From Atractiella rhizophila (taxonomy: Eukaryota): a stretch of DNA of 64,000 nucleotides. This document shows positions 1 to 64,000 of this stretch, piece after piece (position 1 is the first letter of the stretch; each line of letters begins with the position of its first letter). Both the position numbers and the translations under genes were made by a program. The stretch lies in the NCBI GenBank assembly GCA_021432655.1, contig MU271401.1, forward strand, positions 1-64,000. The letters are read 5' to 3'. The notes below the pieces were generated by a model. That model saw only the letters and a program-made list of their open reading frames with translations, did not search any database and was not told the DNA's origin.

Positions 1-323
1 TACTCTAAGGTCACCTCCACTACTCTCCGATCTATATATACAAGCGGAATACCACTGCCACAGAGTGTAGAGGAGAGTAGATGAAACATGTAAGAGAACT
101 AAAAGGGGGAAGTGATAGTGGGATTACGCGGAATTAATAAGAGGAGAGGAGAATAGGCACAAATGAGCTAAGTGGCGATGGGAGACGCAGAATGGCGACG
201 GTTCGCAGATTTGTATAGAATACAAACGGGCGAACAGGCGCCGATTCGGGGGGAACACAAATGGGCAATAGGAGATGCAATCCAGCAAACGGGCGCCGAT
301 TTGCGTAAGATGCAAACCTGACA
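1..323 (-). mobile_element. LTR of the gypsy family at 4784-5122, inverted, truncated by the window edge
   Basis: Reverse complement starts TGTCAGGTTTGCATCTTACGC and aligns with indels to 4784-5010; ends exactly at ...AAACCTGACA (323), abutting the copia LTR remnant. Confidence 0.85.
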
Positions 324-2080
324 GTCTCACATCTCATATCTTCCCGCACTTAGCCAATGCCGTCCGCTCATATATACCTCCTCTTCGTTCACTGGATTCC
401 CCATCGTCTTCCACCATCGTGAACGATTGGGAAATCCAGGTTTGTCTGCTCCTACATAGTATTTTGCATTGCTGATCGTCTTCCACCATCGTGAACGATT
501 GGGAAATCCAGATTCTATCAGGTTATGAGCCCAAACCTTCGAATCTGAGGCATCTCTCTTTCAGGTGGCAAATCAATCTTTTTCATTGTTATTTCCTGAT
601 CGGCCGACGTATCTTCTGGAGTCCGGAGCGACTACAAATCTCGTACATCTCATCTATTCGTTGTATGTCGCATAGGATGTGAATCAGGAGCAACCAAGAT
701 CACCTTCAACCTCCTCCATCTCTTCCAGACGTTTTGGAGTCCCTCCAAGGTCTCAACATCGAAGAACCAAGCACTCCCACGCTATCTACGGCCGATCTGC
801 TCAGCTCACCACATTCTTTCTTCATACGCGACAACTCTTTCTATCTTCCCATCGAAATCGACGAAGTGCCCATCATGCCTCCAGACAATATCAAGATTTT
901 GGAGAGACTCACTCGAGTGAATTGGTAGTCATAGTCAGAAGAGGCGAAAGAATGCTTGAAGACGATGATGCTTTGGGGATATATTGCGGAGAACACCAAA
1001 GGGGAAGGCCTAATGGCGCGACCGGTTAGGGAGCTTTACGAGGCGGCTGGACCGTCTCAGGCTATTCTTTTCAGCAAGGAGAATTCCGCCTGGCTGAAAG
1101 GGGATTGGGCTACCAGTGCATTCTTAAAGGCTTCGGTTGACGATGCTTTGAAAGAAGTTATTAAGGCGAAAGAGTTGGAATGGAGTGACGAAGAGAATAC
1201 CGCACATATGATCTGGAAGCTTCTTCAGTCCAAATGCCGGCTGAAGGTACCCTTCAAGCTAAAACAGCATGGTGAGCTTTCCTTTACACTACCTCCCAAC
1301 CCATCTCCTCGTCCTCGTATGTGGATTGGGCCAACTCCATTCGACAATCGTGGGTAGAGATCGAACGATATGCCGGCAAGATTATGGGACCCGACAAGAT
1401 TATCTCCTTACATCTACTTTTGATGATTCCCAAGTCTCTCAGCATGAAATGGGAGACATCATTCAAGGTTCTGCAGGAACGACATGGACATTTACATCCC
1501 AGAACCCCTTTCAAAATTGAGCACATCTCCCCTGACACCATCGTTGAAGAAATTAGCGGGATCGTTGGAAGGGAATCTCTTGCTCAAGATGGAGACAGAG
1601 CGTTTCTTATGCAACGATCTGATGGGACCGGTGGGAGTATCAACAATGTTCATCCCAGTCATTGTGGTTTCGTCGAGGCTAGTTCTAGATTCAGTGGGAC
1701 TTGAGATCACTGCAAAAACAAAGGACACTAGAAAGCTGAATGTTTCCAACTCCGTCCCGAAAAACTCGAACAAATTCCGTGCTAAGAAGGCTTCCTCATC
1801 TCTCGCCGCCAATGTTGCTGTTTCTTCGGACACGCCTATCACAGTTTCTATGCCTCCTTCCTTTCTCTCAGGATTGAACGTGCTCCCTACCAATGCCAAT
1901 TGGGGTGATAGGCATCAGGATGTCAGTGGCAGCTTTGGGACACAAGAAGTCTCTTACTTCGCCCGCTACGTTGGTGAACATCAGCTGGGTTGGAATGGGG
2001 ATATCAATGCACATTCTCTTGATATCAATGGTGCAGAGCCCGCTCATGCCCTCATTTTGCTCGACTCAGCCGTCCGACAT
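324..2080 (+). mobile_element. Degenerate Ty1/copia 5' part: LTR remnant (324-520), PBS, gag and aspartic protease remnant
   Basis: ...TATCA followed by GGTTATGAGCCC at 521-532 (copia-type primer-binding site); gag-like 'TAHMIWKLLQ'; CCHC knuckle T*DHCKNKGH*KAEC at 1699-1743 with stop codons; protease-like 'ILLDSAVRH' near 2051-2080. Confidence 0.75.
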
Positions 2081-2347
2081 GAGGTCCCCATTCCCAAAGT
2101 CGTGTCTCTATCTCCTGCCTTGTCTGTCCTCGGCGACATCGCTCTCTTCACGGCTCAAATCAAAGGTGTCTCGACTCAGGCTGTTCTAAGCCCACAGAGT
2201 TTCGGAGGGAACTCATCCACAATTTCAGAGAGGAATCGGGCAATGAGACTGTCGAAGTTGGCAACGGAGTCAAAGTACCTATCCTGGGTCACGGCGAAAT
2301 GTTCTATTCTACTCTCACCACAGACGGTTCTCCATGTGTCCTTCTTC

Positions 2348-4177
2348 TGATCTTGACAGACCACAAAAACCTTGAATATTTCAGGATGCCACAAAAGTTA
2401 AATTGGCGACAAGCGCGGTGGATCACTGAACTTGCATCTTTCAACTTCACGCTTTTACACCGTCCTGGACGAAACTCCGCAAAACCAGATGCGCTCAGTC
2501 GGTGACCAGATCACAAACCGGCGCCTTGCGACAATTTCGACGTAGTATTGCACCTAGAACGTTTTTTCAACACAGATCGTATCACCATCAACGCGACTGG
2601 GAGCGCAGTTGCGCTCACAAGACAAATGTCAGAGTTGAGTATACTGGAACATGTGAAAAAGGTACCCGAACGGGAAGAACAAGGTACCCGAACGGGAAGA
2701 ACAAGTAGTCAAAGCCTTGAGAGAGATCCTAGACGAACCAGTCGACGCAATTCGCCGACGGGAGTGGCAAGAAGTCGATGGCGCTGTCTATTTTGGTGGA
2801 AAACTCTACATTCCCTGCGACGAGGAAATTCGCCGCTCGATTTTGCAAGACCCGCACGATTCACAAATCGCCGGTCATCCAGCAGTAAAATCGCCGATGG
2901 CTCTCGTAAAAAGGTACTATTGGTGGCCAGGTGTGGCGCATTGCGTTCGCCGCTATGTCGGCGCCTGCCACACTTGCCACAGAACGAAAAACTTTCTTCT
3001 CCACCTGCCAGGTTTTTGCAACCAAATGACATTCCCATACGTCGATGGCAAATTGTCAGCATGGACTTGGTTGGACCACTCCCAGAATCTGGGGGGTTTG
3101 ACATGATTTTCGTCATAGTAGACAGACTCTCAAAACGTACCCATCTCATCCCCACCCATTCGACAATGGATGCAGAAGGCCTTGCAAGACTTTTTCGTGA
3201 TCACGTATGGAAGTTACATGGACTTTCGATGTCGCAATTTTCGATCAAGGCAAAGAGTTTGTGTCCAAATTCACATCCACGCTTTTTCGCCTATTAGGTA
3301 TCAAAGGTTCACCATTGACAGCCTATCACCCACAAAGTGATGGTCAGACTGAACGCATGAACCAAGAGGTTGAACAATATTTGCGCATTTTCTGCAACCA
3401 CCTTCAAGATAATTGGGTGGAAGGACTTCCCAACGCAGAATTTGCGCTCAACAATCGTATCAGTTTGGCGACGGGTGTAACTCCATTTTCGCTCGATTGC
3501 AGCCAACATCCCCGCATGGCCTTTGAACCCATCTCCGACGAGGACGTTCTCGCAGCGGTGCAATTCGTCGAAAAGATGCAAATCGCCGACCGGGAAGCAC
3601 AAGCAGCACTCGAGCAAGCAGCAGATCTCATGGCAAAACATTATGACAGAGAACGCACACTGGCGCCCGAATATCACGTCGGCGATTTCGTCTGGTTGAG
3701 TGCGAAAAACATCAAATCGATGAGACCTGTTAAAAAGTTAGATGACAAATGGCATGGCCTATTTCATGTTTTGCAAGTTTGGGTCTCGTCAACCTTAAAC
3801 TCGAGTTGCCATCCTCATGGAAGATACATCTAGTGTTCCATGTGGGTCTAATACAAAAAGTCAACGAAGACGACATCCCTGGCAGAGTCCAGTTGCCCAA
3901 ACCACCTCCGGAATTGGTGAATGGAATTGAAGAATGGGAAGTGGAAAAATTTGTTGATGGAAAATGGTTCGGTACCCGAAATAGAGTTTTCAAATATTGC
4001 GTTCGATACAAAGGGTATTCACCATCTGAAGACGAGTGGATCAATATCGCGGATCTAGAAAATTCACAGGATGCTATAAAAGACTATCACACTGCACATC
4101 CTCTTGCAGTTCGTCCCGATTCCATACCAAACTCCGCCAAAAATCGCCCAAATGCGCGTTCTCGTAACCTTCGATGA
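2348..4177 (+). mobile_element. Ty3/gypsy chromovirus pol remnant: RNase H end, integrase, chromodomain; frameshifted
   Basis: 'TDHKNLEYF...RQARW...[14 protein letters not shown]' (RNase H end), 'HDSQIAGHP...YWWP...CHTC' (HHCC), 'VSMDLVGPLP', 'AYHPQSDGQTERMNQ' (integrase core), 'EWEVEKFVD...YCVRYKGYSPSEDEW' (chromodomain); stops, frameshifts and a 22-bp tandem duplication at 2659-2702. Confidence 0.93.
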
Positions 4178-4196
4178 AAACGCACTGGAGGGTTTT

Positions 4197-4588
4197 CCTC
4201 ACTTTAAGGGGGTCCAATACCCCTATATGCCTTGCCGGGTGAAATCCTAGTCTTTGATACTTAGGTCAAGGCAAGGCGCCGACTTGCTCCTCAACGGACA
4301 AGTCGGCGACTTGGTCGTGGGTGAGTCCATTCGTCGCCCGTCAAAGACGAATGCTCATTGCGTTCTCGCACCATCACCAATGTCGCATTTACGAAAATTG
4401 CCCTCAATCGCGAGGTCCCCTCCCCTCACTTTAAGAGGTCCTACTCCTCTACACGCCTCGCTGGGTGAATCCCTAATCACATTGTTGAACATAGATCTAG
4501 GTGAGGCGCCGATCTGTCCCTCAACGGGCAGATCGGCGACCAGTTCGTTGGTGAGTTGTCCAGCCCGTTTTCGCAGGATGCACACTTA
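4197..4588 (+). repeat. Two diverged tandem modules (period ~227 nt) with conserved stem-loops in the gypsy 3' UTR
   Basis: Anchors CCTCACTTTAAG, GGGTGAA, AGGCGCCGA, CCTCAACGG, TCGGCGAC, GGTGAGT and GCCCGT occur in the same order at 4197-4357 and 4424-4588. Confidence 0.85.
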
Positions 4589-4783
4589 GTACACCAAAAC
4601 AACACCTGGTCAACTTTTAAAAAAAATTCCTCAAATTGCGAGGTACACAATGTCTCTTTACTCCGACAATTTCATCTCTGTCCGAGCGACAGCTGGTACT
4701 TCAGGCACTTTTCGCAAAAATTGGCAAACCTCACAAAGCAGAAGTTTCTGCTTACTGCAAGCACCACAGAAACTGGGGGGTGT

Positions 4784-5122
4784 TGTCAGGTTTGCATCTT
4801 ACGCAGATCGGCGCCCGTTCGCCACTCTGCGTCTCCCGTCGCCTATTTGCACCTACATCACCACTTAGCCCAATTGTGCCTATCCTCCTCTTATTAACTC
4901 CGCGTAATCCCACTTTTAGTTCTCTTGCATGTTTCATCTGATCTCCTCTACACTCTGTGGCAGTGTTATTCCACTTGTATATATAGATCAGAGGTGACCT
5001 TAGAGGATTCTCTAGGTTTATCTCCACTACAGGTTACTCCTCATGTCATATCATGCCCTTAGGTTTATCTCCACTACAGACACATCGCCCATTGGCGACC
5101 GCACATAGTGTCAGCCCTAACA
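4784..5122 (+). mobile_element. 3' LTR of the gypsy element (339 bp)
   Basis: TGTCAGG...CCTAACA imperfect terminal inverted repeats, preceded by a purine-rich GAAACTGGGGGG PPT-like tract; TATATATA near 4978; two further copies in the window. Confidence 0.85.
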
Positions 5123-5264
5123 GTTTCTAAGTGTTGGATATGTTCCTCCATTGATAGCAAATCACTGACGGATAGTGAATCATGTGTCTCCATATCTCCC
5201 CAGACTTCTGACATTTTGCTAACTTCTTAAAATTTGATTTTGAAGATATGAGAAAATATTCTTC

Positions 5265-5686
5265 TGTTTGAGCTGACAATATGTACAGTCGCTGATGAAC
5301 GATGTGTCTGTAGTAGAGATAAACCTAAGAGATATCATGACATGAAGTGACTAACCTATAGTAGAGATAAACCTAAGAGAATACTCTAGGGTCATCACCA
5401 CTACATCTCGATTTATATATATGTGTAGGAGCACTGCCATGAACTGTAAAGTATGTCATATGAAACATGTAAGATAACTAAATCGGGAAGGCAACAAAGG
5501 AAATAGTCAGAAATAAGTTATAAGAAGGGGAATAATATGAATGGATGTCAAGATAAAAACAGTTGTGATGCAGATTAGCAAAATGAATAGGACTACTGAG
5601 CAGCGAAGAGTACAGGAAGAGGTAAAGCGGGAACTGGTAAGAACGCTGACTAGCGAATTAGGAGAGTAAGTCATGTGACCTGGACA
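5265..5686 (-). mobile_element. Older, diverged inverted LTR related to 4784-5122
   Basis: 5265 TGTTTGAGCTGACAATATGTACAGTCGC...GATGTGTCTGTAG matches the reverse complement of 5074-5122 with many transitions; ends CCTGGACA. No TSD seen. Confidence 0.7.
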
Positions 5687-5963
5687 AGTATATTTCAATA
5701 ATGTGTACGAGCAAGCCTGAGAATGACTTGCACCAACTTTTCTGGGTTATGGAGGCATGTATCCTGTATCTCATACCTGTATATGACATCACATCATCAG
5801 AAAGTAACATGCTATAGCAACACTCCTCCACTGTCTACAGCATATATGATGAAACATGAATGGATTGCCAGAGATCCCTTGATGGATAGAGTTTTAATCG
5901 AAATATTCCTTTTCCCTTATGTCAGCTTGTTTAGTTTGCCTGAAGCTTTACCCCTACAGAAGA

Positions 5964-8900
5964 TCAATTTATATGGAGACTGTGAAGTGAAATGTACCAA
6001 AACGATCCAATAATTCCTTGCCATCTTGAAGCCTTTTTCGTAGCAGGTTCTTTTGTCACACTCATAGCTCTCTCTGCCTGTCCAATTCTGTCAAGCAAAT
6101 TATCACAGTCTTCAATGTCTGAAGCTGCACAGCATTCCATGTAAAGCCAGTGAGCCTTCTCAATTTCCTCCCTTGCTTCAGCGTACCTGGACAGTATGAA
6201 GAGTTGTTGTGCCATTGTCTCTCTACAGATGGCCTCCGTATAGCCACCCACTGTCTGACTCAAAGTGATCGCTTCCTTGTAAAGCCCAATCGCCTTTGTG
6301 AACTGAGAATCCTGAATGAAAATGGAAGCATAACTGTAAAGACAATTGAGTTGACCTCCCACGTCTTCGAGGGCTAAATAGAGCTGCTTTGCCTCTTCAA
6401 ACTGTTTCAGTGCTTCCTCATTCTTCCCACGACGCTGCTCGATCTCCCCCATGTTGCGAATGCAGTGGGCCAGGCCTTGCTGATCTCCCACCAGCAGATA
6501 CAGCTGCTTTGCCTCTTCAAACTGTTTCAGTGCTTCCTCATTCTTCCCACGATGGTGCTCAATCTCCCCATGCTGCGAATGCAGTGGGCCAGGCCTTGCC
6601 GATCTTCCACCACCAGATACAGCTGCTTTGCCTCCTCAAACTGTTTCAGTGCTTCCTCATTCTTCCCACGATGCTGCTCGATCACCCCCATGCTGTAAAT
6701 GCAGTGGGCCAGGTCTCGCCGATCTTCCACCAGCAGATACAGCTGCTTTGCCTCCTCAAACTGTTTCAGTGCTTCCTCATTCTTCCCACGATGCTGCTCG
6801 ATCACCCCCATGATGTAAATGCAGTGGGCCAGGCCTTGCCGATCTTCCACCAGCAGATACAGCTGCTTTGCCTCTTCAAACTGTTTCAGTGCTTCCTCAT
6901 TCTTCCCATGGAGCTGCTCGATCTTCCCCATGCTGCGGATGCAGTGGGCCAGGCCTTGCTGATCTTCCACCACCAGATACAGCTGCTTTGCCTCCTCAAA
7001 CTGTTTCAGTGCATCCTCATTCTTCCCACGACGCTGCTCGATCTGCCCCATGCTGTGAATGCAGTGGGCCAGGCCTTGCCGATCTTCCACCACCAGATAC
7101 AGCTGCTTTGCCTCCTCAAACTGTTTCAGGCTTCCTCATTCTTCCCATGACGCTGCTCGATCTCCCCCATGCTGTGGATGCAGTGGGCCAGGCCTCGCCG
7201 ATCTTCCACCACCAGATACAGCTGCTTTGCCTCCTCAAACTGTTTCAGTGCTTCCTCATTCTTCCCACGATGCTGCTCGATCTCCCCCATGCTGTGAATG
7301 CAGTGTGCCAGGCCACGCTGATCTTCCACCAGCAGATACAGCTGCTTTGCCTCCTCAAACTGTTTCAGTGCTTCCTCATTCTTCCCACGATGCTGCTCGA
7401 TCTCCCCCATGCTGCGGAATGCAGTGGGCCAGGCCTCGCCGATCTTCCACCACCAGATACAGCTGCTTTGCCTCCTCAAACTGTTTCAGTGCTTCCTCAT
7501 TCTTCCCACGGAGCTGCTCGATCTTCCCCATGCTGCGGATGCAGTGGGCCAGGCCTTGCCAATCTTCCACCACCACATACAGCTGCTTTGCCTCCTCGAA
7601 CTGTTTCAGTGCATCCTCATTCTTCCCACGACGCTGCTCGATCAGCCCCATGTTGTAAATGCAATGGGCCAGGCCTCGCCGATCTTCCACCACTGCATAC
7701 AGCTGCTTTGCCTCTTCAAACTGTTTCAATGCTTCCTCATTCTTCCCACGATGCTTTTCGATCTCCCCCATGTTGCGAATGCAGTGGGCCAGGCCTTGCC
7801 GATCTTCCACCAGCAGATACAGCTGCTTTGCCTCCTCAAACTGTTTCAGTGCATCCTCATCCTTCCCACGATGCTGCTTGATCTTCCCCACCCCGAGAAT
7901 GCAGTGGGCCAGGCCTTGCTGATCTCCCACCACCAGATACAGCTGCTTTGCCTCTTCAAACTGTTTCAGTGCTTCCTCATTCTTCCCACGATGGTGCTCA
8001 ATCTCCCCCATGCTGTGAATGCAGTGGGCCAGGCCTTGCTGATCTTCCACCACCACATACAGCTGCTTTGCCTCCTCAAATTGTTTCAGTGCGTCCTCAT
8101 TCTTCCCACGGAGCTGCTCGATCTCCCCCATGCTGTGAATGCAGTGGGCCAGGCCTTGCCGATCTTCCACCACTAGATACAGCTGCTTTGCCTCCTCAAA
8201 CTGTTTCAGTGCCTGTTGTGGGTTCCCTTTCTGTTGGAAACATAACCCAAGAACCCTGTTCAATTCGGCTGTGATTGCTGGAGGTGATGTAAGCTTCTTG
8301 CAGGATAAAGCACTCTGGATCAATGCCACTGAGAGGAGCCTTTGAAGATATAGAAATCTCCAAATTTTGACGATGAAATTGAATCCCATTGTTGGATCTT
8401 TGAGATGTTTGAAGGCAGCTAGAAGTACGTGTTCAAGGTTTGGAAAATCGTTGCGAAAAGTCAACAGTCCGATCCGTTCAGCATCATCTTTGAAACGTCG
8501 AAAACATTTACGAGCCTTCTCAATCAGACCTTCAGTTAACGGTTCGAGCGATAAAGTGGTGACTTTGAAAGGAGGAAGAGGACCCAACACCAAACGGTTC
8601 ATATATTCACGAATCGGGGCCAGCATGCGCAATCGTGAGGTGTGTGTAAGAGTATCATCCACATTTTCAGCAAGTCCGACTTTTAAGATTGAGGTGACGA
8701 GCACAGCAGAATCCTCTGCATGGGGAAGGCTGGAGTTATTGCCAAAGGCGATAATGTCGTCAGCCAGAAGACCATCAGGGGTCCAAGAAAGAAGGGCAAG
8801 GATAAAAGCACTGAGGTCCTCGTTCTTCTTGAGCAGAGGCGAATCGAACGAGAAGGAGATCGAAGTTGCCAGAGTGTGCGTCTCTTCGCTGTCTTCATTC

Positions 8901-10769
8901 CAGAGTACGTTCGTTTTCTTTGCCTCCCATTCACCCACCAAAACCCTTAGCTCCCTGGTGGATTCTTCATTCGCACGAAGAATGAAGAGCTTGATAGACA
9001 AGGCATGACGATCCAGCTTGGCGACAATGTCCTCGACTAGCTGGTCATCATCCTGGCGATATCCTTTTCCGCCCACGTACATATATTCAAACATACCAAG
9101 CGCGCCGACGTCGCTCAAGCCTCCAATCGCCAGTTCTTGAAATCTCACACCTTTCGAGTTCACACGCTCAACTTGATGGCCTCGATGTACTACAACGAGA
9201 ATAGAACCAGAAGGACATTGTCTGGAAAAGAAAGCCTGGAAGAATGGCTGTAGGTTATTCTTGTCAGACCGTGCGGGGGTCTCAAAATTATCGAGGATAA
9301 GGAGACACTTGTGAGTATTGAAATATTTTGCGACAGCAGTAAGCTCATCTTCGCCAGGCGGAGGAGCTAATCCAAAAACTTCCTTGCAAAGGTTGGTCGA
9401 GAGAGAGGAGAAGTCGGAGAAAGCGTCGCAGCGTGCCCAAAAAGCGAAAGTCTGCTTCCTTGCCATCCGTGGCGGTCCTGAATGCGTTTTTGATTTTGTC
9501 TGCATGAAGGACTTCCAGTGCAACGGTAGATTTGCCGTTCCCTGCGCCACCAATGATAGCAAGGTGCTTCTTGCCGGTAAGGATGAATTCTATCGCTTTC
9601 TTGACCTCCTCTTCTCTTCCGTAACAAGCCGCCGCGAGGAGGTAAAGCGACCTTCCTGTGCACTGCGACACGATCTTTATGGTCTACATAGCGGAACGTT
9701 AGCATACAATTACCAATGACGAAGAATATACCTTTCGCCAGCGATTGAGCAACGCTCAACACTTCATGCTTCATCGCTTCCATGTAAGCCATCGTACCTC
9801 CTACGGCATCATTCTTTCGCCCCACTCCTGCCACTTGAAATCTCCAAATGTATCGACCGAGAAACGATGGTAACAATGCCCCGTCCTCCGCTCTTGCATC
9901 ATCACCTTCACCTCGTTCGAAACCCTTGAGCAATCCATGACTATTGCCTCCAATGCTCGCTCAACATCATCTCGAGTGTGGCCCAACTTGATGGCAGGCG
10001 TAATGCCAGAACCAAGGGACACAAGACAGGCGATCTCAATACTGGATCCCCAAATTCGCTTCGCTTCTTCAACAGCTATCGCTGTAGGATTGTCGCGACC
10101 TACGTTAACGTAACCAGTGGAATCCATGTTGATGGGAGGAAAGAAGGGAGGACGGGCAGCGGTCGCTCTTGCAGCTTCCCAGACCTTGTACGTGGGAGCA
10201 GGGAAAAACGGAGAGGATGAAGCACCAAGAATATCGTAGGTGCGCATCTCCGTGGAAACGGCGACGTTGGCCTCGTAGGTAGAAACTACAAAAGTTTTGC
10301 ACCTATCATGCCAGGAGGCATCTTTCATAGAAAGCGATTTCGCAGAAGCGTGAGAAGAGTTCATATGCCGCTGGATGATAGCAATGAAAGTTTCTTCAAG
10401 CTTTTCCGCCGAGTAAGCGTACTCGCCACTGGAGATCGAGTTATTTTCTAGAAAAACTTTCTGTGTGATCTCTTCATATGCCGCAATGCATTGGCGAACG
10501 GTCATGCCCAGCCTCCCAAGCATAAGTGCAATCCATCCGCCAGTGGAAGTTCCACAAATGAGGTCAAATATATCGCAAGGACGGAGGTCCTCCCCCTCCG
10601 GCACATCGAGAAGTTGTGCAGCTTGAAGCATGATCTGTTCCAGCATGTATGGAGCGGAAAAGGAACGGATGCCTCCATTATCGATGCAAAGGATCCGCAA
10701 TCCCTTGGGATTCACTTTCTTGATGTTCTCGGAGACCTTAAAGATCTTGCTAGGATGATCAGTAGACAT
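5964..10769 (-). CDS. Fungal NLR-like protein: patatin-like domain + NB-ARC/STAND NTPase + TPR repeats (frameshifted in this assembly)
   Basis: Patatin motifs 'LCIDNGGIR', 'FDLICGTSTGG', 'WEAARATAA'; intron ~9684-9731; 'CYGREEEV', Walker A 'GGAGNGKST', Walker B 'LLILDNFE', 'RLRMLAPIREY'; C-terminal TPR-like 40-aa repeats. About six single-base shifts are needed to join the ORFs. Confidence 0.9.
6381..8212 (-). repeat. Tandem array of 120-bp (40-aa) TPR-coding units, 15 complete units plus a partial one
   Basis: CTGCTTTGCCTCYTCRAAYTGTTTCA recurs 16 times at ~120-bp spacing; consensus ALKQFEEAKQLYLVVEDRQGLAHCIxxMGxIEQHRGKNEE. Confidence 0.97.
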
Positions 10770-11623
10770 GGAGGCGAAGGCAATGGATTGGATCGCGTTG
10801 TTGAAGTAGACAGTTGGTGTTGGTAGTATTTATTGTGGCAGATTTGAGAGAAGAGAAGATGTGAGGTTGGATTGTTCTAGCATCAGTCACATCAGACTCG
10901 CTCCGTGAGTTACGCATGCAGATTCATCATAGATCAAGCGCCTGTGGTTGCCCTCGCGGACTTCCAATCAGCGATGTAGAGATCAAGCTCCCTAACTAAG
11001 CTGCTTTGCAGTTCAGCTCTCTAGACGGCCCTGTCACAGGTAGCACTGATATTCCTCTTAGGAATATGGAGGGAGGCTCTCTGGAACCCACTCCCACCAA
11101 CGTACGTGAAGGTAGGTAAACTTCAGGAATGCAAAATTGGGCCACCTCATCTCAAGTCTGCAATGAAAAAGTACAACAGCGGTTGAGGATATACATCGAT
11201 CCCACCTCTGCATCCTTTCCTGCACAAAATCAAGGAAAATACTGACTGTTCAGGGAGACAATCAGAACGGCCTGTCCTAATATTCCTCAGAACAATACAC
11301 TCGCCCGACACCGCGATATCGAAATGACGACTTCTTTGTTGATAAAACTGCTAGGATGCCTTTGACTCTCTTACACTGGACCAAAGGCAGCTTCTCTGCT
11401 CCTGATAAGATGGCACATAACAGGGCAACTCTGATTGGCTGCGTTTGTTTGGGTAATCTCCGCCCATTCGTGCGTGGCATATCTTGCATATCTGCACGAC
11501 CAATCCCAATCCTACAATTTCTGATTCTTATCGTTTTCAATCCTTTCTATCAGATTGGGCCCCTACTCTACCTACCCACCCCTACGCCTAACAACTTCTC
11601 GGCTCAAGTCAAAATTCTGCAAA

Positions 11624-12940
11624 ATGCCAGTTCTCACCCCAGCACCGTCACCAGCCATTCTTGCCAGCAAGTCGCTCCCAGACGAACCTCCGCTGGGATC
11701 CTGTCCCGGAGATGGACTTTGCAATGGGAAAGGAGGAGCACCGCAATGTCGGGGATGCCCAAGTTTCAACAATTCTGGACGGCTTGTTCCTGTTTCTGGA
11801 CCGGGGTCAGCAGAAAAGCGAAGTAATGGAATGCAGACGCCGGAGGGCAGTATGAGCGCTGAGGAGATGGGAGAAGACCAGTTGATGGAGGATGCTGAGG
11901 CTGGAGACAGCGTGAGTGCTTCGTCAGCCGCTGCTCCTGGAAAAGTTGCCCCGATGTGTTGTGAAAATTGTGGGACGTTCAATACTCCTCTGTGGAGGAG
12001 GGATGGAGAAGGGAGGGTCGCCTGTAATGCCTGTGGTTCGTCTTCTTTTTGATATCATTATCCAAAGCTCACGAGGTACTTTAGGTCTGTATTATAAGGT
12101 TCGCTCTCTGAGTGGTCTTAATTGAATTTGAAGTGATTGTATTGGTCGAACAGCTCCATCGCAAACATCGTCCTGTAAACATGAAACGACCGGTTATAAA
12201 ACGTCGCAAAAGAGTTCCAGCCGCCAACTCAGCCTCACAATCTCAGACCCCGAAAGTGAGCTATATTTCTCTTTCCTCGCCTCCCCGAAATTACCAAAGT
12301 GATATGCTGATGGAACATTTATCAGAAGCAGCACGCTACCTATACTCCTTACCCACCACCGCAAACGTACGCTCGCCAACAAACTTCTTCAGCACGCCTC
12401 TCCCCATCATCCACTTCGACATCATCAGAAGTTATTGATCCCTCTATCCGGAGACGCAAATCTCCTGCTGCTCAACAACTCCAACCCGAGCCTCAATTCC
12501 AACCAAAATTGCACCTCCAACCCCTCGCTCAAATCCAACCTCAAGAACGTCGTTCTCCTTCGAACACTTTGCCAGAACTGGCCGCCGTAGCTTCAGCTAT
12601 GCTGCCTTTGCATCATCAAGCAATGAACAGCAGTAATGGGATGGGAGACGATGATAAGGAGCGGTTTAAGGAAGAGCTCGAGCGTTCTATCGGAAGGGCA
12701 GAGGAGGAGAGCAGGAGGTTGAGTCGGTTCTTGGAAGAGGGTAGAGACTTGTTGAGACGCCTCAATTCGTCTAGTGGGAGTTCGGACGGCGTGGGCGGTG
12801 GAAATGGAAACGGAGAGGTGAGATTAAGCTTGAATGGGAGGAGCGGAAGTGGTAGTGGCAGCCTCTGGCCAACGTCGCCTGCTGTGGTTTGGGACGCCGG
12901 ACTCTCTCAACAGATGCAGAGAGTGGAGATGCAAAGTTGA
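11624..12940 (+). CDS. Iron-responsive GATA factor, SreA/Fep1/Urbs1/Cir1 family, single zinc finger
   Basis: Cys-rich 'CPGDGLCNGKGGAPQCRGCPSFNN', then GATA finger 'CENCGTFNTPLWRR...ACNACGLYYKLH...RPVNMKRPVIKRRKR' across three introns; C-terminal coiled coil. Confidence 0.88.
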
Positions 12941-13237
12941 TAGTTGTTGAAACGTTCGTATACACCGCCTTATTGTTCTTGTTGTTTGTCTCTCTCTTTC
13001 CTACCTCGCCTCTTTCCTCTGAAAATCGTAACCTTACCTCGCTCTGTAATCTGTTCCTTTCGTCAGTTGTCTTGGTTGTTTGCTCTTCGATATTTCTCCG
13101 AGATTCATTCATGCCTACTCATTCATATGCCGCTCATATGCTGCCCAGGAATTTGTTCATATGCACTCTGTCTTTGAAATTACCATCTCTATTTAATGCT
13201 TCACACTAGCTGCTCCATATGAATACCTCAGTAACGA

Positions 13238-15748
13238 TCAACGCTGTACGCTATTCGCCTTCGCCAACTCCACTCCCCACCTTCCCACCTCCTCCATCGC
13301 CTTCTCATCTCCGCTTCTAACTCTCTCCGCCTCCTCTCCCGGTCCAAGCGCATCAGCGACCAACTTCCACGGATCCCTTGCGCTCCCCCACCTGAGGAGT
13401 TTCTCTTTGAACCACTCCCCACTCTCTCGGTCCAACGGACTGTTATCGAAGATTTTATGAAAAAGTCTCGAAGCGATAGCGCGGTCAAAGATGTACGAAT
13501 AATAGGTAGCGCCGTATCCGACAAGATGGGAGAACTGGGTTTGGTGGTGAGTGCCCGCGGCGTGCGGGATGGGATATCGAGAGTTTTGGACGCGGGAGAA
13601 TGTAGAGGTAGAGTCGAAGGATGGGGAGAGGGGGAGGGACGAGTGGTATTCTAGGTCGAGGTCGGCGAGCGTGATTTGCCAAGTGTCCTCCAAGGCTGGG
13701 AATGTGCGATGCTGCTTTTTATAGGTTTGGAGTTTGGGGAGGGGAAGGGGTGACTGGTTGGAGAAGTGTGTGAAAAGGGAGAGGATGAGGGGAGAGGATA
13801 GAAAGTGCTCCATTAGGATCGAAGGGAGCTCGACAAAGTCTGTTGCGACCCGGGTGCCGGATGAGTTGTGGTATGGGGTTTGACCAATCATCGCTGTCGA
13901 GAATGTGCACATCAGCGTCCAGCTCAGGGATGGAGAAAGTGAGGGTACAAACAATGAATAGCATGTCCCATCTCGTGGAACAATGTCTCTACCTCTCCCC
14001 ACTTGAGCAGAACTACATTCTTTCCCTCCCTCTTAGACCTTCCGAATCCACAAACAAGCACCACAACCGGTAGCTGGTAGGTTCCCTCCTCCCCCTTCTT
14101 CTTTACGTGTTCAACATTCAATCCTCCTTCGTCTTCTGCTTCTACAGCAGATCCGGAAGAGAGATCCAGGTCCGTCCTCCTTGAACATGTCACTGTGTAG
14201 TGAGCCGGCGCAGAATTCTTCCCCTCCCTCCAAAACAGATCCAGATAGACCGTCCCAACCTTCTCATCTTTGTCATCCAACATCGAAAGCTTGAGCACAG
14301 AGGGATCCCACGTCTCCCCTAACAGAGGAGACTGGAGTTCGAAGCGCAGTCCATAAATGGATTGGAAGAGGTGAGAAAGAGCACGGAAGACGGTCCCGAG
14401 TGAAAGGTAGGCGCTGAGCTCTTCTTCGATATTTGCGTCTTTTGGTGAGGTGGTTGCGGCGAGGAATAAGTTGGTCAGGTAGTCGCGATCCCATGGGTAT
14501 ACCGGTGGAGGGGAAGAGAGGTGTTGCGTCGATTGTTTTAGTCGCTGGAGGATGGAAAGCTCTGATTTAGCTTGGGGGAGTATGGACGTGGAAATGGCAT
14601 CCAGAAAAGAGCTGACGTTCACTGGTTCGCCCAAATGGTTCTGTTAACAAAGCAAAGGAGCGGCGAAACTGGAGGCGAACCTGGTGTCTTCGCCATTTTA
14701 TCATGCAGAGTCAACTCCGCCCAATTCTCATATCCCACCAATCTTGCAACCTCGCATCTCTTTCTTAACATCTCCTCTAAAGTCTCTAAATCTTCTGGTT
14801 CTGCTTTATGGACAGCGAGGTATGCTGCCTTCCTCACTCTCTCATCATCACCATAGCGCAGCCCGTGGATTTGGCTCCCGTCCCTTCGTAGCCGCATTTT
14901 CTTCCCACCATTCCCAAGGTCCAGCTCAACTTGCGCAGATCGACGTCTGTACGGAATCTCCATGATATCTTGTCCTAAGAAAGAAATCGTGTCGGATTCT
15001 TGCACAAAGAGCTCACGCTGATGTGGGGGAAGGTGAATGCCAGACTTCTCGAAGTCTCTCAGGAATTGGAGAGCGACGGTGTAGGTGTTGAAGAGCTCCG
15101 GGTCTGCGGTGTCGGAAGAAGGGAACGGAATAGAACTGATTATCCGTTTGAGCGCCTGGCTTTCTCTTCATCAACATTTGTCTGAGGTTAAAGGAAGAGG
15201 AGAAGCAGAAGACGAACTCGATGGAGCCCAACATGGGTATTCAAAACATTCATATAGTTATGCAACTCAGCATGCGCTACTTCGCTCGCTTCCACCCATT
15301 CCTGAGAAGGATGTACGTTCTTCACGAGCTCTGCAAGGTCGATAACGCCACACAGCAGGTCTGAGACCTTATCCAGCCTCGCCACAATGGTGAAAAGCTG
15401 TTGCCTTATATCCAGAGAAGCGAGCAATGGATCTCTGGTCTGCTCCTGGAACCGTGGTGCGTGGTTGGCAGTTGAAGGGGTGTAAAGCGTGTCAAAGTCC
15501 CGACAGATGCCTTCGACGATTCCAGCTACACGTTGCCCCGTCCATCGTGCTACAGCTGGGAAATCGGCTGGCGTGCGTAAGCGTGAGTGTCCGAAAAGAC
15601 CAGTCGTGCGTGTGGGATCGATGGAAGACTTGGGAGCTGGTGATGAGCGGCTGTCGAGGATTGCAAGTAGTTCTGTGTCGGCAGCGGAGAATCTGGGAGC
15701 GGAGTGCAGAAGACGTTTGGAGGTACGGAGGAGAGGTCGAATTAGCAT
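13238..15748 (-). CDS. OCT1: Mitochondrial intermediate peptidase (M3 family)
   Basis: Presequence-like N-terminus, 'LCGVIDLAELVKNVHP', 'DFEKSGIHLP', zinc motif 'LFHEMGHAIH', 'TDFVELPSILMEHF', 'FSHLVGYGATYYSY'. Confidence 0.95.
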
Positions 15749-15921
15749 GATATACGAATATTACGATACTATCAACAGAACATCAATAACGCACAGAAGC
15801 AAGCAGCAATGGTGGTTCACAAGAAATTTGGCGTGGAGCTGTCGTGGTCACGTGTCGCCAGCCCAAGTCAAGTTCTCACAAGAAAGAATTGAAGTCCTAG
15901 CGCATGATTTGAACTAACAGT

Positions 15922-16987
15922 ATGGACCCTGAAGAGGATCTCTCAAACGTTACCTCCCCTTTCCCGGAACCGCCGTCGTACTATCTGCGCTACACGGAAG
16001 CCAACCTCTCCAAGCTCACCTCCTCGCATCCTCCAGAGCCAGACGCGCAGGGTTCGTACTCCAATGCGGATGGAGAAGACGTAACTTTTCCGCTGCATGA
16101 ACTGCAGCCGCCGAAGCAGGAGTGGATCGTGGAAGAGGGAGCGTGGGAGGTGTTTGGCGAGAGATGGCCTGTGCGCGTCCTGTCACTTCATCCCTAAGAC
16201 GTTCTCTCAACCTTTATGGAACAGATAAAGACTCAAGAGGAGACACTGGAGAGTATGGGAGTGCCACAGCTCTTCCAGAGGAAAGAGGGCACAGGTATGC
16301 TCAGACACTCTGTTGTCCCTCACCTAACTTGAAGCCATTGGGGAGCAGACAGGCGCATCATCCTCCGTTCACTTCTCAACACCCTCCTGAGGACATGGAA
16401 CGAACTCCTCTCTTCCATACTTGCAGGCCCAGGGCTTCCCCGTTCGTTTCCATCCTTCTTTGCCTTTTGTAGCTCGGCTTACGCTTGGTATGAAGCTACG
16501 ACGGATGTGCCAACCATCAATTCGTCAGACAGAGAGTTGGAACATTTAAGGATCGTAGCTATCAACATGCACCAACTTCTGAACGAATTACGTCCTGCAC
16601 AGGTGCTTCCATTCCAACCTTTCTTGCCACCTTTTCCACTCGCTGAAGAGCGTTATAATAGGCAGAACGACAACTGGAGGAGATGATGCGCTCTCAGATC
16701 GCTTCTCGACGCACAAGAATAAAAGAGCTCAAACAGTTCGGTTCCCTTTATTCATCAAGCGAGCGTTTACAACTGTCGTGTCTAGACGCCGCCTAGTCAT
16801 TGAAGCTGAACTCGAGCGATTGGAGCATTTGCTGTTTCGTCATGAAGGCGAGAAGGGAGAAGATGACGAGGTGATGCTCGATTTTGCCTCTGTTGGAAGT
16901 AGCAGGAGTGCAGCAGCGCAGAAAGTGAAGGAGAAAGAGCTCTGGGATTCACTTTTACGAATAGCGGACAACATTCCCGGTCGGTAA
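15922..16987 (+). CDS. MED7: Mediator subunit 7
   Basis: 'SPFPEPPSYY', 'WEVFGERW', 'LESMGVPQLF', 'INMHQLLNELRPAQA' in spliced exons. Confidence 0.85.
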
Positions 16988-17231
16988 CAATTGTGGAATA
17001 GCAGAGATGCTGCATGGCGGATATAAAATCGCCAACGCTATGTTACTAGGTCAGTTCGAATGTAGGAAATCGAAGGGAGGCAAGGAAGTAAATTGGAGGT
17101 GTAAATGATCAGGGCAGACCCCCATGCGTAGCACAGCAGAATAAATGTCAGAAGGGTGAACATATTATTCCAAGAGTACTACCTATGGGAATGAATGTAT
17201 CACGAATTAAAAGGACATTGATAATGTAGGT

Positions 17232-17976
17232 TCAGAGAAACTCGTCATCTGCATTGCCAGCAGGGGCGAATCGCTGGACGTCCCGCTCCTTTGCAACACG
17301 AGCCATACTAATCGCGCACTCAGCGTCATTTGCTCTGCATTTGAGGGAGAGACTAACTAGGTACGATTGATTATGTCGTCTGTAGGTTGAAGAATTGAAT
17401 GTCAGTTATGATAGCGGACGTAGAGAAAGAAGCAACGCACAAGCTTCGAGATAGCGTTGCATGCAACGATCCAGGCATCCCTAAATCCCAACCCTTAGGA
17501 TAATTAGGTATGCGAAGACAGATTGCAGACCTCTTCCGATGAGCCTAGCTTATCAGAAGGCTTCGTGACGCATTTTTGAAAACTAAATGGATCGAGGATG
17601 AGAGATACATTAGCAGAATTGGTGGTGACGAACCATTTGTGGTTCACGGCCTGGTGCCAGTTCGTGTCAAAAATACTCAATGAAATGGATAGTAGAGGAC
17701 TCACATCAATGAGTCCCTAGTCATCCAAACCTCTCAGCAAACCGAATCTTTCACGCCAAGACAGTAAAGAACCGTACCTGAGCGTTCGTCGTTGCTGCAT
17801 CCGACACATTTCTCAGTCGTTCTCAGTAAGGAGGCAGAAATTAAGTCACCAATCTGTTGAGAAATGGCCTGCTTCAGCGCATTCGCCTGAGCTTGGACAT
17901 CTGGTTTGGCGGTTGACAGTGCTGAGGTGTTACCGCTGTTGGAAGAGGAAGAGGAGCCTCTGCCGAAGAATGACAT
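17232..17976 (-). CDS. TIM13: Small Tim chaperone (twin CX3C), Tim13-like
   Basis: Spliced reading 'ALKQAISQQIATTNAQGLIDAVNHKCFQKCVTKPSDKLGSSEE.CLDRCMQRYLEA' through several microexons. Confidence 0.85.
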
Positions 17977-18935
17977 ACTATATACAGGGTCAGTAAATGT
18001 TACACAGGACTTGAGAATTTATTACTGACCTTAGGAAGTTTTGGAGAGAGAGGGAAAGAAAATGGTTCACTTTCTTTGTGCTAGGAGTTTTTTGGTTGAC
18101 GATTTGGCGGCTTGGCCTTGTTTGTACGCCACTGTCTCGTCACGCATTTCAGTGACCAGTAAGCAACAATGTTTAGGCTTGAGACTTTAGGAGAGCTGCG
18201 TGGGGTTATAATGGATGTTATAGAGAGCAAGGGATGGTGTCACTGTTACTCTTCAATTGTTCATTGAATTTTCCGCATCAAAACGCACGTATTGACATTT
18301 TGGAAGTTATCAGTATAACCAGATAATCATTTATGCTTTCGGAGGATCAGAAGGACTCTTAGCCGCTACCCCGACCGTTTCTGACTGCTTTTCGTCTTTG
18401 TGCACCTTTTCTCGCCCTGAAAAAGGAGAATAATTATGATTGTAAATCACGTGACCTTAAACAGGATGGCATACATTCTGATTCTGACTCTCGCCTCAGC
18501 TGCTCACGCCTACGTTGGTTCATGTTCCTCTTGAATCCAATAAATGTGGCGCCGGCCACTGTTTTAAGCGTTGTTAGTTATTGACAAATGGATATTTGTT
18601 AACAGGCAACGTACCTATGCAGAGACCTCCCCATCCCAAGAAGACAGATCTGAACAAGGTCCATCAGATTGACCCTACGTAGTAAGATGATACACACTTT
18701 GGATTGCTCATTGGGTCGTCCTCTTCGGCTTCAAGTTCTTGAATGGAAGAAAGACAAAGCCGCGCTAATCCGGTGAGCCGCACAGTCAAGAAACAACCTG
18801 CAGAGGAATTGGACTAACTCCATGTATCTCTAGAATAACACGCTACTGAAAAGTTATACAAGCCAACTCCAGCTTAGTGCGCCGCTTTCCCTTTCCAAAC
18901 CCCAACATCTCGACCAAATATACATCGACATCACG

Positions 18936-19755
18936 ATGCCATCGAAAGCCACGAAAACCAACGTCAAATCGAAAGGCAAAGCGGTAGTCAACGCTGCTTC
19001 CCCAGCATTGGAAGCCGTACCTCCAGATTGGCCAGCCATAAAATCCTTTGGCCATCTCGAAGCCAACGTTCTCCTTCCTCAACAAATCGTAACCATCCTT
19101 TCGCTGTTCTCTTCATCCTTATGCAAGACCTATACTGCCTTTCTCTCCACGCTGCCTTTCACGACAACTCCGGTGCGTCCAAAACGCGGAGAAGCAGTCC
19201 GCTTCAACGATAGGTTTCAGGTCCATGATGAGACCTTTGCGAGGAGATTGTGGGAGGATAGTGGTTTGAAAGAGTTCTTTGAACGAGAAGAAAATGAGGG
19301 GATTCTGGGTGACGGTGTGAAGGAGAAGGAGGTGGTAGGTCTGAATCCGAATATCAGGGTGTATCGATACGTCCCAGGCCAATTTTTCGACAAGCACTGT
19401 GAGTGTCGCCCCCTTGACATCTCATTTGGGATAACTGACCACACAGATTAAACAGATGACGATTCCAATCTCGTTACACTTACTCAACCATCTCCTCTTC
19501 GTTGTCGTACGACCTGGACCCTCCTAATTTACCTCTCCGGCACCCAGGACGGGGTGAAAGGTGGACAGACTGCGTTCTATCTCGAGAAACCTTACCCAAA
19601 AGATGAAGAGGGGAAGGATGTGATTGATATTGTGGTGGAGACAGAGAGGGGTTCGGCGCTCTTGCATAAACATGGAAAAGATTGTCTTTTCCATGAAGGC
19701 AAGGAAGTCAAAGAGGGCACAAAATGGATACTCAGGAGCGATTTTGGTTGTCTGA
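18936..19755 (+). CDS. 2-oxoglutarate/Fe(II) dioxygenase, prolyl-4-hydroxylase-like
   Basis: 'IRVYRYVPGQFFDKHYDD' (HxD across an intron), 'WTLLIYL', 'GGQTAF', 'HEGKEV', 'KWILRSD'; end assumes one extra T at 19742-19745. Confidence 0.85.
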
Positions 19756-21288
19756 CCCAGAATATTTGTGAGTTGGATTTTTCATTGCATTTCGTCTCGT
19801 CTCGGTTTTCTCTCATGGTATATTCGCGATATCTCTGCTCTCCTGCGAAATCTGGGATCATCCCACTCTATGCACGCGACTCTTGTCACAGTGGTGACTT
19901 CCTTGTCTTTCTTCATCAACCGACTGCTGCATGAAAGCAACACTATAGGAATGATGAAATTGCTTTGATCTGAACTTCTTACGCATGTTGCCACCTTCAA
20001 CCCTCGTATGCCTCACATATGACCTGCGAAAAAGCACTTTAGCGATGCTCTGCAAGACAATTGGCACTGAAGGCAGGAAGTCATCAGGCGATGTCGACTC
20101 AAGCTTTTTGATCATGCGTTTTGTCAGATTATCATACCATAGTTTATATCACTCATCACTCAACTTCCTAGAAGAGAATGAAACTTCACGTGCTCACCTA
20201 ACTCTTAACTATTTTGTAATGTAGTGATATGGAAGCGGAAACACGAAGGCTCTCTCTTGGATAAATGACAACCACGGCTGATTTGTGATGCTCAAGTGGT
20301 CTCATATACTCTCTTTTTATATTCACATTTTTATGCTCCTCTCTAGTTCTCAGCGAGAGGTGGAAGCTCGAGTCAAGGAAACGAGTCACTGATGTGCATC
20401 TTTCTACTCCATTCCTCCACGAGGACAATTCGGGCTGCGTTCAAGAGATTTGACACAGGACTCGGCTCAAGCAGTCCTAACCCCAAACTTTTCCAAGGAG
20501 CAGCGTCGTCTCTGTTTTCGAACCTTCTAACTAATGTACCAATTAAATCCATTATTTACTTCACCACCTTTTGTTCCTTGGTTCGAAGACCCGAGTCTGT
20601 TTTTTATCCCCTCACCTTTTGATTGTCTTTGAAAACTGGAGTCTGCCTTGAACCTGAAATCATTTGAAGGCAGCGATACTGTCCACCTAGAATCAAGATC
20701 GCACAATGCTGGTCGCCACATAAATTGAGCCAGCGAAAGCTTAGCTGCTTTGTCTTCCATTCGTCGCATTCCGTGGCAAGTGTTGACTCGAGTCTTCACT
20801 TCCTCTCGTCCCTTAAATTTAGCCGTTACATTTCTGCGTGCCTTCGGGGCGTAAATGGCATGCAATTCCAAGCTGTCAGCTCCCATGACTGATTGGATGG
20901 TTCCTTCAAATCTCTCTGAGTCTTCGAGCCGATGGCCAAGAACTTCTCTTCTTGAATTGAAAGCCAAACCGCATGATTTCAGCAGTCCTCCTACGAACCG
21001 CATTACTTCAAGGAGCAGGCACACTAACTTCTAGTGGTAGCAACAATTAATTCCAAACCCTGGAACCCGAATTATTTGCGCGACTTGATCGGCGGACGAA
21101 AAAGTAGCGCGTACGATTCGGATAACAGTATGCTCTGCTCTGTGTGTTACAATGTTCTGTCAAGGAAGCCATTCTGTGTGCGTCCAGTGGTTTGTTCCCT
21201 CATAGGTTAATGCGGTCCCAACATGAGTATTGTATGAGCGACCTTTGTATCAAATGCGGTTTGGCATTCACGGCTGACCAATATATGT

Positions 21289-23252
21289 TCAAGACATCGA
21301 AAGACCCTCCATCCCAGCCTCCACGTCCGCCTCTCCATTAACACCGAAGGGATCATGAAAATGACCAGTCTTCTCCCTATAAATCTCACGATAGTCGACC
21401 TTAAGATGCTTAACCCTTTCAGACAACACAATCAGGTTTTCGTCTGTTTAGAAAGGGAAAAGATACTCTTCGTGTATATCAGCTATCGAGGACGCCAGAA
21501 GCATAAAGGACTGATTTTGTGCTTGGAGCGTGGATCCGATGGCCGCTGGGCTGACTGTTCCAGCTCTTCTGGATTTACTCGAGCTTACAGAGGCAAGCTG
21601 TTGTTCCAGAGCCTACGCCACAATTGAAGGAATCGGTTAAAGCGATATGGAGGACGTACCTCCATAGTTGAATGGTACCTCTGCAGCCGAGTCTTAAACT
21701 CTTGCGTCTTTCTTTGAAAATATCTAACAATCAAGCTTCAGTCGACCCTTAACCGGGGCGAAATAAGCGACATACTCGTCTACAAATCCAGCCCCGACTT
21801 GACCGCTAGCCACCGCTTTGGCTGGCGTTTTTACACCATCGACGATGTTGATGGTCTTGATCATATCTTGCACGTTCTGCTCCAACGTATTCTTCAAATC
21901 GGCAGTTGTGCGCGTTGACTGTTGGTGCAAAGTATCTGTGTAAAGGTATTGCTGTTGCGCTCTGTCAGTACGACATCAATGAGGGATGAGCAGTTACTCA
22001 CGGCTTCGACCTCTTTCAGTTTATCACGTCCTTGCTGAATGGTCGCTCCAAAATCGAATGCTTTCAACTCATCACGAATGGCTAGACGACCTTGAATGAA
22101 AGCGCTGTCACACAGCTGATGAGACGCTCTCCACCGTATCGAAAAAGGCATACTCAATTTCATCCACTATCTTTTTTGCTTCTGCTGGCAAGTCTTCGTA
22201 CTTAGTGTTCTTGTTCAGTGGCGCGACACTGCTGGTAGCTAAGTTACCAGTCGATGAATGTGAGAATAACGAACGCAGGTTGCTGAGGCTGCGTTGCACC
22301 TAAACCGAGGCCAGTGCTCGTCCCAAAACCAGCTGCAGGCGTCGTGGTAGACGTTCCAAAGCCTCCAAAGGCCGAAGCGGGTTTAGCAGCAAATGGGTTT
22401 GCAGTCGTAGAGGTTGACCCAAGGCCACTTCCAAACGACCCAAAAGCGCTCGCTGGTTTCGCAGCAGTAGGTGTAGCACCGAAGCTCCCGAAGGCTGACG
22501 TGCCTGACGTAGGAGTAGTACCAAATGCTGATGTTCCCGAGGCAGGCGTACTGCCAAACGCTGAGGTGCCGGACGTAGTGCCAAATGCTGAAGTTCCTGA
22601 TGCAGGTGTGGTGCCGAATGCCGATGTGCCAGTCGTTGGTCCAGTACCAAATGTCGAGGTGGCTGGCGTTGTTCCAAAGGCAGAAGCGGTGGTTGTGGCA
22701 GGCGTGCTTCCAAACGCTGATGTCGTCGACGCAGCTGTACCGCAACCAGAAGTCAGCTTCATGCTTCAGTCGGCACGAGTAGAAGCACTATTCTCTGCTT
22801 TCTTTCGTCTAAGGGAGGGAAAAGCAGTAAAAATCCCATCGGAAATGCTGTCTAAGGTGTCTTCAGATCCTTCAGCAATTTGGGGCAGAACAGGCTGGGG
22901 AGCCTTCGGCCGTGGTGAGAGTATATTGATCTTAAGGTCAGCCATCAAATTATTTATTCAGGTTATGGTCCACAACTGTTCTTGTATCCGTCACGTCGCA
23001 GAGCAAGGTACAATGACTGCCCTTCTCACTCCTTCTCATCTTGGAACAAATGGGACAAGGAAAAGATGAGAACACTGACCGGGGGCAAATGCGTTAGGTT
23101 TGCTTTGACCAAAAGCTGATCCAAATGCTGAAGTGGAAGAGCTAGGTTGCGAACCTGAATGTGCGTGAGCTTCATCACAGTAAGAACTTGCCAAATGTCA
23201 ACGTACCGAAAGCGTTGGTGGTGCTTCCACCAGCGTTACCAAAAAAGCTCAT
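21289..23252 (-). CDS. FG-repeat nucleoporin, Nup49/Nup58-like
   Basis: N-terminal SAFG/TSAFG repeats, 'TKYEDLPAEAKKIVDEIE', coiled-coil exons, C-terminal 'YREKTGHFHDPF'. Confidence 0.8.
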
Positions 23253-23433
23253 CGCAAATCAAGCTGATTTGTAATGTTCTCGAACTCCTTTGCTGGATGG
23301 ATGCCAATGTCCTCCAGAGATTCCAACCAACTCACAGAATTAAAGTTGCTCGGATCAGGTGACTCTTTTCAGGCGTGCTATAGGGTCAGGGTCAAATCTC
23401 ACTTGTCCCAAAACGGCGAAACGACCAATTACG

Positions 23434-25396
23434 ATGTTCACGACACTCAGCTCTCTCCTCTCTTACAGATCTCTCAGGGACACCGAAGGTACACTGAAAA
23501 GGCTTAAGCAGCTTGAAATTCTGGTGGGAAGCAGAATTATAGAGTCTGAGCAAAGAAAGCTCAACGACTGTACTCGTATTGGGGAGATTCAAGAACGATG
23601 GGAGAGCGACAGTAAGTTTCTCTAGGAATTGGAGGTTTGAGTGTGTGTTGAAGTACGTCAAGCGGTTCGCACGCTTCTTCAGCTTCTCCAGCTCTGGACC
23701 TATACCTCCCTGCTCTCCTTTCCTCTCGACGCTGGCAGTGAGGCTAGCGAGTGCATCAGGCATTTCTTTCGTCCTATCCGGATACCCAAAACACTTACGT
23801 TCCTCGACAGAATTGCATTGTCGCTTCTCCAAGGCATAATTCTTTTCCATCCGCCGAGCAAGAAGATTTTCGAATCCAGCTGGGCAATCGAGGTCTGCAT
23901 CTTTAACAATTTGAAAACAAGAAATTTGTATCGATGGGGGTGAACAGGTACTTCTAGATCTGGTCAACCCCTCCGCTATTGGCCTTCCAATTTCCTCCAA
24001 ATCAACAACCCAGACAATCCAGTCTGACGAAATCATAGTCTCTTGCCTCGATGTGCTGTTAGGTGTGCTTCCTTGCTCTTTGGAGAGACGTGGGCTAGAT
24101 GATTGGTATAGCTTCTCTGGTAGACTACTCGGTAAATATACGCGCTTTTGAAAAGACCGCCGGCCTTGAAGTCCTTGTTGGGCTCCTTAAGCGGAAGAAG
24201 ACGCCAGTCGCCGAGAAGAAGACACCCAAGACTGACTTCCGGTACGTATCAGCTCTTCGTTCCATAACTTACTTAACCCCTGCTGTTTATATAGATTCAA
24301 AGCTTTAGAAATTCTCTACTTCTACCTACTACCGGAAGAAAGTCCATCATTGGGGCAGTCAACTCCAACTTCCAAGCTAGCGGCATTGCGACCCGAACCT
24401 CCAGACATCTCCAGCAACTCGGTGACCTCGTCTGCCTATTACTCAACCTTAGGAGATTCCCAAGGTTCAACAAATTCTGATGCGCGCATTCCCCTTCAAG
24501 CTCGCCACCTGAACCGCTTAGCCAACGATTTTATCCCGAAGACACCTCATAGCAGAGAATCGAAGGCAGCTCGAAAGGTCGTGACACCCCATCGACGACT
24601 GTCAGAACTTCAACAAGCGGAAGCACCGAATGTTAAAACACCTTCGAAACACTCAGGCGATGAACCCTCGAAACACGCTGTTCGACCATTACCATCTCGA
24701 GCAACTTCGATGTTGAATACAAAGAGCAATCCTGGATTGGCATCGTCAATAAAAACATCTCGAACCTCACGTGGACTTGATGTAAAGGGCACACCAACTT
24801 CCACCCCGTCCGCTGCAGCGGCCAAAAGTTCTTCGCCAGCATCACCTTCCGTCGGTCGCAAACAAGGCGCTTTGTTGGCACGCCAGACGTCTTCCCCCGC
24901 AGCACTTCCCGCAAAAGGTAGCAGCAGGCTAGAAGGTACCGCTACTCCTTCCCCTTCCCGTCCTCCCAGCCAGTCCTCCACAAACATCCTGGGTAGTCGG
25001 CCTACGAGTGGCATAAAACGAAGACTAGACGAAGGGACGCCTCGCACGCCTTCGGCCGCTCGGATACGACCGTCTGTCATGGCCTCCCCTCTTTCAAAAA
25101 TTGAATTCACACCACCGTCACTCCCAGAACGAGTGGGCAAACGGAAGCGCGCCATGGCTCCTAGCGCACTGGGGATGTCGAACTCGAAAAGTTGGGAGAC
25201 GGATGAATCCGAGGGTGACACGGAGGTGGATACGGATGGGCAACGGACTGCCGCATCTTCCAAGACCCTGGTGGACGGTGGTCACATCCGGTCGGTGGAG
25301 GAGAAGAAGAAGATTTTAGGAGAGTTTATCGCTAATGTGGATGTATTGGTCTCAAGATTTGAGGAGATGGATATTTCTGTGGGAAGGGGGAGGTAG
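23434..25396 (+). CDS. Septation-network Cdc14-like protein (S. pombe Cdc14 type, not the phosphatase) with Ser/Pro-rich tail
   Basis: 'LLQGIILFHPPSKKIF', 'LVDYSVNIRAFEKTAGL', 'KALEILYFYLLPE', C-terminal 'RSVEEKKKILGEFIANVDVLV'. Confidence 0.78.
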
Positions 25397-25599
25397 TTGG
25401 CTGTTGCTCGGAATCTCAGATCTTTGCTCAGAGAATCTATGCAACTTACCTGTCGATTTGAGAAAGCGACATTGGCACGATGAACAGTAAGATGACATTG
25501 CTCGACTGGTATTCAGCTATGCACAGTACAATCGAGATTTACATCTGAGAGAAGGAAGGGATGTATTAGAACGAATGACGATGAAAGTTTCGCTTCATC

Positions 25600-28373
25600 C
25601 TATGCCTCTTTTGGGGTGTGTCGGAGTCGGTTTGGACCGACTCAGGGACGGCCGGTTCGCCATGGAGGAGGCTCGTGCGACCAGACGGCGCGGGAAGTGC
25701 AGCTGTCAACCAAAACGTCAGTATTGAGGTCGAAACAATCTTTCAGCCTACCGTCAGTGGATTGAATGCTGAAAGTAGCCGACGGGGTAGAAACGCTGTC
25801 GGGTGAGATATCGAAGACATCGCGCTTGTTGCGGATCGGGAAGACTTGGGCTTCGGTGGTGAAGACGTATTCGTCCAAAGAAATCGTGGATCCGTCCTGA
25901 AACTAATTAAAGAAATCTCAGCAGACATGTTCGGCAGCCAGTTAGGTTACTCACGATAAGGTAGAAGTACTTCATGACCTCTGCGAAGAAGAAGCTTTCA
26001 AGGGCCGGAAGGACACCAGGAGCGCCAGAGTTTACATTGACGAGGCTGACAACATCCATAGTCAGTTGGGGCTCATGAGAACAAAGCTGCACGAACGAGG
26101 TTACAACGCCATTAAAACTGCAGTACTCCTTGATGTTTTGAAAGGCGTCCCAAGCCCTGACACATTCTTCAGTTCGATAGTTCGCAGGTTGAGGATATAC
26201 TCACCAATCCTGGTACTTCTTATCTCCAGTGACCTAACAAACAGTTATACTGTACTTTCCCACCTGAAGCACCAAACAACGAACTCGGTAGGCATAGAAG
26301 TAGCTCTCCACAACCTCTGGCCTCAGAATGTAAGCAGAATCTACGATTCCCAATCTAACAAGAGATCAGAAATAAATGCGCCTATTACAAGAAGGACTTA
26401 CCCGGTCCTGTTGTAGAAGGCAAGATTCGCGGTGTCTGGCTCCCATCCGGCGTGACTTCCAGTCTCTTTGTCAACAAATCCAAACCTTTTCTCTTGTCAG
26501 TACTATCTTGGCATAATAAGGCATGTCTACCTCTCTGGCCCTGTATAGCAGTGACAGCATTGAGATGGGTTCAGTCCAAAGGCAAAGAAAGCTTACCGAT
26601 CCCAGTAGCTGTCTGCACGAGGAGTTAGGCAATTAATCAGCAAGGAGGTGAGGTGCTCTACCTTGATATAGGAGTTGTGACACGTATTCACCAGCTCGAG
26701 AGCTAAGTTGGCGATTTCATCGTCTCCGCCCACCATTTGTGCGCCTAAGAGCCAGTTCCCTCCGATCTGGGAAGATAATTGAGTGGATGGCGATGATGTG
26801 ATAACGAAAGAAATACAAAGCATCCGAGGTGACTAAATAAGTATAGGTTTCCTCCCCTACTCTTGGAGTAGTCCGAGATGTAAGTCAGGTTCCCAACAGA
26901 AGCTGTGCGGATCAAGTGTTCGATGGAAGAGGCAACAGAGCCGCGCCAATACGCCATGTAAACATCTTGATCGCCAGTCAAAAGAGCATATTTATTTAGG
27001 TACTGTCCCAAGGAATTAGATACTCGTGATAAAAATATGTGTAATCGTACCTCGAAAAAGGAGTCACTTCCTCCGCCTGCAGAGTATCAAATCAGAATTG
27101 GCCCATTGCCCCAGAATTGAGAAGCACACCCCAGGTCACATAATCTCCAACGGCTTCTGCAGTCGCAGGGTCGATACCTTGTGCTACAACCGGTAGTAAG
27201 AACCCATTCCAAATCTTAATATGGAGCGAACCAGGTAAAAAGGGCAGGGGGACAGCGCCTTTAATGATTGCTTGCATGGAGGCATCCGCCAGTTGTCTGT
27301 AGGTGTCGTTCCCCGTTACATAACTAATGCGGTGTGTGAACGAGCTGCCTTCAGACAATAAAGCGAACAAACGAAAGCTGATCGAATTCGAGGATCAGGG
27401 TTCCTGCCTCATATCTCAGTGCCGCTTTTAGATAATGAAAATGACTGGACCCTACCAGCTTCGGCAATGTTGGAATTAGCAATAATGACCTCTCTGTTAC
27501 CAGCAGTCAAGTTCAGAAAACCGTATGGTACCTATAATTGACGTTAAAGTGATATTAACGAGACCCAATCAACTTGCATCTGTTCCTTGACTCCAGGCTA
27601 AGCTCAATGATTCACCAAGCTCAGCCGCTTTGTTAACAAGAGACTTTTCATGACGAGGGGAGAGTTCGTAAGCGCTGAGGATACCCTACAAACAAGGTTG
27701 TGATGACCGATTAGTTTGACATCATGGGAGCCCTACCCCAAGGTATCTAATAGTCGTCTCAAAGATAGACACCTAGAGCGTTCTCTCAGTCGTGGTTACG
27801 ATTGATGTTCAGGCAAAAACCGACAGTCTGGTCCACCTTGGACTGCGTGAAATCGATAGTCTCTACAAATTCGACGCCCTGGATGAATTGGTAAATACTA
27901 ATATCATATGGATCAATGTATCTACCTCTTGGAACCAATCGTCGAGACCCATGATTTGCATGGTGGCTAAACTGTCTACTATTGAGGCTCCCCAGCCTGC
28001 AGGAGTCGTTTGCTTCACATTCACCTTAGCATGCAATGCGTACCATTTCGGGTTTGTTTGCCCTCGAGGGTTTCCTACCTCACTCATTAGCAAGTGACAC
28101 TCGCAACAGAATGGCCGCCCACTGGGTCAATCTCATCGAAACCGAACGCCTTTTCTCTATATGTGCCATAGACTTGAGTGAATAGGTCCTACAAAGTAAA
28201 GTGAGAACGGGGAACAGTGGACTCTAATCGCTCACCTTGACGGCTTTCGCCCGTGTTGCAGACGTAGGAGTCTGAACAAGAAGCAAAGGATTGGCTTGGA
28301 TTTTGACTGCCGAAGCAGAATGAAGGAGTGTAGACGCTGAAATGAGCGTGGAGAAAACGAGTGGCAACATCAT
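25600..28373 (-). CDS. Glycoside hydrolase family 47 alpha-1,2-mannosidase, many introns
   Basis: Signal-peptide-like start, 'GWGASIVDSLATMQIMG', 'VSIFETTIRYLG', 'ESFFFAEVMKYFYL', 'YVFTTEAQVF'. The 3' end depends on a predicted final intron. Confidence 0.9.
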
Positions 28374-29281
28374 TCAACAAGATGAAGATATCCTTAAAAA
28401 GAACGACAGATCAGCTTCGGAGCTGGAGCGCTTGAGAGGAAGGGTGCGTCACGAACAGGAGAGGTTCCTTTATACCCCCATACTTGGACGAGGTGAGAAG
28501 CATGGAACCCCCGCATCAGCTCTTCTAAATTCCTAGTGCGCAATAAGTAGACGGTTCAAGCGCGTGCGACAGTCCTCAAACCAGGAAGCTGCGTCGCGTC
28601 ATTCTGGATCTTTTGCATAATTCAAGCTCTCCAGCTTCAGCTTTGTTCCACTCTCACGTGGGCCGTAAAGGATATGAATCCTGCTGCCGCTGCTGGCATC
28701 CGAGTGGCAAGAAAGAGGCCGCAAATTTGAATCCTCGGAATAGCTAGATATAATATGCCCACTGGTTTCGATGAACTTGATATAACATACATCCCTCCGA
28801 GTCCATGCGCCTTTTCATAGGCATTACTACGAGCACGCGACTCCGGTATGAGGCCGGTTGAAACCATTGACCAAAAATCTTGACACCTGACAGGTGAAAT
28901 AATCGTGCAACGATTCATCCTTTCTAAAGGATGACGGAAGACTGCGGAGGGGAGTGGTGAAAGTGCTGAGAACTGAATGACGACCTGGAAGACTCTGAGC
29001 AAAGTGCAAATTTGCCATGACGGGCAATGCGCAACTGATGTGACCAATGCTGAAAGCTCCAATATCTTAACATACATAAAAGATCCAAAGCAAAGAAAAA
29101 CAAAACAAAAGAGAAGCGCAATAAGTGACTAGAGAACCGCACGACCCAAAAAAGCAAAAAAAAAGCGGGGGAGAGTCAGCTGGAAGTAAATGAGTGGGTA
29201 TAACAGCAGCTACAATTGAGAGGAGAAAGGTGTTGAGAAGATAATCAATCGAGAGTGGCAACATCAGTCTCGTTCTTCGAT

Positions 29282-32200
29282 TTATTTTGTCATGAGTGAA
29301 GTGCTGAAAGATGCTCCAGGACGTGGAGACGATGGTAAACCGAATCCGGGGGTTCGTGGACTTCTGGGAGAGCCGATGGGAGAAGGACTACGTCCGTCGT
29401 GCGAGACATGAATTTGAAGCCTCTGCGGGCTTGCTTCCCGATTGTTGTGTGGCGGGTGAAGGTGGCCTCTAGCCTCCACAGTTTCCTCCTCGCTATCCGT
29501 CTCATGGTGATTTGGCTCATCTTCGGTCACATCATTGTCGTCAGACTCTTCAGCCTCCTCGAGTTTGTTGATCATGCCCTCCATCAACTGGTCTGCTCCA
29601 GTTTGAGAGTACATGATCGAATTCCGGCTCTTCCTTCGATCAACCATCCCATCGGCGTGCAACCGCCTTTCGACTGCTCTTTCCATGTGACTGATGACCT
29701 TGGGTTGCTCCTCTTCTTCAACGCGGATTGGTGCTGCTTCACCAGAGTCATCACAATTGAAAATGAACTCAAACTCGGACAAGAGCAAGCTGAACAGTGG
29801 AGCCGGCATGGCCAGTGTTGGACTGAAGACGATACCAACGTTTCGAAGAGTCATCTTGTTGATTTTTTCGTTTTGGACGATGTGGATGAGATGAGCTGTG
29901 AGGAAACGCAGAAGTGTATAATTGGGTAGCGGTAGTTGGGCAACGAGGCGCCCCAACTCGTTGACTTTGTCCTTCCTCTGGCGAAGATCTGGAAGGAAAA
30001 CGATTAAAGAGTGGGTATGAAAAAGATGGCAGAAAGTGCACCTATTACTTGGAGAAAGTCTGAGTGTAGCTCCCTAGTGAGAATATGTTGCGGAAGATCA
30101 CGCAGGAAGGTCTTGAGGAGACCGGCGACGGCATGAGGATCATAATACTCAGGCGACTGGCAGATGTTGAAATCCCCCTCTGGAACACTCGTTAAAGCGC
30201 TGCTAGACAGAGAATGTGTAAGACGTACCAGCATTGAATTTGTCTTTGAGAGCCCGAATGACGTTTGAGCTTCCACTCAACCGATAAATCCCTTCCTCTT
30301 TCTCGGCACTCTTTTGTTCCAGATACTCCACGCAACGGAAGACGACCGCAGGAAGCTCCAGACCTTCCCGAACGCGAGCGACGGCAACAGCTTCAGCCAG
30401 TGGAACTCCAAAGACTGGTCGATTGGCAACTGGCTGAGCGACAGCTTGCATTATGGGTTGTGGTGCTTCTCGTTTATCAGTCCCTACAAATTCGTGGTCA
30501 GCCAATCAGCACACACGAACGAATATTACCCACCTCCACGGTTCGTGAATCCTCCCCAGAACGTGGATCGTGTTTTCTTCTGTCGTTCCTCTGCTTTATC
30601 CACCTTTGGTTTCAAGTTGTAGCCGCTCGGGATCGGTGCTCCATTCATGGGACCAGAAATCTTGCCTGCCAACTTGGTGTCCCTGTCCGGTTGTTGTTGT
30701 TTTCTTGCATGATCTGGGGTTACAGGACGTTCCCTATTAAGTTCGTCCGCTGAGCTTTGACTTGCAAGACGGTTATGGGCACGAGGGGGTCGAGCCGCTT
30801 TCTGGTCTTCATATTGACCCAAGGCAGAGTTCGACCTCATCCGACTCTCGCGGGCGATCTGTTGCGCCAGATTTTCCATGTTCGAGGACGTTGATTCAGA
30901 AGGAGGAACCGAATCTTGCTGGACAGGTCGACGGCGCGGTTGTTCGTCGTAAGGGTTCGAGTTGATCGAAGAAGATCCAAGAGAATGGTCTCGTTGATGC
31001 CTGTTCCTATTTGGAGGCTCAAGGTCGCTGCCGTCACTTAAATCGTCTGCCACACCAGGAGCGAACATTTTCCTGTCGTATCCCTGTGGGGCTTGAGCAA
31101 TTGTAGGCCGCTGTAGTTCGTCCCTTGACATTTTCCGCTTCTGACTTGCTGCTCGTTGGTCGGGGTTGATGACGGATGGATCTGTGGAGACGAAGCGTCC
31201 CTGCACCCAACAAGTGAGGGCTCGGACCCATTGATCTCTTTCCTCATCGCTCTCTGCACACAAGATGTGATCCGATTCAACTTGGTCGGCTATCTTGGCA
31301 GTACGTATGAGAAATGCATGACGGTAAGAATCGTCGTTTCCCGTATCTTCCTTGCGCGGTTGTTGTCGACCAATGGAAGCGCCAGTAACGATAATCTGCC
31401 CAATGTACTTTCCGCCTTTCTACTCAACGAGGATCAGAACATGTATACTCTAACAAGATGAAGAAATACGAAATACGAACCTGCTCAAAATACTCCAGGT
31501 TGGGACCCATCAAGACATAGTATCTAGTTTGCCATCCACCTAGCGTCCGTCCCTTTTTCGTCAGATGTCCTTCCATCAGTCCAGAGTTTGGTGTCGCTTG
31601 CACAGGCTGCGCCACGTTCGTATTGAAGAACTCGCAAATGTCACTTTTATCCTTCAAAGGGGTTGAAACCAAACTTTGAAGATATTTCGTCAGGACCGCC
31701 TATTCACAAATAATCATCAATGCGCAACACCGGAGAACAAGGGGCGAGACTTGCCTTGCGCTGGTCGACTTTTGTCGGCGCATGGTCCTTGAACAAACTC
31801 TTATCGGGAAGCTGCGCCAACTTCCGACTCTGCAACCTATTGTGTTTCGCTTTCACCTTCGCGTCCAGTCCCAAAACATCGCTGTACATCTTCTCCACCG
31901 CCCATCTGGCCGTTCCTCCCACACCTTGGGGATCGCTCTCTTTCGGCAAGCTGACCTTGACCTGGATGGAGAAGGAGATGACTTCTTGAAATCTCTCGTT
32001 CGTCCGAATGTGCGACGATGCCACGTTCACCTGAGTGAAGGGTAGCAGAGGAGATACGAGCACTAGCCGTCGAGATTGATGAGGAGGTTGAGCCATCGGA
32101 GCTGGACCTATACTCGGAGATGGAGCGGGAGGTGGAGTTTGAATGTTCGAGTTCGCCGAGGAGATGCTGTCCTGGTGGGCGTGGGGAGCCCTGGTATGAG

Positions 32201-34218
32201 AAGGTGGGGTAGGAGCAGGATGTTTGGAACTCGAAGCTTGAGAATGGACTGTAGAGGACGACGGATGCGGTTGATGGAACCTCTGATCTTCGTGAGGAGG
32301 GACAGGAGGCGGAGGAGGGGCGAAGGCTGTCACCGCGGCCTTTTGATCAGGGACGTAGTTCTCGTACATGCCCTCTCCATTCGTATAACCCGGCAAATTC
32401 TCCGTCGCATCCTCAAACGTATCAGACGCTTTCGAACTCGTTCTCGGCCCTATCGGTGGTCGTACTTCAGGCGTCACTGTAGCTGTAGAGGCAGCCGATA
32501 AAGGCGGCTCTCCAGGATCCGCGACAGCCAGAGAATCAACCATAGAAGATCCGTTTACCTTGGAAGGAGCAGCAACCGCTTCATCGGAACCGTTTCCGAG
32601 GAAGAGAGGACTGAGAGGAGGAAGCGAAGGAAGACTCAGCGCTGCCGCAAGTGAGGCGTTATTGGCCATCGCGTACTGTTCATCCGACATCACGGGGCTG
32701 TCATCCTCATCGAAAGGGCGCGAATCATCCAAAGCTGGTATTTGAAGAGGGTATGTGCTCATCCGTCCATTGAGAGGGCCCATGGTCGGAGCTGAGGAAG
32801 GACCCATAGGTTCCTGATCCAGGAAGCCTGGAGATGCTGGAGGATCCGGAGTTACGCTCCGCACGACGGTTTCTGGGATGGGCAACGTAGCCTGTCGTTC
32901 CTGTGACGAGATAGGTATGGGAGGAGTCGCTTTCCCCAGATCGAGGCTGGTCGATTTTCGAAGGTGTTGGATAGGATCTTTAGGCAGAGGGAGCGGTGGT
33001 GCAGACTCCATTCGGTCTGGCGAATCGACGGCCGATCGTCCGAGGGAGTCGAGCGATTTGTGACTGGCCAGAGGGGAGTTCCTGTGTTCTTCCTCCTTGT
33101 TAAGCTGTTTCGACACGCTGCTCCTCCTCCTCTGTCTCGGACTCTCATTCGGGCCAACCACAGGACTGGCTCTCCCCGTCTCCTTCCCTCCCACCACGGC
33201 TTTCACTTTCGAATGAGAGGACCCGCTTCCCTTCCTCTCCCTACCTCCGACACCATCGCTATATCCTCTAATCATCGCTCTCCTCTCCACCGAAGCCACG
33301 CTGCTCCCTTCTCCGGGACTTCCATCCGCGCTATCGATGGTATTCGTCCTCTGCTTCCCTCCTTGAAAGAGTCTCCAAAGCCTCGCATTCTCCTGATTCG
33401 AGCTCAAAAGTTTCGTTTTCATCTCCTCCAGCTCCTCCTTCAACCGATCGTTCTCCCTATGCAGTTCCGCATTCGCCTGTTCTAGGCTTGAATAGGTGAG
33501 TGTAAAATTGGAAAGCTTGAGCGAAACGTCATTGTACGCTCCCACCATCTTGTTAAGCGCCTCTCCCGCATTCGAGAACTGTCTCGAGAGCGCTTCGAGG
33601 GAGATAGGGGTATGAGTCCATGCGGGAGGAGGAGGCAGACGAGCTGCGGGAGGCGGAGGGGAAGAGAGGTTGGAGGAGGGGACGAGGGGTGAAGAATTCG
33701 AAGGGAGGTGGTTGGTGTACGTCTTGGGAGAGGAGCCGTTCGGTAGGGATCCGGGAGGGGAAATCATGATTGGGAATCTGTAAGGCGTACCCGGGTCGGT
33801 GTCGCTCAAAAGCTCTTCGATCTCGTCTTCTCCTTCTCCTCCTTTGGGAGAAATTTCGGTCTGTTGAATCGGCCTGATGGGAAAGAACAGCAAATTCCCG
33901 GCGAAAATGAGATGGCAGATCATGTGCGAGAGAAAAGACTGCTGACCTTTGTAAAGTGAAGGGGGTACTCCAAGCGAGACCCTGGATGGCCAATCCCTCG
34001 CTTTCTCTGTTCCTTTTCTTATCGTCAGGAGAGAGTCCGATGACAACGGATTCCCTGTGCCTGGGTTTCTTCTTCTCTTGCTGATCGTGGGAGAAGGATA
34101 GGGAAGAAGGGGTGGAGACGGTACGTGTAAGAGCGTGGATGGACGACGTTCGTGGAGGAGTGGTGAAAGGGGAGAGTAGTCCGGTAGAGGAGGAAGGGTG
34201 CAAAGTCAGCGTGGGCAT
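29282..34218 (-). CDS. Bem3-like RhoGAP with coiled coil, PX-like and PH domains
   Basis: 'WAVEKMYSDVLGLD...LPDKSLFKDHAP' (PX-like), 'EGHLTKKGRTLGGWQTRYYVL' (PH), 'LPAVVFRCVEYLE...EEGIYRLSGS', 'NKMTLRNVGIVFSPTL' (RhoGAP). Confidence 0.9.
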
Positions 34219-35146
34219 TATGAGTGTAGAGAAATGTAATAATAAGGAGCGTGCGAAGATGGAACTGATGCAGAAAGAAGGACAAAGAAGGAGCGAAGGG
34301 ATAAGACGAAATATTGGGAGAAGACAGGGACAGCGGCATTATAACTCCCTTCATGCAAAACGAAGCCCTCAATAGAACAGAATAGAATCATGCGCTAACG
34401 ACAATCCTCGAGAGTCGTTTGCCTTCAAATGCTTCCCAAACCCAGAAGGAAAGACGAATGGATGGAGTATCTCACCTTACTACGAGTTCGATCACCTTGT
34501 GATCTCTTTCCTCGTTAAAGATATATCGACTCTCCCACCTTCTACTGACTTTTCTTCTACCCAAAACAAGCTTCTTCTCCTGCGATAAATAACACTCCAC
34601 TCCTCAAACGACCCAAACTTTCAACAGTCGCGAAGTGGTTGGTGGAAGATCGTTGGACGTCGCAAGCTTCGCCGAATATTCAGCCGCCTGGAACCCCGAT
34701 GCCTTGTTCCTCCTAGCAATGCTGCCTCGTCACTGAGTACTGGCTCGCTCAGCGCTGGGACAGGGTCTGGCGGAGGATATGGTGATGTTGGGATGATGAT
34801 AGGGGTCTGGCAGAGTTCAGAATTCCTGGTCGAAATTGCGCTTTCTACCCCGCACGTGGCAGTCGTCTGATCTCCGCACTGTTCAGCAATTTTCTGCGTA
34901 TTTCATGTTTAGATCTTTCCTTATTGCGTTACTCATTATTTGTTCTCGATGTAATACATTATCATACTTAGTGTAATTCCTATCAGTAAAGCGGTGTAAA
35001 AAGGTAGTTATCAGCTTTCCATGACCATGAGAAGTCTACATCTAAGATGCACAAGAATGGTGAATTCATGGCTTCAAATGATGGCCGGTAGTCCTCTGAG
35101 AGTCGGGTTGAGCAGAGAGACGGAGGAGAACAGTCGTAGAGGGAGT

Positions 35147-35509
35147 TCATTTGCCCTTCTTCCCCTCAACGAAGAGGACGTGTTCTCTCACTGCAACACC
35201 TTTGTCAGTACTAGTTTCGGCTAAGACTAAGACAGTCATAAGGCGTACCTAGAGGATCATATTTTCTGCAGCCAACCACAAAGTAAGAGGATATTGCATG
35301 GACCCTTTCTTCCAAGAAAAATAAAACAACGCACCGTTTAATGAGCTGATTCGTGGTACCCTTCTTCTTAATGGCAGTATAAAAGTATCCTGTCTTCGCA
35401 GACGAAAACAGGCGAATGAGCGTGTTCCTGTCCATCCGCTTCCCATGAGCTCTCCTATTTTCACTCAACTATGCGTGCGAAGGACTCACTTTGCTTTCGC
35501 TTTGGCCAT
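35147..35509 (-). CDS. MRPL39: Mitochondrial ribosomal protein bL33
   Basis: Spliced 'MAKAKAK..TLIRLFSSAKTGYFYT...KYDPL.REHVLFVEGKKGK'. Confidence 0.85.
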
Positions 35510-35952
35510 TTCCTTACTGCACTGCTTGTACCGTCAACTAAGCACCTTGGCCTATCACTCAAGAAGTCGAGCAAGCGTGTTGATTCTGGTGGTCGAAGAT
35601 GAATAAATGTTCGCTTCGCGCCGTTGCTTCCGGTTCCGACGCAAACAGAAACGACGACGTCTCCCGCCTTGTCCATTCAGCGTGGCTTCATCACAGCGCA
35701 GCCAGTGACACGATAGCATCAGCGTAGACGCATTGGAAGGTATTAGACGTTTGTTTGTCTGCAGACGGTCAGGCTAGAAAAAGTCAGAGGTGAGCCTTCC
35801 CGTCGTAGAGTCAGAAGGGGCGTTTAGGCGAAGGCTTGGCTCTTTGGTGCAGCCAACAACTCACTCGTTTCTCATTTCCCATCTGCCACATCACATCACC
35901 AACATTTCAGCGTGCTCAGACTACAGCTCGTCCAGCGATCTCACTGCGTACG

Positions 35953-38900
35953 ATGGCTTCAGAGACTAAAGTGCGTGCTCACATCGCCATCATGAACTTT
36001 GCTCTGAGAAATGGGCATGGCACAGAGTTTTCAAGTCGTCTCCCGCCCTCGCGCCACTTCGACAAGCGCCTCCCGCTCACCCGCACTCACGCCCTCGAGC
36101 TCCATGCCTATCCTCTCCCGCGGCAGCCCTTCATCCGGACCCACTCCAGCCGCCGAGTCGAAAGTGTACAAGCCGCTCAAGTCACGTACTTCTTCTATCT
36201 CCTCCTCCACGCGTCCGCGTCCTCCTTCCTCCAATCCGTTTCTCAGAGACAGATCGTCCGCTTCCTCCAGACCTGCTACGGCTAACACGCTCTCGCCTTC
36301 TACGAGCGACTACTCTCTCGCTGGGAATGAAGCTAGACTCAGGACTATGGACCGGTTTCCTTCCCCTCCTGGGAGCCCGAAGATGTTCAAGAAGGGATTA
36401 GGAATCCCGTCTAGCACTAGCGCTAGCCCTGCTTCGGCAAACGTTGGTTTGGGAATTAGAGGCATGGAAAACGGCGGCGTCAAGGGGTCGAGAGTGAGCA
36501 TGTTGAAGAGGGAAGATGGGACACCAGCACTCGACCTCCTCGATTTGAAGCGCAATTCAAATTCACTATGGGATGCGCTCGACCTGCCAGCTTTCGACCG
36601 CCCAGCTTCGACCAGTACAGCGGCAGTCTTAGATCCCGTTCCACCTCTTCCAGCGCAGAGGGAGAATGCCCCGTCTTTGACGAGTAAGACGAGCACGGCG
36701 AGCATGCGGAGCACGACCAGTCGACCTCCTCCTATCCCCCAGTCGTCTACTTCCGGCCCAACGCTTCCGGGGGGACGGAAACGAAGCAACACGCTGGCGT
36801 CCGTCAAGTCCCCAGCTTTCGGACTGATGGATCCACCCATGTCCGCCTCTCCCTACATTTCCACCACCCTCGCACCCCCTCCGCCTTCGATGACCCGAGT
36901 CGGCTCTGCGCCGGTTCTGCCTCCGCTGTCCCCTTCTTTCCCCACGGGGATAGCGAGGAAACATTCCGCGCCGGATGTCACCATCCCTCCTTTCGGAGAG
37001 CTGGGCATGGACGAAGAGGCCCTGCTCCCTCCTCCTTCTCCGGCTTTTGCGAATGGAGTGGATAGCCATAATCAGAGTGGAAGGTCGAGTCCGGTGGGGA
37101 GCATCAAGTCGATCAAGAGCTTGAGTGGGAGGTTGAGGAAGAAAGAGAAGGAGAAGGAAGGGGAAGGAGGTGGAGGGGAGAGGAGGGGTAAATTGTTCAA
37201 GAAACGTAAAGACGTGTCGGTCCCTCCCAGCCCCAGTCCACTCAGTCCAGGCTTCAACACCTCCACCGAAGCCTCACCTAATATGATGTCTGCATTTGAG
37301 GACGACCTCACCCCGCCACAGCCGAGGAGTCGGAGGAGCAGCTTCTCACTCCCGAAACTTCTATCCAAGATGCGCAAGTCGGAAGCTGCCAAGACGCCGC
37401 CGCCATTACCCACTGGGACACCACTCACCGCGGGATTTGCAGCTGCGCAGCAAACCGTTCTGGGGAGGAAGGAAGATGATGTGAAGTTGACGGATCTGAT
37501 GATGCCGGAGGAAAAGGAGGAGATTGAAAAGTTTTACGAGAAAGCGAAGGCGCAAGCGCAGGCGGCGGACGAGGAGAAGGAGATGAGCCCCGCTATTACT
37601 CCTATGGCTACTAGCTTTAGGATGGAGAGGGCGAATAGCAATCCGACGGGTTCGTCTTCCTTTCATTCCTTCTATATTCATTAACGATGTGCTCATCAGA
37701 AGCGTCGACATCCTCTCTACCAACACGTCCTCCAATCCCTCGAGCTACGTCAGAACTCACACCATCATCATCCTCTACCTCACTCGCCAAACTGTCCAAG
37801 CCCAAATCTCCACCCGCTCGCCTCAACCTTCCACCTTTAGTTCCTCCTTCGCCTAGTCCCAAGGTGTCCATCGACACTCCTCGAGCATTGGGGAGCGCCA
37901 AACCGCCTCTACGCGTGGATACGAGCGCGACCAACACTCCTCTGCGTCCCAGCTTCGACGAGAGGGGCGGACGGCCAAGCTTTGACGTCCGACCAAGCTT
38001 CGAAGAGAGGGCGATGCGGCCGAGCTTGGATGAGAGGGTGAAACCTATGCCGAGGAAGAAGTCGACGCTGGACATTGAAAGTTCTGGTAGACATAGTCCC
38101 ACGGATAGGATCCCAAGCCCTGCAGATCGGTTGCCCAGCCCCGCTGCTCTCGATGCTATGCCTATCTCTCCTTGGAATACGGAGGGCAAATTGCTGGACA
38201 CCTCGCCGCAGAGGAATATGGACCGCCTCCCTTCGCCATCGACCTCCAATGCGGACAAACTACCAAGTCCGACGATGACAACCAACACCCATGATTTCGT
38301 CCTCTCCCCAGTTTCTGTCTCGTCCGCTGGAGGAGTGGAGAGGTACCCCTCGATGAATTCGTCGTTCCGCTCACCTACACAACACTCAGAACTGTTCGAA
38401 GTCGAAGCCCCGGCTCCGTTCAAGATGCACTCCGTCGAATCCTGGGAACATCCAACTTCGACCTCCGTATCCCACGTAGGTCACTCAGCGTGTTCGAATG
38501 GTGTTGCGTCCGGTGTGCCAGACAAGGAGGCGGTGGAAGAGGTGGAAAGCGAAGTGGAGTCGGAAAGTGAGGGAGAGGACCACTTCGAAGAAGCTCTCGC
38601 CGCACGGCCGGAGAGCGAAGATAGTGACAGCGCGAGTGCCAGCGATGATGACGTGCCGTTGGCTGAGCGTCATCCCACGGCCTTGAAGGCGCAGAAGAGC
38701 TTGAGGTTGTTGGCCAAGGGGAAGCAGCAGAATGGTCGAGCTCCGCCTAAACCAAAGGCTACTATGGTATCGGAACCTCCAGTGCCTAATTCGAAAGGAC
38801 TAGAGGAGATTCGTCGGATATCTTCAAACGCACAAGCAGATCCTCGCTCGAACCCTCAGACAGAACCTCGTCGAATCGTCCCGAATCCCATCGATGAGAC

Positions 38901-40673
38901 TGGTTACAAGCACGAGAAGTCGGTACATACCGTATTCGACGTCAATCTACTCAACAACAAGCTCAGTAAATTGCAGAAGAGGTTGGAGGTAGAACGAGCG
39001 CGCCCAGATTCAGTGAGCTCCGAAGTCGATATTCTTAAGAAAGGTCCAATCGGACACAGTCTGCTCCCACAGACAGAAGCAAGCGTGCGAACTCGCGCAA
39101 ACAGAAGTGGGTCTATGCCTCATCCCGCTGCACTTTCGCCTTTCGTCTCGGACTCCGTACTAACGATGGGGAGCGACGACGGGCACTCATCATCTACGCG
39201 CGGACAAACTGAAGGAGTCAGTCGACAACCGACTCGGGCAGGTCAATCCTTATCCCGACGTCCTACTGGTCCTCCGAAGAAGCTGAAACCGACTCTCAAT
39301 GACGCCGTGCCCGTGCCTGAGATGCCCCCACCCTCTCCTCGAACGCAGAATTTCAAACCACCAGCCAAATCAGCTTCTGCATCTGTATCCCGTCAGCCCT
39401 CGACTTCAAAGCGGGCGATGCTACCTCCTCAAATGCCGCCCATTCTCCCTCGCTCAGCAGAGATCCCACAAGCTCCTATGCAGACTACGTCAAACCAAAC
39501 TGAGCAGAAAGTATACATTGGGGACCAGGAGAGATATTGCACCATTATTCTCGATGGGTCCAAAACGGCAAGGATGCTACTAGAAGAGCTGAAGATGAGA
39601 AAGGAGTTGAAAGACCCTGGAGAAGGGATGGGGTGGGCAATTTGGGAGGTTTATAGCCCCATGGGACTAGGTGAGATGCCATTTGGACAATCAAAAACTA
39701 CGAGCTGACGGTCTGACAGAGCGTCCGCTGAGACATTGTGAACTTCTTACAGAAGTCTTGAAATCTTGGAGCACACAGGCAAGGTCATGCTTCTTGCTTG
39801 CTCGTCCGACCAGGTACGCCAGGTGGTTAACAAACGATGTTAGTCGTCCCTTTCCGTACTACGCATGAAGCTGATAAGAGCATCACAGAGCTACTCAAAG
39901 TCAGTCTCGCATGGAGCTTATGTCCATTACGAGACCAAGAAGGGACACTGGAACAAAAGGTTTTTACGTCTCAACGATCACTCTGTTGCCTACACCAAGA
40001 ACGAGCAGGTTCGTACTATACAAGTTTCTTGTTATGTCCTGATCGAGCCCTACAGAGTGATACGAAGAAGGAGACATTCTTGTGCACCCTGACGAATTTT
40101 GACCTTTTCCTTGCGACTCCCTCGATGGTGAAAAAGCTTCATGCACCGCGGCAGTTCGCCTTCGCCATCAAGTCCATCGACCCTGTCACCTTCTTCGAGA
40201 ACGTCGAACAAGATTACATCCACTTCTTCTCCGTAAAGACGGAAGCCGACCTTGACAGATGGGTTAAAGCTTGCTTGACCTCTGAAAGAAGAGGTGGTGC
40301 CACCACGTCTTCTCGGCGTTCCGTGGACGAAGGACGCAATGGACCTCTGCTAAACAGTATCCCATCGTCCTCTCCAACAAGCCAACCAGTCGGTCGGCAG
40401 GCTTCGTCTGCATCTCGCCGTCGCCCCAGCGTCCCCAACGCTAATGGCCAGTTCACCAAAGGCTCACTTCTCGAGAGCTCTCCACTTTTGGCCACTTCAC
40501 CACCCTCCATGCCGCCGGCTCTTCCTCCAATGGGCAGTGGTAAGCTGGCTATGCCGGACCAGAAGACATGGGAGCGGATGACACCTGATCAAAGGAAAGA
40601 ATGGTTGAAAAAAGCTCAAAATAATGCGAGGAGTACTGGTGGGACCCTTCTCGATTTTAGTAATCCCTCATAA
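35953..40673 (+). CDS. Large Ser/Pro-rich protein with C-terminal Ras-association-like and PH domains
   Basis: Long low-complexity ORFs joined by short introns; 'WAIWEVYSPMGLERPLRHCE' (RA-like), 'KKGHWNKRFLRL...FAFAIKS...DLDRWV' (PH). Confidence 0.75.
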
Positions 40674-41310
40674 TATGTACGTTTGCATTATTTTAACACA
40701 GTTTTGTCTTTCCATAGTTCGTGCAGTTCCTTCAATCTTTTTGTGGTCTTTTGGATGATCGTTCGACACCTCCATGATGGTTCCGTTTTTGGTTATCGAC
40801 CATTCTGTAATATTTTTTTCAGGTCCCTCTTTTCTTTCCCTCTCAATTCTCTTGTCTAATTACTTTCGTCTTCCTCTGGGCTCTGGTTCCTCTGAATTCG
40901 GGTTAGGTATTGAAGACTCAGTCTTTAAGTTGCTGTCGCAAGCGTACAAACCAAGTTATTTCCTCCTTCTCTCATTGTATCCACGACATTCCACTACATA
41001 TTTGCAACCAGCACAACATAACCATTTCAGACGGTGGTGTTGATGGATACAGTAAATAATGGCACGAGATTGTTCGGGATCAGAGCATGATCTAGCTCGT
41101 AGAGAACTCACAGAGTGAAGATGCTGCACTGACAATTTCTTGAAGATGATCCTGTCTGTTTATCTGCTCGTCGTGTAGTCGCATTCTGAGGAGGAGAACC
41201 TACAAGTAGTTTAAACCCAGAATTCTGGGCAGGTAGCTTTTTTCCGTTTCTCGCAGTAAACTGTATCTATGACAGATCCCAAACCAAGAAGATGCTCAAA
41301 CAAACAAGCC

Positions 41311-42536
41311 ATGACCTCGAAGAAGAATTTTAATCTGAGCCTCAATGTCATAAGCAATTCTCAGATATCTGAACTGTACGAAAGGCATTTGAATGAGAAA
41401 CCAGTGAAAATAGAGGCAAGTTTCTGGACGACCTCGGTAGCCTCTGTTGATTGGATCACAGGAATTTCTAAGCGCACAAGAAGCGGAATACAACAAGATC
41501 TATATCGTATCTCTCTCGTCTGGAGACACGTTTCTGCGCCTCTCAAAGCCTCGAGTGCCGCATCGCAAGACGCAGAACGAGGTCGCCGCGCTTCATTATG
41601 TCCGTCAACACTGTGCAAAATTGAGGGATAAGGTGCCAGAAGTACTCTTTTGGTCCGATAACACAGAGGAAGTCGGATACGAATACACGGTGATGACACG
41701 GGTGAACGGGGTGCCTTTGAAAAGCGTTCTGAAGCTAGAGATGGCGAATGAGATAATCGACAATGTGTTAGAAGTTTACGAGGAACTGGAAAAGTGCAGA
41801 TTCGATCAATTTGGAGGACTTCAGTTTGCTCCTAATGGAGAGGTGGTACCTGGGCCACTAGTGAGCCTCTTCCTGACCAATTCCATCAGGAGTTGATTTC
41901 GGAACTTTTGGGCTGAAGGTGACTTTCGATGTTTTCGATTCAGATTTTCTGCAGAAGCACCTGAACGAGACTTCATTCGATGACTGGAACGTCCGCGGTC
42001 CATGGAAACAAGAGAGCTCTTTCATACTTGAACGCCTGACGGTTTGCGGCCGAATTATCGAAAAATTCGCGCAACCGTCCCTCTTCGACATCAAAGCGAA
42101 GATCGAGCAAGCCAGCCAACATCTAACCTCCGATCCTTCAGTGGTGGACGAAGCCTCTGACGGCTACTTCATCCTCACTCACCGCGATTTACATCTCGCA
42201 AACTTTCTATCGGACGGTCAGCGTATAACTGGGATATTAGACTGGGAGCTGAGCGCCATCATGCCACTGGATCGATGGGAGCCAGGAAACACCCTTCGGT
42301 CGGTGGCAAATGATGATTTCAGAGTCAAAGAGGAGGAATGGAGGGAGGAGCTGTTCAAGAGGATCGAGAAGCGTTCCCCGAAGCTCAATTTCGACAAAAG
42401 TGGGTTGAGACAGAAATGGTGGAGTTTTCAATCGTTCATTTTTTGGATAGTCTACAAAACAATCGAAGGAGAAGATGGAAGGGTCAATGGATGGAGAGAA
42501 CAAGTGGAGAAACTGATGGGACAATTGGGCATCTAA
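41311..42536 (+). CDS. APH/choline-kinase-like phosphotransferase
   Basis: 'KTQNEVAALHYV', 'VPEVLFW', Brenner motif 'HRDLHLANFL', 'GILDWELS'; first intron is GC-AG (41416-41461). Confidence 0.85.
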
Positions 42537-42949
42537 ATGAATGATGGTTCAGTTGGACATGTTCTTTTGCCAGTGACATGTTGTAAGATGGCTTCTCGGA
42601 CCGTGAACCGTTTGTTTCCACTGCTCTGCCCCCAACTTAAAGTATCCCATCCTGCTTTTTCCTAGTGTGCGAGTGGGACATTTGTAAGAAGATTTTGAGC
42701 TCTGACCCATAAATCCTAAGTCGATCGATGCGTCGGCCTGAAAAGCAAAGAGACCGGTGAAGCGGTACCTGATCTCATTTGTTCCCCAACAATCCAGATC
42801 ACTCAACAGCAACATCCAGTATCTCTGCCCCAAGTGGATTCTACCGGGTGCCCTTTGGATTGCCCGTAAACTGCTCGTAGGTTTTGTTACCTGCTACTTA
42901 GGCCAGAAATCGCGTTGGCTGATAAGAGTGTTTGGAAGACACGATGGAC

Positions 42950-45900
42950 ATGAGCGATACGCTGAAGAAGGCAGCTATAGCCCAAGAAGCGGCTGCCAAC
43001 TCTCCCCCCGTGACCCCAGGAACATTCCCTCACGCATTACGAACCCCGAGGTATTTCGTTCTTCCCACGATATAGATCATTGTTGAGTTTGAGTTCGGAT
43101 GACGGGTTAACAGGCCAGACACTGCCAATCGCACTCCTGATATCCCTTCCATTCGCAGACAGACGGCTGGTCATGGAGGGCCGCTTAAGAAAGTCATGGT
43201 AGCAAATCGAGGAGTGCGTTCTTTCCTCTTTTAAGGCGGGAAAGAGATGGTGATGAGTGTGAATGCTGCTGTAGGAGATCGCCATCCGTGTTTTCAGAAC
43301 GGCGCATGAGTTAGGAATGCAGACAGTTGCTATATTCAGTCATGAAGATCGCTTTAACGCACATAGGCAGAAGGCAGACGAAGCCTATATGGTCGGCAAG
43401 GGTCTGACCCCTGTTGCGGCATATTTAGCCCAAGACGACATTATCAGAACCGCGTTGGAGCATGATGTACGCGTTTCCAACTTCGATGCGCTGTAAAAGC
43501 TGAGGAATACATAGGTGGACTTCATTCATCCTGGGTATGAACTGCGCGATCTATGTTTTGGTAGCTGAATGGAAGGCAGATACGGCTTTCTGTCGGAGAA
43601 TGCCCAGTTTGCAAAGAAAGTGGAAGAGGCAGGGATATATTTCATTGGGCCGCAACCAGAGGTTATCGATGGAGTAGGAGACAAGATTAAAGCTCGTCAC
43701 CTGGGTTCGTCATGCCACCCCACATGATTTAGGCTTACCGTCTCTGTCCAGCAATGAAGGTCGGCGTGCCGGTCGTGCCCGGTACTCCAGACGCGATTGA
43801 ATCATATGACAAAGCTGAAGCTTTCATCAAGGAGCATGGATTCCCCGTCAGTGAGTAGACTATGGTGTTAGTAGACAAACTGGAGCTAACACGGTATCGC
43901 AGTCATCAAAGCGGCGATGGGAGGAGGAGGTAGAGGAATGCGCGTAGTTCGTGAGGAGAAGGACTTCAAAGATTCTTTCGAACGCGCCAAGTCTGAAGCT
44001 AAGGCCGCTTTTGGAGATGGCACTGTCTTCATTGAAGTATTGCTTTATCTCAACAGGTCATTGCTGGTTCTGACTTTGGGACAGCGATTCCTAGATAAAC
44101 CTCGTCACATCGAAGTCCAGCTCCTTGGTGATAGCGCAGGAAACGTGATCCATCTTTTCGAGAGAGACTGTTCAGTCCAGCGACGACATCAAAAGGTCGT
44201 TGAACAGGCGCCGGCTGTTCTTCTCACAGATGAATCTCGAGCCGCAATTTTGAACGATGCAGTGAAGCTCGCCAAAGCCGTAAATTATAGGAATGCAGGA
44301 ACCGCAGAGTTCTTGGTTGGACAGGATGGGCAGCATTACTTCATAGAAATCAATCGTGAGTCCTTTTGTGTTGCTGTAATCTAACGAAGGCTCATGGGAT
44401 AATAGCGAGAATTCAGGTCGAGCACACTGTCACCGAAGAAATCACAGGCATCGATATCATCGCTGCTCAAATTCAAATCGCTGCTGGAGCCACCTTACCT
44501 GAGTTAGGTCTCACACAACAGTCCATCACTCAAAGAGGACATGCCATTCAATGCCGAAGTGAGAATTAGTTCCGCTTGACAATAAACCATTCTTTGAGCA
44601 TCGTCTGTAGTCACCACGGAAGATCCTGCTCAAAATTTCCAACCTGACACTGGAAAGATCGAAGTCTACCGTTCAGCAGGAGGGAATGGCGTCCGTCTCG
44701 ACGGCAGTTCTGGCTTTGCAGGTTCTCAGATCACTGTATGCTCTTCATCAGACTTGTTGTTTGTTTTCACGAACCCCCTAGCCTCATTACGACAGCTTGC
44801 TAGTCAAAGTAACTGTGCGTGGAGCAACGTTCGAAGTCGCGCGTCGGAAAATGCTCCGGGCATTGATCGAGTTCAGAATCCGCGGTGTGAAGACTAATAT
44901 TCCTTTTCTGTTTCGGGTATTATCACATCCTACGTTCATTCAAGGCAAGACGTGGACAACAGTAATTGCTACCTATTTTTGACGGCGTTGTCTAACTGAA
45001 GAATAGTTCATCGATGATACACCGCAACTCTTCCACCTCGTCCAAAGCCAAAATCGCGCTCAGAAATTGTTGGCATACCTCGGAGACATTGTCGTCAACG
45101 GCAGTCGTATCAAGGGACAGGATGGAGAACCAGGGCTCAAAACCGAAATCGTTGTGCCGGAACTTGCAGATCGTTCCGATTCATCAAAGCGTCTCGATAC
45201 CTCTGAGCCTTGCTTGCAGGGATGGCGCAATATCTTGAGAGATAAAGGACCTGAAGCTTTTGCTAAAGCCGTTCGAGAATATCCGGGAACTCTGATCATG
45301 GATACAACTTGGAGAGATGCCCATCAGTCGTTGCTTGCTACCCGACTGAGAACGATCGACATCGTCAATATTGCGAAGGAGACGAGCCATGCTCTTGCTA
45401 ATGCGTACAGTTTAGAGTGCTGGGTACATCTTTCCTCTTTGTCAGGGTCACTTTCTGAAACTGAATAGGGAGGGGCTACATTTGACGTCGCCATGCGCTT
45501 TCTTTACGAAGATCCTTGGGAACGACTTCGTCAGCTCAGAAAGCTGGTGCCTAACATTCCTTTCCAAGCTTTAATCAGAGGAGCGAACGCTGTTGGCTAC
45601 ACCAGCTATCCTGATAATGCGGTATACGAGTTCTCGAAGCGTGCCTTTGAGAATGGACTGGACATATTCAGGGTTTTTGATTCCCTGAACTACCTGGAGA
45701 ACATGAAGCTCGGCATTGACGCTGCTAAGAAGGGTGCGATTCATTTTCAATACGATACCTGAGCTCAGAAGATGTGTGGATAGCTGGTGGAGTTGTAGAA
45801 GCCGCCATTTGCTACTCTGGAGACGTTGCCAATCCCAAGAAAACGAAGTACACCCTGCAGTACTACCTCGATTTTGCTCAGCAACTGGTTAACGAGGTTT

Positions 45901-47787
45901 GTCTTCCATGCCTCGAGAAGTATTTCTCTTACTCTGCCGTAGGGCATCCACGTCCTTGCCATCAAAGATATGGCTGGTATGGTTTACTTTAGTTTTTCAA
46001 CTGCTGTACTTAGCCTGTTTCTTCAGGACTCCTGTCGCCTCAAGCAGCAACTATTCTTATCGGTGCTCTTCGAAAGAAGTTTCCTACTATCCCGTGCGTT
46101 GTCAATGAAGCTGTGCCCTCCTAGGCTAATTTTCGAGCTTAGGATTCATGTTCACTCTCACGATACGGCTGGTATCTCGGTCTCGAGTATGATAGCTTGT
46201 GCCGCCGCCGGCGCTGATGTGGTGGACGTTGCGATTGATAGTAAGTTGCCGTGATGTTTCGGACAGAAGACACTGACCGAATCTTTCTGTCAGGCATGTC
46301 TGGAATGACCTCTCAAGCTGCTATGGGAGCTGTGGTTCGTGCTCTGGAACAAACTGGTCTTGGAGCGGGTATTCGACATGAAGACATCCAAGCTTTGAAC
46401 CTGTATTGGTCACAAGTCAGAATGCTTTACTCATGCTTTGATGCAAACATGAAGAGCTCCGACTCCGGAGTGTTCGACCATGAAATGCCTGTACGTCTCA
46501 TACCTACCTTGCTCGTTTCACGACTGACTGACGAGAAAACAGGGTGGACAATGTAATGTTTCGCCACAATACAAACAAACACCTTTCCACTGACGAGAAC
46601 TTCAGATACCAATCTCCTCTTCCAATCTCAGCAACTTGGTCTGGGGACTCAATGGGCAGGTAAGACTGCTTCTTCTGCTAGGAACGCTGCTGATTATTTC
46701 GAAGCTGTCAAGAAGGCTTACATCGAAGCGAATTTATTATGCGGCGACATCATTAAGGTCACACCTTCCTCAAAGGTCGTCGGGGATTTCGCGCAGTTTA
46801 TGGTCGCGAACAAATTGACGAAGAAGGACGTGGAAGAGCAAGCTGATAAGCTGGACTTTCCCAACTCGTATTTCGTTTCTTCCCTTTCTACTCACGACTG
46901 ACAGGAAAGATAGTGTCGTCGAATTCTTCCAAGGATTCCTCGGACAACCAGTAGGCGGATTCCCCGAGCCTCTTCGCTCCAAAATCATTCGTGATCGTAA
47001 ACGCATCGATGGACGACCCGGTGCTTCAATGGAACCCTATCCTTTTGAGAAGATCAGGAAGGAGCTGATGAGCAAATATGGATCGTCGATTACATCTACG
47101 GATGTGCTATCCTATTGCATGTATCCCAAGGTAGACCTGTTCCTTTCGCTAAATGCAAGGTGCTGACATTGCTCCTTAGGTCTTTGAGGAATTCAAGCAG
47201 TTCACCGAGAAGTTTGGAGACCTGAGGTCTGTTTTTCACCCTTCGCTCAAATCAAGCTCGGCTCGCTGACGCTCTGTATTCTAGCGTGGTCCCGACCCGC
47301 TACTTCCTCGCCAAACCCACGCCCAACGAAGAGCTCCAAATCGCGATCGAACCAGGGAAAGTACTGATCATCAAACTGCTCACCCAAGGGCCTGTCAATC
47401 CCGACACCGGCATTCGGGAGGTCTTCTTCGAGTTGAACGGAGAGGTACGAGCTGTGGCAGTGGAGGATGAGAGCGCAGCGACAGAGACGACGCACAGGGA
47501 GAAGGCCTCCTCCGATCCTGGCAGCATCGGTAGTCCTATGGCCGGAGTCTGTGTTGAGGTCAGGGTACAAGAGGGCCATGATATTAAGGCTGGTGACCCT
47601 ATTGCTATCTTGTCCGCGATGAAGATGGAGACTACGGTGTCTTCGCCAGTTGCGGGTAAGGTGGATAGAGTCGTGGTGAAGGAGGGCGATAGTTTGAGTC
47701 AAGGAGACTTGATTGTTGTCATGTGAGCCTTTCCCCTTCTGCCTCGACGAGCGAGACTGAGGGACGAAATGCAGTAAACATCAGTAA
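42950..47787 (+). CDS. PYC1: Pyruvate carboxylase, about two dozen introns
   Basis: '[17 protein letters not shown]', '[10 protein letters not shown]', '[15 protein letters not shown]', '[16 protein letters not shown]', 'HVHSHDT', biotin site 'AMKM'. Start codon approximate. Confidence 0.97.
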
Positions 47788-47946
47788 TATTCCGGTCGAG
47801 AGTGAGTGATGAGAGTCCGTCGCCGTGGACTTGTGACGTCTCCACTGAACAAGAAAATGATCGGTTGATTGTATCGAATACAAAACAGGTGAAGTGAAGT
47901 GAAATACAATTTATTCTGTCGGTTAAGCATAGCTTTTATCTATCTC

Positions 47947-49310
47947 TTACAACTCTTGAACCGTGAAATCCTCGTCATCTGATCCCTTGTCCTCTTTCTC
48001 ACCTTCCTCGCCATCAGGATGCGAACCATCCTTTTTCGTTTCCTCTCCTTCATCCCTCATGAGGAGCTGGACAAGTCGATCGATGGCCACAATGTTCTTT
48101 TACAGAACGCATCATATGAACTCCGCTCATCTTGGGGCAAAACTATTGACGACTTACGGCTTGTACTGTCTCTGCGAGATGCAGCACCCTAAGGACCTCG
48201 TAGACCTCTACCTCTCGCATGTATTTCCTCCCTCCATACGTGGTAGCCAACAGGCCTAATGTTTCGAGGAGCATGAGACGGATCGCGGGGTCGGGTTCGC
48301 GTTTCTTATCAGGTGGCAATAGTTGGATCTCGGGGGGCATGTTGAGTGCTCTCTAGAAAGGACAGAGGTCTATCAGATACACGTAGTGTCTGAAGAGAAG
48401 GAAGGGTACATCAACGTCGTATTCCTCCGGGCCGCAGAGGGGCAGCAGGAGACGGGGAAGTAGAGACGGGAGGATGGATGCGTGACTGGCGCGATCGATC
48501 ATGCAGTTCCTGTTCCCAGACAGGTTAGTTCTGGGGTCGAAGAAAAGAGTAAAGAGGATAGGACATGTACTTACTTAAAAATGGACGCTACTCCTCCGCG
48601 CCGAATGATGGACGGATGTTCTGTGAACACTGCGAGTTCTAGTAGAGGTGGCTGACCCTCTTCCTTCGTAGGTGTGAGGAGAACGGTGCGTGCTCTTGCA
48701 TCCTTCATCCGAATTACATCAATCATTATGTTTCTCTAGATTCTACAAAGTGAGAACTGACGGAAGTTAGGTTGCTAAACACACTGGCTAAAAAGTCGAA
48801 GTTAGCATGTTCGTTCCACTTCTTTCCTTCGCCTTTGATGAACAGCTCCACCAAGCTCAAGAGTGGCCCTTGTCCTGGAACGGGGGAGTTGTTATTGGCT
48901 TTGAGATCGAGCATGGCGGTTACGACTGTAGGATGCTTTGTGATGTTGCTCAGACACATGAGCATCAGATCCGACAGTACATTGTCCCTCCCATGTAAAC
49001 GAGTCAAGAGGAAGACGAGGAAGTCTGCGTCTCCCGTCTGTTTTTGGACGTCTTGAGACTCGGATGAGAGGTTGATGAGCGCTGATAGTGCGTCATGGGC
49101 TATAAGCTGGATGTGGTCAGCGGTAAGGTTAGGCGAGTGATGGATACAGACTGGATTGCTGTCTTGTACGAGGGCTTTGAGTGCATTGATTGACGTCGGA
49201 GAATGCAAAGGAGAGGATGGGAGGGTCGAGTAGGATTTGGCGATCTTGACTGCTTCCAGACGGACATTTGGATTGTCAGAGGACAGGAACTCGACTACTT
49301 CCTCCATCAT
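47947..49310 (-). CDS. HGH1: Hgh1 (eEF2 chaperone; DUF383/DUF384)
   Basis: 'HDALSALINLS', 'ANFDFLASVFSNLT', 'IIRRGGVASIFK', 'LLPLCGPEEYD', 'LLPPDKKREPDPAIR'. Confidence 0.9.
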
Positions 49311-50689
49311 GAACCTGTATAATTCACGTCTCAGCAGCGCTTTCTTTTCACTTCCCAGAAAAAAACAACGCGACGATCGAAATCCTTTATCTCAAGCAGG
49401 CAAAGACTCGACTCAACCTTATCTGTCCAGTCATGGATTCATTGCTGGCTTTTGTCCTGAGCTAAGAGTCGATCATTCATTTCTCTCGTTACAACAGATT
49501 GGTTGATGTGCTTATAGTGAACTTGAAGCTTAGGTGAATGTCACTGGGGTGTTGCTCCCAGCTGAAATCCAGGACGAATAATACTACGTTCTTGTGTTCT
49601 TATGCATTTGCAAAACAATTTGGTTCGTCGATTCTACGCTATTCTATTCATCTCACCATATCATCGCAAAAGAGATGATTGTCTAATTCCCACCTTTCCA
49701 TGCCATACTTCCGACATGCCTGCAACATATTTCCAGCGACAATCCTCTCGACCCCCATCCGGTCCAACACCTCGCATTCGCTTGAAACTGGGGAGCTGAC
49801 TCCTTTAGCTCAAAGGATTACCGGCCATTCGAGTGCGAAACATCCGCGGTATTTTAGGACTTTATTGGAGTGAATATGATCGCCGAAGAGGGACAGCCGC
49901 ACCCCTCCCTGGGCTTATGATCCAGTCGTCAAGATCTACGCAGAGGTAGGGGAAAGGAAGAGAGAGCGTGAGCCATGGTGGGGAACAAGTCTTCGTTGTG
50001 GGGTCGATGTAGGAGAGTGAGAACCTATGTGAGTGAGCGTGAGGACAGCAAAGCTCAGAGAGAGGATGTCTCCTGGTTCTTGGAGAGGAAGCAGTTGCTG
50101 GCGAGGTGGATTTCGGTCAAGGAGTGGCGAAAAGAGACTTCGAATCGGTGCTTGAAGGTATAGCAATCTATCAGGGTCCCGCTCATCCTTAAAAGGCTCA
50201 AATGTGAAATGTGTCCACATGTAGGAAGCGTCGAAGAGGCGTGATGAGTTCGAGTCCACATATTAATAGCTCCCGAAGTTTGAGGAGCAAAGGGAGCTGC
50301 TCTATATCTCCCCAATTGTTCATTGTCCTTGAATTTGCTAACAGGAATGGCCGTTCTCTTCGGAAAGAAGAAGCAGAACAGCTACAGTGATCACGTGATT
50401 CACCGCCAACCAAACAGCTTGCTCTATCCGCCGCACACTCTCTTTAGACTCTTCTCAACCACGTTATAACGCAACAATAGAGGTTGGTCAACTTGTGCAT
50501 CTGCACCTCTCATCATTGTAAACACGGCTGGCATCATCTCATCCCCAACAACTGCTCAGATTCGAACGTAAATTCAGTGCAAATGGCCACATCAACTCTA
50601 CGTGCTCAAACGCCAGCAGTTTTATATCACCATTTCCGTCGTCCCATGCCATATTCCATCATGCAAAACCTGCAATCGTCTCTCGTCGC
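48877..50689. repeat. Copy 1 of a ~1.8-kb direct tandem duplication
   Basis: 48877-49377 recurs at 50691-51202 and 49370-50689 recurs at 52823-54138, near-identical with scattered substitutions and small indels. Confidence 0.95.
50583..50689 (+). pseudogene. 5' fragment of LIP2 truncated at the duplication junction
   Basis: MATSTLRAQ...LQSSLVA matches 54032-54138, then the frame reads into antisense HGH1 sequence. Confidence 0.85.
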
Positions 50690-50690
50690 A

Positions 50691-51135
50691 GGAACGGGGG
50701 AGTTGTTATTGGCTTTGAGATCGAGCATGGCGGTTACGACTGTAGGATGCTTTGTAATGTTGCTCAGACACATGAGCATCAGGTCCGACAGTACATTGTC
50801 CCTCCCATGTAAACGGGTCAGGAGGAAGACGAGGAAGTCTGCGTCTCCCGTCTGTTTTTGGACGTCTTGAGACTCGGATGAGAGGTTGATGAGCGCTGAT
50901 ATAGCGCTGATAGTGCGTCATGGGCTATAAGCTGGATGCGGTCAGCGGTAAGGTTAGGCGGGTGATGGATACAGACTGGATTGCTGTCTTGTACGAGGGC
51001 TTTGAGTGCGTTGACTGACGACGGAGAATGCAAAGGAGAGGATGGTAGGGTCGAGTAGGATTTGGCGATCTTGACTGCTTCGAGACGGACATTTGGATTG
51101 CCAGAGGACAGGAATTCGACTACTTCCTCCATCAT
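50691..51135 (-). pseudogene. 5' fragment of HGH1, truncated and frameshifted
   Basis: Copy of 48877-49310 with a 10-nt AGCGCTGAT duplication near 50892-50911. Confidence 0.88.
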
Positions 51136-51202
51136 GAACGTGTATAATTCACGTCTCAGCCGCGCTTTCTATACACTTCCCAGAAAAAAACAACGCGATG
51201 AT

Positions 51203-52822
51203 TAGGGATGGCAATCGGATCGCACCGTCCCAGACGTACGTGTCCGATACGTGTACCGTACCCGTCCGTCCTGCTTGACTGTTCTTCAGGACGATACGAT
51301 ACGATACGGCATCCTCCACGTCCCGTCCGCGAAAAAATTAAAGTGTCCCAATCAATTCATAAGGTTTCGGGCGGTCGGAAAGCGGCTCCCATCATGTGAC
51401 CAACAATATGGTTGGGTTTCTCACCAAAACAACCACATCAGCCACATCCCTCCCCCTTCGTCCTCCCTCCATGCTCGCATTCCTCCCGAAAATCGAAATC
51501 AGCACTCCGCATAACGCGGGCGGATGGTGGGATAAGTAGGTAAGTGACATCGTCATGGGTAAACAGAAGGGGGAAGGATATGGTAAAAAGCAGGGAGGGG
51601 TCACAGCTGGCGCTGAGAGCAGAGCACGAAGAGGGGTGCATAGAGTTTGTACCTCGCGTGATAACTGGTACGAAGGGCTCGGAAGGAACAAACGCCCTCA
51701 AATCGCCTTTTCACAGCCATAAGAGCTCTGGAGGATGCCTGGGGTTGAAGTCACATCTGTGTTCTAGTTCTTTACTGCCTAGCCTTTCTTCTTGATATGG
51801 GTGTTATGTAGTGACATGCAATACTATTACATGTCGTGCTGTCCCTCCTTTGCAAAACGAGCGAAAAATTGACCAGAAAGCTGCGACAAGAAAGGGAGAC
51901 CAGGCGAGGAAGTGGACTTTGAGGAGACAACGCGAGATCATTTTATGTGGAAAGAAGGCCGGCGGTCGGAAAAAGAATTGATTGGGACACTTTAATTCTT
52001 TCGTCCCGTCCGTTTTCATCCAGAAAATCCGTCGTATTACGGTTACGGTGGCGGAAGGCATTTTGCAGCTGGAGCAATGGGTTACAAAGGAGGACAGTGG
52101 AGGCGATGATCCGTGCTTCCTTTTCAGCGTTCTTAGATTCTTCAACAAAACTGACACATTGAGGCTGCAGCTTATGAAACAAGACGAGCGCTCGCACCGA
52201 TAACACATCCTTCCTCTCCTCAAACATATAAACGTCTTCGACTCTCTCCATTCTCGATTATCTCGCTTCTATCGGTCATGGTCCAAAGGCGGGAGCGGAT
52301 GAAAATAGAGTAATGAAGGAAATTAACCATCTCTTCAAGCATGTAACGTTGTAACCCTGGCTTGGGAGCTGATCCACTTTCCTTTTGAAGTAAGAGTCAA
52401 AGCACAACGTGCACAACTTGTCTTTTCTGGCTCGAGATATTCTGGTTATTTCAGAACATGTCTCCCCAAAGTGTTCTCACTTGTTTTCAGGTTTTTCAGT
52501 GCTATATGTTGTGCTGTGGGAGTCAAGCACATCTTCTCTGGTGGTCATGATACCATAGGTATTTGCTGTCATTGTCCAGATACTGAGATACACGACCTTA
52601 TCATGCTCAGGATCACATTGCGCGCTTCCTTCGGAAATCTCAGCTTACAGAGTTTGCAAATAGAGCTGATGACATTGGAGGATGACGTTGCAGAGCTGGT
52701 CAGTGTTGAAACTGAGGTTCATCAGAGTGACAGGACGAAGAAAAGATCAGCATTGCATGAACGTTGGTGAGGAGTCACCTACCTGAGGTTCATCAGAGTG
52801 ACAGGACGAAGAAAAGATGAAA
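51203..52822 (+). mobile_element. Degenerate hAT DNA transposon, left end only
   Basis: Starts TAGGGATGGCAAT (hAT-type TIR); flanked by 8-bp GCGATGAT/GCGACGAT where the empty site (49370-49377) has one GCGACGAT; subterminal CCGTCC and GATAC repeats; 'SAICCAVGVKHIFSGGHDTIG' (within ORF 52471-52770) resembles the hAT C-terminal dimerisation motif. Confidence 0.8.
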
Positions 52823-54138
52823 GCGACGATCGAAATCCTTTATCTCAAGCAGGCAAAGACTCGACTCAACCTTATCTGTCCAGTCATGGATTCATTGCTG
52901 GCTTTTGTCCTGAGCTAAGAGTCGATCATTCATTTCTCTCGTTACAACAGATTGGTTGATGTGCTTATAGTGAACTTGAAGCTTAGGTGAATGTCACTGG
53001 GGTGTTGCTCCCAGCTGAAATCCAGGACGAATAATACTACGTTCTTGTGTTCTTATGCATTTGCAAAACAATTTGGTTCGTCGATTCTACGCTATTCTAT
53101 TCATCTCACCATATCATCGCAAAAGAGATGATTGTCTAATTCCCACCTTTCCATGCCATACTTCCGAGATGCCTGCAACATATTTCCAGCGACAATCCTC
53201 TCGACCCCCATCCGGTCCAACACCTCGCATTCGCTTGAAACTGGGGAGCTGACGCCTTTAGCTCAAGGATTACCGGCCTGTCGAGTGCGAAACATCCGCG
53301 GTATTTTAGGACTTTATTGGAGTGGATATGATCGCTGAAGAGGGACAGCCGCACCCCTCCCTGGGCTTATGATCCAGTCGTCAAGATCTACGCAGAGGTA
53401 GGGGAAAGGAAGAGAGAGCGTGAGCCATGGTGGGGAACAAGTCTTCGTTGTGGGGTCGATGTAGGAGAGTGAGAACCTATGTGAGTGAGCGTGAGGACAG
53501 CAAAGCTCAGAGAGAGGATGTCTCCTGGTTCTTGGAGAGGAAGCAGTTGCTGGCGAGGTGGATTTCGGTCAAGGAGTGGCGAAAAGAGACTTCGAATGGG
53601 TGCTTGAAGGTATGGCAATCTATTAGGGTCCCGCTCATCCTGAAAAGGCTCAAATGTGTCCACATGTAGGTAGGAAGCGTCGAAGAGGCGTGATGAGTTC
53701 GAGTCCACATATTAATAGCTCCCGAAGTTTGAGGAGCAAAGGGAGCTGCTCTATATCTCCCCAATTGTTCATTGTCCTTGAATTTGCTAACAGGAATGGC
53801 CGTTCTCTTCGGAAAGAAGAAGCAGAACAGCTACAGTGATCACGTGATTCACCGCCAACCAAACAGCTTGCTCTATCCGCCGCACACTCTCTTTAGACTC
53901 TTCTCAACCACGTTATAACGCAACAATAGAGGTTGGTCAACTTGTGCATCTGCACCTCTCATCATTGTAAACACGGCTGGCATCATCTCATCCCCAACAA
54001 CTGCTCAGATTCGAACGTAAATTCAGTGCAAATGGCCACATCAACTCTACGTGCTCAAACGCCAGCAGTTTTATATCACCATTTCCGTCGTCCCATGCCA
54101 TATTCCATCATGCAAAACCTGCAATCGTCTCTCGTCGC
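52823..54138. repeat. Distal part of copy 2 of the tandem duplication
   Basis: Direct repeat of 49370-50689; continues into the intact LIP2. Confidence 0.95.
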
Positions 54139-54985
54139 CCTTCGCCAAAACCACAAGTCACTGCTCTCCCAACCCATCACGGAGACGTCCAAGTCCAAGT
54201 CCAAATCTCTTCGAATAGCGCAGTCGGACGTCCTGCTCTTATTAGAGCATCAGCCCGTGTACACGCTCGGGAAAAGGAGGACGGAGATGAGCGATGAGGA
54301 GGTGGAGAGGCTGCGACGCCTGGGTGCTGAGATTGTGAAAACTGAGCGTGGTGGATTGATCACGTTTCATGGACCGGGACAGCTTGTTGGATACCCCATC
54401 TTGGACTTGAACGGACGGAACGAGGGCATGCCCAGCCTGTGGGAGGGAAATCGTTACGCTGGAGTGAATGGAGAGGTGCTGTTTTGCCTTCGAGAGGTCG
54501 TTGTTATGAAGAGCTGACTGAAGAGAGGTATGGAATGTCAGTTGCCCACACGAACATATGTCCACCTCATCTCAACATTCCTCTACGACCTCCTCCGTTC
54601 GCTACCCACCCCGGTACACACCATTCCTCCGAGCACAGAGGACAACGTCGGCCTGTTCGTCACTCCGACGAGCAAGATAGCATCGATAGGCATCCAGCTC
54701 CAACGCCGCATCACCTCCCACGGTTTTGCCCTCAACGTGTCCTCCGACGTCGAGCCCTGGTTCCGAAACATCGTCGCCTGCGGCCTTGAGGGCGTGAGCG
54801 CCACGTCCATCAGTCGCGAGGCGGGACGAGAAGTGCGGGTTGAAGATATAGTCCCCACGGCGTTGACGGAGTTTGAGCGCACGTTTGGGAGGAGGATGCT
54901 GCCTCTGGTGGATAACGCGGAGGAGGAGATTGTGGAGCTGGTTAGAGAGACGGAGCAGAGGGCGGATGTAATGACATCCTCTTGA
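54032..54985 (+). CDS. LIP2: Lipoyl(octanoyl) transferase LipB
   Basis: '[14 protein letters not shown]', '[21 protein letters not shown]', 'KIASIGI...TSHGFALNV', 'IVACGL'; at least one intron. Confidence 0.93.
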
Positions 54986-55076
54986 ACATGCTTCTCCCCT
55001 TCTATCTTCGCTGTGCAAGCAGAGTAACACGTGAGCCTCGTGTAAAGAGATAACATGATCTTGGAGATTTTATAAG

Positions 55077-56820
55077 ATGACGACATCCAACATCGCTTCA
55101 GCTCTACAAGAGCTTTCTGATCTTCTACCCGGCGACGCGATCTCCATCTCGCAAAACGTTCTCGCTGAGCACGCCTCCTCCTTCGGTTCCATCCACAAGC
55201 ATTCACTCCCCTCAGCCGTGCTCTTTCCCCGCGACACAGCAGATGTCCAGCGCATCCTCTCCATCGCCATCAAGCATCGCATACCCATCATACCCACCGG
55301 CGGAAGGACTGCTTTGGAGGGCCAATTTCTGCCCCTTCCCCCAAGATCGTCAGAGGAGACCTCTCCATCTCTGACGGGATGTTTATCAGTCTCCATGCTG
55401 AGGATGAACGCCATCCTGGACATCGATGCCCAGTCTGCGACGGTCAGGGTACAGGCGGGAGTCAAGTGGAAGGACCTCAACTCCCACCTTGCGCAAAAGG
55501 GAATTAACCTCTTCTGGCCCGTTGATCCCGGACTCGAAGCTACCTTTGGAGGGATGCTTGCCGTAGGAGGTAATCTCAGTCCTTCACATCATAGTTTTAT
55601 TTTGAAGCAAATTTATTGATTGGGGATGGGGCATAGGATCAGGCACAAACGCTGTGCGTTATGGGACGATGAGGGGAGAGCGAGTCCTCAACCTCGAGGC
55701 AGTGATGCCAGACGCGTCCATCATTCGAACCCGTGGAAACAGTCGGGCGAGGTTCGTCTTACCTCTTAGAAGTCATCATTGCAAGGAATCTCACAAAAGA
55801 ATGCTGCGTCAGGAAGTCCTCGTTGGGATTCGACCTCGGCAAGCTCCTCGTTGGCTCAGAAGGCACGCTCGGCGTCGGTGTCCTCCCTCCTTGACACCCT
55901 GATCATCTTTAAAGAGACATTGCGCAGATAATAACCGAGGCCTCGTTGCGTCTCGAACCTCTCCTCCCGACTCTCGTCGGCATCTCTTCCTTCCCCTCCC
56001 CCGCAGAAGCCATTTCAGCCGTCGTCGCGCTCTCGCAGACCGGATTGCCCTTTCAATGTCTCGAATATCTCGACACCAAGTGCATGGAGGCCATCATCAA
56101 GACCGGGCTGTCCACTGACAGCATATCTTACCTCGAAAAGCCAACGATCTTCATTAAATTTCAAACCACTGCTTTTCCTCTCCCCTCTCGAACATCGTCG
56201 TCGAGCGATGGCGACGGACCGTTCCAAAACGCGATATCCATCGCCTCTGAGATCGTTCTCGCACACAACGGCACGCCTCTGTCGGTGGGGAAGACTGAGG
56301 AAGAGAACGAAGCGATATGGTCAGCGCGGAAGAATATCTTCCATTCCTATCGCGCCATCGTTCCCACGTCATGGGGAAAAGAGTGGAGCATGTACACGAC
56401 CGACTGTTGCGTGCCCATGAGCCGCCTCTCCGCATTCATAGAAGGCATCGAAAATTTGGTCGGAGCGAGTGACTATCTGTACGCAATTATCCCTTGTTCT
56501 CGCCTTCTTCCTTCCCACCGCTGACTGATGCAACCAGATCCTCCACCATTGCCCACGCTGGCGATGGGAATACTCACACTTGCATCTTCTATCGTCCCAC
56601 GCACGACTCCTACGATGCCGTTCGGTCGCTCGCAGAAGCAATCTGTAGGCTCGCCATCTCTCTGGAGGGTACGTGTGCTGGGGAACACGGGGTAGGGTTG
56701 AGCAAGAAGCACTTGATGAGGGAGGAGCTAGGAGAGGAGACTGTGAGGTGGATGAAGATCGTCAAGAGCGCCATCGATCCTTTGGGTATCATGAACCCTG
56801 GCAAGATGTTGCCTGACTGA
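55077..56820 (+). CDS. FAD-linked oxidase, D-lactate dehydrogenase (cytochrome)-like
   Basis: 'PTGGRTALEGQ', 'PVDPG', 'GTNAVRYGTMR', 'GSEGTLG', 'HAGDGNTH', 'GEHGVG', 'DPLGIMNPGK'. Confidence 0.9.
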
Positions 56821-57264
56821 TCCAACTTATGAACTGGGCCAAGGTGGTTGCTTCGTTGTTATTGTTAGACAAGAGGAGGACTGCATTAAGGCGAAGAATT
56901 AGCTACTTGTAAACTAATGCTCCCGTTCGAATCGTCGAATCGGGTGGCATCAAAGATAAATACTGTTAAACCAAGGGAATGTACCAATTAAGCATAAAGG
57001 ACGATAGCATCAAGAGAATGTCGTATGGAAGCGATTCGAATCGAACTCGTTGAACAATAGGACTGCAACCGAACGTGCGAAAGATAGTCGATCATGAACC
57101 AAGACCAAAGTTACTCAAACAACACAATAATTTGACGAACAAAAAACACCAGTTAATCATGCTAGATCTAACGGGGAGACCAACACTCGGAAACGACTGA
57201 AATGCAAAGAGAGGAGGGTCAAGACATAAATACCGTAGACAAATAGGAACATCACATTGGACAC

Positions 57265-60200
57265 TCAATAATTCGCCACGGAGCTGAACACACCTGCTCC
57301 GTACCCTTGACCTTTGAAGCGAGGTCGTTCAAGCACGCTTGGAGAAGAGCTACGACAGCTACCATTACAACCACAGGTAGAACAAGAATCCTAGCAGTTT
57401 GGTCTCATCAACACACTTCACAAAAAGGACAAGCATCACACACCTTCTCTACAGGAAGCTTCAAAGTGCTTGCTGCCTTTTCTTTCTTCAGAGCATCCAA
57501 CTCGGCGCGCAGAGCCCGCACGACGGTCTCGAGTTCGACGATCCGATCTTTGTCCTTATTGCTGTCCTTGCTCCACGAACTAGTGGTTGAGTCCTTCCTA
57601 AAATACGGACTGATGGGTGTAGGAGTCGTGCTAAAACTTTTGTCGCTCGAGATGCTTGATGCACTCGAAGCCGAAAACGAAGAATCAATCGGACTGATCG
57701 GTTTGGGAGAAGGATTAGAGCCCACCAGACCTGTGGGAGTAGTAGAGGAGGATGTGGGTTCAGACTGCTCTGCACCAGCCATGAAATCAAAGTTGGCAGA
57801 GAAAGCCATGGAAATTGGGCGGAGGGAGAGCGCAGGAGCAGTTGCGGCTTCGACTTTGGCAGTTGGGAGAGAGAGAAGAGCTGATGAGCTGACATTGCGT
57901 TGTCGCGGCTTCTCCAAGGAAGTAGTCTGCTGATCTGTGTCCTTGGAGGACGTGGGGAAAGGCAATTGCTCTACGCTTCGTTGCCTCACTGGCGCATGAG
58001 ACGGCGCTTGGAGTTGATCGGACTGGAACGTCTTGTTTGGTAGCCGGGGAGTCGCACTATGTGGAACGGGAGGTATAACTTGCTTTTCGGCGAAAGAAGA
58101 ATAAGGAAAGGTGGCACTGGAATAGGAGTCTTGTCGAGCTGGTGGAGGCACAGGCGAGGGCGGAAGAGACGGGACATCTTTATCTTTCCCTAGTAGCTTC
58201 CCGAGGAAGCCAGATTTTCTGGGTTTTATCGTCTTCGAGGGAGGAAGCGTGACATGATGCATCTAATTTATACGTGTCAGATAGGTGGATTGGAGGTGAA
58301 AAGAGGGACACACCTCTTCTTTGGGAGAAGGCGCTTTGTCCGCCAAATTCCTATCACTCCCATATTTATTCCTCTGTTGCTCCCGAGCTTCACTAAGCGA
58401 GATAAGTTTATATCCGCCATCTCCCTGTCTCGTGTTGTTATCCGTCATAGCACCAATATCAAAGCTCTTGATCCCTCCTAATCCTAGTCCTTCCAATGCC
58501 TCGAGGCTCGGTCCCATAATCTTCTCCCTATCCTTCACATTGAACGCAGCACTGGGTCCAGGAGTAGGAGGCTTGATAGAATCTTTATCTATTCCTCCTG
58601 CTATTCGACGTTTGGAAGTGGAAACCGCGCTCTGAGGACTAGGCGAGACTTCTTTCTCCTTCAACGCGTCGTTCTGCAGATCTTTCGTTCGAAGTGGCGC
58701 TAGCGCAACGTTTTTGAAGGCCGTTATGTTAGCAGGCGCACTCTTGGGGGCACTAGAAAGTCTGGCGTTGGACGGGGTGATAGGCGACGGGGGAGGCTTG
58801 TCGAGGAAACCGTTAGACTTGGAAGAAAAGTTTTCCGCTATCGTATCACCGTTGGGCGAAGGAACGTGGAGCTGAAGTTTGTGGATGTTGCGACTGGAGG
58901 ACAAACTTCGCGGTAAAGAAGGGGGAACAATGGAGGTTCCTGGAGCCACGATCTCGAAAGTCGTCGAGCGGGAAGAGATCGTCGTGGGAAGTCCGTTTCC
59001 CACTCCCGCATCGGGAACAGAATTGTTCCTCCCAAGTCCCGGATGTCCCGGACTAGGCAATGGCGGCACCACTTCATCATCAAGCGGTATGGAGGAGGAA
59101 GACACAACGGTGTTGCTTCTTCGACGGGGAGAAGTAGACTTTGATTTACTGAGGGAAATGTTTGTCAGCGTTGACGCAGAGGACTTGCGTTTCATTCGCG
59201 GAGATCGCCGATCGCTGTCGTCTCCTGATAAACCAGGGATGCTAGAGCTCGAATCGTTCCTGCCTTCATGGAGATACAGAGAAGATCCTTGACGACTCGG
59301 CATTCTTGGAGTAGGACTGCTGAGGAGATCAGCAGAGGTTTTAGATGATATGGAGGCGAATGACTTCGTGGACGCTGATGTGAAAGAACGCTTGTGCTCC
59401 CTCGCTTCATTTGCCCGAGGTTCTCGCACGACAGAAGAAATCGAGCCGGAGGAGGTCGAAGACGTCGACTTTTTTATCTTGCGAACTGCCGTCGCTTCCT
59501 TGGTATCCGAGAAATCCAAGAAAGAGCTGTCCTTATCGAACTCTTGAGGGGGCCGCGGTAGTTTTCTCGTAGGAGCACTCGTCAGCGTATTGGAGGACTG
59601 CACGGAGGTAATCGTGCTGGTAGAGGTTGAAGTGGTCATAGCAGCAGAAGTTGCCAAACCACCAGCACTTGTCGTCGCCGCCTTGAGCTTCCGCTCCCTC
59701 TCCTTCTCAATCAACGCCGCAATCTCAAAGCTCTTCTTGCCATTCTTCGTGCTATCCTTCCGCACCCGCGCTGGCTCGGCCTCAATATCCTCATCGCTAT
59801 TATCCCATGGCGCAGGTGAAACGATTCGCATCCTTGGACCGAGGAAGGACTTTTTCCTGCTCAACGCCTCCTCATCATCTCTGTCCCGCACCCGTAGAAG
59901 CTCTTCGTCTTCCTGAAGCCGCCTGTCGAGGTCGCTGAAGTCCTCTTCCGCAGTGCTAGCAGAAGATTTCGGCCGGGAAGGAATGTGAGGAAACTGGGCG
60001 GCGGTTGGGGTAGTGGACGAGTTTGTGGAGAAAGTTTGCTGGGAGGGCGTAGGAGAAGAGGGAACGAGAGAATTGGAGGTGGGCGAGGTGTCGTTGGCGA
60101 GGGAAAGAGAAAGGAGCACTTCCTGCGACCGTAAAGCTGGAGTTTCCACGCTGAACATAGACCCAACAGTGCTATTCGTAGCGACTCTAGTCCTCGGTTC

Positions 60201-60587
60201 TCTCTCCTTCTCTGTCGCTCGTGGAGTGGTGAACCTTCCAAAACCATGGATGGTATCCTCGCTCTCGTGCTCCGTCTCCCCACTTCCCTCATTGGAACCC
60301 TCACCTTCGACACTATTCGGCCCAATAACCCTGAACTCTGGCCTGTCACTAAAATCACTATCCAAGCTATACCTCTCATTCCCATCAAAAAACACGTCGG
60401 TCTCTGAATCTGGATCGGTGGAAATGATGCTGCTCTCTCGTCTCGCACTCCTCGTAGATTCCGCCAAAGTGGCTGGAGAAAGAGTGGCTAGATTAGGGGA
60501 GGAAATGGGAGTGTAATTCATGTCTGGAGAGTCGAAAGCGACTGGCTGGTTATTTCGGCGGTTGGAGAGCAAGTTCGAAATGTCCAT
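57265..60587 (-). CDS. Hypothetical Ser-rich protein with C-terminal coiled coil and small Cys motif
   Basis: 774-aa and 284-aa ORFs joinable by short introns; last exon 'CSTCGCNGSC...SVLERPRFKG'. No family recognised. Confidence 0.65.
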
Positions 60588-61090
60588 CCTTGGTTCCTTC
60601 AGCCAAGTTCGAGCAGTAAAGAAGGGAGTCGCCCGTATAAATAAGTTCTATGAATTAGAGCGCCTGCCTGCCTCGTTGAGGCTTCTGCAGGCTTCTACTG
60701 GGGAAGTCGGTGGTCCTCAAGTTCTAAGCGCTAGAAACAGTCCCATGAGCTAATCTTGGCCCACATCGAGCCTTCCCTTTCGGATCGAACTCTAACAATA
60801 ACAAGCGTTGGCACGTCACCTGACCATCCTCACTCCGCTGCCCAAAGTCCAATATCTCATTTATACATCAATTGAATGGTAGAGAAGGTATAGAATGAAC
60901 ATCTAGAAGACTTATAAATGAAAGGAGAAGTCGAAAGTTCAAGTTCGAGCTCGCTAAGCTCTCCTCACGAAACCAGTCCCCCAAAACCTGAAAGAAGAAC
61001 TGAAAGATCCTTTAAAACAGTTTTTACGTTACCCACTTCCACACTGACTTCGTGATAAAAGTCCGTCCTCCTTGAACCACTAATGAAAAA

Positions 61091-63987
61091 TCACTCTCCC
61101 CAGTCTAACCATTCTCCATAATAATTGGGTCGTTCTCCCCTGAGATAAGCCTCAAAAGTGCGCTTCAAGACCGTCGCCCATCCAAGATCCCTTTCGTCAT
61201 CGGAAACATCGTCGCGCCAATCGATGATGCTGTCATCATCGTCCTCCTCTTGGAGCGGCGCAACCACAGGGTCACTGGATGAAACTGAAACGCCTGTTGG
61301 TCCAGCTGATTCGGCATGTAGGCGACCTGCAGCGGTGAGCGACTTGACTTTGCGTCGTGCCTTTCGCTCGCCAGCGATGAATCGAGGTCCAAGGTCCGGC
61401 CATGAACGTCGTGGATCAAATGGCTCCCACCTTAAACGACAAAGTCAATACAACCATCAGAGCAAAGCAATAAAGATGCGCACCAGAAATTGTGGAAGTG
61501 GTACGAGAATGCACCTTTAAAGAACCCTTCCATTCCCGCAACGGCCGGGACAGCGTCCTCTTCGTTCGGAGTATCTAACATCACGCATTAGCGTTACACT
61601 GCACAAAATGGAACAGAGAGATGCATACCGAAAAAGTCTTCGAACCTCTTGAAGTAAGGGAATGGAGGTCTGTCTCTTTGATAGTATTCCGTCTAAACAC
61701 GAGCTCTTAGTCAACTCCTTTTTCCGCAGGGTGACACGTACATTCAACCAAGCCGGATCGAAAAGGGCATCAGGCAGCCGCAACAGGAGTGGTTCGACAT
61801 AGGCATCCTTCGTATATTTGCTAATCGTCATTGGGTGGAAATCGAGACCATTCTGCAACGCAGTTTTGAAGAGGAAGCTACCCATCGCACTGTTCCGATT
61901 GAGCTTGAGCACGGCGGTATTATAACTTTCAAGCCTCGACCACCGGTAAGCAAATTGTCCCTTCCATCCCCACAACTCTTCCCAATCTCTCAACAGGACG
62001 GTATCAGCATCGAGGTAGATGCCTCCGAATCGATAAGTGACCACAAAACGAACCATGTCGGACAAGACGGTAGATAATCGGTCATATCCCTGAGAGGACG
62101 TGGAACCAACGCGATGGAAGAGGTCATCAGCACCAGCTGTGGGCTCAGCGGGTGACGTTGCGGAGCGAGACATGTTTGTCGACTTCCGTGGAGGGCTCGA
62201 GTTGGAGAAGGTGGCGATAGCTGGATGAGCTTGATCCCAATCGATCGAGACCGTCTTCAATTCCTCCGCGATCGCGTTGTCCTGAGCAATCGCGTCCTCT
62301 CCTTTCATTGCTTCTCCAAACCTGCCCAACTCTTCACCGCTCAACGCTTCCTCCTCTCCATTCGCACCCACGGCCACCGCGGCCATTGGAGAAGTAGTCG
62401 GGGAGGACTTTGCCTTCTTCTTCTCATCGGGGTTCGAATATTTTACTCCACCACTGTTAAATACTGGCTTGCCCCTCCAATGTTCTTTCAGCTCGGGAAT
62501 CGCGTCCAGTTGTTCAGTTGTATTCCACAACTTGAACTTGATCACCTCTTTAAACCTCGGATGGAGGAACGGTGCCGACCACGGATTGTCTTGCAGTGTC
62601 TCGTACATCTTCTCAACACTCGCTGATGGGAGGAGAGAAGCAGGGCCGGGATTGCACCAGATCCAAAGCTGCGGACGACAGACTTTAGCAAGAAAGTCAG
62701 ACTTCGCTCTGCTGTTTTGGTCTTCCAGAGGATCGATGTGGAGACCGAGATTTTGGGTGAAGAGGAAGGAGGAGAGGGCGATATAAGGCTTATCAGTGAA
62801 AGGGCCAGTCCAGAAAATATGAAAGATCTTCGGGTGATCCGGGTCGCAGGTAGGGTCAGCGGTGGGATGCGATGGATGAGGAGTGAAGGTTTTAGGAGTG
62901 ACGCCGATAGAGTGGTCCTGGAGCTTCTTCAACGTATCAGCCTGTCTGCGTCGAATGGTTGACTCGAAATCCGTATCGTTGGCGAGAAGACCAAGCATAT
63001 CGACCTGCGTCCAATCATCGGCTGTGGTCGTCGGCGCAGTGGTAGGCGTCCAGCTTTCCTGCTCCACCTCCGCTGTCGACTTTTCGAAATAAAGATGTCT
63101 CCACCTATCCGCCTTCCCCCTCCTCGCTCTTTTATTCACATCCAACCCTGCTCCCATCCTAAGAATCTCCAAGCAATCCCTAACATACTGATTGGTCGAG
63201 AAATCGCAATAATCCATAACAATATCCAAGTCTAAAATCGAATTAGGGAATGGCCTAGGAGGATATGCAGGCGCTTGAGACGCATTTTGAGGTGCAAACG
63301 TTTTGAGTTGCGGAATAGGAAGATATTCGCGAGGAAGTCCAACGGGAACAGTGAATTGAGCAGCATCGAAGAGTCCTTGCGCTCTCATAGGTCCGAGCTG
63401 GTTGCGGCCGTCCTTTTGAAATGTGGGTCCTTGAATCTTTCCCTCGTCTATGGGCACAGCAACGTTCTTGGATAACACCGATCCATCTCTCGGAAGTCCA
63501 GGATTACGAAGCGTACTATTGATACCAGAGTTGAGAGGGATCCTTCTCCAGCTAGGATAGTGACCCGACGCAATCTCGTGTTCCCAGATCCTCCGAATTT
63601 CCTCCTTCGAGATTACTAATGTCGAGGGGTCCGATAGCAGATGACGACTCTTTCCGAAAAGAACAACCCTAAGGAACGAGAAAGAAAACAGAGCGGCAAT
63701 CACGAAAAGGACGAGAGTGGTGAGAAGAGCGAAGATCGTGCGAACGGGTGAGTAATAAAAAAAAGGGTACGTGTCCGGTGGTCTCGCACCGAAAGTGAGA
63801 GGACGTGAGTGCTGAGGATTGGGGAGTGAGGGAGGGATAAGAGGAATGGATGTCGGATGAAAGAAGTAGAGGACCGGAACCTCAACCCATCTGTGGATGA
63901 GAGGGACGTAGACTGGAAGTGGCTTGAACCATCGTGAAAGTCGAGAATTTCGAGGGATCGGCAACGGCAAAGGAGAATTTCGTCCAT
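61091..63987 (-). CDS. Glycosyltransferase family 32-like (DXD) membrane protein
   Basis: N-terminal TM helix, 'KIFHIFWTG', 'SDMVRFVVTYRFGGIYLDADT', 'NTAVLKL', 'AFSYHFHNFW'; ATG at 63987 needs a one-base correction near 63972. Confidence 0.85.
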
Positions 63988-64000
63988 TGCTGAGTTTTTC

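What the first reader, a model, noticed from the sequence alone, without database searches (positions are those of the whole stretch)
4197..4588. Tandem structured-RNA module with compensatory base changes in a chromovirus 3' UTR
Seen: two ~160-nt modules between the chromodomain stop and the PPT differ a lot in sequence but keep the same stems. P1 is AGGGG/CCCCT (4207-4224) versus AGAGG/CCTCT (4434-4450). P2 is GCCTTGCC/GGCAAGGC (4229-4277) versus GCCTCGCT/GGTGAGGC with G-U pairs (4455-4507), both enclosing GGGTGAA. P3 is CGCCGACTTG-c-TCC[TCAAC]GGA-CAAGTCGGCG (4277-4308) versus CGCCGATCTG-t-CCC[TCAAC]GGG-CAGATCGGCG (4507-4538), with the same bulge position and loop. A fourth hairpin follows GGTGAGT and carries GCCCGT in both; in module 2 GCCCGTT could alternatively pair with AACGGGC. 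Inference: selection acted on RNA or ssDNA fold, suggesting a cis-acting element (packaging/dimerisation, translation, nuclease block or ribozyme). I recognise no hammerhead core and cannot assign a known family.
Basis: partly seen in the sequence, partly recalled or inferred. Interest (0 to 1): 0.8.

Follow-up and report, generated by a model that had tools for sequence, protein, structure and literature searches.

The report
Duplicated folded RNA in fungal retrotransposon tail
A fungal retrotransposon carries, between its last gene and its terminal repeat, two diverged copies of a stretch that would fold into the same set of RNA hairpins, which suggests an undescribed control signal of the element's RNA whose job is still unknown.

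Summary
Two tandem units (period about 227 nt, 4197-4423 and 4424-4650) lie between the stop of a chromodomain-bearing integrase ORF (4177) and the PPT/LTR junction (4784). Their 130-nt cores are 86% identical. All 25 pairs of P1-P3 form in both, five through changes on both sides and two as G-U. Random placement of the same 32 substitutions keeps all pairs in 19 of 200,000 trials. All 12 substitutions at paired sites are transitions, against 9 of 20 at unpaired sites (p=0.0013). The linkers are no more alike than shuffled sequence.

I add a long-range helix P5, with two more compensatory pairs, that closes a second domain. I also add an unproven alternative closing helix P0. Contigs of one run show many diverged copies of the element, and the listed variants at P1-P3 and P5 sites keep pairing as G-U on the plus strand.

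There is no Rfam match, and no homologue turned up in the metagenome, viral or prokaryote collections, so the covariation rests on two paralogues plus within-family variants. My best reading is a plus-strand cis-acting RNA element of a fungal chromovirus. Its function is untested; by position it resembles the retroviral CTE and DR elements. The main rival is hairpin-repairing template switching.

The parts
3749..4177 (+). C-terminal ORF piece of the integrase with chromodomain; stop codon TGA at 4175-4177
   Evidence: Pfam Chromo E=4.5e-07, 30.1 bits (cut-off 25.1); SH3_Tf2-1 weak. The upstream pieces 2548-3297 and 3207-3833 give weak rve and SH3_Tf2-1 matches in other frames, so the copy is frameshifted.
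4147..4165 (+). Weak third copy of the unit-boundary motif (AAAAT.GCC..AAT.GCG), inside the end of the ORF
   Evidence: Read by eye against 4395-4416 and 4622-4645. Not tested statistically.
4197..4326 (+). Core 1: leader CCTCACTTTAA, P1 (4207-4224), P2 (4229-4277), P3 (4278-4307, bulge at 4287, loop TCAAC), tail ending GGTGAGT
   Evidence: The covariance model R1 scores it 160 bits.
4308..4384 (+). Domain 2 of unit 1. P5 pairs 4308-4315 with 4376-4384 (one bulge). It encloses P6 (4317-4320 with 4371-4374), the P4 hairpin (4328-4335 with 4346-4353) and a small hairpin (4359-4370).
   Evidence: MFE pair list. The same fold appears within the whole 3' UTR.
4395..4416 (+). Unit-boundary motif AAAATTGCCCTCAATCGCGAGG (possible CCTC/GAGG mini-hairpin)
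   Evidence: Repeated at 4622-4645.
4424..4556 (+). Core 2: same leader, P1 (4434-4450), P2 (4455-4507, two G-U pairs), P3 (4508-4537, bulge at 4517, loop TCAAC), tail ending GGTGAGT
   Evidence: R1 scores it 161 bits.
4538..4611 (+). Domain 2 of unit 2. P5 pairs 4538-4543 with 4606-4611. It encloses P6 (4548-4553 with 4592-4597) and an irregular apical hairpin.
   Evidence: The 6-nt complement occurs in 166 of 20,000 shuffled linkers, and in 25 of 20,000 within 10 nt of the place expected from unit 1.
4622..4645 (+). Second full copy of the unit-boundary motif
4646..4767 (+). Unique remainder of the 3' UTR
   Evidence: Not repeated elsewhere in the window.
4768..4783 (+). PPT-like purine/G-rich run (AGAAACTGGGGGG..) directly before the LTR
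   Evidence: Its position next to the LTR start is supported.
4784..5000 (+). 3' LTR (start TGTCAGG; TATA-like run near 4978). The U3 motif GCAGATCGGCGCCCGTTCG at 4802-4820 resembles the P3 3' arm plus tail of module 2. The LTR's far end is not defined.
   Evidence: About 80% identity to an inverted LTR copy at 1-323. Thirteen X1 contigs diverge upstream of 4784 (table 7). Motif similarity scores 28 against a shuffle maximum of 26.

Best explanation
The 3' UTR of this fungal chromodomain Ty3/gypsy element holds an old tandem duplication of a unit of about 228 nt.

Each unit folds, on the plus strand (the genomic or messenger RNA), into two parts. The first is three adjacent hairpins: P1, then P2 directly abutting P3. 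The second is a domain closed by the long-range helix P5. A possible alternative closing helix, P0 (CUCACU with GGUGAG), would turn the core into a four-way junction.

Pairing, rather than sequence, has been kept since the duplication, so selection acted on the fold. This is shown statistically but on few sequences.

Inferred only: the units are cis-acting elements of the full-length RNA that present invariant single-stranded motifs (loop UCAAC, GGGUGAA, leader CCUCACUUUAA) to a protein, either the element's own Gag/NC or a host factor. By position (last ORF to PPT) and by duplication, the most likely role is post-transcriptional handling of the unspliced RNA: export, stability or packaging, as with the RSV direct repeats and the MPMV CTE.

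My odds: a plus-strand structure under selection, about 0.65. Given that, export, stability or packaging about 0.4, a reverse-transcription role about 0.3, and something else about 0.3.
For: 1. 25 of 25 pairs are kept in both modules, with 5 double changes and 2 G-U pairs. Slid controls give 30-46% paired.
2. Neutral simulation: all pairs are kept in 19 of 200,000 trials. Conditional on 12 transitions falling at paired columns, the figure is 750 of 200,000.
3. Substitution rates are equal at paired sites (12 of 50) and unpaired sites (20 of 79). But 12 of 12 paired-site changes are transitions, against 9 of 20 at unpaired sites (Fisher p=0.0013). That is the signature of stepwise change through G-U.
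4. Cores are 86% identical, while the linkers are at shuffle level: 45 of 73 identical, with a shuffled mean of 42 and maximum of 50.
5. P5 forms at the same aligned columns (116-121) in both units, with U-A to C-G and U-A to A-U changes. The chance of a complement near the expected place is 25 of 20,000.
6. Family variants at P1-P3 and P5 sites all keep pairing: 4298 A>G (U-A to U-G), 4502 (G-U/G-C), 4512 A>G (A-U to G-U), 4518 with 4528 (C-G/U-A), and 4542 A>G (A-U to G-U with U4607). All 5 one-sided changes are G-U on the plus strand and would be A-C on the minus strand (p=0.03). On the minus strand, module 2 loses P2.
7. The region is not coding. Differences fall 12/10/10 over the three codon positions, and the 112-aa ORF finds 0 proteins.
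8. Contigs of run X1, of a soil run and of a root run bridge both modules, and a second organism (X10) holds both (table 8).
Against: Only two paralogous modules from one degraded copy could be aligned. No homologue outside the family was obtained.

The variant table shows 40 rows and leaves 70 unshown. It gives no linkage between sites, so breaking variants may be hidden. One minor variant (4577 G>A, one contig) would break a pair in the apical part of domain 2.

The window's own copy is dead: it is frameshifted, and no PR or RT was detected. Yet it carries a 'compensatory' C-G at 4518/4528. Selection on this copy cannot explain that, unless the change was inherited from an active sub-lineage.

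P0 is invariant, so it has no covariation. In whole-unit folds it costs 4-7 kcal/mol and has a pair probability near 0.

There is no evidence on expression and no functional test. The analogy to CTE and DR rests on position alone.
Confidence: 0.5

Rival explanations
1. There is no function. A tandem duplication arose in the recombination-prone 3' UTR, and its inverted repeats are created and re-perfected by template switching (fold-back copying by reverse transcriptase or a DNA polymerase). That process produces 'compensatory' changes in a single mutational step without selection on RNA.
For: Template switching can create and maintain perfect stems and multibase compensatory changes (PMC8794818, abstract and introduction read). 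Tandem repeats in Ty3/gypsy 3' UTRs are common and are ascribed to aberrant strand transfer (PMC7004042, Discussion passage). The P3 changes CT>TC and AG>GA are adjacent dinucleotides, as a single switch would give. The dead window copy carries its own double change at 4518/4528.
Against: At least four or five separate helices (P1, P2, lower P3, upper P3, P5) would each need their own event.

All 12 changes at paired sites of the core are transitions (p=0.0013), and G-U intermediates are seen in the family at 4298, 4512 and 4542. Copying a complement gives Watson-Crick pairs and has no bias toward transitions.

It also does not explain why the cores stay 86% identical while the linkers have randomised.
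Confidence: 0.2
2. It is a reverse-transcription signal rather than an export or packaging signal. Examples would be the 3' part of a bipartite primer-binding site or cyclisation partner (as in Ty3 and Ty1), or structure that positions RNase H and RT at the nearby PPT or guides strand transfer.
For: Ty3 has PBS segments in its 3' UTR, and both Ty1 and Ty3 need an interaction between the RNA ends (PMC4974528 and PMC11381356, passages). The modules lie 140-590 nt upstream of the PPT. The 5' arm of module 2's P3 is a perfect 12-nt complement of a U3 motif at 4804-4815.
Against: No complementarity longer than 8 nt exists between the 3' UTR and the presumptive 5' region 323-700. That region may not be this element's true 5' UTR.

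The U3 similarity is marginal (score 28 against a shuffle maximum of 26) and is absent for the second LTR copy.

No tRNA gene lies in the window and no genome is held, so tRNA complementarity could not be tested.
Confidence: 0.15
3. It is a DNA-level element. The P3 arms are an inverted pair of a protein-binding motif (GGCGCCGAT / ATCGGCGCC) that is also repeated in U3, so the module acts as an enhancer-like or chromatin-targeting site in double-stranded DNA.
For: The motif recurs in both LTR copies, at 237-245, 292-300 and 4807-4815. Sirevirus LTRs carry palindromic repeated motifs with a CGG-CCG core that are proposed as transcriptional elements (PMC2829016, passages).
Against: The motif's count in the window is at chance: 12 observed against 10.8 expected.

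A protein site would conserve the sequence of each half-site. Here the arms change together while staying complementary.

P3 has an asymmetric bulge. G-U pairs occur on one strand only. P1, P2 and P5 are not explained.
Confidence: 0.08
4. It is a self-cleaving ribozyme or an exonuclease-resistant RNA (xrRNA-like), duplicated as in flavivirus 3' UTRs.
For: It is a compact multi-helix junction with invariant joining segments, duplicated in tandem in a 3' UTR.
Against: The permissive Rfam scan of 3500-5500 (E up to 10) gave no match in the modules to any of 4227 families. No recognisable catalytic core or ring-closing pseudoknot was found by eye.
Confidence: 0.05

Closest known systems
Rous sarcoma / avian leukosis virus direct repeat (DR) elements and the MPMV constitutive transport element (CTE)
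   Same: Structured cis-acting RNA located between the last ORF and the 3' LTR. The DR is present as two direct repeats of about 115 nt and affects cytoplasmic accumulation, stability and packaging of unspliced RNA. The CTE is a stem-loop that recruits an export factor (PMC3856414, passages read).
   Different: There is no sequence or structure match. The Rfam scan was negative; that Rfam holds models of these elements is my recollection, not checked here. The host is a fungus and the element a chromovirus. The fold has three hairpins plus a second domain. The function is untested.
Hypervariable tandem repeats in the 3' UTR of plant Ty3/gypsy elements (Tat/Ogre, Retand)
   Same: Tandem repeats between pol and the PPT/3' LTR, thought to arise by aberrant strand transfer during replication (PMC7004042, Discussion passage; PMC11963269, abstract).
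   Different: Those arrays are variable, often many-copy, and are described as raw material for satellites, with no conserved fold claimed. Here there are just two old units whose sequence has drifted, with linkers at random level, while base pairing is kept.
Duplicated structured elements of flavivirus 3' UTRs (xrRNA and dumbbell pairs)
   Same: Tandem paralogous RNA structures in a 3' UTR that keep their fold while the sequence diverges (recalled knowledge; PMC12081666 seen only as a search listing).
   Different: No Rfam match. No evidence of an exonuclease-blocking pseudoknot. This is a retroelement, not an RNA virus.
Conserved non-coding motifs of Sireviruses (multiple PPTs, an inverted repeat beside the PPT, palindromic LTR motifs)
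   Same: Conserved motifs with dyad symmetry around the pol-to-3'-LTR junction of an LTR retrotransposon (PMC2829016, abstract and passages).
   Different: Those are Ty1/copia elements of plants. The motifs are short DNA palindromes and PPT copies, not 130-nt multi-helix modules with compensatory changes.
Ty3 / Ty1 3'-terminal cis elements (bipartite PBS, CYC3)
   Same: 3'-terminal RNA segments of LTR retrotransposons needed for priming or cyclisation (PMC4974528 and PMC11381356, passages).
   Different: Those act by pairing with tRNA or with the 5' end, which could not be shown here. They are short linear segments, not duplicated hairpin modules.

Membership tests
Chromovirus (chromodomain-bearing Ty3/gypsy LTR retrotransposon): the setting | [quoted passage not shown] | tested here: met
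   Pfam Chromo at 30.1 bits, above the 25.1 cut-off, at residues 63-114 of ORF 3749-4177. The 120 listed relatives are almost all annotated with rve, SH3_Tf2-1 and Chromo, and most with RT and RNase H as well.
Chromovirus (chromodomain-bearing Ty3/gypsy LTR retrotransposon): the setting | Intact gag-PR-RT-RNaseH-IN polyprotein | tested here: not met
   The integrase is split over three frames, with only sub-threshold rve and SH3 matches. Pfam gave no match for the four upstream ORFs scanned (679-1029, 956-1357, 1484-2350), and the stretch 2351-2547 was not scanned. The copy is degraded. It is still a member by homology: 43-57% amino-acid identity to full-length fungal elements.
Chromovirus (chromodomain-bearing Ty3/gypsy LTR retrotransposon): the setting | PPT directly upstream of a TG-starting 3' LTR | tested here: met
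   A G-rich run at 4768-4783 precedes TGTCAGG at 4784. A second LTR copy lies at 1-323 (inverted, about 80% identity). Thirteen X1 contigs diverge upstream of 4784.
Any described RNA family (Rfam 15, including ribozymes, xrRNAs, tRNA-like and retroviral elements) | Covariance-model match | tested here: not met
   cmscan of 3500-5500 at E up to 10 gave one match only: MIR2646 at 5025-5363, 56 bits against a gathering score of 245, outside the modules. ARAGORN found 0 tRNA-like genes.
Retroviral post-transcriptional elements (RSV DR, MPMV CTE) | Location between the last ORF and the 3' LTR; structured; repeated | tested here: met
   The units lie at 4197-4650, between the stop at 4177 and the LTR at 4784. 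Folds are, and the two units.
Retroviral post-transcriptional elements (RSV DR, MPMV CTE) | Promotes export, stability or packaging of unspliced RNA; binds an export factor or Gag | not testable with these tools
   No RNA run holds the stretch.
Hypervariable 3'-UTR tandem repeats of plant Ty3/gypsy elements | Tandem array between pol and the PPT | tested here: met
   Two units plus a partial third boundary motif. TRF does not report it at default score, because the linkers have diverged.
Hypervariable 3'-UTR tandem repeats of plant Ty3/gypsy elements | Copy number and monomer sequence vary freely among copies | tested here: inconclusive
   Several contigs bridge unit 1 into unit 2 (X1 records 4-7, X3 record 14, X4 record 15). 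One X1 contig skips 4457-4784. Contigs cannot give copy-number spectra.
Ty3-type bipartite PBS / cyclisation element | Complementarity to the primer tRNA or to the 5' leader | tested here: inconclusive
   The longest complement to 323-700 is 8 nt, which is chance level. The tRNA test could not be done: there is no tRNA in the window and no genome is held.

The most novel reading that the evidence does not exclude
The units are a previously undescribed family of modular RNA elements of fungal chromoviruses. Each has a three-hairpin core whose conserved GGUGAG tail can close either on the module's own leader (P0, giving a four-way junction) or on the downstream linker (P6/P5). In other words, it would be a two-state switch, present in two diverged copies, that decides the fate of the full-length RNA (translation versus packaging, or nuclear export). 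That would be a retrotransposon counterpart of the retroviral CTE and DR elements in fungi.
Probability: 0.2. Interest if true: 0.65.

Novelty: new variant of a known kind. Interest (0 to 1): 0.45.

Why it matters
Cis-acting RNA signals of LTR retrotransposons are known in detail for only a few models (Ty1, Ty3, Tf1). For Ty3, the sequences needed for localisation and packaging are still 'not precisely defined' (PMC11381356). No paper describing a conserved, duplicated, multi-helix element in a fungal chromovirus 3' UTR turned up in my searches.

If the fold is functional, it offers a defined handle for finding which protein selects, exports or packages the genomic RNA of this large group of fungal elements. 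It would also be a natural example of structure kept after duplication while the sequence drifts.

If it is only template-switch repair, it is instead a clean example of how replication through reverse transcription can mimic RNA covariation. That would be a caution for covariation-based RNA discovery in repeats.

Tried and rejected
**Searches for homologues**
blastn showed that the 13 loci with any match at E<=1e-3 match over 24-36 nt at the pattern itself and the rest not at all, so these are chance hits in GC-rich DNA. R1 scored at most 24 bits on the 13 of 120 loci I passed to it, against 160 for the true modules. That spent the single metagenome scan. A pattern anchored on the AT-containing invariant blocks would have been better.
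- Viral-contig pattern scans: 0 hits.
- Viral-contig protein scans: three distant chromoviruses (41-49% amino-acid identity, L121-L123) without the module.
- Prokaryote genome scans: 0 hits, then one chance hit (L124) with no R1 match.
- Own-genome search: no genome is held.
- Earlier findings of this scan: nothing relevant.

**Coding and RNA-family tests**
- Protein search with the 112-aa ORF across the modules: 0 hits. The coding reading is rejected, together with the 12/10/10 codon-position spread.
- tRNA-like reading: ARAGORN found 0, and Rfam found none.
- The MIR2646 hit at 5025-5363 is an inverted pair of LTR fragments, not a microRNA gene.

**Expression**
- No RNA holder was listed for the stretch, so nothing can be said about expression.

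**Structure details**
- 5'-3' complementarity: nothing above chance. An RNAduplex version of that test timed out.
- P0 as the established closing helix is rejected. It is the MFE only when the core is folded alone and is disfavoured in the whole unit.
- GGTGAGT as a 5' splice-site or U1-binding mimic was considered. I found nothing to test it with, and the motif is accounted for by P0 or P6 pairing.
Full report
**Setting**

The window opens inside a nest of LTR-retrotransposon sequence. The ORF piece 3749-4177 carries a Pfam Chromo domain (30.1 bits, cut-off 25.1) and the end of an SH3_Tf2-1 domain. The pieces 2548-3297 and 3207-3833, in other frames, give weak rve and SH3_Tf2-1 matches. This is therefore the frameshifted 3' end of a chromodomain integrase.

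With the 208-aa integrase piece, the best named relatives are full-length RT-RNaseH-IN-Chromo polyproteins of fungi. Most are Basidiomycota (Ustilago, Lyophyllum, Armillaria, Trametes, Pleurotus) at 43-53% identity. The best unnamed ones reach 57%.

The stop codon is at 4175-4177. A G-rich PPT-like run ends at 4783, and an LTR starts at 4784 (TGTCAGG). Three results support the LTR start. A second, inverted LTR copy lies at 1-323 with about 80% identity. Thirteen contigs of run X1 match from 4784 onward but differ upstream (table 7). The motif itself is visible. The 3' UTR is thus 4178-4783, 606 nt. No whole genome is held for this window.

**The observation**

The two modules align at 78% over about 210 nt and at 86% over the 130-nt cores, 4197-4326 and 4424-4556. 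MFE folds of each module on its own predict P1, P2 and P3 (z = -6.0 and -3.6).

For the 25 pairs of P1-P3, 50 of 50 cells are standard pairs. Five pairs changed on both sides: one in P1, one in P2 and three in P3. Two pairs in P2 became G-U. With the 3' partners slid by 1-3 columns, only 30-46% of cells pair and 0-1 pairs show a double change. The P3 pattern occurs only at these two places in the window. A covariance model of the cores (R1) finds only the two modules in the window, at 160 and 161 bits.

**Is it more than chance?**

The cores differ by 32 substitutions (21 transitions, 11 transversions).
- Placing that many substitutions at random on module 1 keeps all 25 pairs in 19 of 200,000 trials. 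Conditional on 12 transitions falling on paired columns, the figure is 750 of 200,000.
- Substitution density is the same at paired columns (12 of 50) and unpaired columns (20 of 79), so the stems are not simply 'more conserved'.
- All 12 changes at paired columns are transitions, against 9 of 20 at unpaired columns (Fisher p=0.0013). That is what stepwise change through G-U intermediates predicts.
- The differences spread 12/10/10 over codon positions, and the 112-aa ORF across the modules has no relative among 5.8 billion proteins. The region is not coding.
- The linkers between cores (4327-4399 and 4557-4627) are 45 of 73 identical, which is the level of shuffled sequence (mean 42, maximum 50). 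A short boundary motif recurs at 4395-4416 and 4622-4645, with a weaker copy at 4147-4165. The duplication is therefore old. The cores and the boundary motif were kept while the rest drifted.

(a) In folds of whole units, the tail after P3 pairs about 73-76 nt downstream. In unit 1 this is 4308-4315 with 4376-4384, with one bulge. In unit 2 it is 4538-4543 with 4606-4611. This helix, P5, uses the same aligned columns (116-121) in both units and differs by U-A to C-G and U-A to A-U. A shuffled linker holds the needed 6-mer in 166 of 20,000 trials, and within 10 nt of the place expected from unit 1 in 25 of 20,000. Inside P5, the conserved UGGUG pairs with a CACCA in each linker (P6).

(b) When a core is folded alone, or the two cores by RNAalifold, the invariant leader CUCACU pairs with the invariant GGUGAG of the tail (P0). 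That closes P1-P3 into a four-way junction. P0 has no covariation, costs 4-7 kcal/mol in whole-unit folds, and has a pair probability near zero there. I report it only as a possible alternative state. It does explain why both invariant blocks are complementary.

**The family**

Run X1 (organism A) gave 853 contig pieces on 3900-4900 at 80% likeness or more: 172 at 99% or above, 325 at 95-99%, 274 at 90-95%, and 82 below 90%. The element is therefore a diverged repeat family. Run X10 (organism B) gave 4 pieces, a soil run 2 and a root run 1.

Pieces bridge unit 1 into unit 2 (X1 records 4-7; X3 4209-4499 with 7 differences; X4 4301-4450 with 1 difference). The tandem layout is thus not peculiar to this copy.

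The table of other letters lists 40 rows, with 70 more not shown. It reveals that several features of module 2 are private to the window's copy.
- At 4502 the family reads C, so P2's G-T is G-C elsewhere.
- At 4476 and 4495 the family reads G, as in module 1.

Other listed variants at P1-P3 and P5 sites keep pairing: 4298 A>G (U-A to U-G, about 60% of depth), 4512 A>G (A-U to G-U, nearly all copies) and 4542 A>G (A-U to G-U with U4607 in P5). Variants at 4218 (P1 loop), 4287 (P3 bulge), 4319, 4454 and 4546 lie at unpaired sites. One minor variant (4577 G>A, one contig) would break a pair in the uncertain tip of domain 2.

Including the module-to-module C-G to U-G change, all 5 one-sided changes give G-U on the plus strand. 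They would give A-C on the minus strand (p=0.03). Folding the minus strand keeps module 1's stems but loses P2 of module 2. This points to the plus strand as the strand that folds: the transcript or plus-strand DNA.

**Known families**

A permissive Rfam scan of 3500-5500 (E up to 10, 4227 families) has no match in the modules. The only hit, MIR2646 at 5025-5363 (56 bits against a gathering score of 245), is an inverted pair of LTR fragments. ARAGORN finds nothing.

No homologue outside the family could be obtained.
- Viral contigs gave 0 pattern hits and three distant chromoviruses without the module.
- Prokaryote genomes gave 0 hits and then one chance hit.

All covariation evidence therefore comes from two paralogues plus an incomplete variant list. 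This is the main weakness.

**How it most likely works**

Shown: a multi-helix fold is kept on the plus strand in two old paralogues and across family variants.

Inferred: it is a cis-acting element of the full-length RNA. Its position (last ORF to PPT), its duplication, and its invariant single-stranded motifs (loop UCAAC, GGGUGAA, leader) fit a protein-recruiting post-transcriptional element. The RSV direct repeats are 115 nt, occur twice, and have pleiotropic effects on cytoplasmic accumulation, stability and packaging. The MPMV CTE is a comparable case (PMC3856414, passages).

A role in reverse transcription is the next option. It would be of the Ty3 type (3' PBS segments) or the Ty1 type (cyclisation) (PMC4974528, PMC11381356). 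I found no 5'-3' complement above chance and could not test tRNA complementarity. A 19-nt U3 motif (4802-4820) resembles the P3 3' arm plus tail of module 2, and so complements its 5' arm over 12 nt. The score is marginal (28 against a shuffle maximum of 26) and is absent for the other LTR copy.

**Rivals**

The strongest rival is that no RNA function exists. Tandem repeats are common in Ty3/gypsy 3' UTRs and are ascribed to aberrant strand transfer (PMC7004042; PMC11963269, abstract). Template switching can create and re-perfect hairpins, giving compensatory changes in one step (PMC8794818). In its favour are the adjacent CT>TC / AG>GA change in P3 and the double change carried by this dead copy. 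Against it are four points: the need for separate events in four or five helices, the transition-only spectrum at paired sites, the G-U intermediates, and the contrast between kept cores and randomised linkers.

A DNA-level protein-site reading is weak. The GGCGCCGAT motif is at chance frequency in the window (12 observed, 10.8 expected), the arms co-vary, P3 has a bulge, and the G-U pairs are strand-specific. Ribozyme and xrRNA readings have no support.

**Novelty and verdict**

Structured cis elements and tandem repeats in retroelement 3' UTRs are known kinds. This fold matches no described family. My literature searches (listings and the passages cited) turned up no description of such an element in fungal chromoviruses. 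Subscription-journal papers are not covered by that library.

I rate it a new variant of a known kind, of moderate interest. It still rests on few sequences, on a degraded copy, and on no functional or expression data.

Noticed in passing
window 6378-8212 (array); ORF 7376-9562 minus strand: A 120-nt tandem array (15.3 copies, 91% matches) is the TPR-repeat region of a NACHT-TPR (NLR-like) gene on the minus strand. Pfam gives TPR_12 at E=1e-40, TPR_10, and a weak NACHT match. Highly similar in-frame repeats of this sort are typical of fungal NLR-type genes (recalled).
   Followed up: partly
window 1-323 (minus strand); 4915-5123 versus 5264-5482: A second LTR copy lies inverted at the window start, about 80% identical to the LTR at 4784. 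An inverted pair of LTR fragments (76% identity) lies downstream of the 3' LTR. That inverted pair is what Rfam scores as 'MIR2646' (56 bits against a gathering score of 245). The region is a nest of insertions.
   Followed up: partly
window 393-442 and 465-514: Two 50-nt direct repeats (90% identity, 72 nt apart) lie upstream of the gag-like ORFs. By eye each is an imperfect hairpin (GGATTCCCCATCG...CGATTGGGAAATCC). This may be a structured 5' leader element, but whether 323-700 belongs to the same element is unclear.
   Followed up: no
window 4802-4820; minus-strand LTR copy at about 225-300: U3 carries one to three copies of a motif (A/G)ATCGGCGCC(C/T)GTT(C/T)GC. It resembles the P3 3' arm plus tail of module 2. 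The run X1 contigs show variable inserts of similar sequence at 4841-4853 (table 5c). This suggests sub-repeat expansion in U3 and possible common origin with the modules. The significance is marginal.
   Followed up: partly
window 2655-2705: A 22-nt unit is repeated 2.3 times (96% matches) inside the integrase N-terminal region. This is one of the lesions that break the reading frame of this copy.
   Followed up: no
window 3900-4900 against run X1: Among places where X1 contigs differ from the window, transitions dominate: A>G 19, C>T 21, G>A 20 and T>C 18, against 15 transversions. This is compatible with deamination or RIP-like decay of copies. It was not tested for dinucleotide context.
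   Followed up: no
window 1484-2350: A 288-aa ORF lies between the gag-like region and the RNase H / integrase tail. It has no Pfam match, and no protease or RT domain was detected in the ORFs scanned. The copy appears to lack or to have replaced its PR-RT region.
   Followed up: no

Follow-up and report, generated by a model that had tools for sequence, protein, structure and literature searches.

Highly internally conserved TPR arrays were described in fungal NLRs by Dyrka et al. (2014; PMC4986451), whose account places patatin among the N-terminal domains. A second point of reference is the HET-D/HET-E system, for which pseudogenised paralogues are described as sharing repeats with active genes (PMC12222747). 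A third is PLP-1 of Neurospora crassa: like its patatin-NLR relatives in Podospora and Cryphonectria, it responds to SEC-9, a SNARE (Heller et al., 2018; reviewed in PMC10197012).

In the window, meaning the whole stretch of 64,000 nucleotides analysed here, I traced a minus-strand NLR-like gene that runs from a patatin domain through a NOD and a TPR array to a C-terminal cap and is interrupted by a single intron of 48 nt and by six 1-nt frame breaks. The array is probably the TPR domain through which one paralogue of an expanded patatin/STAND-NTPase/TPR NLR family, in an Atractiella-like basidiomycete, senses its ligand. The closest proteins all belong to A. rhizophila: P0003 (patatin and NOD), P0002 (NOD and 40-aa TPRs), and P0001 and P0069 (40-aa TPR arrays with a similar cap). 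A tblastn search with P0002 and P0003 traverses frames -3, -1, -2, -1 and -3 across the gene, the parts of which are as follows.

5964..10769, minus strand: the whole NLR-like gene as traceable (ORF map, Pfam, sequence reading, tblastn of paralogues)
10107..10691, minus strand: patatin-like phospholipase domain (Pfam PF01734, alignment to patatin chains 1oxw and 9wn0)
9684..9731, minus strand: intron of 48 nt, GT..AG, with a ctaac branch site (sequence and spliced contigs)
9528..9551, minus strand: Walker A motif or P-loop, GGAGNGKS, of the NOD (translation of ORF 9345-9683)
8330..9438, minus strand: remainder of the NOD and helical linker (35-40% identity to A. rhizophila P0002 and P0003)
8213..8329, minus strand: divergent N-terminal capping TPR (Pfam TPR_2 match at residues 442-471 in ORF 7376-9589; model helices 16-33 and 37-53)
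6414..8212, minus strand: TPR array of near-identical 40-aa units, u1 to u15 (Tandem Repeats Finder, anchor spacing, unit alignment)
6294..6413, minus strand: u16, a half-degenerate unit (unit alignment)
5964..6293, minus strand: C-terminal cap with a divergent TPR or two, ending at the stop codon (Pfam TPR_7, TPR_8 and ANAPC3 matches at residues 97-160 in ORF 5964-6635)

The N-terminal effector domain scores 59 bits with Pfam Patatin (cutoff 27.7; E 9.2e-16), and its GGxR loop and GTSTG serine motif are present and align to patatin structures. The site of the catalytic Asp (DGG, aligned to chain 9wn0) reads NVG, with N for Asp, and P0003, as its alignment reads, has A at that position. Because of these two replacements the domain would lack a conserved Ser-Asp dyad, and the lipase may be non-catalytic. 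The intron is supported by contigs of two public runs, X3 (2 contigs) and X4 (1), which jump precisely from 9683 to 9732. The Walker A region is matched by Pfam AAA_16, nSTAND6 and NB-ARC, each below its own cutoff, and the NOD as a whole reaches 20.7-21.7 bits with NACHT (cutoff 26.7) and 15.9 bits with NB-ARC (cutoff 23.5), neither attaining the cutoff; the NOD of P0003 likewise stays below cutoff (NACHT 23.5 bits, nSTAND1 21 bits). The array matches TPR_12 at E 1.1e-40 and TPR_10 at 2.7e-23, and the C-terminal cap resembles those of P0069 and P0001. The sequence-only reading had taken the array for the repeat domain of an NLR-type gene, and the Patatin, Walker A and TPR_12 evidence bears this out: the predicted architecture of patatin, P-loop STAND NTPase and TPR is of the fungal NLR type. 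It might be argued instead that the array serves generally as a scaffold or for protein interaction and is unconnected to non-self sensing or cell death, given that TPR arrays are common, that the NOD lies under the Pfam cutoffs and that patatin lacks the conserved Asp motif. I regard this as highly improbable, since the order of effector, NOD and repeat is that described for fungal NLRs, since highly conserved internal repeats are, in the account of Dyrka et al. (PMC4986451), strongly enriched in fungal NLRs, and since the family has many divergent copies, with up to 18 distinct contigs over one position in one run.

With a score of 3024, Tandem Repeats Finder delimits a single array at 6378-8212, in which a period of 120 recurs for 15.3 copies with 91% matches. 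The 16 occurrences of an 11-nt anchor are separated by 120 nt in 12 cases, by 119 nt in two and by 121 nt in one, and the minus-strand units, each of 120 nt or 40 aa, run from u1 at 8212-8093 to u15 at 6533-6414. Mean pairwise identity between the 15 units is 92.0% for nucleotides and 84.4% for amino acids (range 70-95%), values that lie right at the cutoff of over 85% used for the Podospora set of Dyrka et al., and 24 of the 40 amino-acid positions in each unit are invariant, in keeping with the 15 units on a near-invariant scaffold that had been claimed earlier. The residue lists given with that claim, for the pair following LAHCI, the residue following MG, the pair following ED and the residues that precede GKNE, were all four reproduced exactly. 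Every one of the 15 units is distinct in its helix-A contact signature, and in 19 of the 35 variable columns a variant is common to at least two units, which argues against consensus noise as the source of the differences. In u16 the first ~33 nt follow the repeat consensus and the remainder has diverged, a divergence that marks the edge of homogenisation. Plus-strand ORFs of 266-355 aa also cover the array; these I rejected as by-products of a stop-free repeat, every Pfam TPR match being on the minus strand.

An AlphaFold2 single-sequence model of the cap and u1-u6 (pLDDT 92.9) is an all-helical solenoid with 17-residue helices and 3-residue loops. Foldseek places the TPR domains of LGN/Pins on top, with a TMq of 0.82-0.86 for the better-fitting entries (PDB 4wnd, 5a6c and 3ro2), and the TPR register of the units (A20, F24, A27, G8) matches the registers of Pfam TPR_1 and TPR_2. 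Helix A holds 70% of the amino-acid diversity, which is highest at TPR positions 5, 9 and 13. For helix A the helical variability moment is 0.50, a value reached in 539 of 20000 shuffles. The concave contact positions of TPRs, 2, 5, 9, 12 and 13 as given in PMC1261162, formed an a-priori set that accounts for 39% of the diversity, a share reached by 120 of 100000 random five-site sets. Thus the earlier claim that variation is clustered rather than scattered holds: it falls on one face of helix A, at canonical ligand-contact positions, with concave placement judged only from register and helical phase. The variable stripe (TPR positions 37/38, 5/6, 9 and 12/13) would correspond to the groove-lining positions of solved TPR-ligand complexes. 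A separate observation is that the stripe extends into an N-terminal extension of helix A. In the paralogous arrays of P0001 and P0069 the outer helix-B positions 22/23 vary too, and per-site diversity is only weakly correlated between the window array and P0001 (Spearman 0.22, p=0.17).

Does this pattern require selection? The differences between units could instead be neutral, being what mutation and gene conversion would leave in an array that is relaxed or dead, without diversifying selection or a binding code. Compatible with this are a pN/pS of 0.72 over the whole array and of 1.13 at the a-priori contact sites alone, a near-even spread of variable columns across codon positions (11, 10 and 14), and the broken frame of this copy. 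Nevertheless, the core of helix B is spared, with four variable columns, all synonymous and none non-synonymous, where 10.5 would be expected (P=0.003; the contrast of non-synonymous with synonymous columns between helix-B core and the rest of the unit gives Fisher p=0.006), and change is focused on one helical face and on a contact set defined in the literature. Neutrality therefore seems rather unlikely. At the contact sites pN is 0.23, or 2.2-2.3 times the array-wide pS of 0.102 (bootstrap range 1.35-4.5); in the rest of the unit it is 0.44-0.50 times that pS, and helix B has a pN/pS of 0.36. Support for positive selection is nonetheless modest. With an overall value of 0.72, with 1.13 at the a-priori sites and with 15 units it is not demonstrated, and counts of this kind are confounded by gene conversion; of the dN/dS excess looked for after the sequence-only reading, the part concerning the array as a whole is not borne out and the part concerning the contact sites survives as a suggestion.

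The units are also mosaic. The four-gamete test is failed by 37 of 91 informative site pairs, consistent with recombination within the array and with the modular, recombining array proposed earlier, and the half-phase blocks u2/u3 and u14/u15 are only 2 nt apart. In the reading preferred here, that of a ligand-sensing domain, each 40-residue unit would form a helix A/helix B hairpin of the LGN/Pins type, in which the helix-B scaffold stays constant and one stripe of helix A varies from unit to unit. As the mosaic pattern suggests, intra-array exchange by unequal crossing-over or gene conversion would both keep the units alike and reshuffle them; the repeat-by-repeat code of the sequence-only reading stays an inference. 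By analogy with PLP-1, a ligand in the groove of an intact copy would free the NOD to oligomerise, upon which the N-terminal patatin-type domain would become active and bring about cell death.

The copy in the window is not intact as written. As assembled, the NLR-like gene lacks an unbroken coding sequence and carries six single-base breaks, listed here in coding order.

9819..9821, minus strand: frame break 1, one base missing (G5 to G4), just past the patatin domain (reading against P0003; one extra letter in contigs of the public runs X1-X4)
9632..9634, minus strand: frame break 2, one extra base (reading against P0003; letter absent in X1-X4 contigs)
9439..9443, minus strand: frame break 3, a T4 to T5 expansion (reading against P0002 and P0003; run contigs)
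7416..7417, minus strand: frame break 4, an extra C in u7 (unit alignment and sequence)
7129..7130, minus strand: frame break 5, a missing A at the u9/u10 border (unit alignment and sequence)
6566..6569, minus strand: frame break 6, a G5 to G4 contraction in u14 (unit alignment and sequence)

With frame break 1 as written the patatin frame ends at a stop at 9801, and because of the six indels the assembled gene is untranslatable beyond the patatin domain. The array falls into four reading frames (ORFs 7376-9589, 7126-7485, 6527-7135 and 5964-6635), and to read the 15 units as a single protein one has to step over three in-array 1-nt indels, which the sequence-only reading did not mention. Being out of frame, this copy cannot make a sensor as written.

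I give a little better than an even chance to the indels being a real and recent inactivation of this copy. Close to even odds, on the low side, attach to their being uncorrected assembly errors, such as unpolished long-read homopolymer errors in a multi-copy family, in which case the organism carries an intact, functional NLR. Several points speak against real decay and for error. Each of the six lesions is the gain or loss of one base, three of the six fall in homopolymers of 4 bases or more (G5 to G4 twice and T4 to T5), and no stop codon made by substitution occurs in about 1580 codons, every segment staying open until the next break. Comparison with contigs of the public runs X1-X4 covered 8213-10900, outside the array, and the three indels testable there are absent from contigs of all four runs: the letter at 9439 is omitted by contigs of X1 (5), X2 (6), X3 (2) and X4 (1), and the spliced X4 contig, which lacks the indel, differs by a single substitution across its 154 listed bases. 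Furthermore, the scaffold is still under purifying selection, as the helix-B value shows; the adjoining retroelement, repetitive too, is also split over several frames; and in Podospora the loss of 1 bp from a highly conserved NLR repeat has been attributed to misassembly (PMC12222747). Against error, however, the window is not generally indel-noisy, since it holds five unbroken ORFs of 558-833 aa elsewhere and a neighbouring M3 peptidase that shifts frame only at GT..AG intervals, which are ordinary intron-like junctions. The window copy also carries private substitutions where all contigs concur on another letter, for example at 9791 (11 of 11 contigs, X1) and 10305 (10 of 10).

A further, distinctly unlikely proposal is that the frame-broken copy, rather than being mere debris, belongs to a stock of TPR cassettes. 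The stock would be that of a many-copy, lineage-specific family of Asp-less patatin NLRs of a root-associated basidiomycete, in which dead and live paralogues would swap 40-residue units with distinct helix-A signatures. If this were true, new groove specificities would be built by recombination, as with pseudogene donors in other diversity-generating systems. Whatever the state of this copy, such arrays and multi-copy families need read-level checks before the label of sensor or of pseudogene is applied.

The genes plp-1 and sec-9 adjoin each other. Near the NLR-like gene, a scan of 53 of the 62 ORFs that reach 100 aa in 1-5964 and 10800-30000 identified no SNARE family, though small or intron-split genes could escape it. 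Likewise, no inverted repeats flank the gene within 1-22000, the pairs found there enclosing a retroelement remnant or forming a local hairpin; thus, a transposon-carried NLR is not seen here. A protein search at E<=1e-10 returned none of the longer protein forms (1291-3685 aa), which is weak evidence. Metagenome contigs gave 0 exact matches to the 30-nt repeat consensus, and a NOD profile scan of them gave 54 loci with only 21-30% identity over long matches, too distant to be informative.

How, then, does this locus compare with known systems? The LGN/Pins TPR domains share the superhelix fold of the model, but their sequence identity is only 16-19% and they are animal polarity proteins without a NOD; the likeness is one of fold, not of family. 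Two 'TPR-like proteins' of A. rhizophila, P0069 (527 aa) and P0001 (1169 aa), have 40-aa units with the same scaffold words (AHCI..MGEIEQHRG), a similar C-terminal cap, and identities over the array of 65% and 57%, respectively; they are nevertheless paralogues at other loci whose units are fewer or more diverged than those of the window array. HET-D and HET-E of Podospora anserina, the comparison made in the sequence-only reading, are described as having highly conserved repeats, few hypervariable contact positions and repeat shuffling (PMC12222747), and to that extent the comparison stands. It does not extend to the type of repeat, as theirs are WD40 beta-propeller repeats accompanied by HET and NACHT domains, whereas the window gene combines TPRs with patatin; the direct precedent is the TPR arrays of Dyrka et al. 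(PMC4986451).

PLP-1, as reviewed in PMC10197012, shares with the window gene a patatin-like N-terminal domain, a NOD and a TPR sensor, and probably also the logic by which the sensor domain would govern oligomerisation and cell death. Unlike the PLP-1 systems, the window has no SNARE among the scanned ORFs, the patatin domain of its gene lacks the conserved Asp motif, and the family is many-copy. The arrays described by Dyrka et al. (2014; PMC4986451) resemble the present one in the near-identical C-terminal TPR units of a STAND protein, in polymorphism in the concave-face helices and in the repeat recombination proposed for them. Their units are mostly of 42 aa, with a minority of 34 aa, whereas that of the window is of 40 aa; the window host is a Pucciniomycotina-like basidiomycete, and its copy is out of frame. 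A fungal NLR design with near-identical TPR repeats that vary at binding positions is therefore already known (Dyrka et al., 2014), and the window array is a further example of it from a little-studied basidiomycete lineage. It goes slightly beyond the published description in its 40-residue unit, predicted to fold like the TPRs of LGN/Pins, and in the reach of its variable stripe into the N-terminal extension of helix A.

The NLR-like gene at 5964-10769 on the minus strand encodes, from 10769 down, a patatin-like domain (Pfam E 9.2e-16), a P-loop NTPase whose Walker A motif is GGAGNGKS, a helical linker, a divergent capping TPR, the repeat array and a C-terminal cap. In its predicted domains it has the effector/NOD/repeat order of fungal NLRs, whose catalogued N-terminal domains include patatin (Dyrka et al. 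2014, PMC4986451). Its NLR membership is weak on two points: the NOD falls under the Pfam cutoffs (NACHT 20.7-21.7 bits against 26.7; NB-ARC 15.9 against 23.5), and the residue aligned to the catalytic Asp of the patatin domain (10107-10691) is not Asp. Alignment with chain 9wn0 places an Asn, near YVNVGRDNP, at the catalytic Asp of DGG, and by my own reading P0003, a paralogous protein of Atractiella rhizophila, carries Ala there, so that in this family the lipase head may not rely on a Ser-Asp dyad of the usual kind. Both GTSTG, the serine motif, and the GGxR loop are preserved.

Tandem Repeats Finder reports a single strong array at 6378-8212 (period 120, 15.3 copies, 91% matches, score 3024), in which the 16 occurrences of an 11-nt anchor are spaced by 120 nt twelve times, 121 nt once and 119 nt twice. 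The minus strand is its coding sense; all translated pieces there match Pfam TPR families, three of them TPR_12 with E-values of 1.1e-40, 3.9e-27 and 1.2e-22. Cut in register, the array yields 15 units of 40 residues (u1 to u15), bounded as follows:

8212-8093, minus strand: u1, first unit
6533-6414, minus strand: u15, last full unit

A further unit, u16, follows the consensus over roughly its first 33 nt and diverges beyond, and the non-repetitive C-terminal cap after it ends at the stop at 5964. Although 24 of the 40 amino-acid positions are invariant and mean pairwise identity between units is 92.0% for DNA and 84.4% for protein, all 15 units differ from one another. The sequence-only reading had listed variable residues at four places in the unit, and all four lists match letter for letter when the units are read again. 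A variant is common to at least two units in 19 of the 35 variable columns, and thus the unit differences are not random consensus noise.

Where does this variation lie in the TPR fold? The register was set by A20, F24, A27 and G8 and fits the coordinates at which Pfam TPR_1/TPR_2 match; a confident single-sequence AlphaFold2 model of the cap plus u1-u6 (pLDDT 92.9, pTM 0.83) has 17-residue helices joined by 3-residue loops, and together they place helix A at positions 37-13 and helix B at 17-33. Helix A holds 70% of the amino-acid diversity, helix B 22% and the loops 8%, with sites 5, 9 and 13 ranking highest, followed by 37, 6, 33 and 38. Variability in helix A is phased (helical moment 0.50, equalled in 539 of 20000 shuffles), whereas no helical phase was found in helix B (9103 of 20000). 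According to Magliery and Regan, the variable concave-face TPR positions are 2, 5, 9, 12, 13, 33 and 34 and the ligand contacts of HOP are 2, 5, 6, 9, 12 and 13 (PMC1261162). The a-priori set 2, 5, 9, 12 and 13 carries 39% of the diversity against 12.5% expected, a share matched by 120 of 100000 random five-site sets. In the helix-B core (positions 20-31), 4 DNA columns vary where 10.5 would be expected (P=0.003), and all four are synonymous (non-synonymous versus synonymous, core versus remainder, Fisher p=0.006). The top PDB matches in Foldseek are LGN/Pins TPR domains complexed with partner proteins (TMq 0.82-0.86 for the better-fitting entries, sequence identity 16-19%), a likeness of fold, not of family membership.

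On selection, the interpretation of the sequence-only reading is overstated. By Nei-Gojobori counts over 105 unit pairs, which gene conversion between units confounds, pS is 0.102 and pN 0.074 for the whole array, a ratio of 0.72. The ratio is 0.36 in helix B and 1.13 at the a-priori sites by themselves, the latter from very few synonymous sites. Measured against array-wide pS, pN is higher by a factor of 2.2-2.3 in the contact sets (bootstrap range 1.35-4.5), and the ratio is 0.44-0.50 in the remainder of the unit. Such values suit a scaffold under constraint whose contact sites are relaxed or diversifying; they fall short of proving positive selection. Within the 120-nt unit, 37 of 91 informative site pairs fail the four-gamete test, and blocks cut in half-unit phase across u2/u3 and across u14/u15 are alike in all but 2 nt; both fit recombination out of unit register, though some of the signal may come from repeated mutation at a few sites.

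The earlier observation is real and its interpretation right in kind, but it overlooked that this copy is out of frame. Because of three single-base breaks inside it, the array is spread over four ORFs (7376-9589, 7126-7485, 6527-7135 and 5964-6635), and reading against the paralogues P0002 and P0003 reveals three further single-base breaks upstream; a tblastn with P0002 runs through frames -3, -1, -2, -1 and -3 in turn.

9819-9821, minus strand: upstream break, one base absent relative to the paralogues
9684-9731, minus strand: ordinary intron, 48 nt, GT..AG
9632-9634, minus strand: upstream break, one base too many relative to the paralogues
9439-9443, minus strand: upstream break, T-run with one T too many relative to the paralogues
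7416/7417, minus strand: break in u7, one C too many
7130/7129, minus strand: break at the u9/u10 border, one A absent
6566-6569, minus strand: break in u14, four G against five in other units

These six breaks may be real decay or errors of the assembly. All are 1-nt indels, and three fall in runs of 4 or more bases; the segments between them are all open, so that no stop codon was made by substitution; and the repeat scaffold still looks selected. In a published case, a repeat of this kind had lost 1 bp in what was judged a misassembly (PMC12222747), and the neighbouring retroelement remnant is likewise split across frames. All of this favours error, as do public reads. The non-repeat part, 8213-10900, served to find public runs, and the contigs of four of them (X1-X4) were placed on it. 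At all three upstream breaks the contigs are one letter off the window, always in the frame-restoring direction, dropping one at 9439 (5 contigs of X1, 6 of X2, 2 of X3, 1 of X4), dropping one at 9632-9634 and inserting one at 9819-9821; the three testable breaks are thus absent from other runs. However, five unbroken ORFs of 558-833 aa, candidate genes of which just one has a Pfam match, lie elsewhere in the window; the adjacent M3 peptidase, by my reading, shifts frame solely at GT..AG intervals of 59 and about 40 nt; and the window copy has private substitutions. On balance I lean slightly towards real decay, and regard assembly error as a serious contender at a little under an even chance.

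The same contigs bear on the family. Two contigs of X3 and one of X4 skip the intron exactly (9683 to 9732), and therefore family members are transcribed and spliced. A 238-nt X4 contig (depth 3.72) has 1 substitution across the 154 bases listed (9732-9885) and, from equal depth in the tables, appears both spliced and free of two breaks. At 85% likeness or more, 274 pieces of X1, 305 of X2 and 133 of X3 were placed on 8213-10900, with 85-99% likeness on the patatin/NOD part in these three runs. At one position as many as 18 distinct contigs overlie the window, so that the family has many copies, summed contig depth not being equal to copy number; it is strongly expanded in the related organism or organisms. 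Every placed contig contradicts the window at several positions, for example 9791 (11/11 in X1) and 10305 (10/10), and therefore none of X1-X4 is simply its source.

The gene's neighbours are a decayed Ty3/gypsy-type element, a GATA factor, an M3 peptidase, Med7, a CDC14-like gene, GH47 and RhoGAP. A scan of 53 ORFs of 100 aa or longer, from the 62 listed in the surroundings, found no SNARE domain. The retroelement (25-4993), directly downstream of the NLR 3' end, shows matches to RNase H, integrase H2C2 and a chromodomain at 2083-4174, split over several frames, and the repeats that flank it are inverted rather than direct (25-110 with 4908-4993, 86 nt, 92%; 258-323 with 4784-4849). Between this remnant and the gene end, at 5058-5329, lies a 66-nt inverted repeat (85% complementary, 140-nt spacer). 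Farther off, an imperfect 33/60-nt tandem repeat (22511-22630, 67-80% matches) sits within a plus-strand ORF without a Pfam match (22287-23069), and at 36008-39708 two plus-strand ORFs (558 and 689 aa), also without Pfam matches, share 46 nt in different frames, which makes them a single intron-containing gene or the result of a frame break.

The nearest proteins are all from Atractiella rhizophila, as named in the source. P0069 shares 65% identity along the array and ends in a similar cap; in P0001 (57% identity) the 40-aa units number about 14 and are more diverged; P0002 joins a NOD to near-identical 40-aa units, and P0003 joins patatin to a NOD. In P0001 and P0069 sites 5, 6, 9, 37 and 38 vary as in the window, and the outer helix-B sites 22/23 vary too; per-site diversity in the window array and P0001 correlates weakly (Spearman 0.22, p=0.17). 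A protein search for longer relatives found none above 1290 aa, which is weak evidence, and scans of metagenome contigs found no close relatives. Two motifs of the NOD, L[IV]LDNFET and MLAP[IV]R, turn up again in 54 metagenome loci, with 21-30% identity over long matches, a hint of distant STAND relatives beyond this fungal lineage.

This exact phenomenon is already described by Dyrka et al. 2014 (PMC4986451): internal conservation is high in about one fifth of the TPR repeats of fungal NLRs, repeats of this sort are enriched in NLRs and polymorphic in number, and the sites in them that are polymorphic or positively selected fall on the helices of the concave TPR face. Units there are mostly 42 residues long, whereas those of the window have 40. 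Finally, PLP-1, which recognises the SNARE SEC-9, oligomerises and requires its patatin domain for cell death, provides the functional precedent for patatin/NOD/TPR proteins (PMC10197012).
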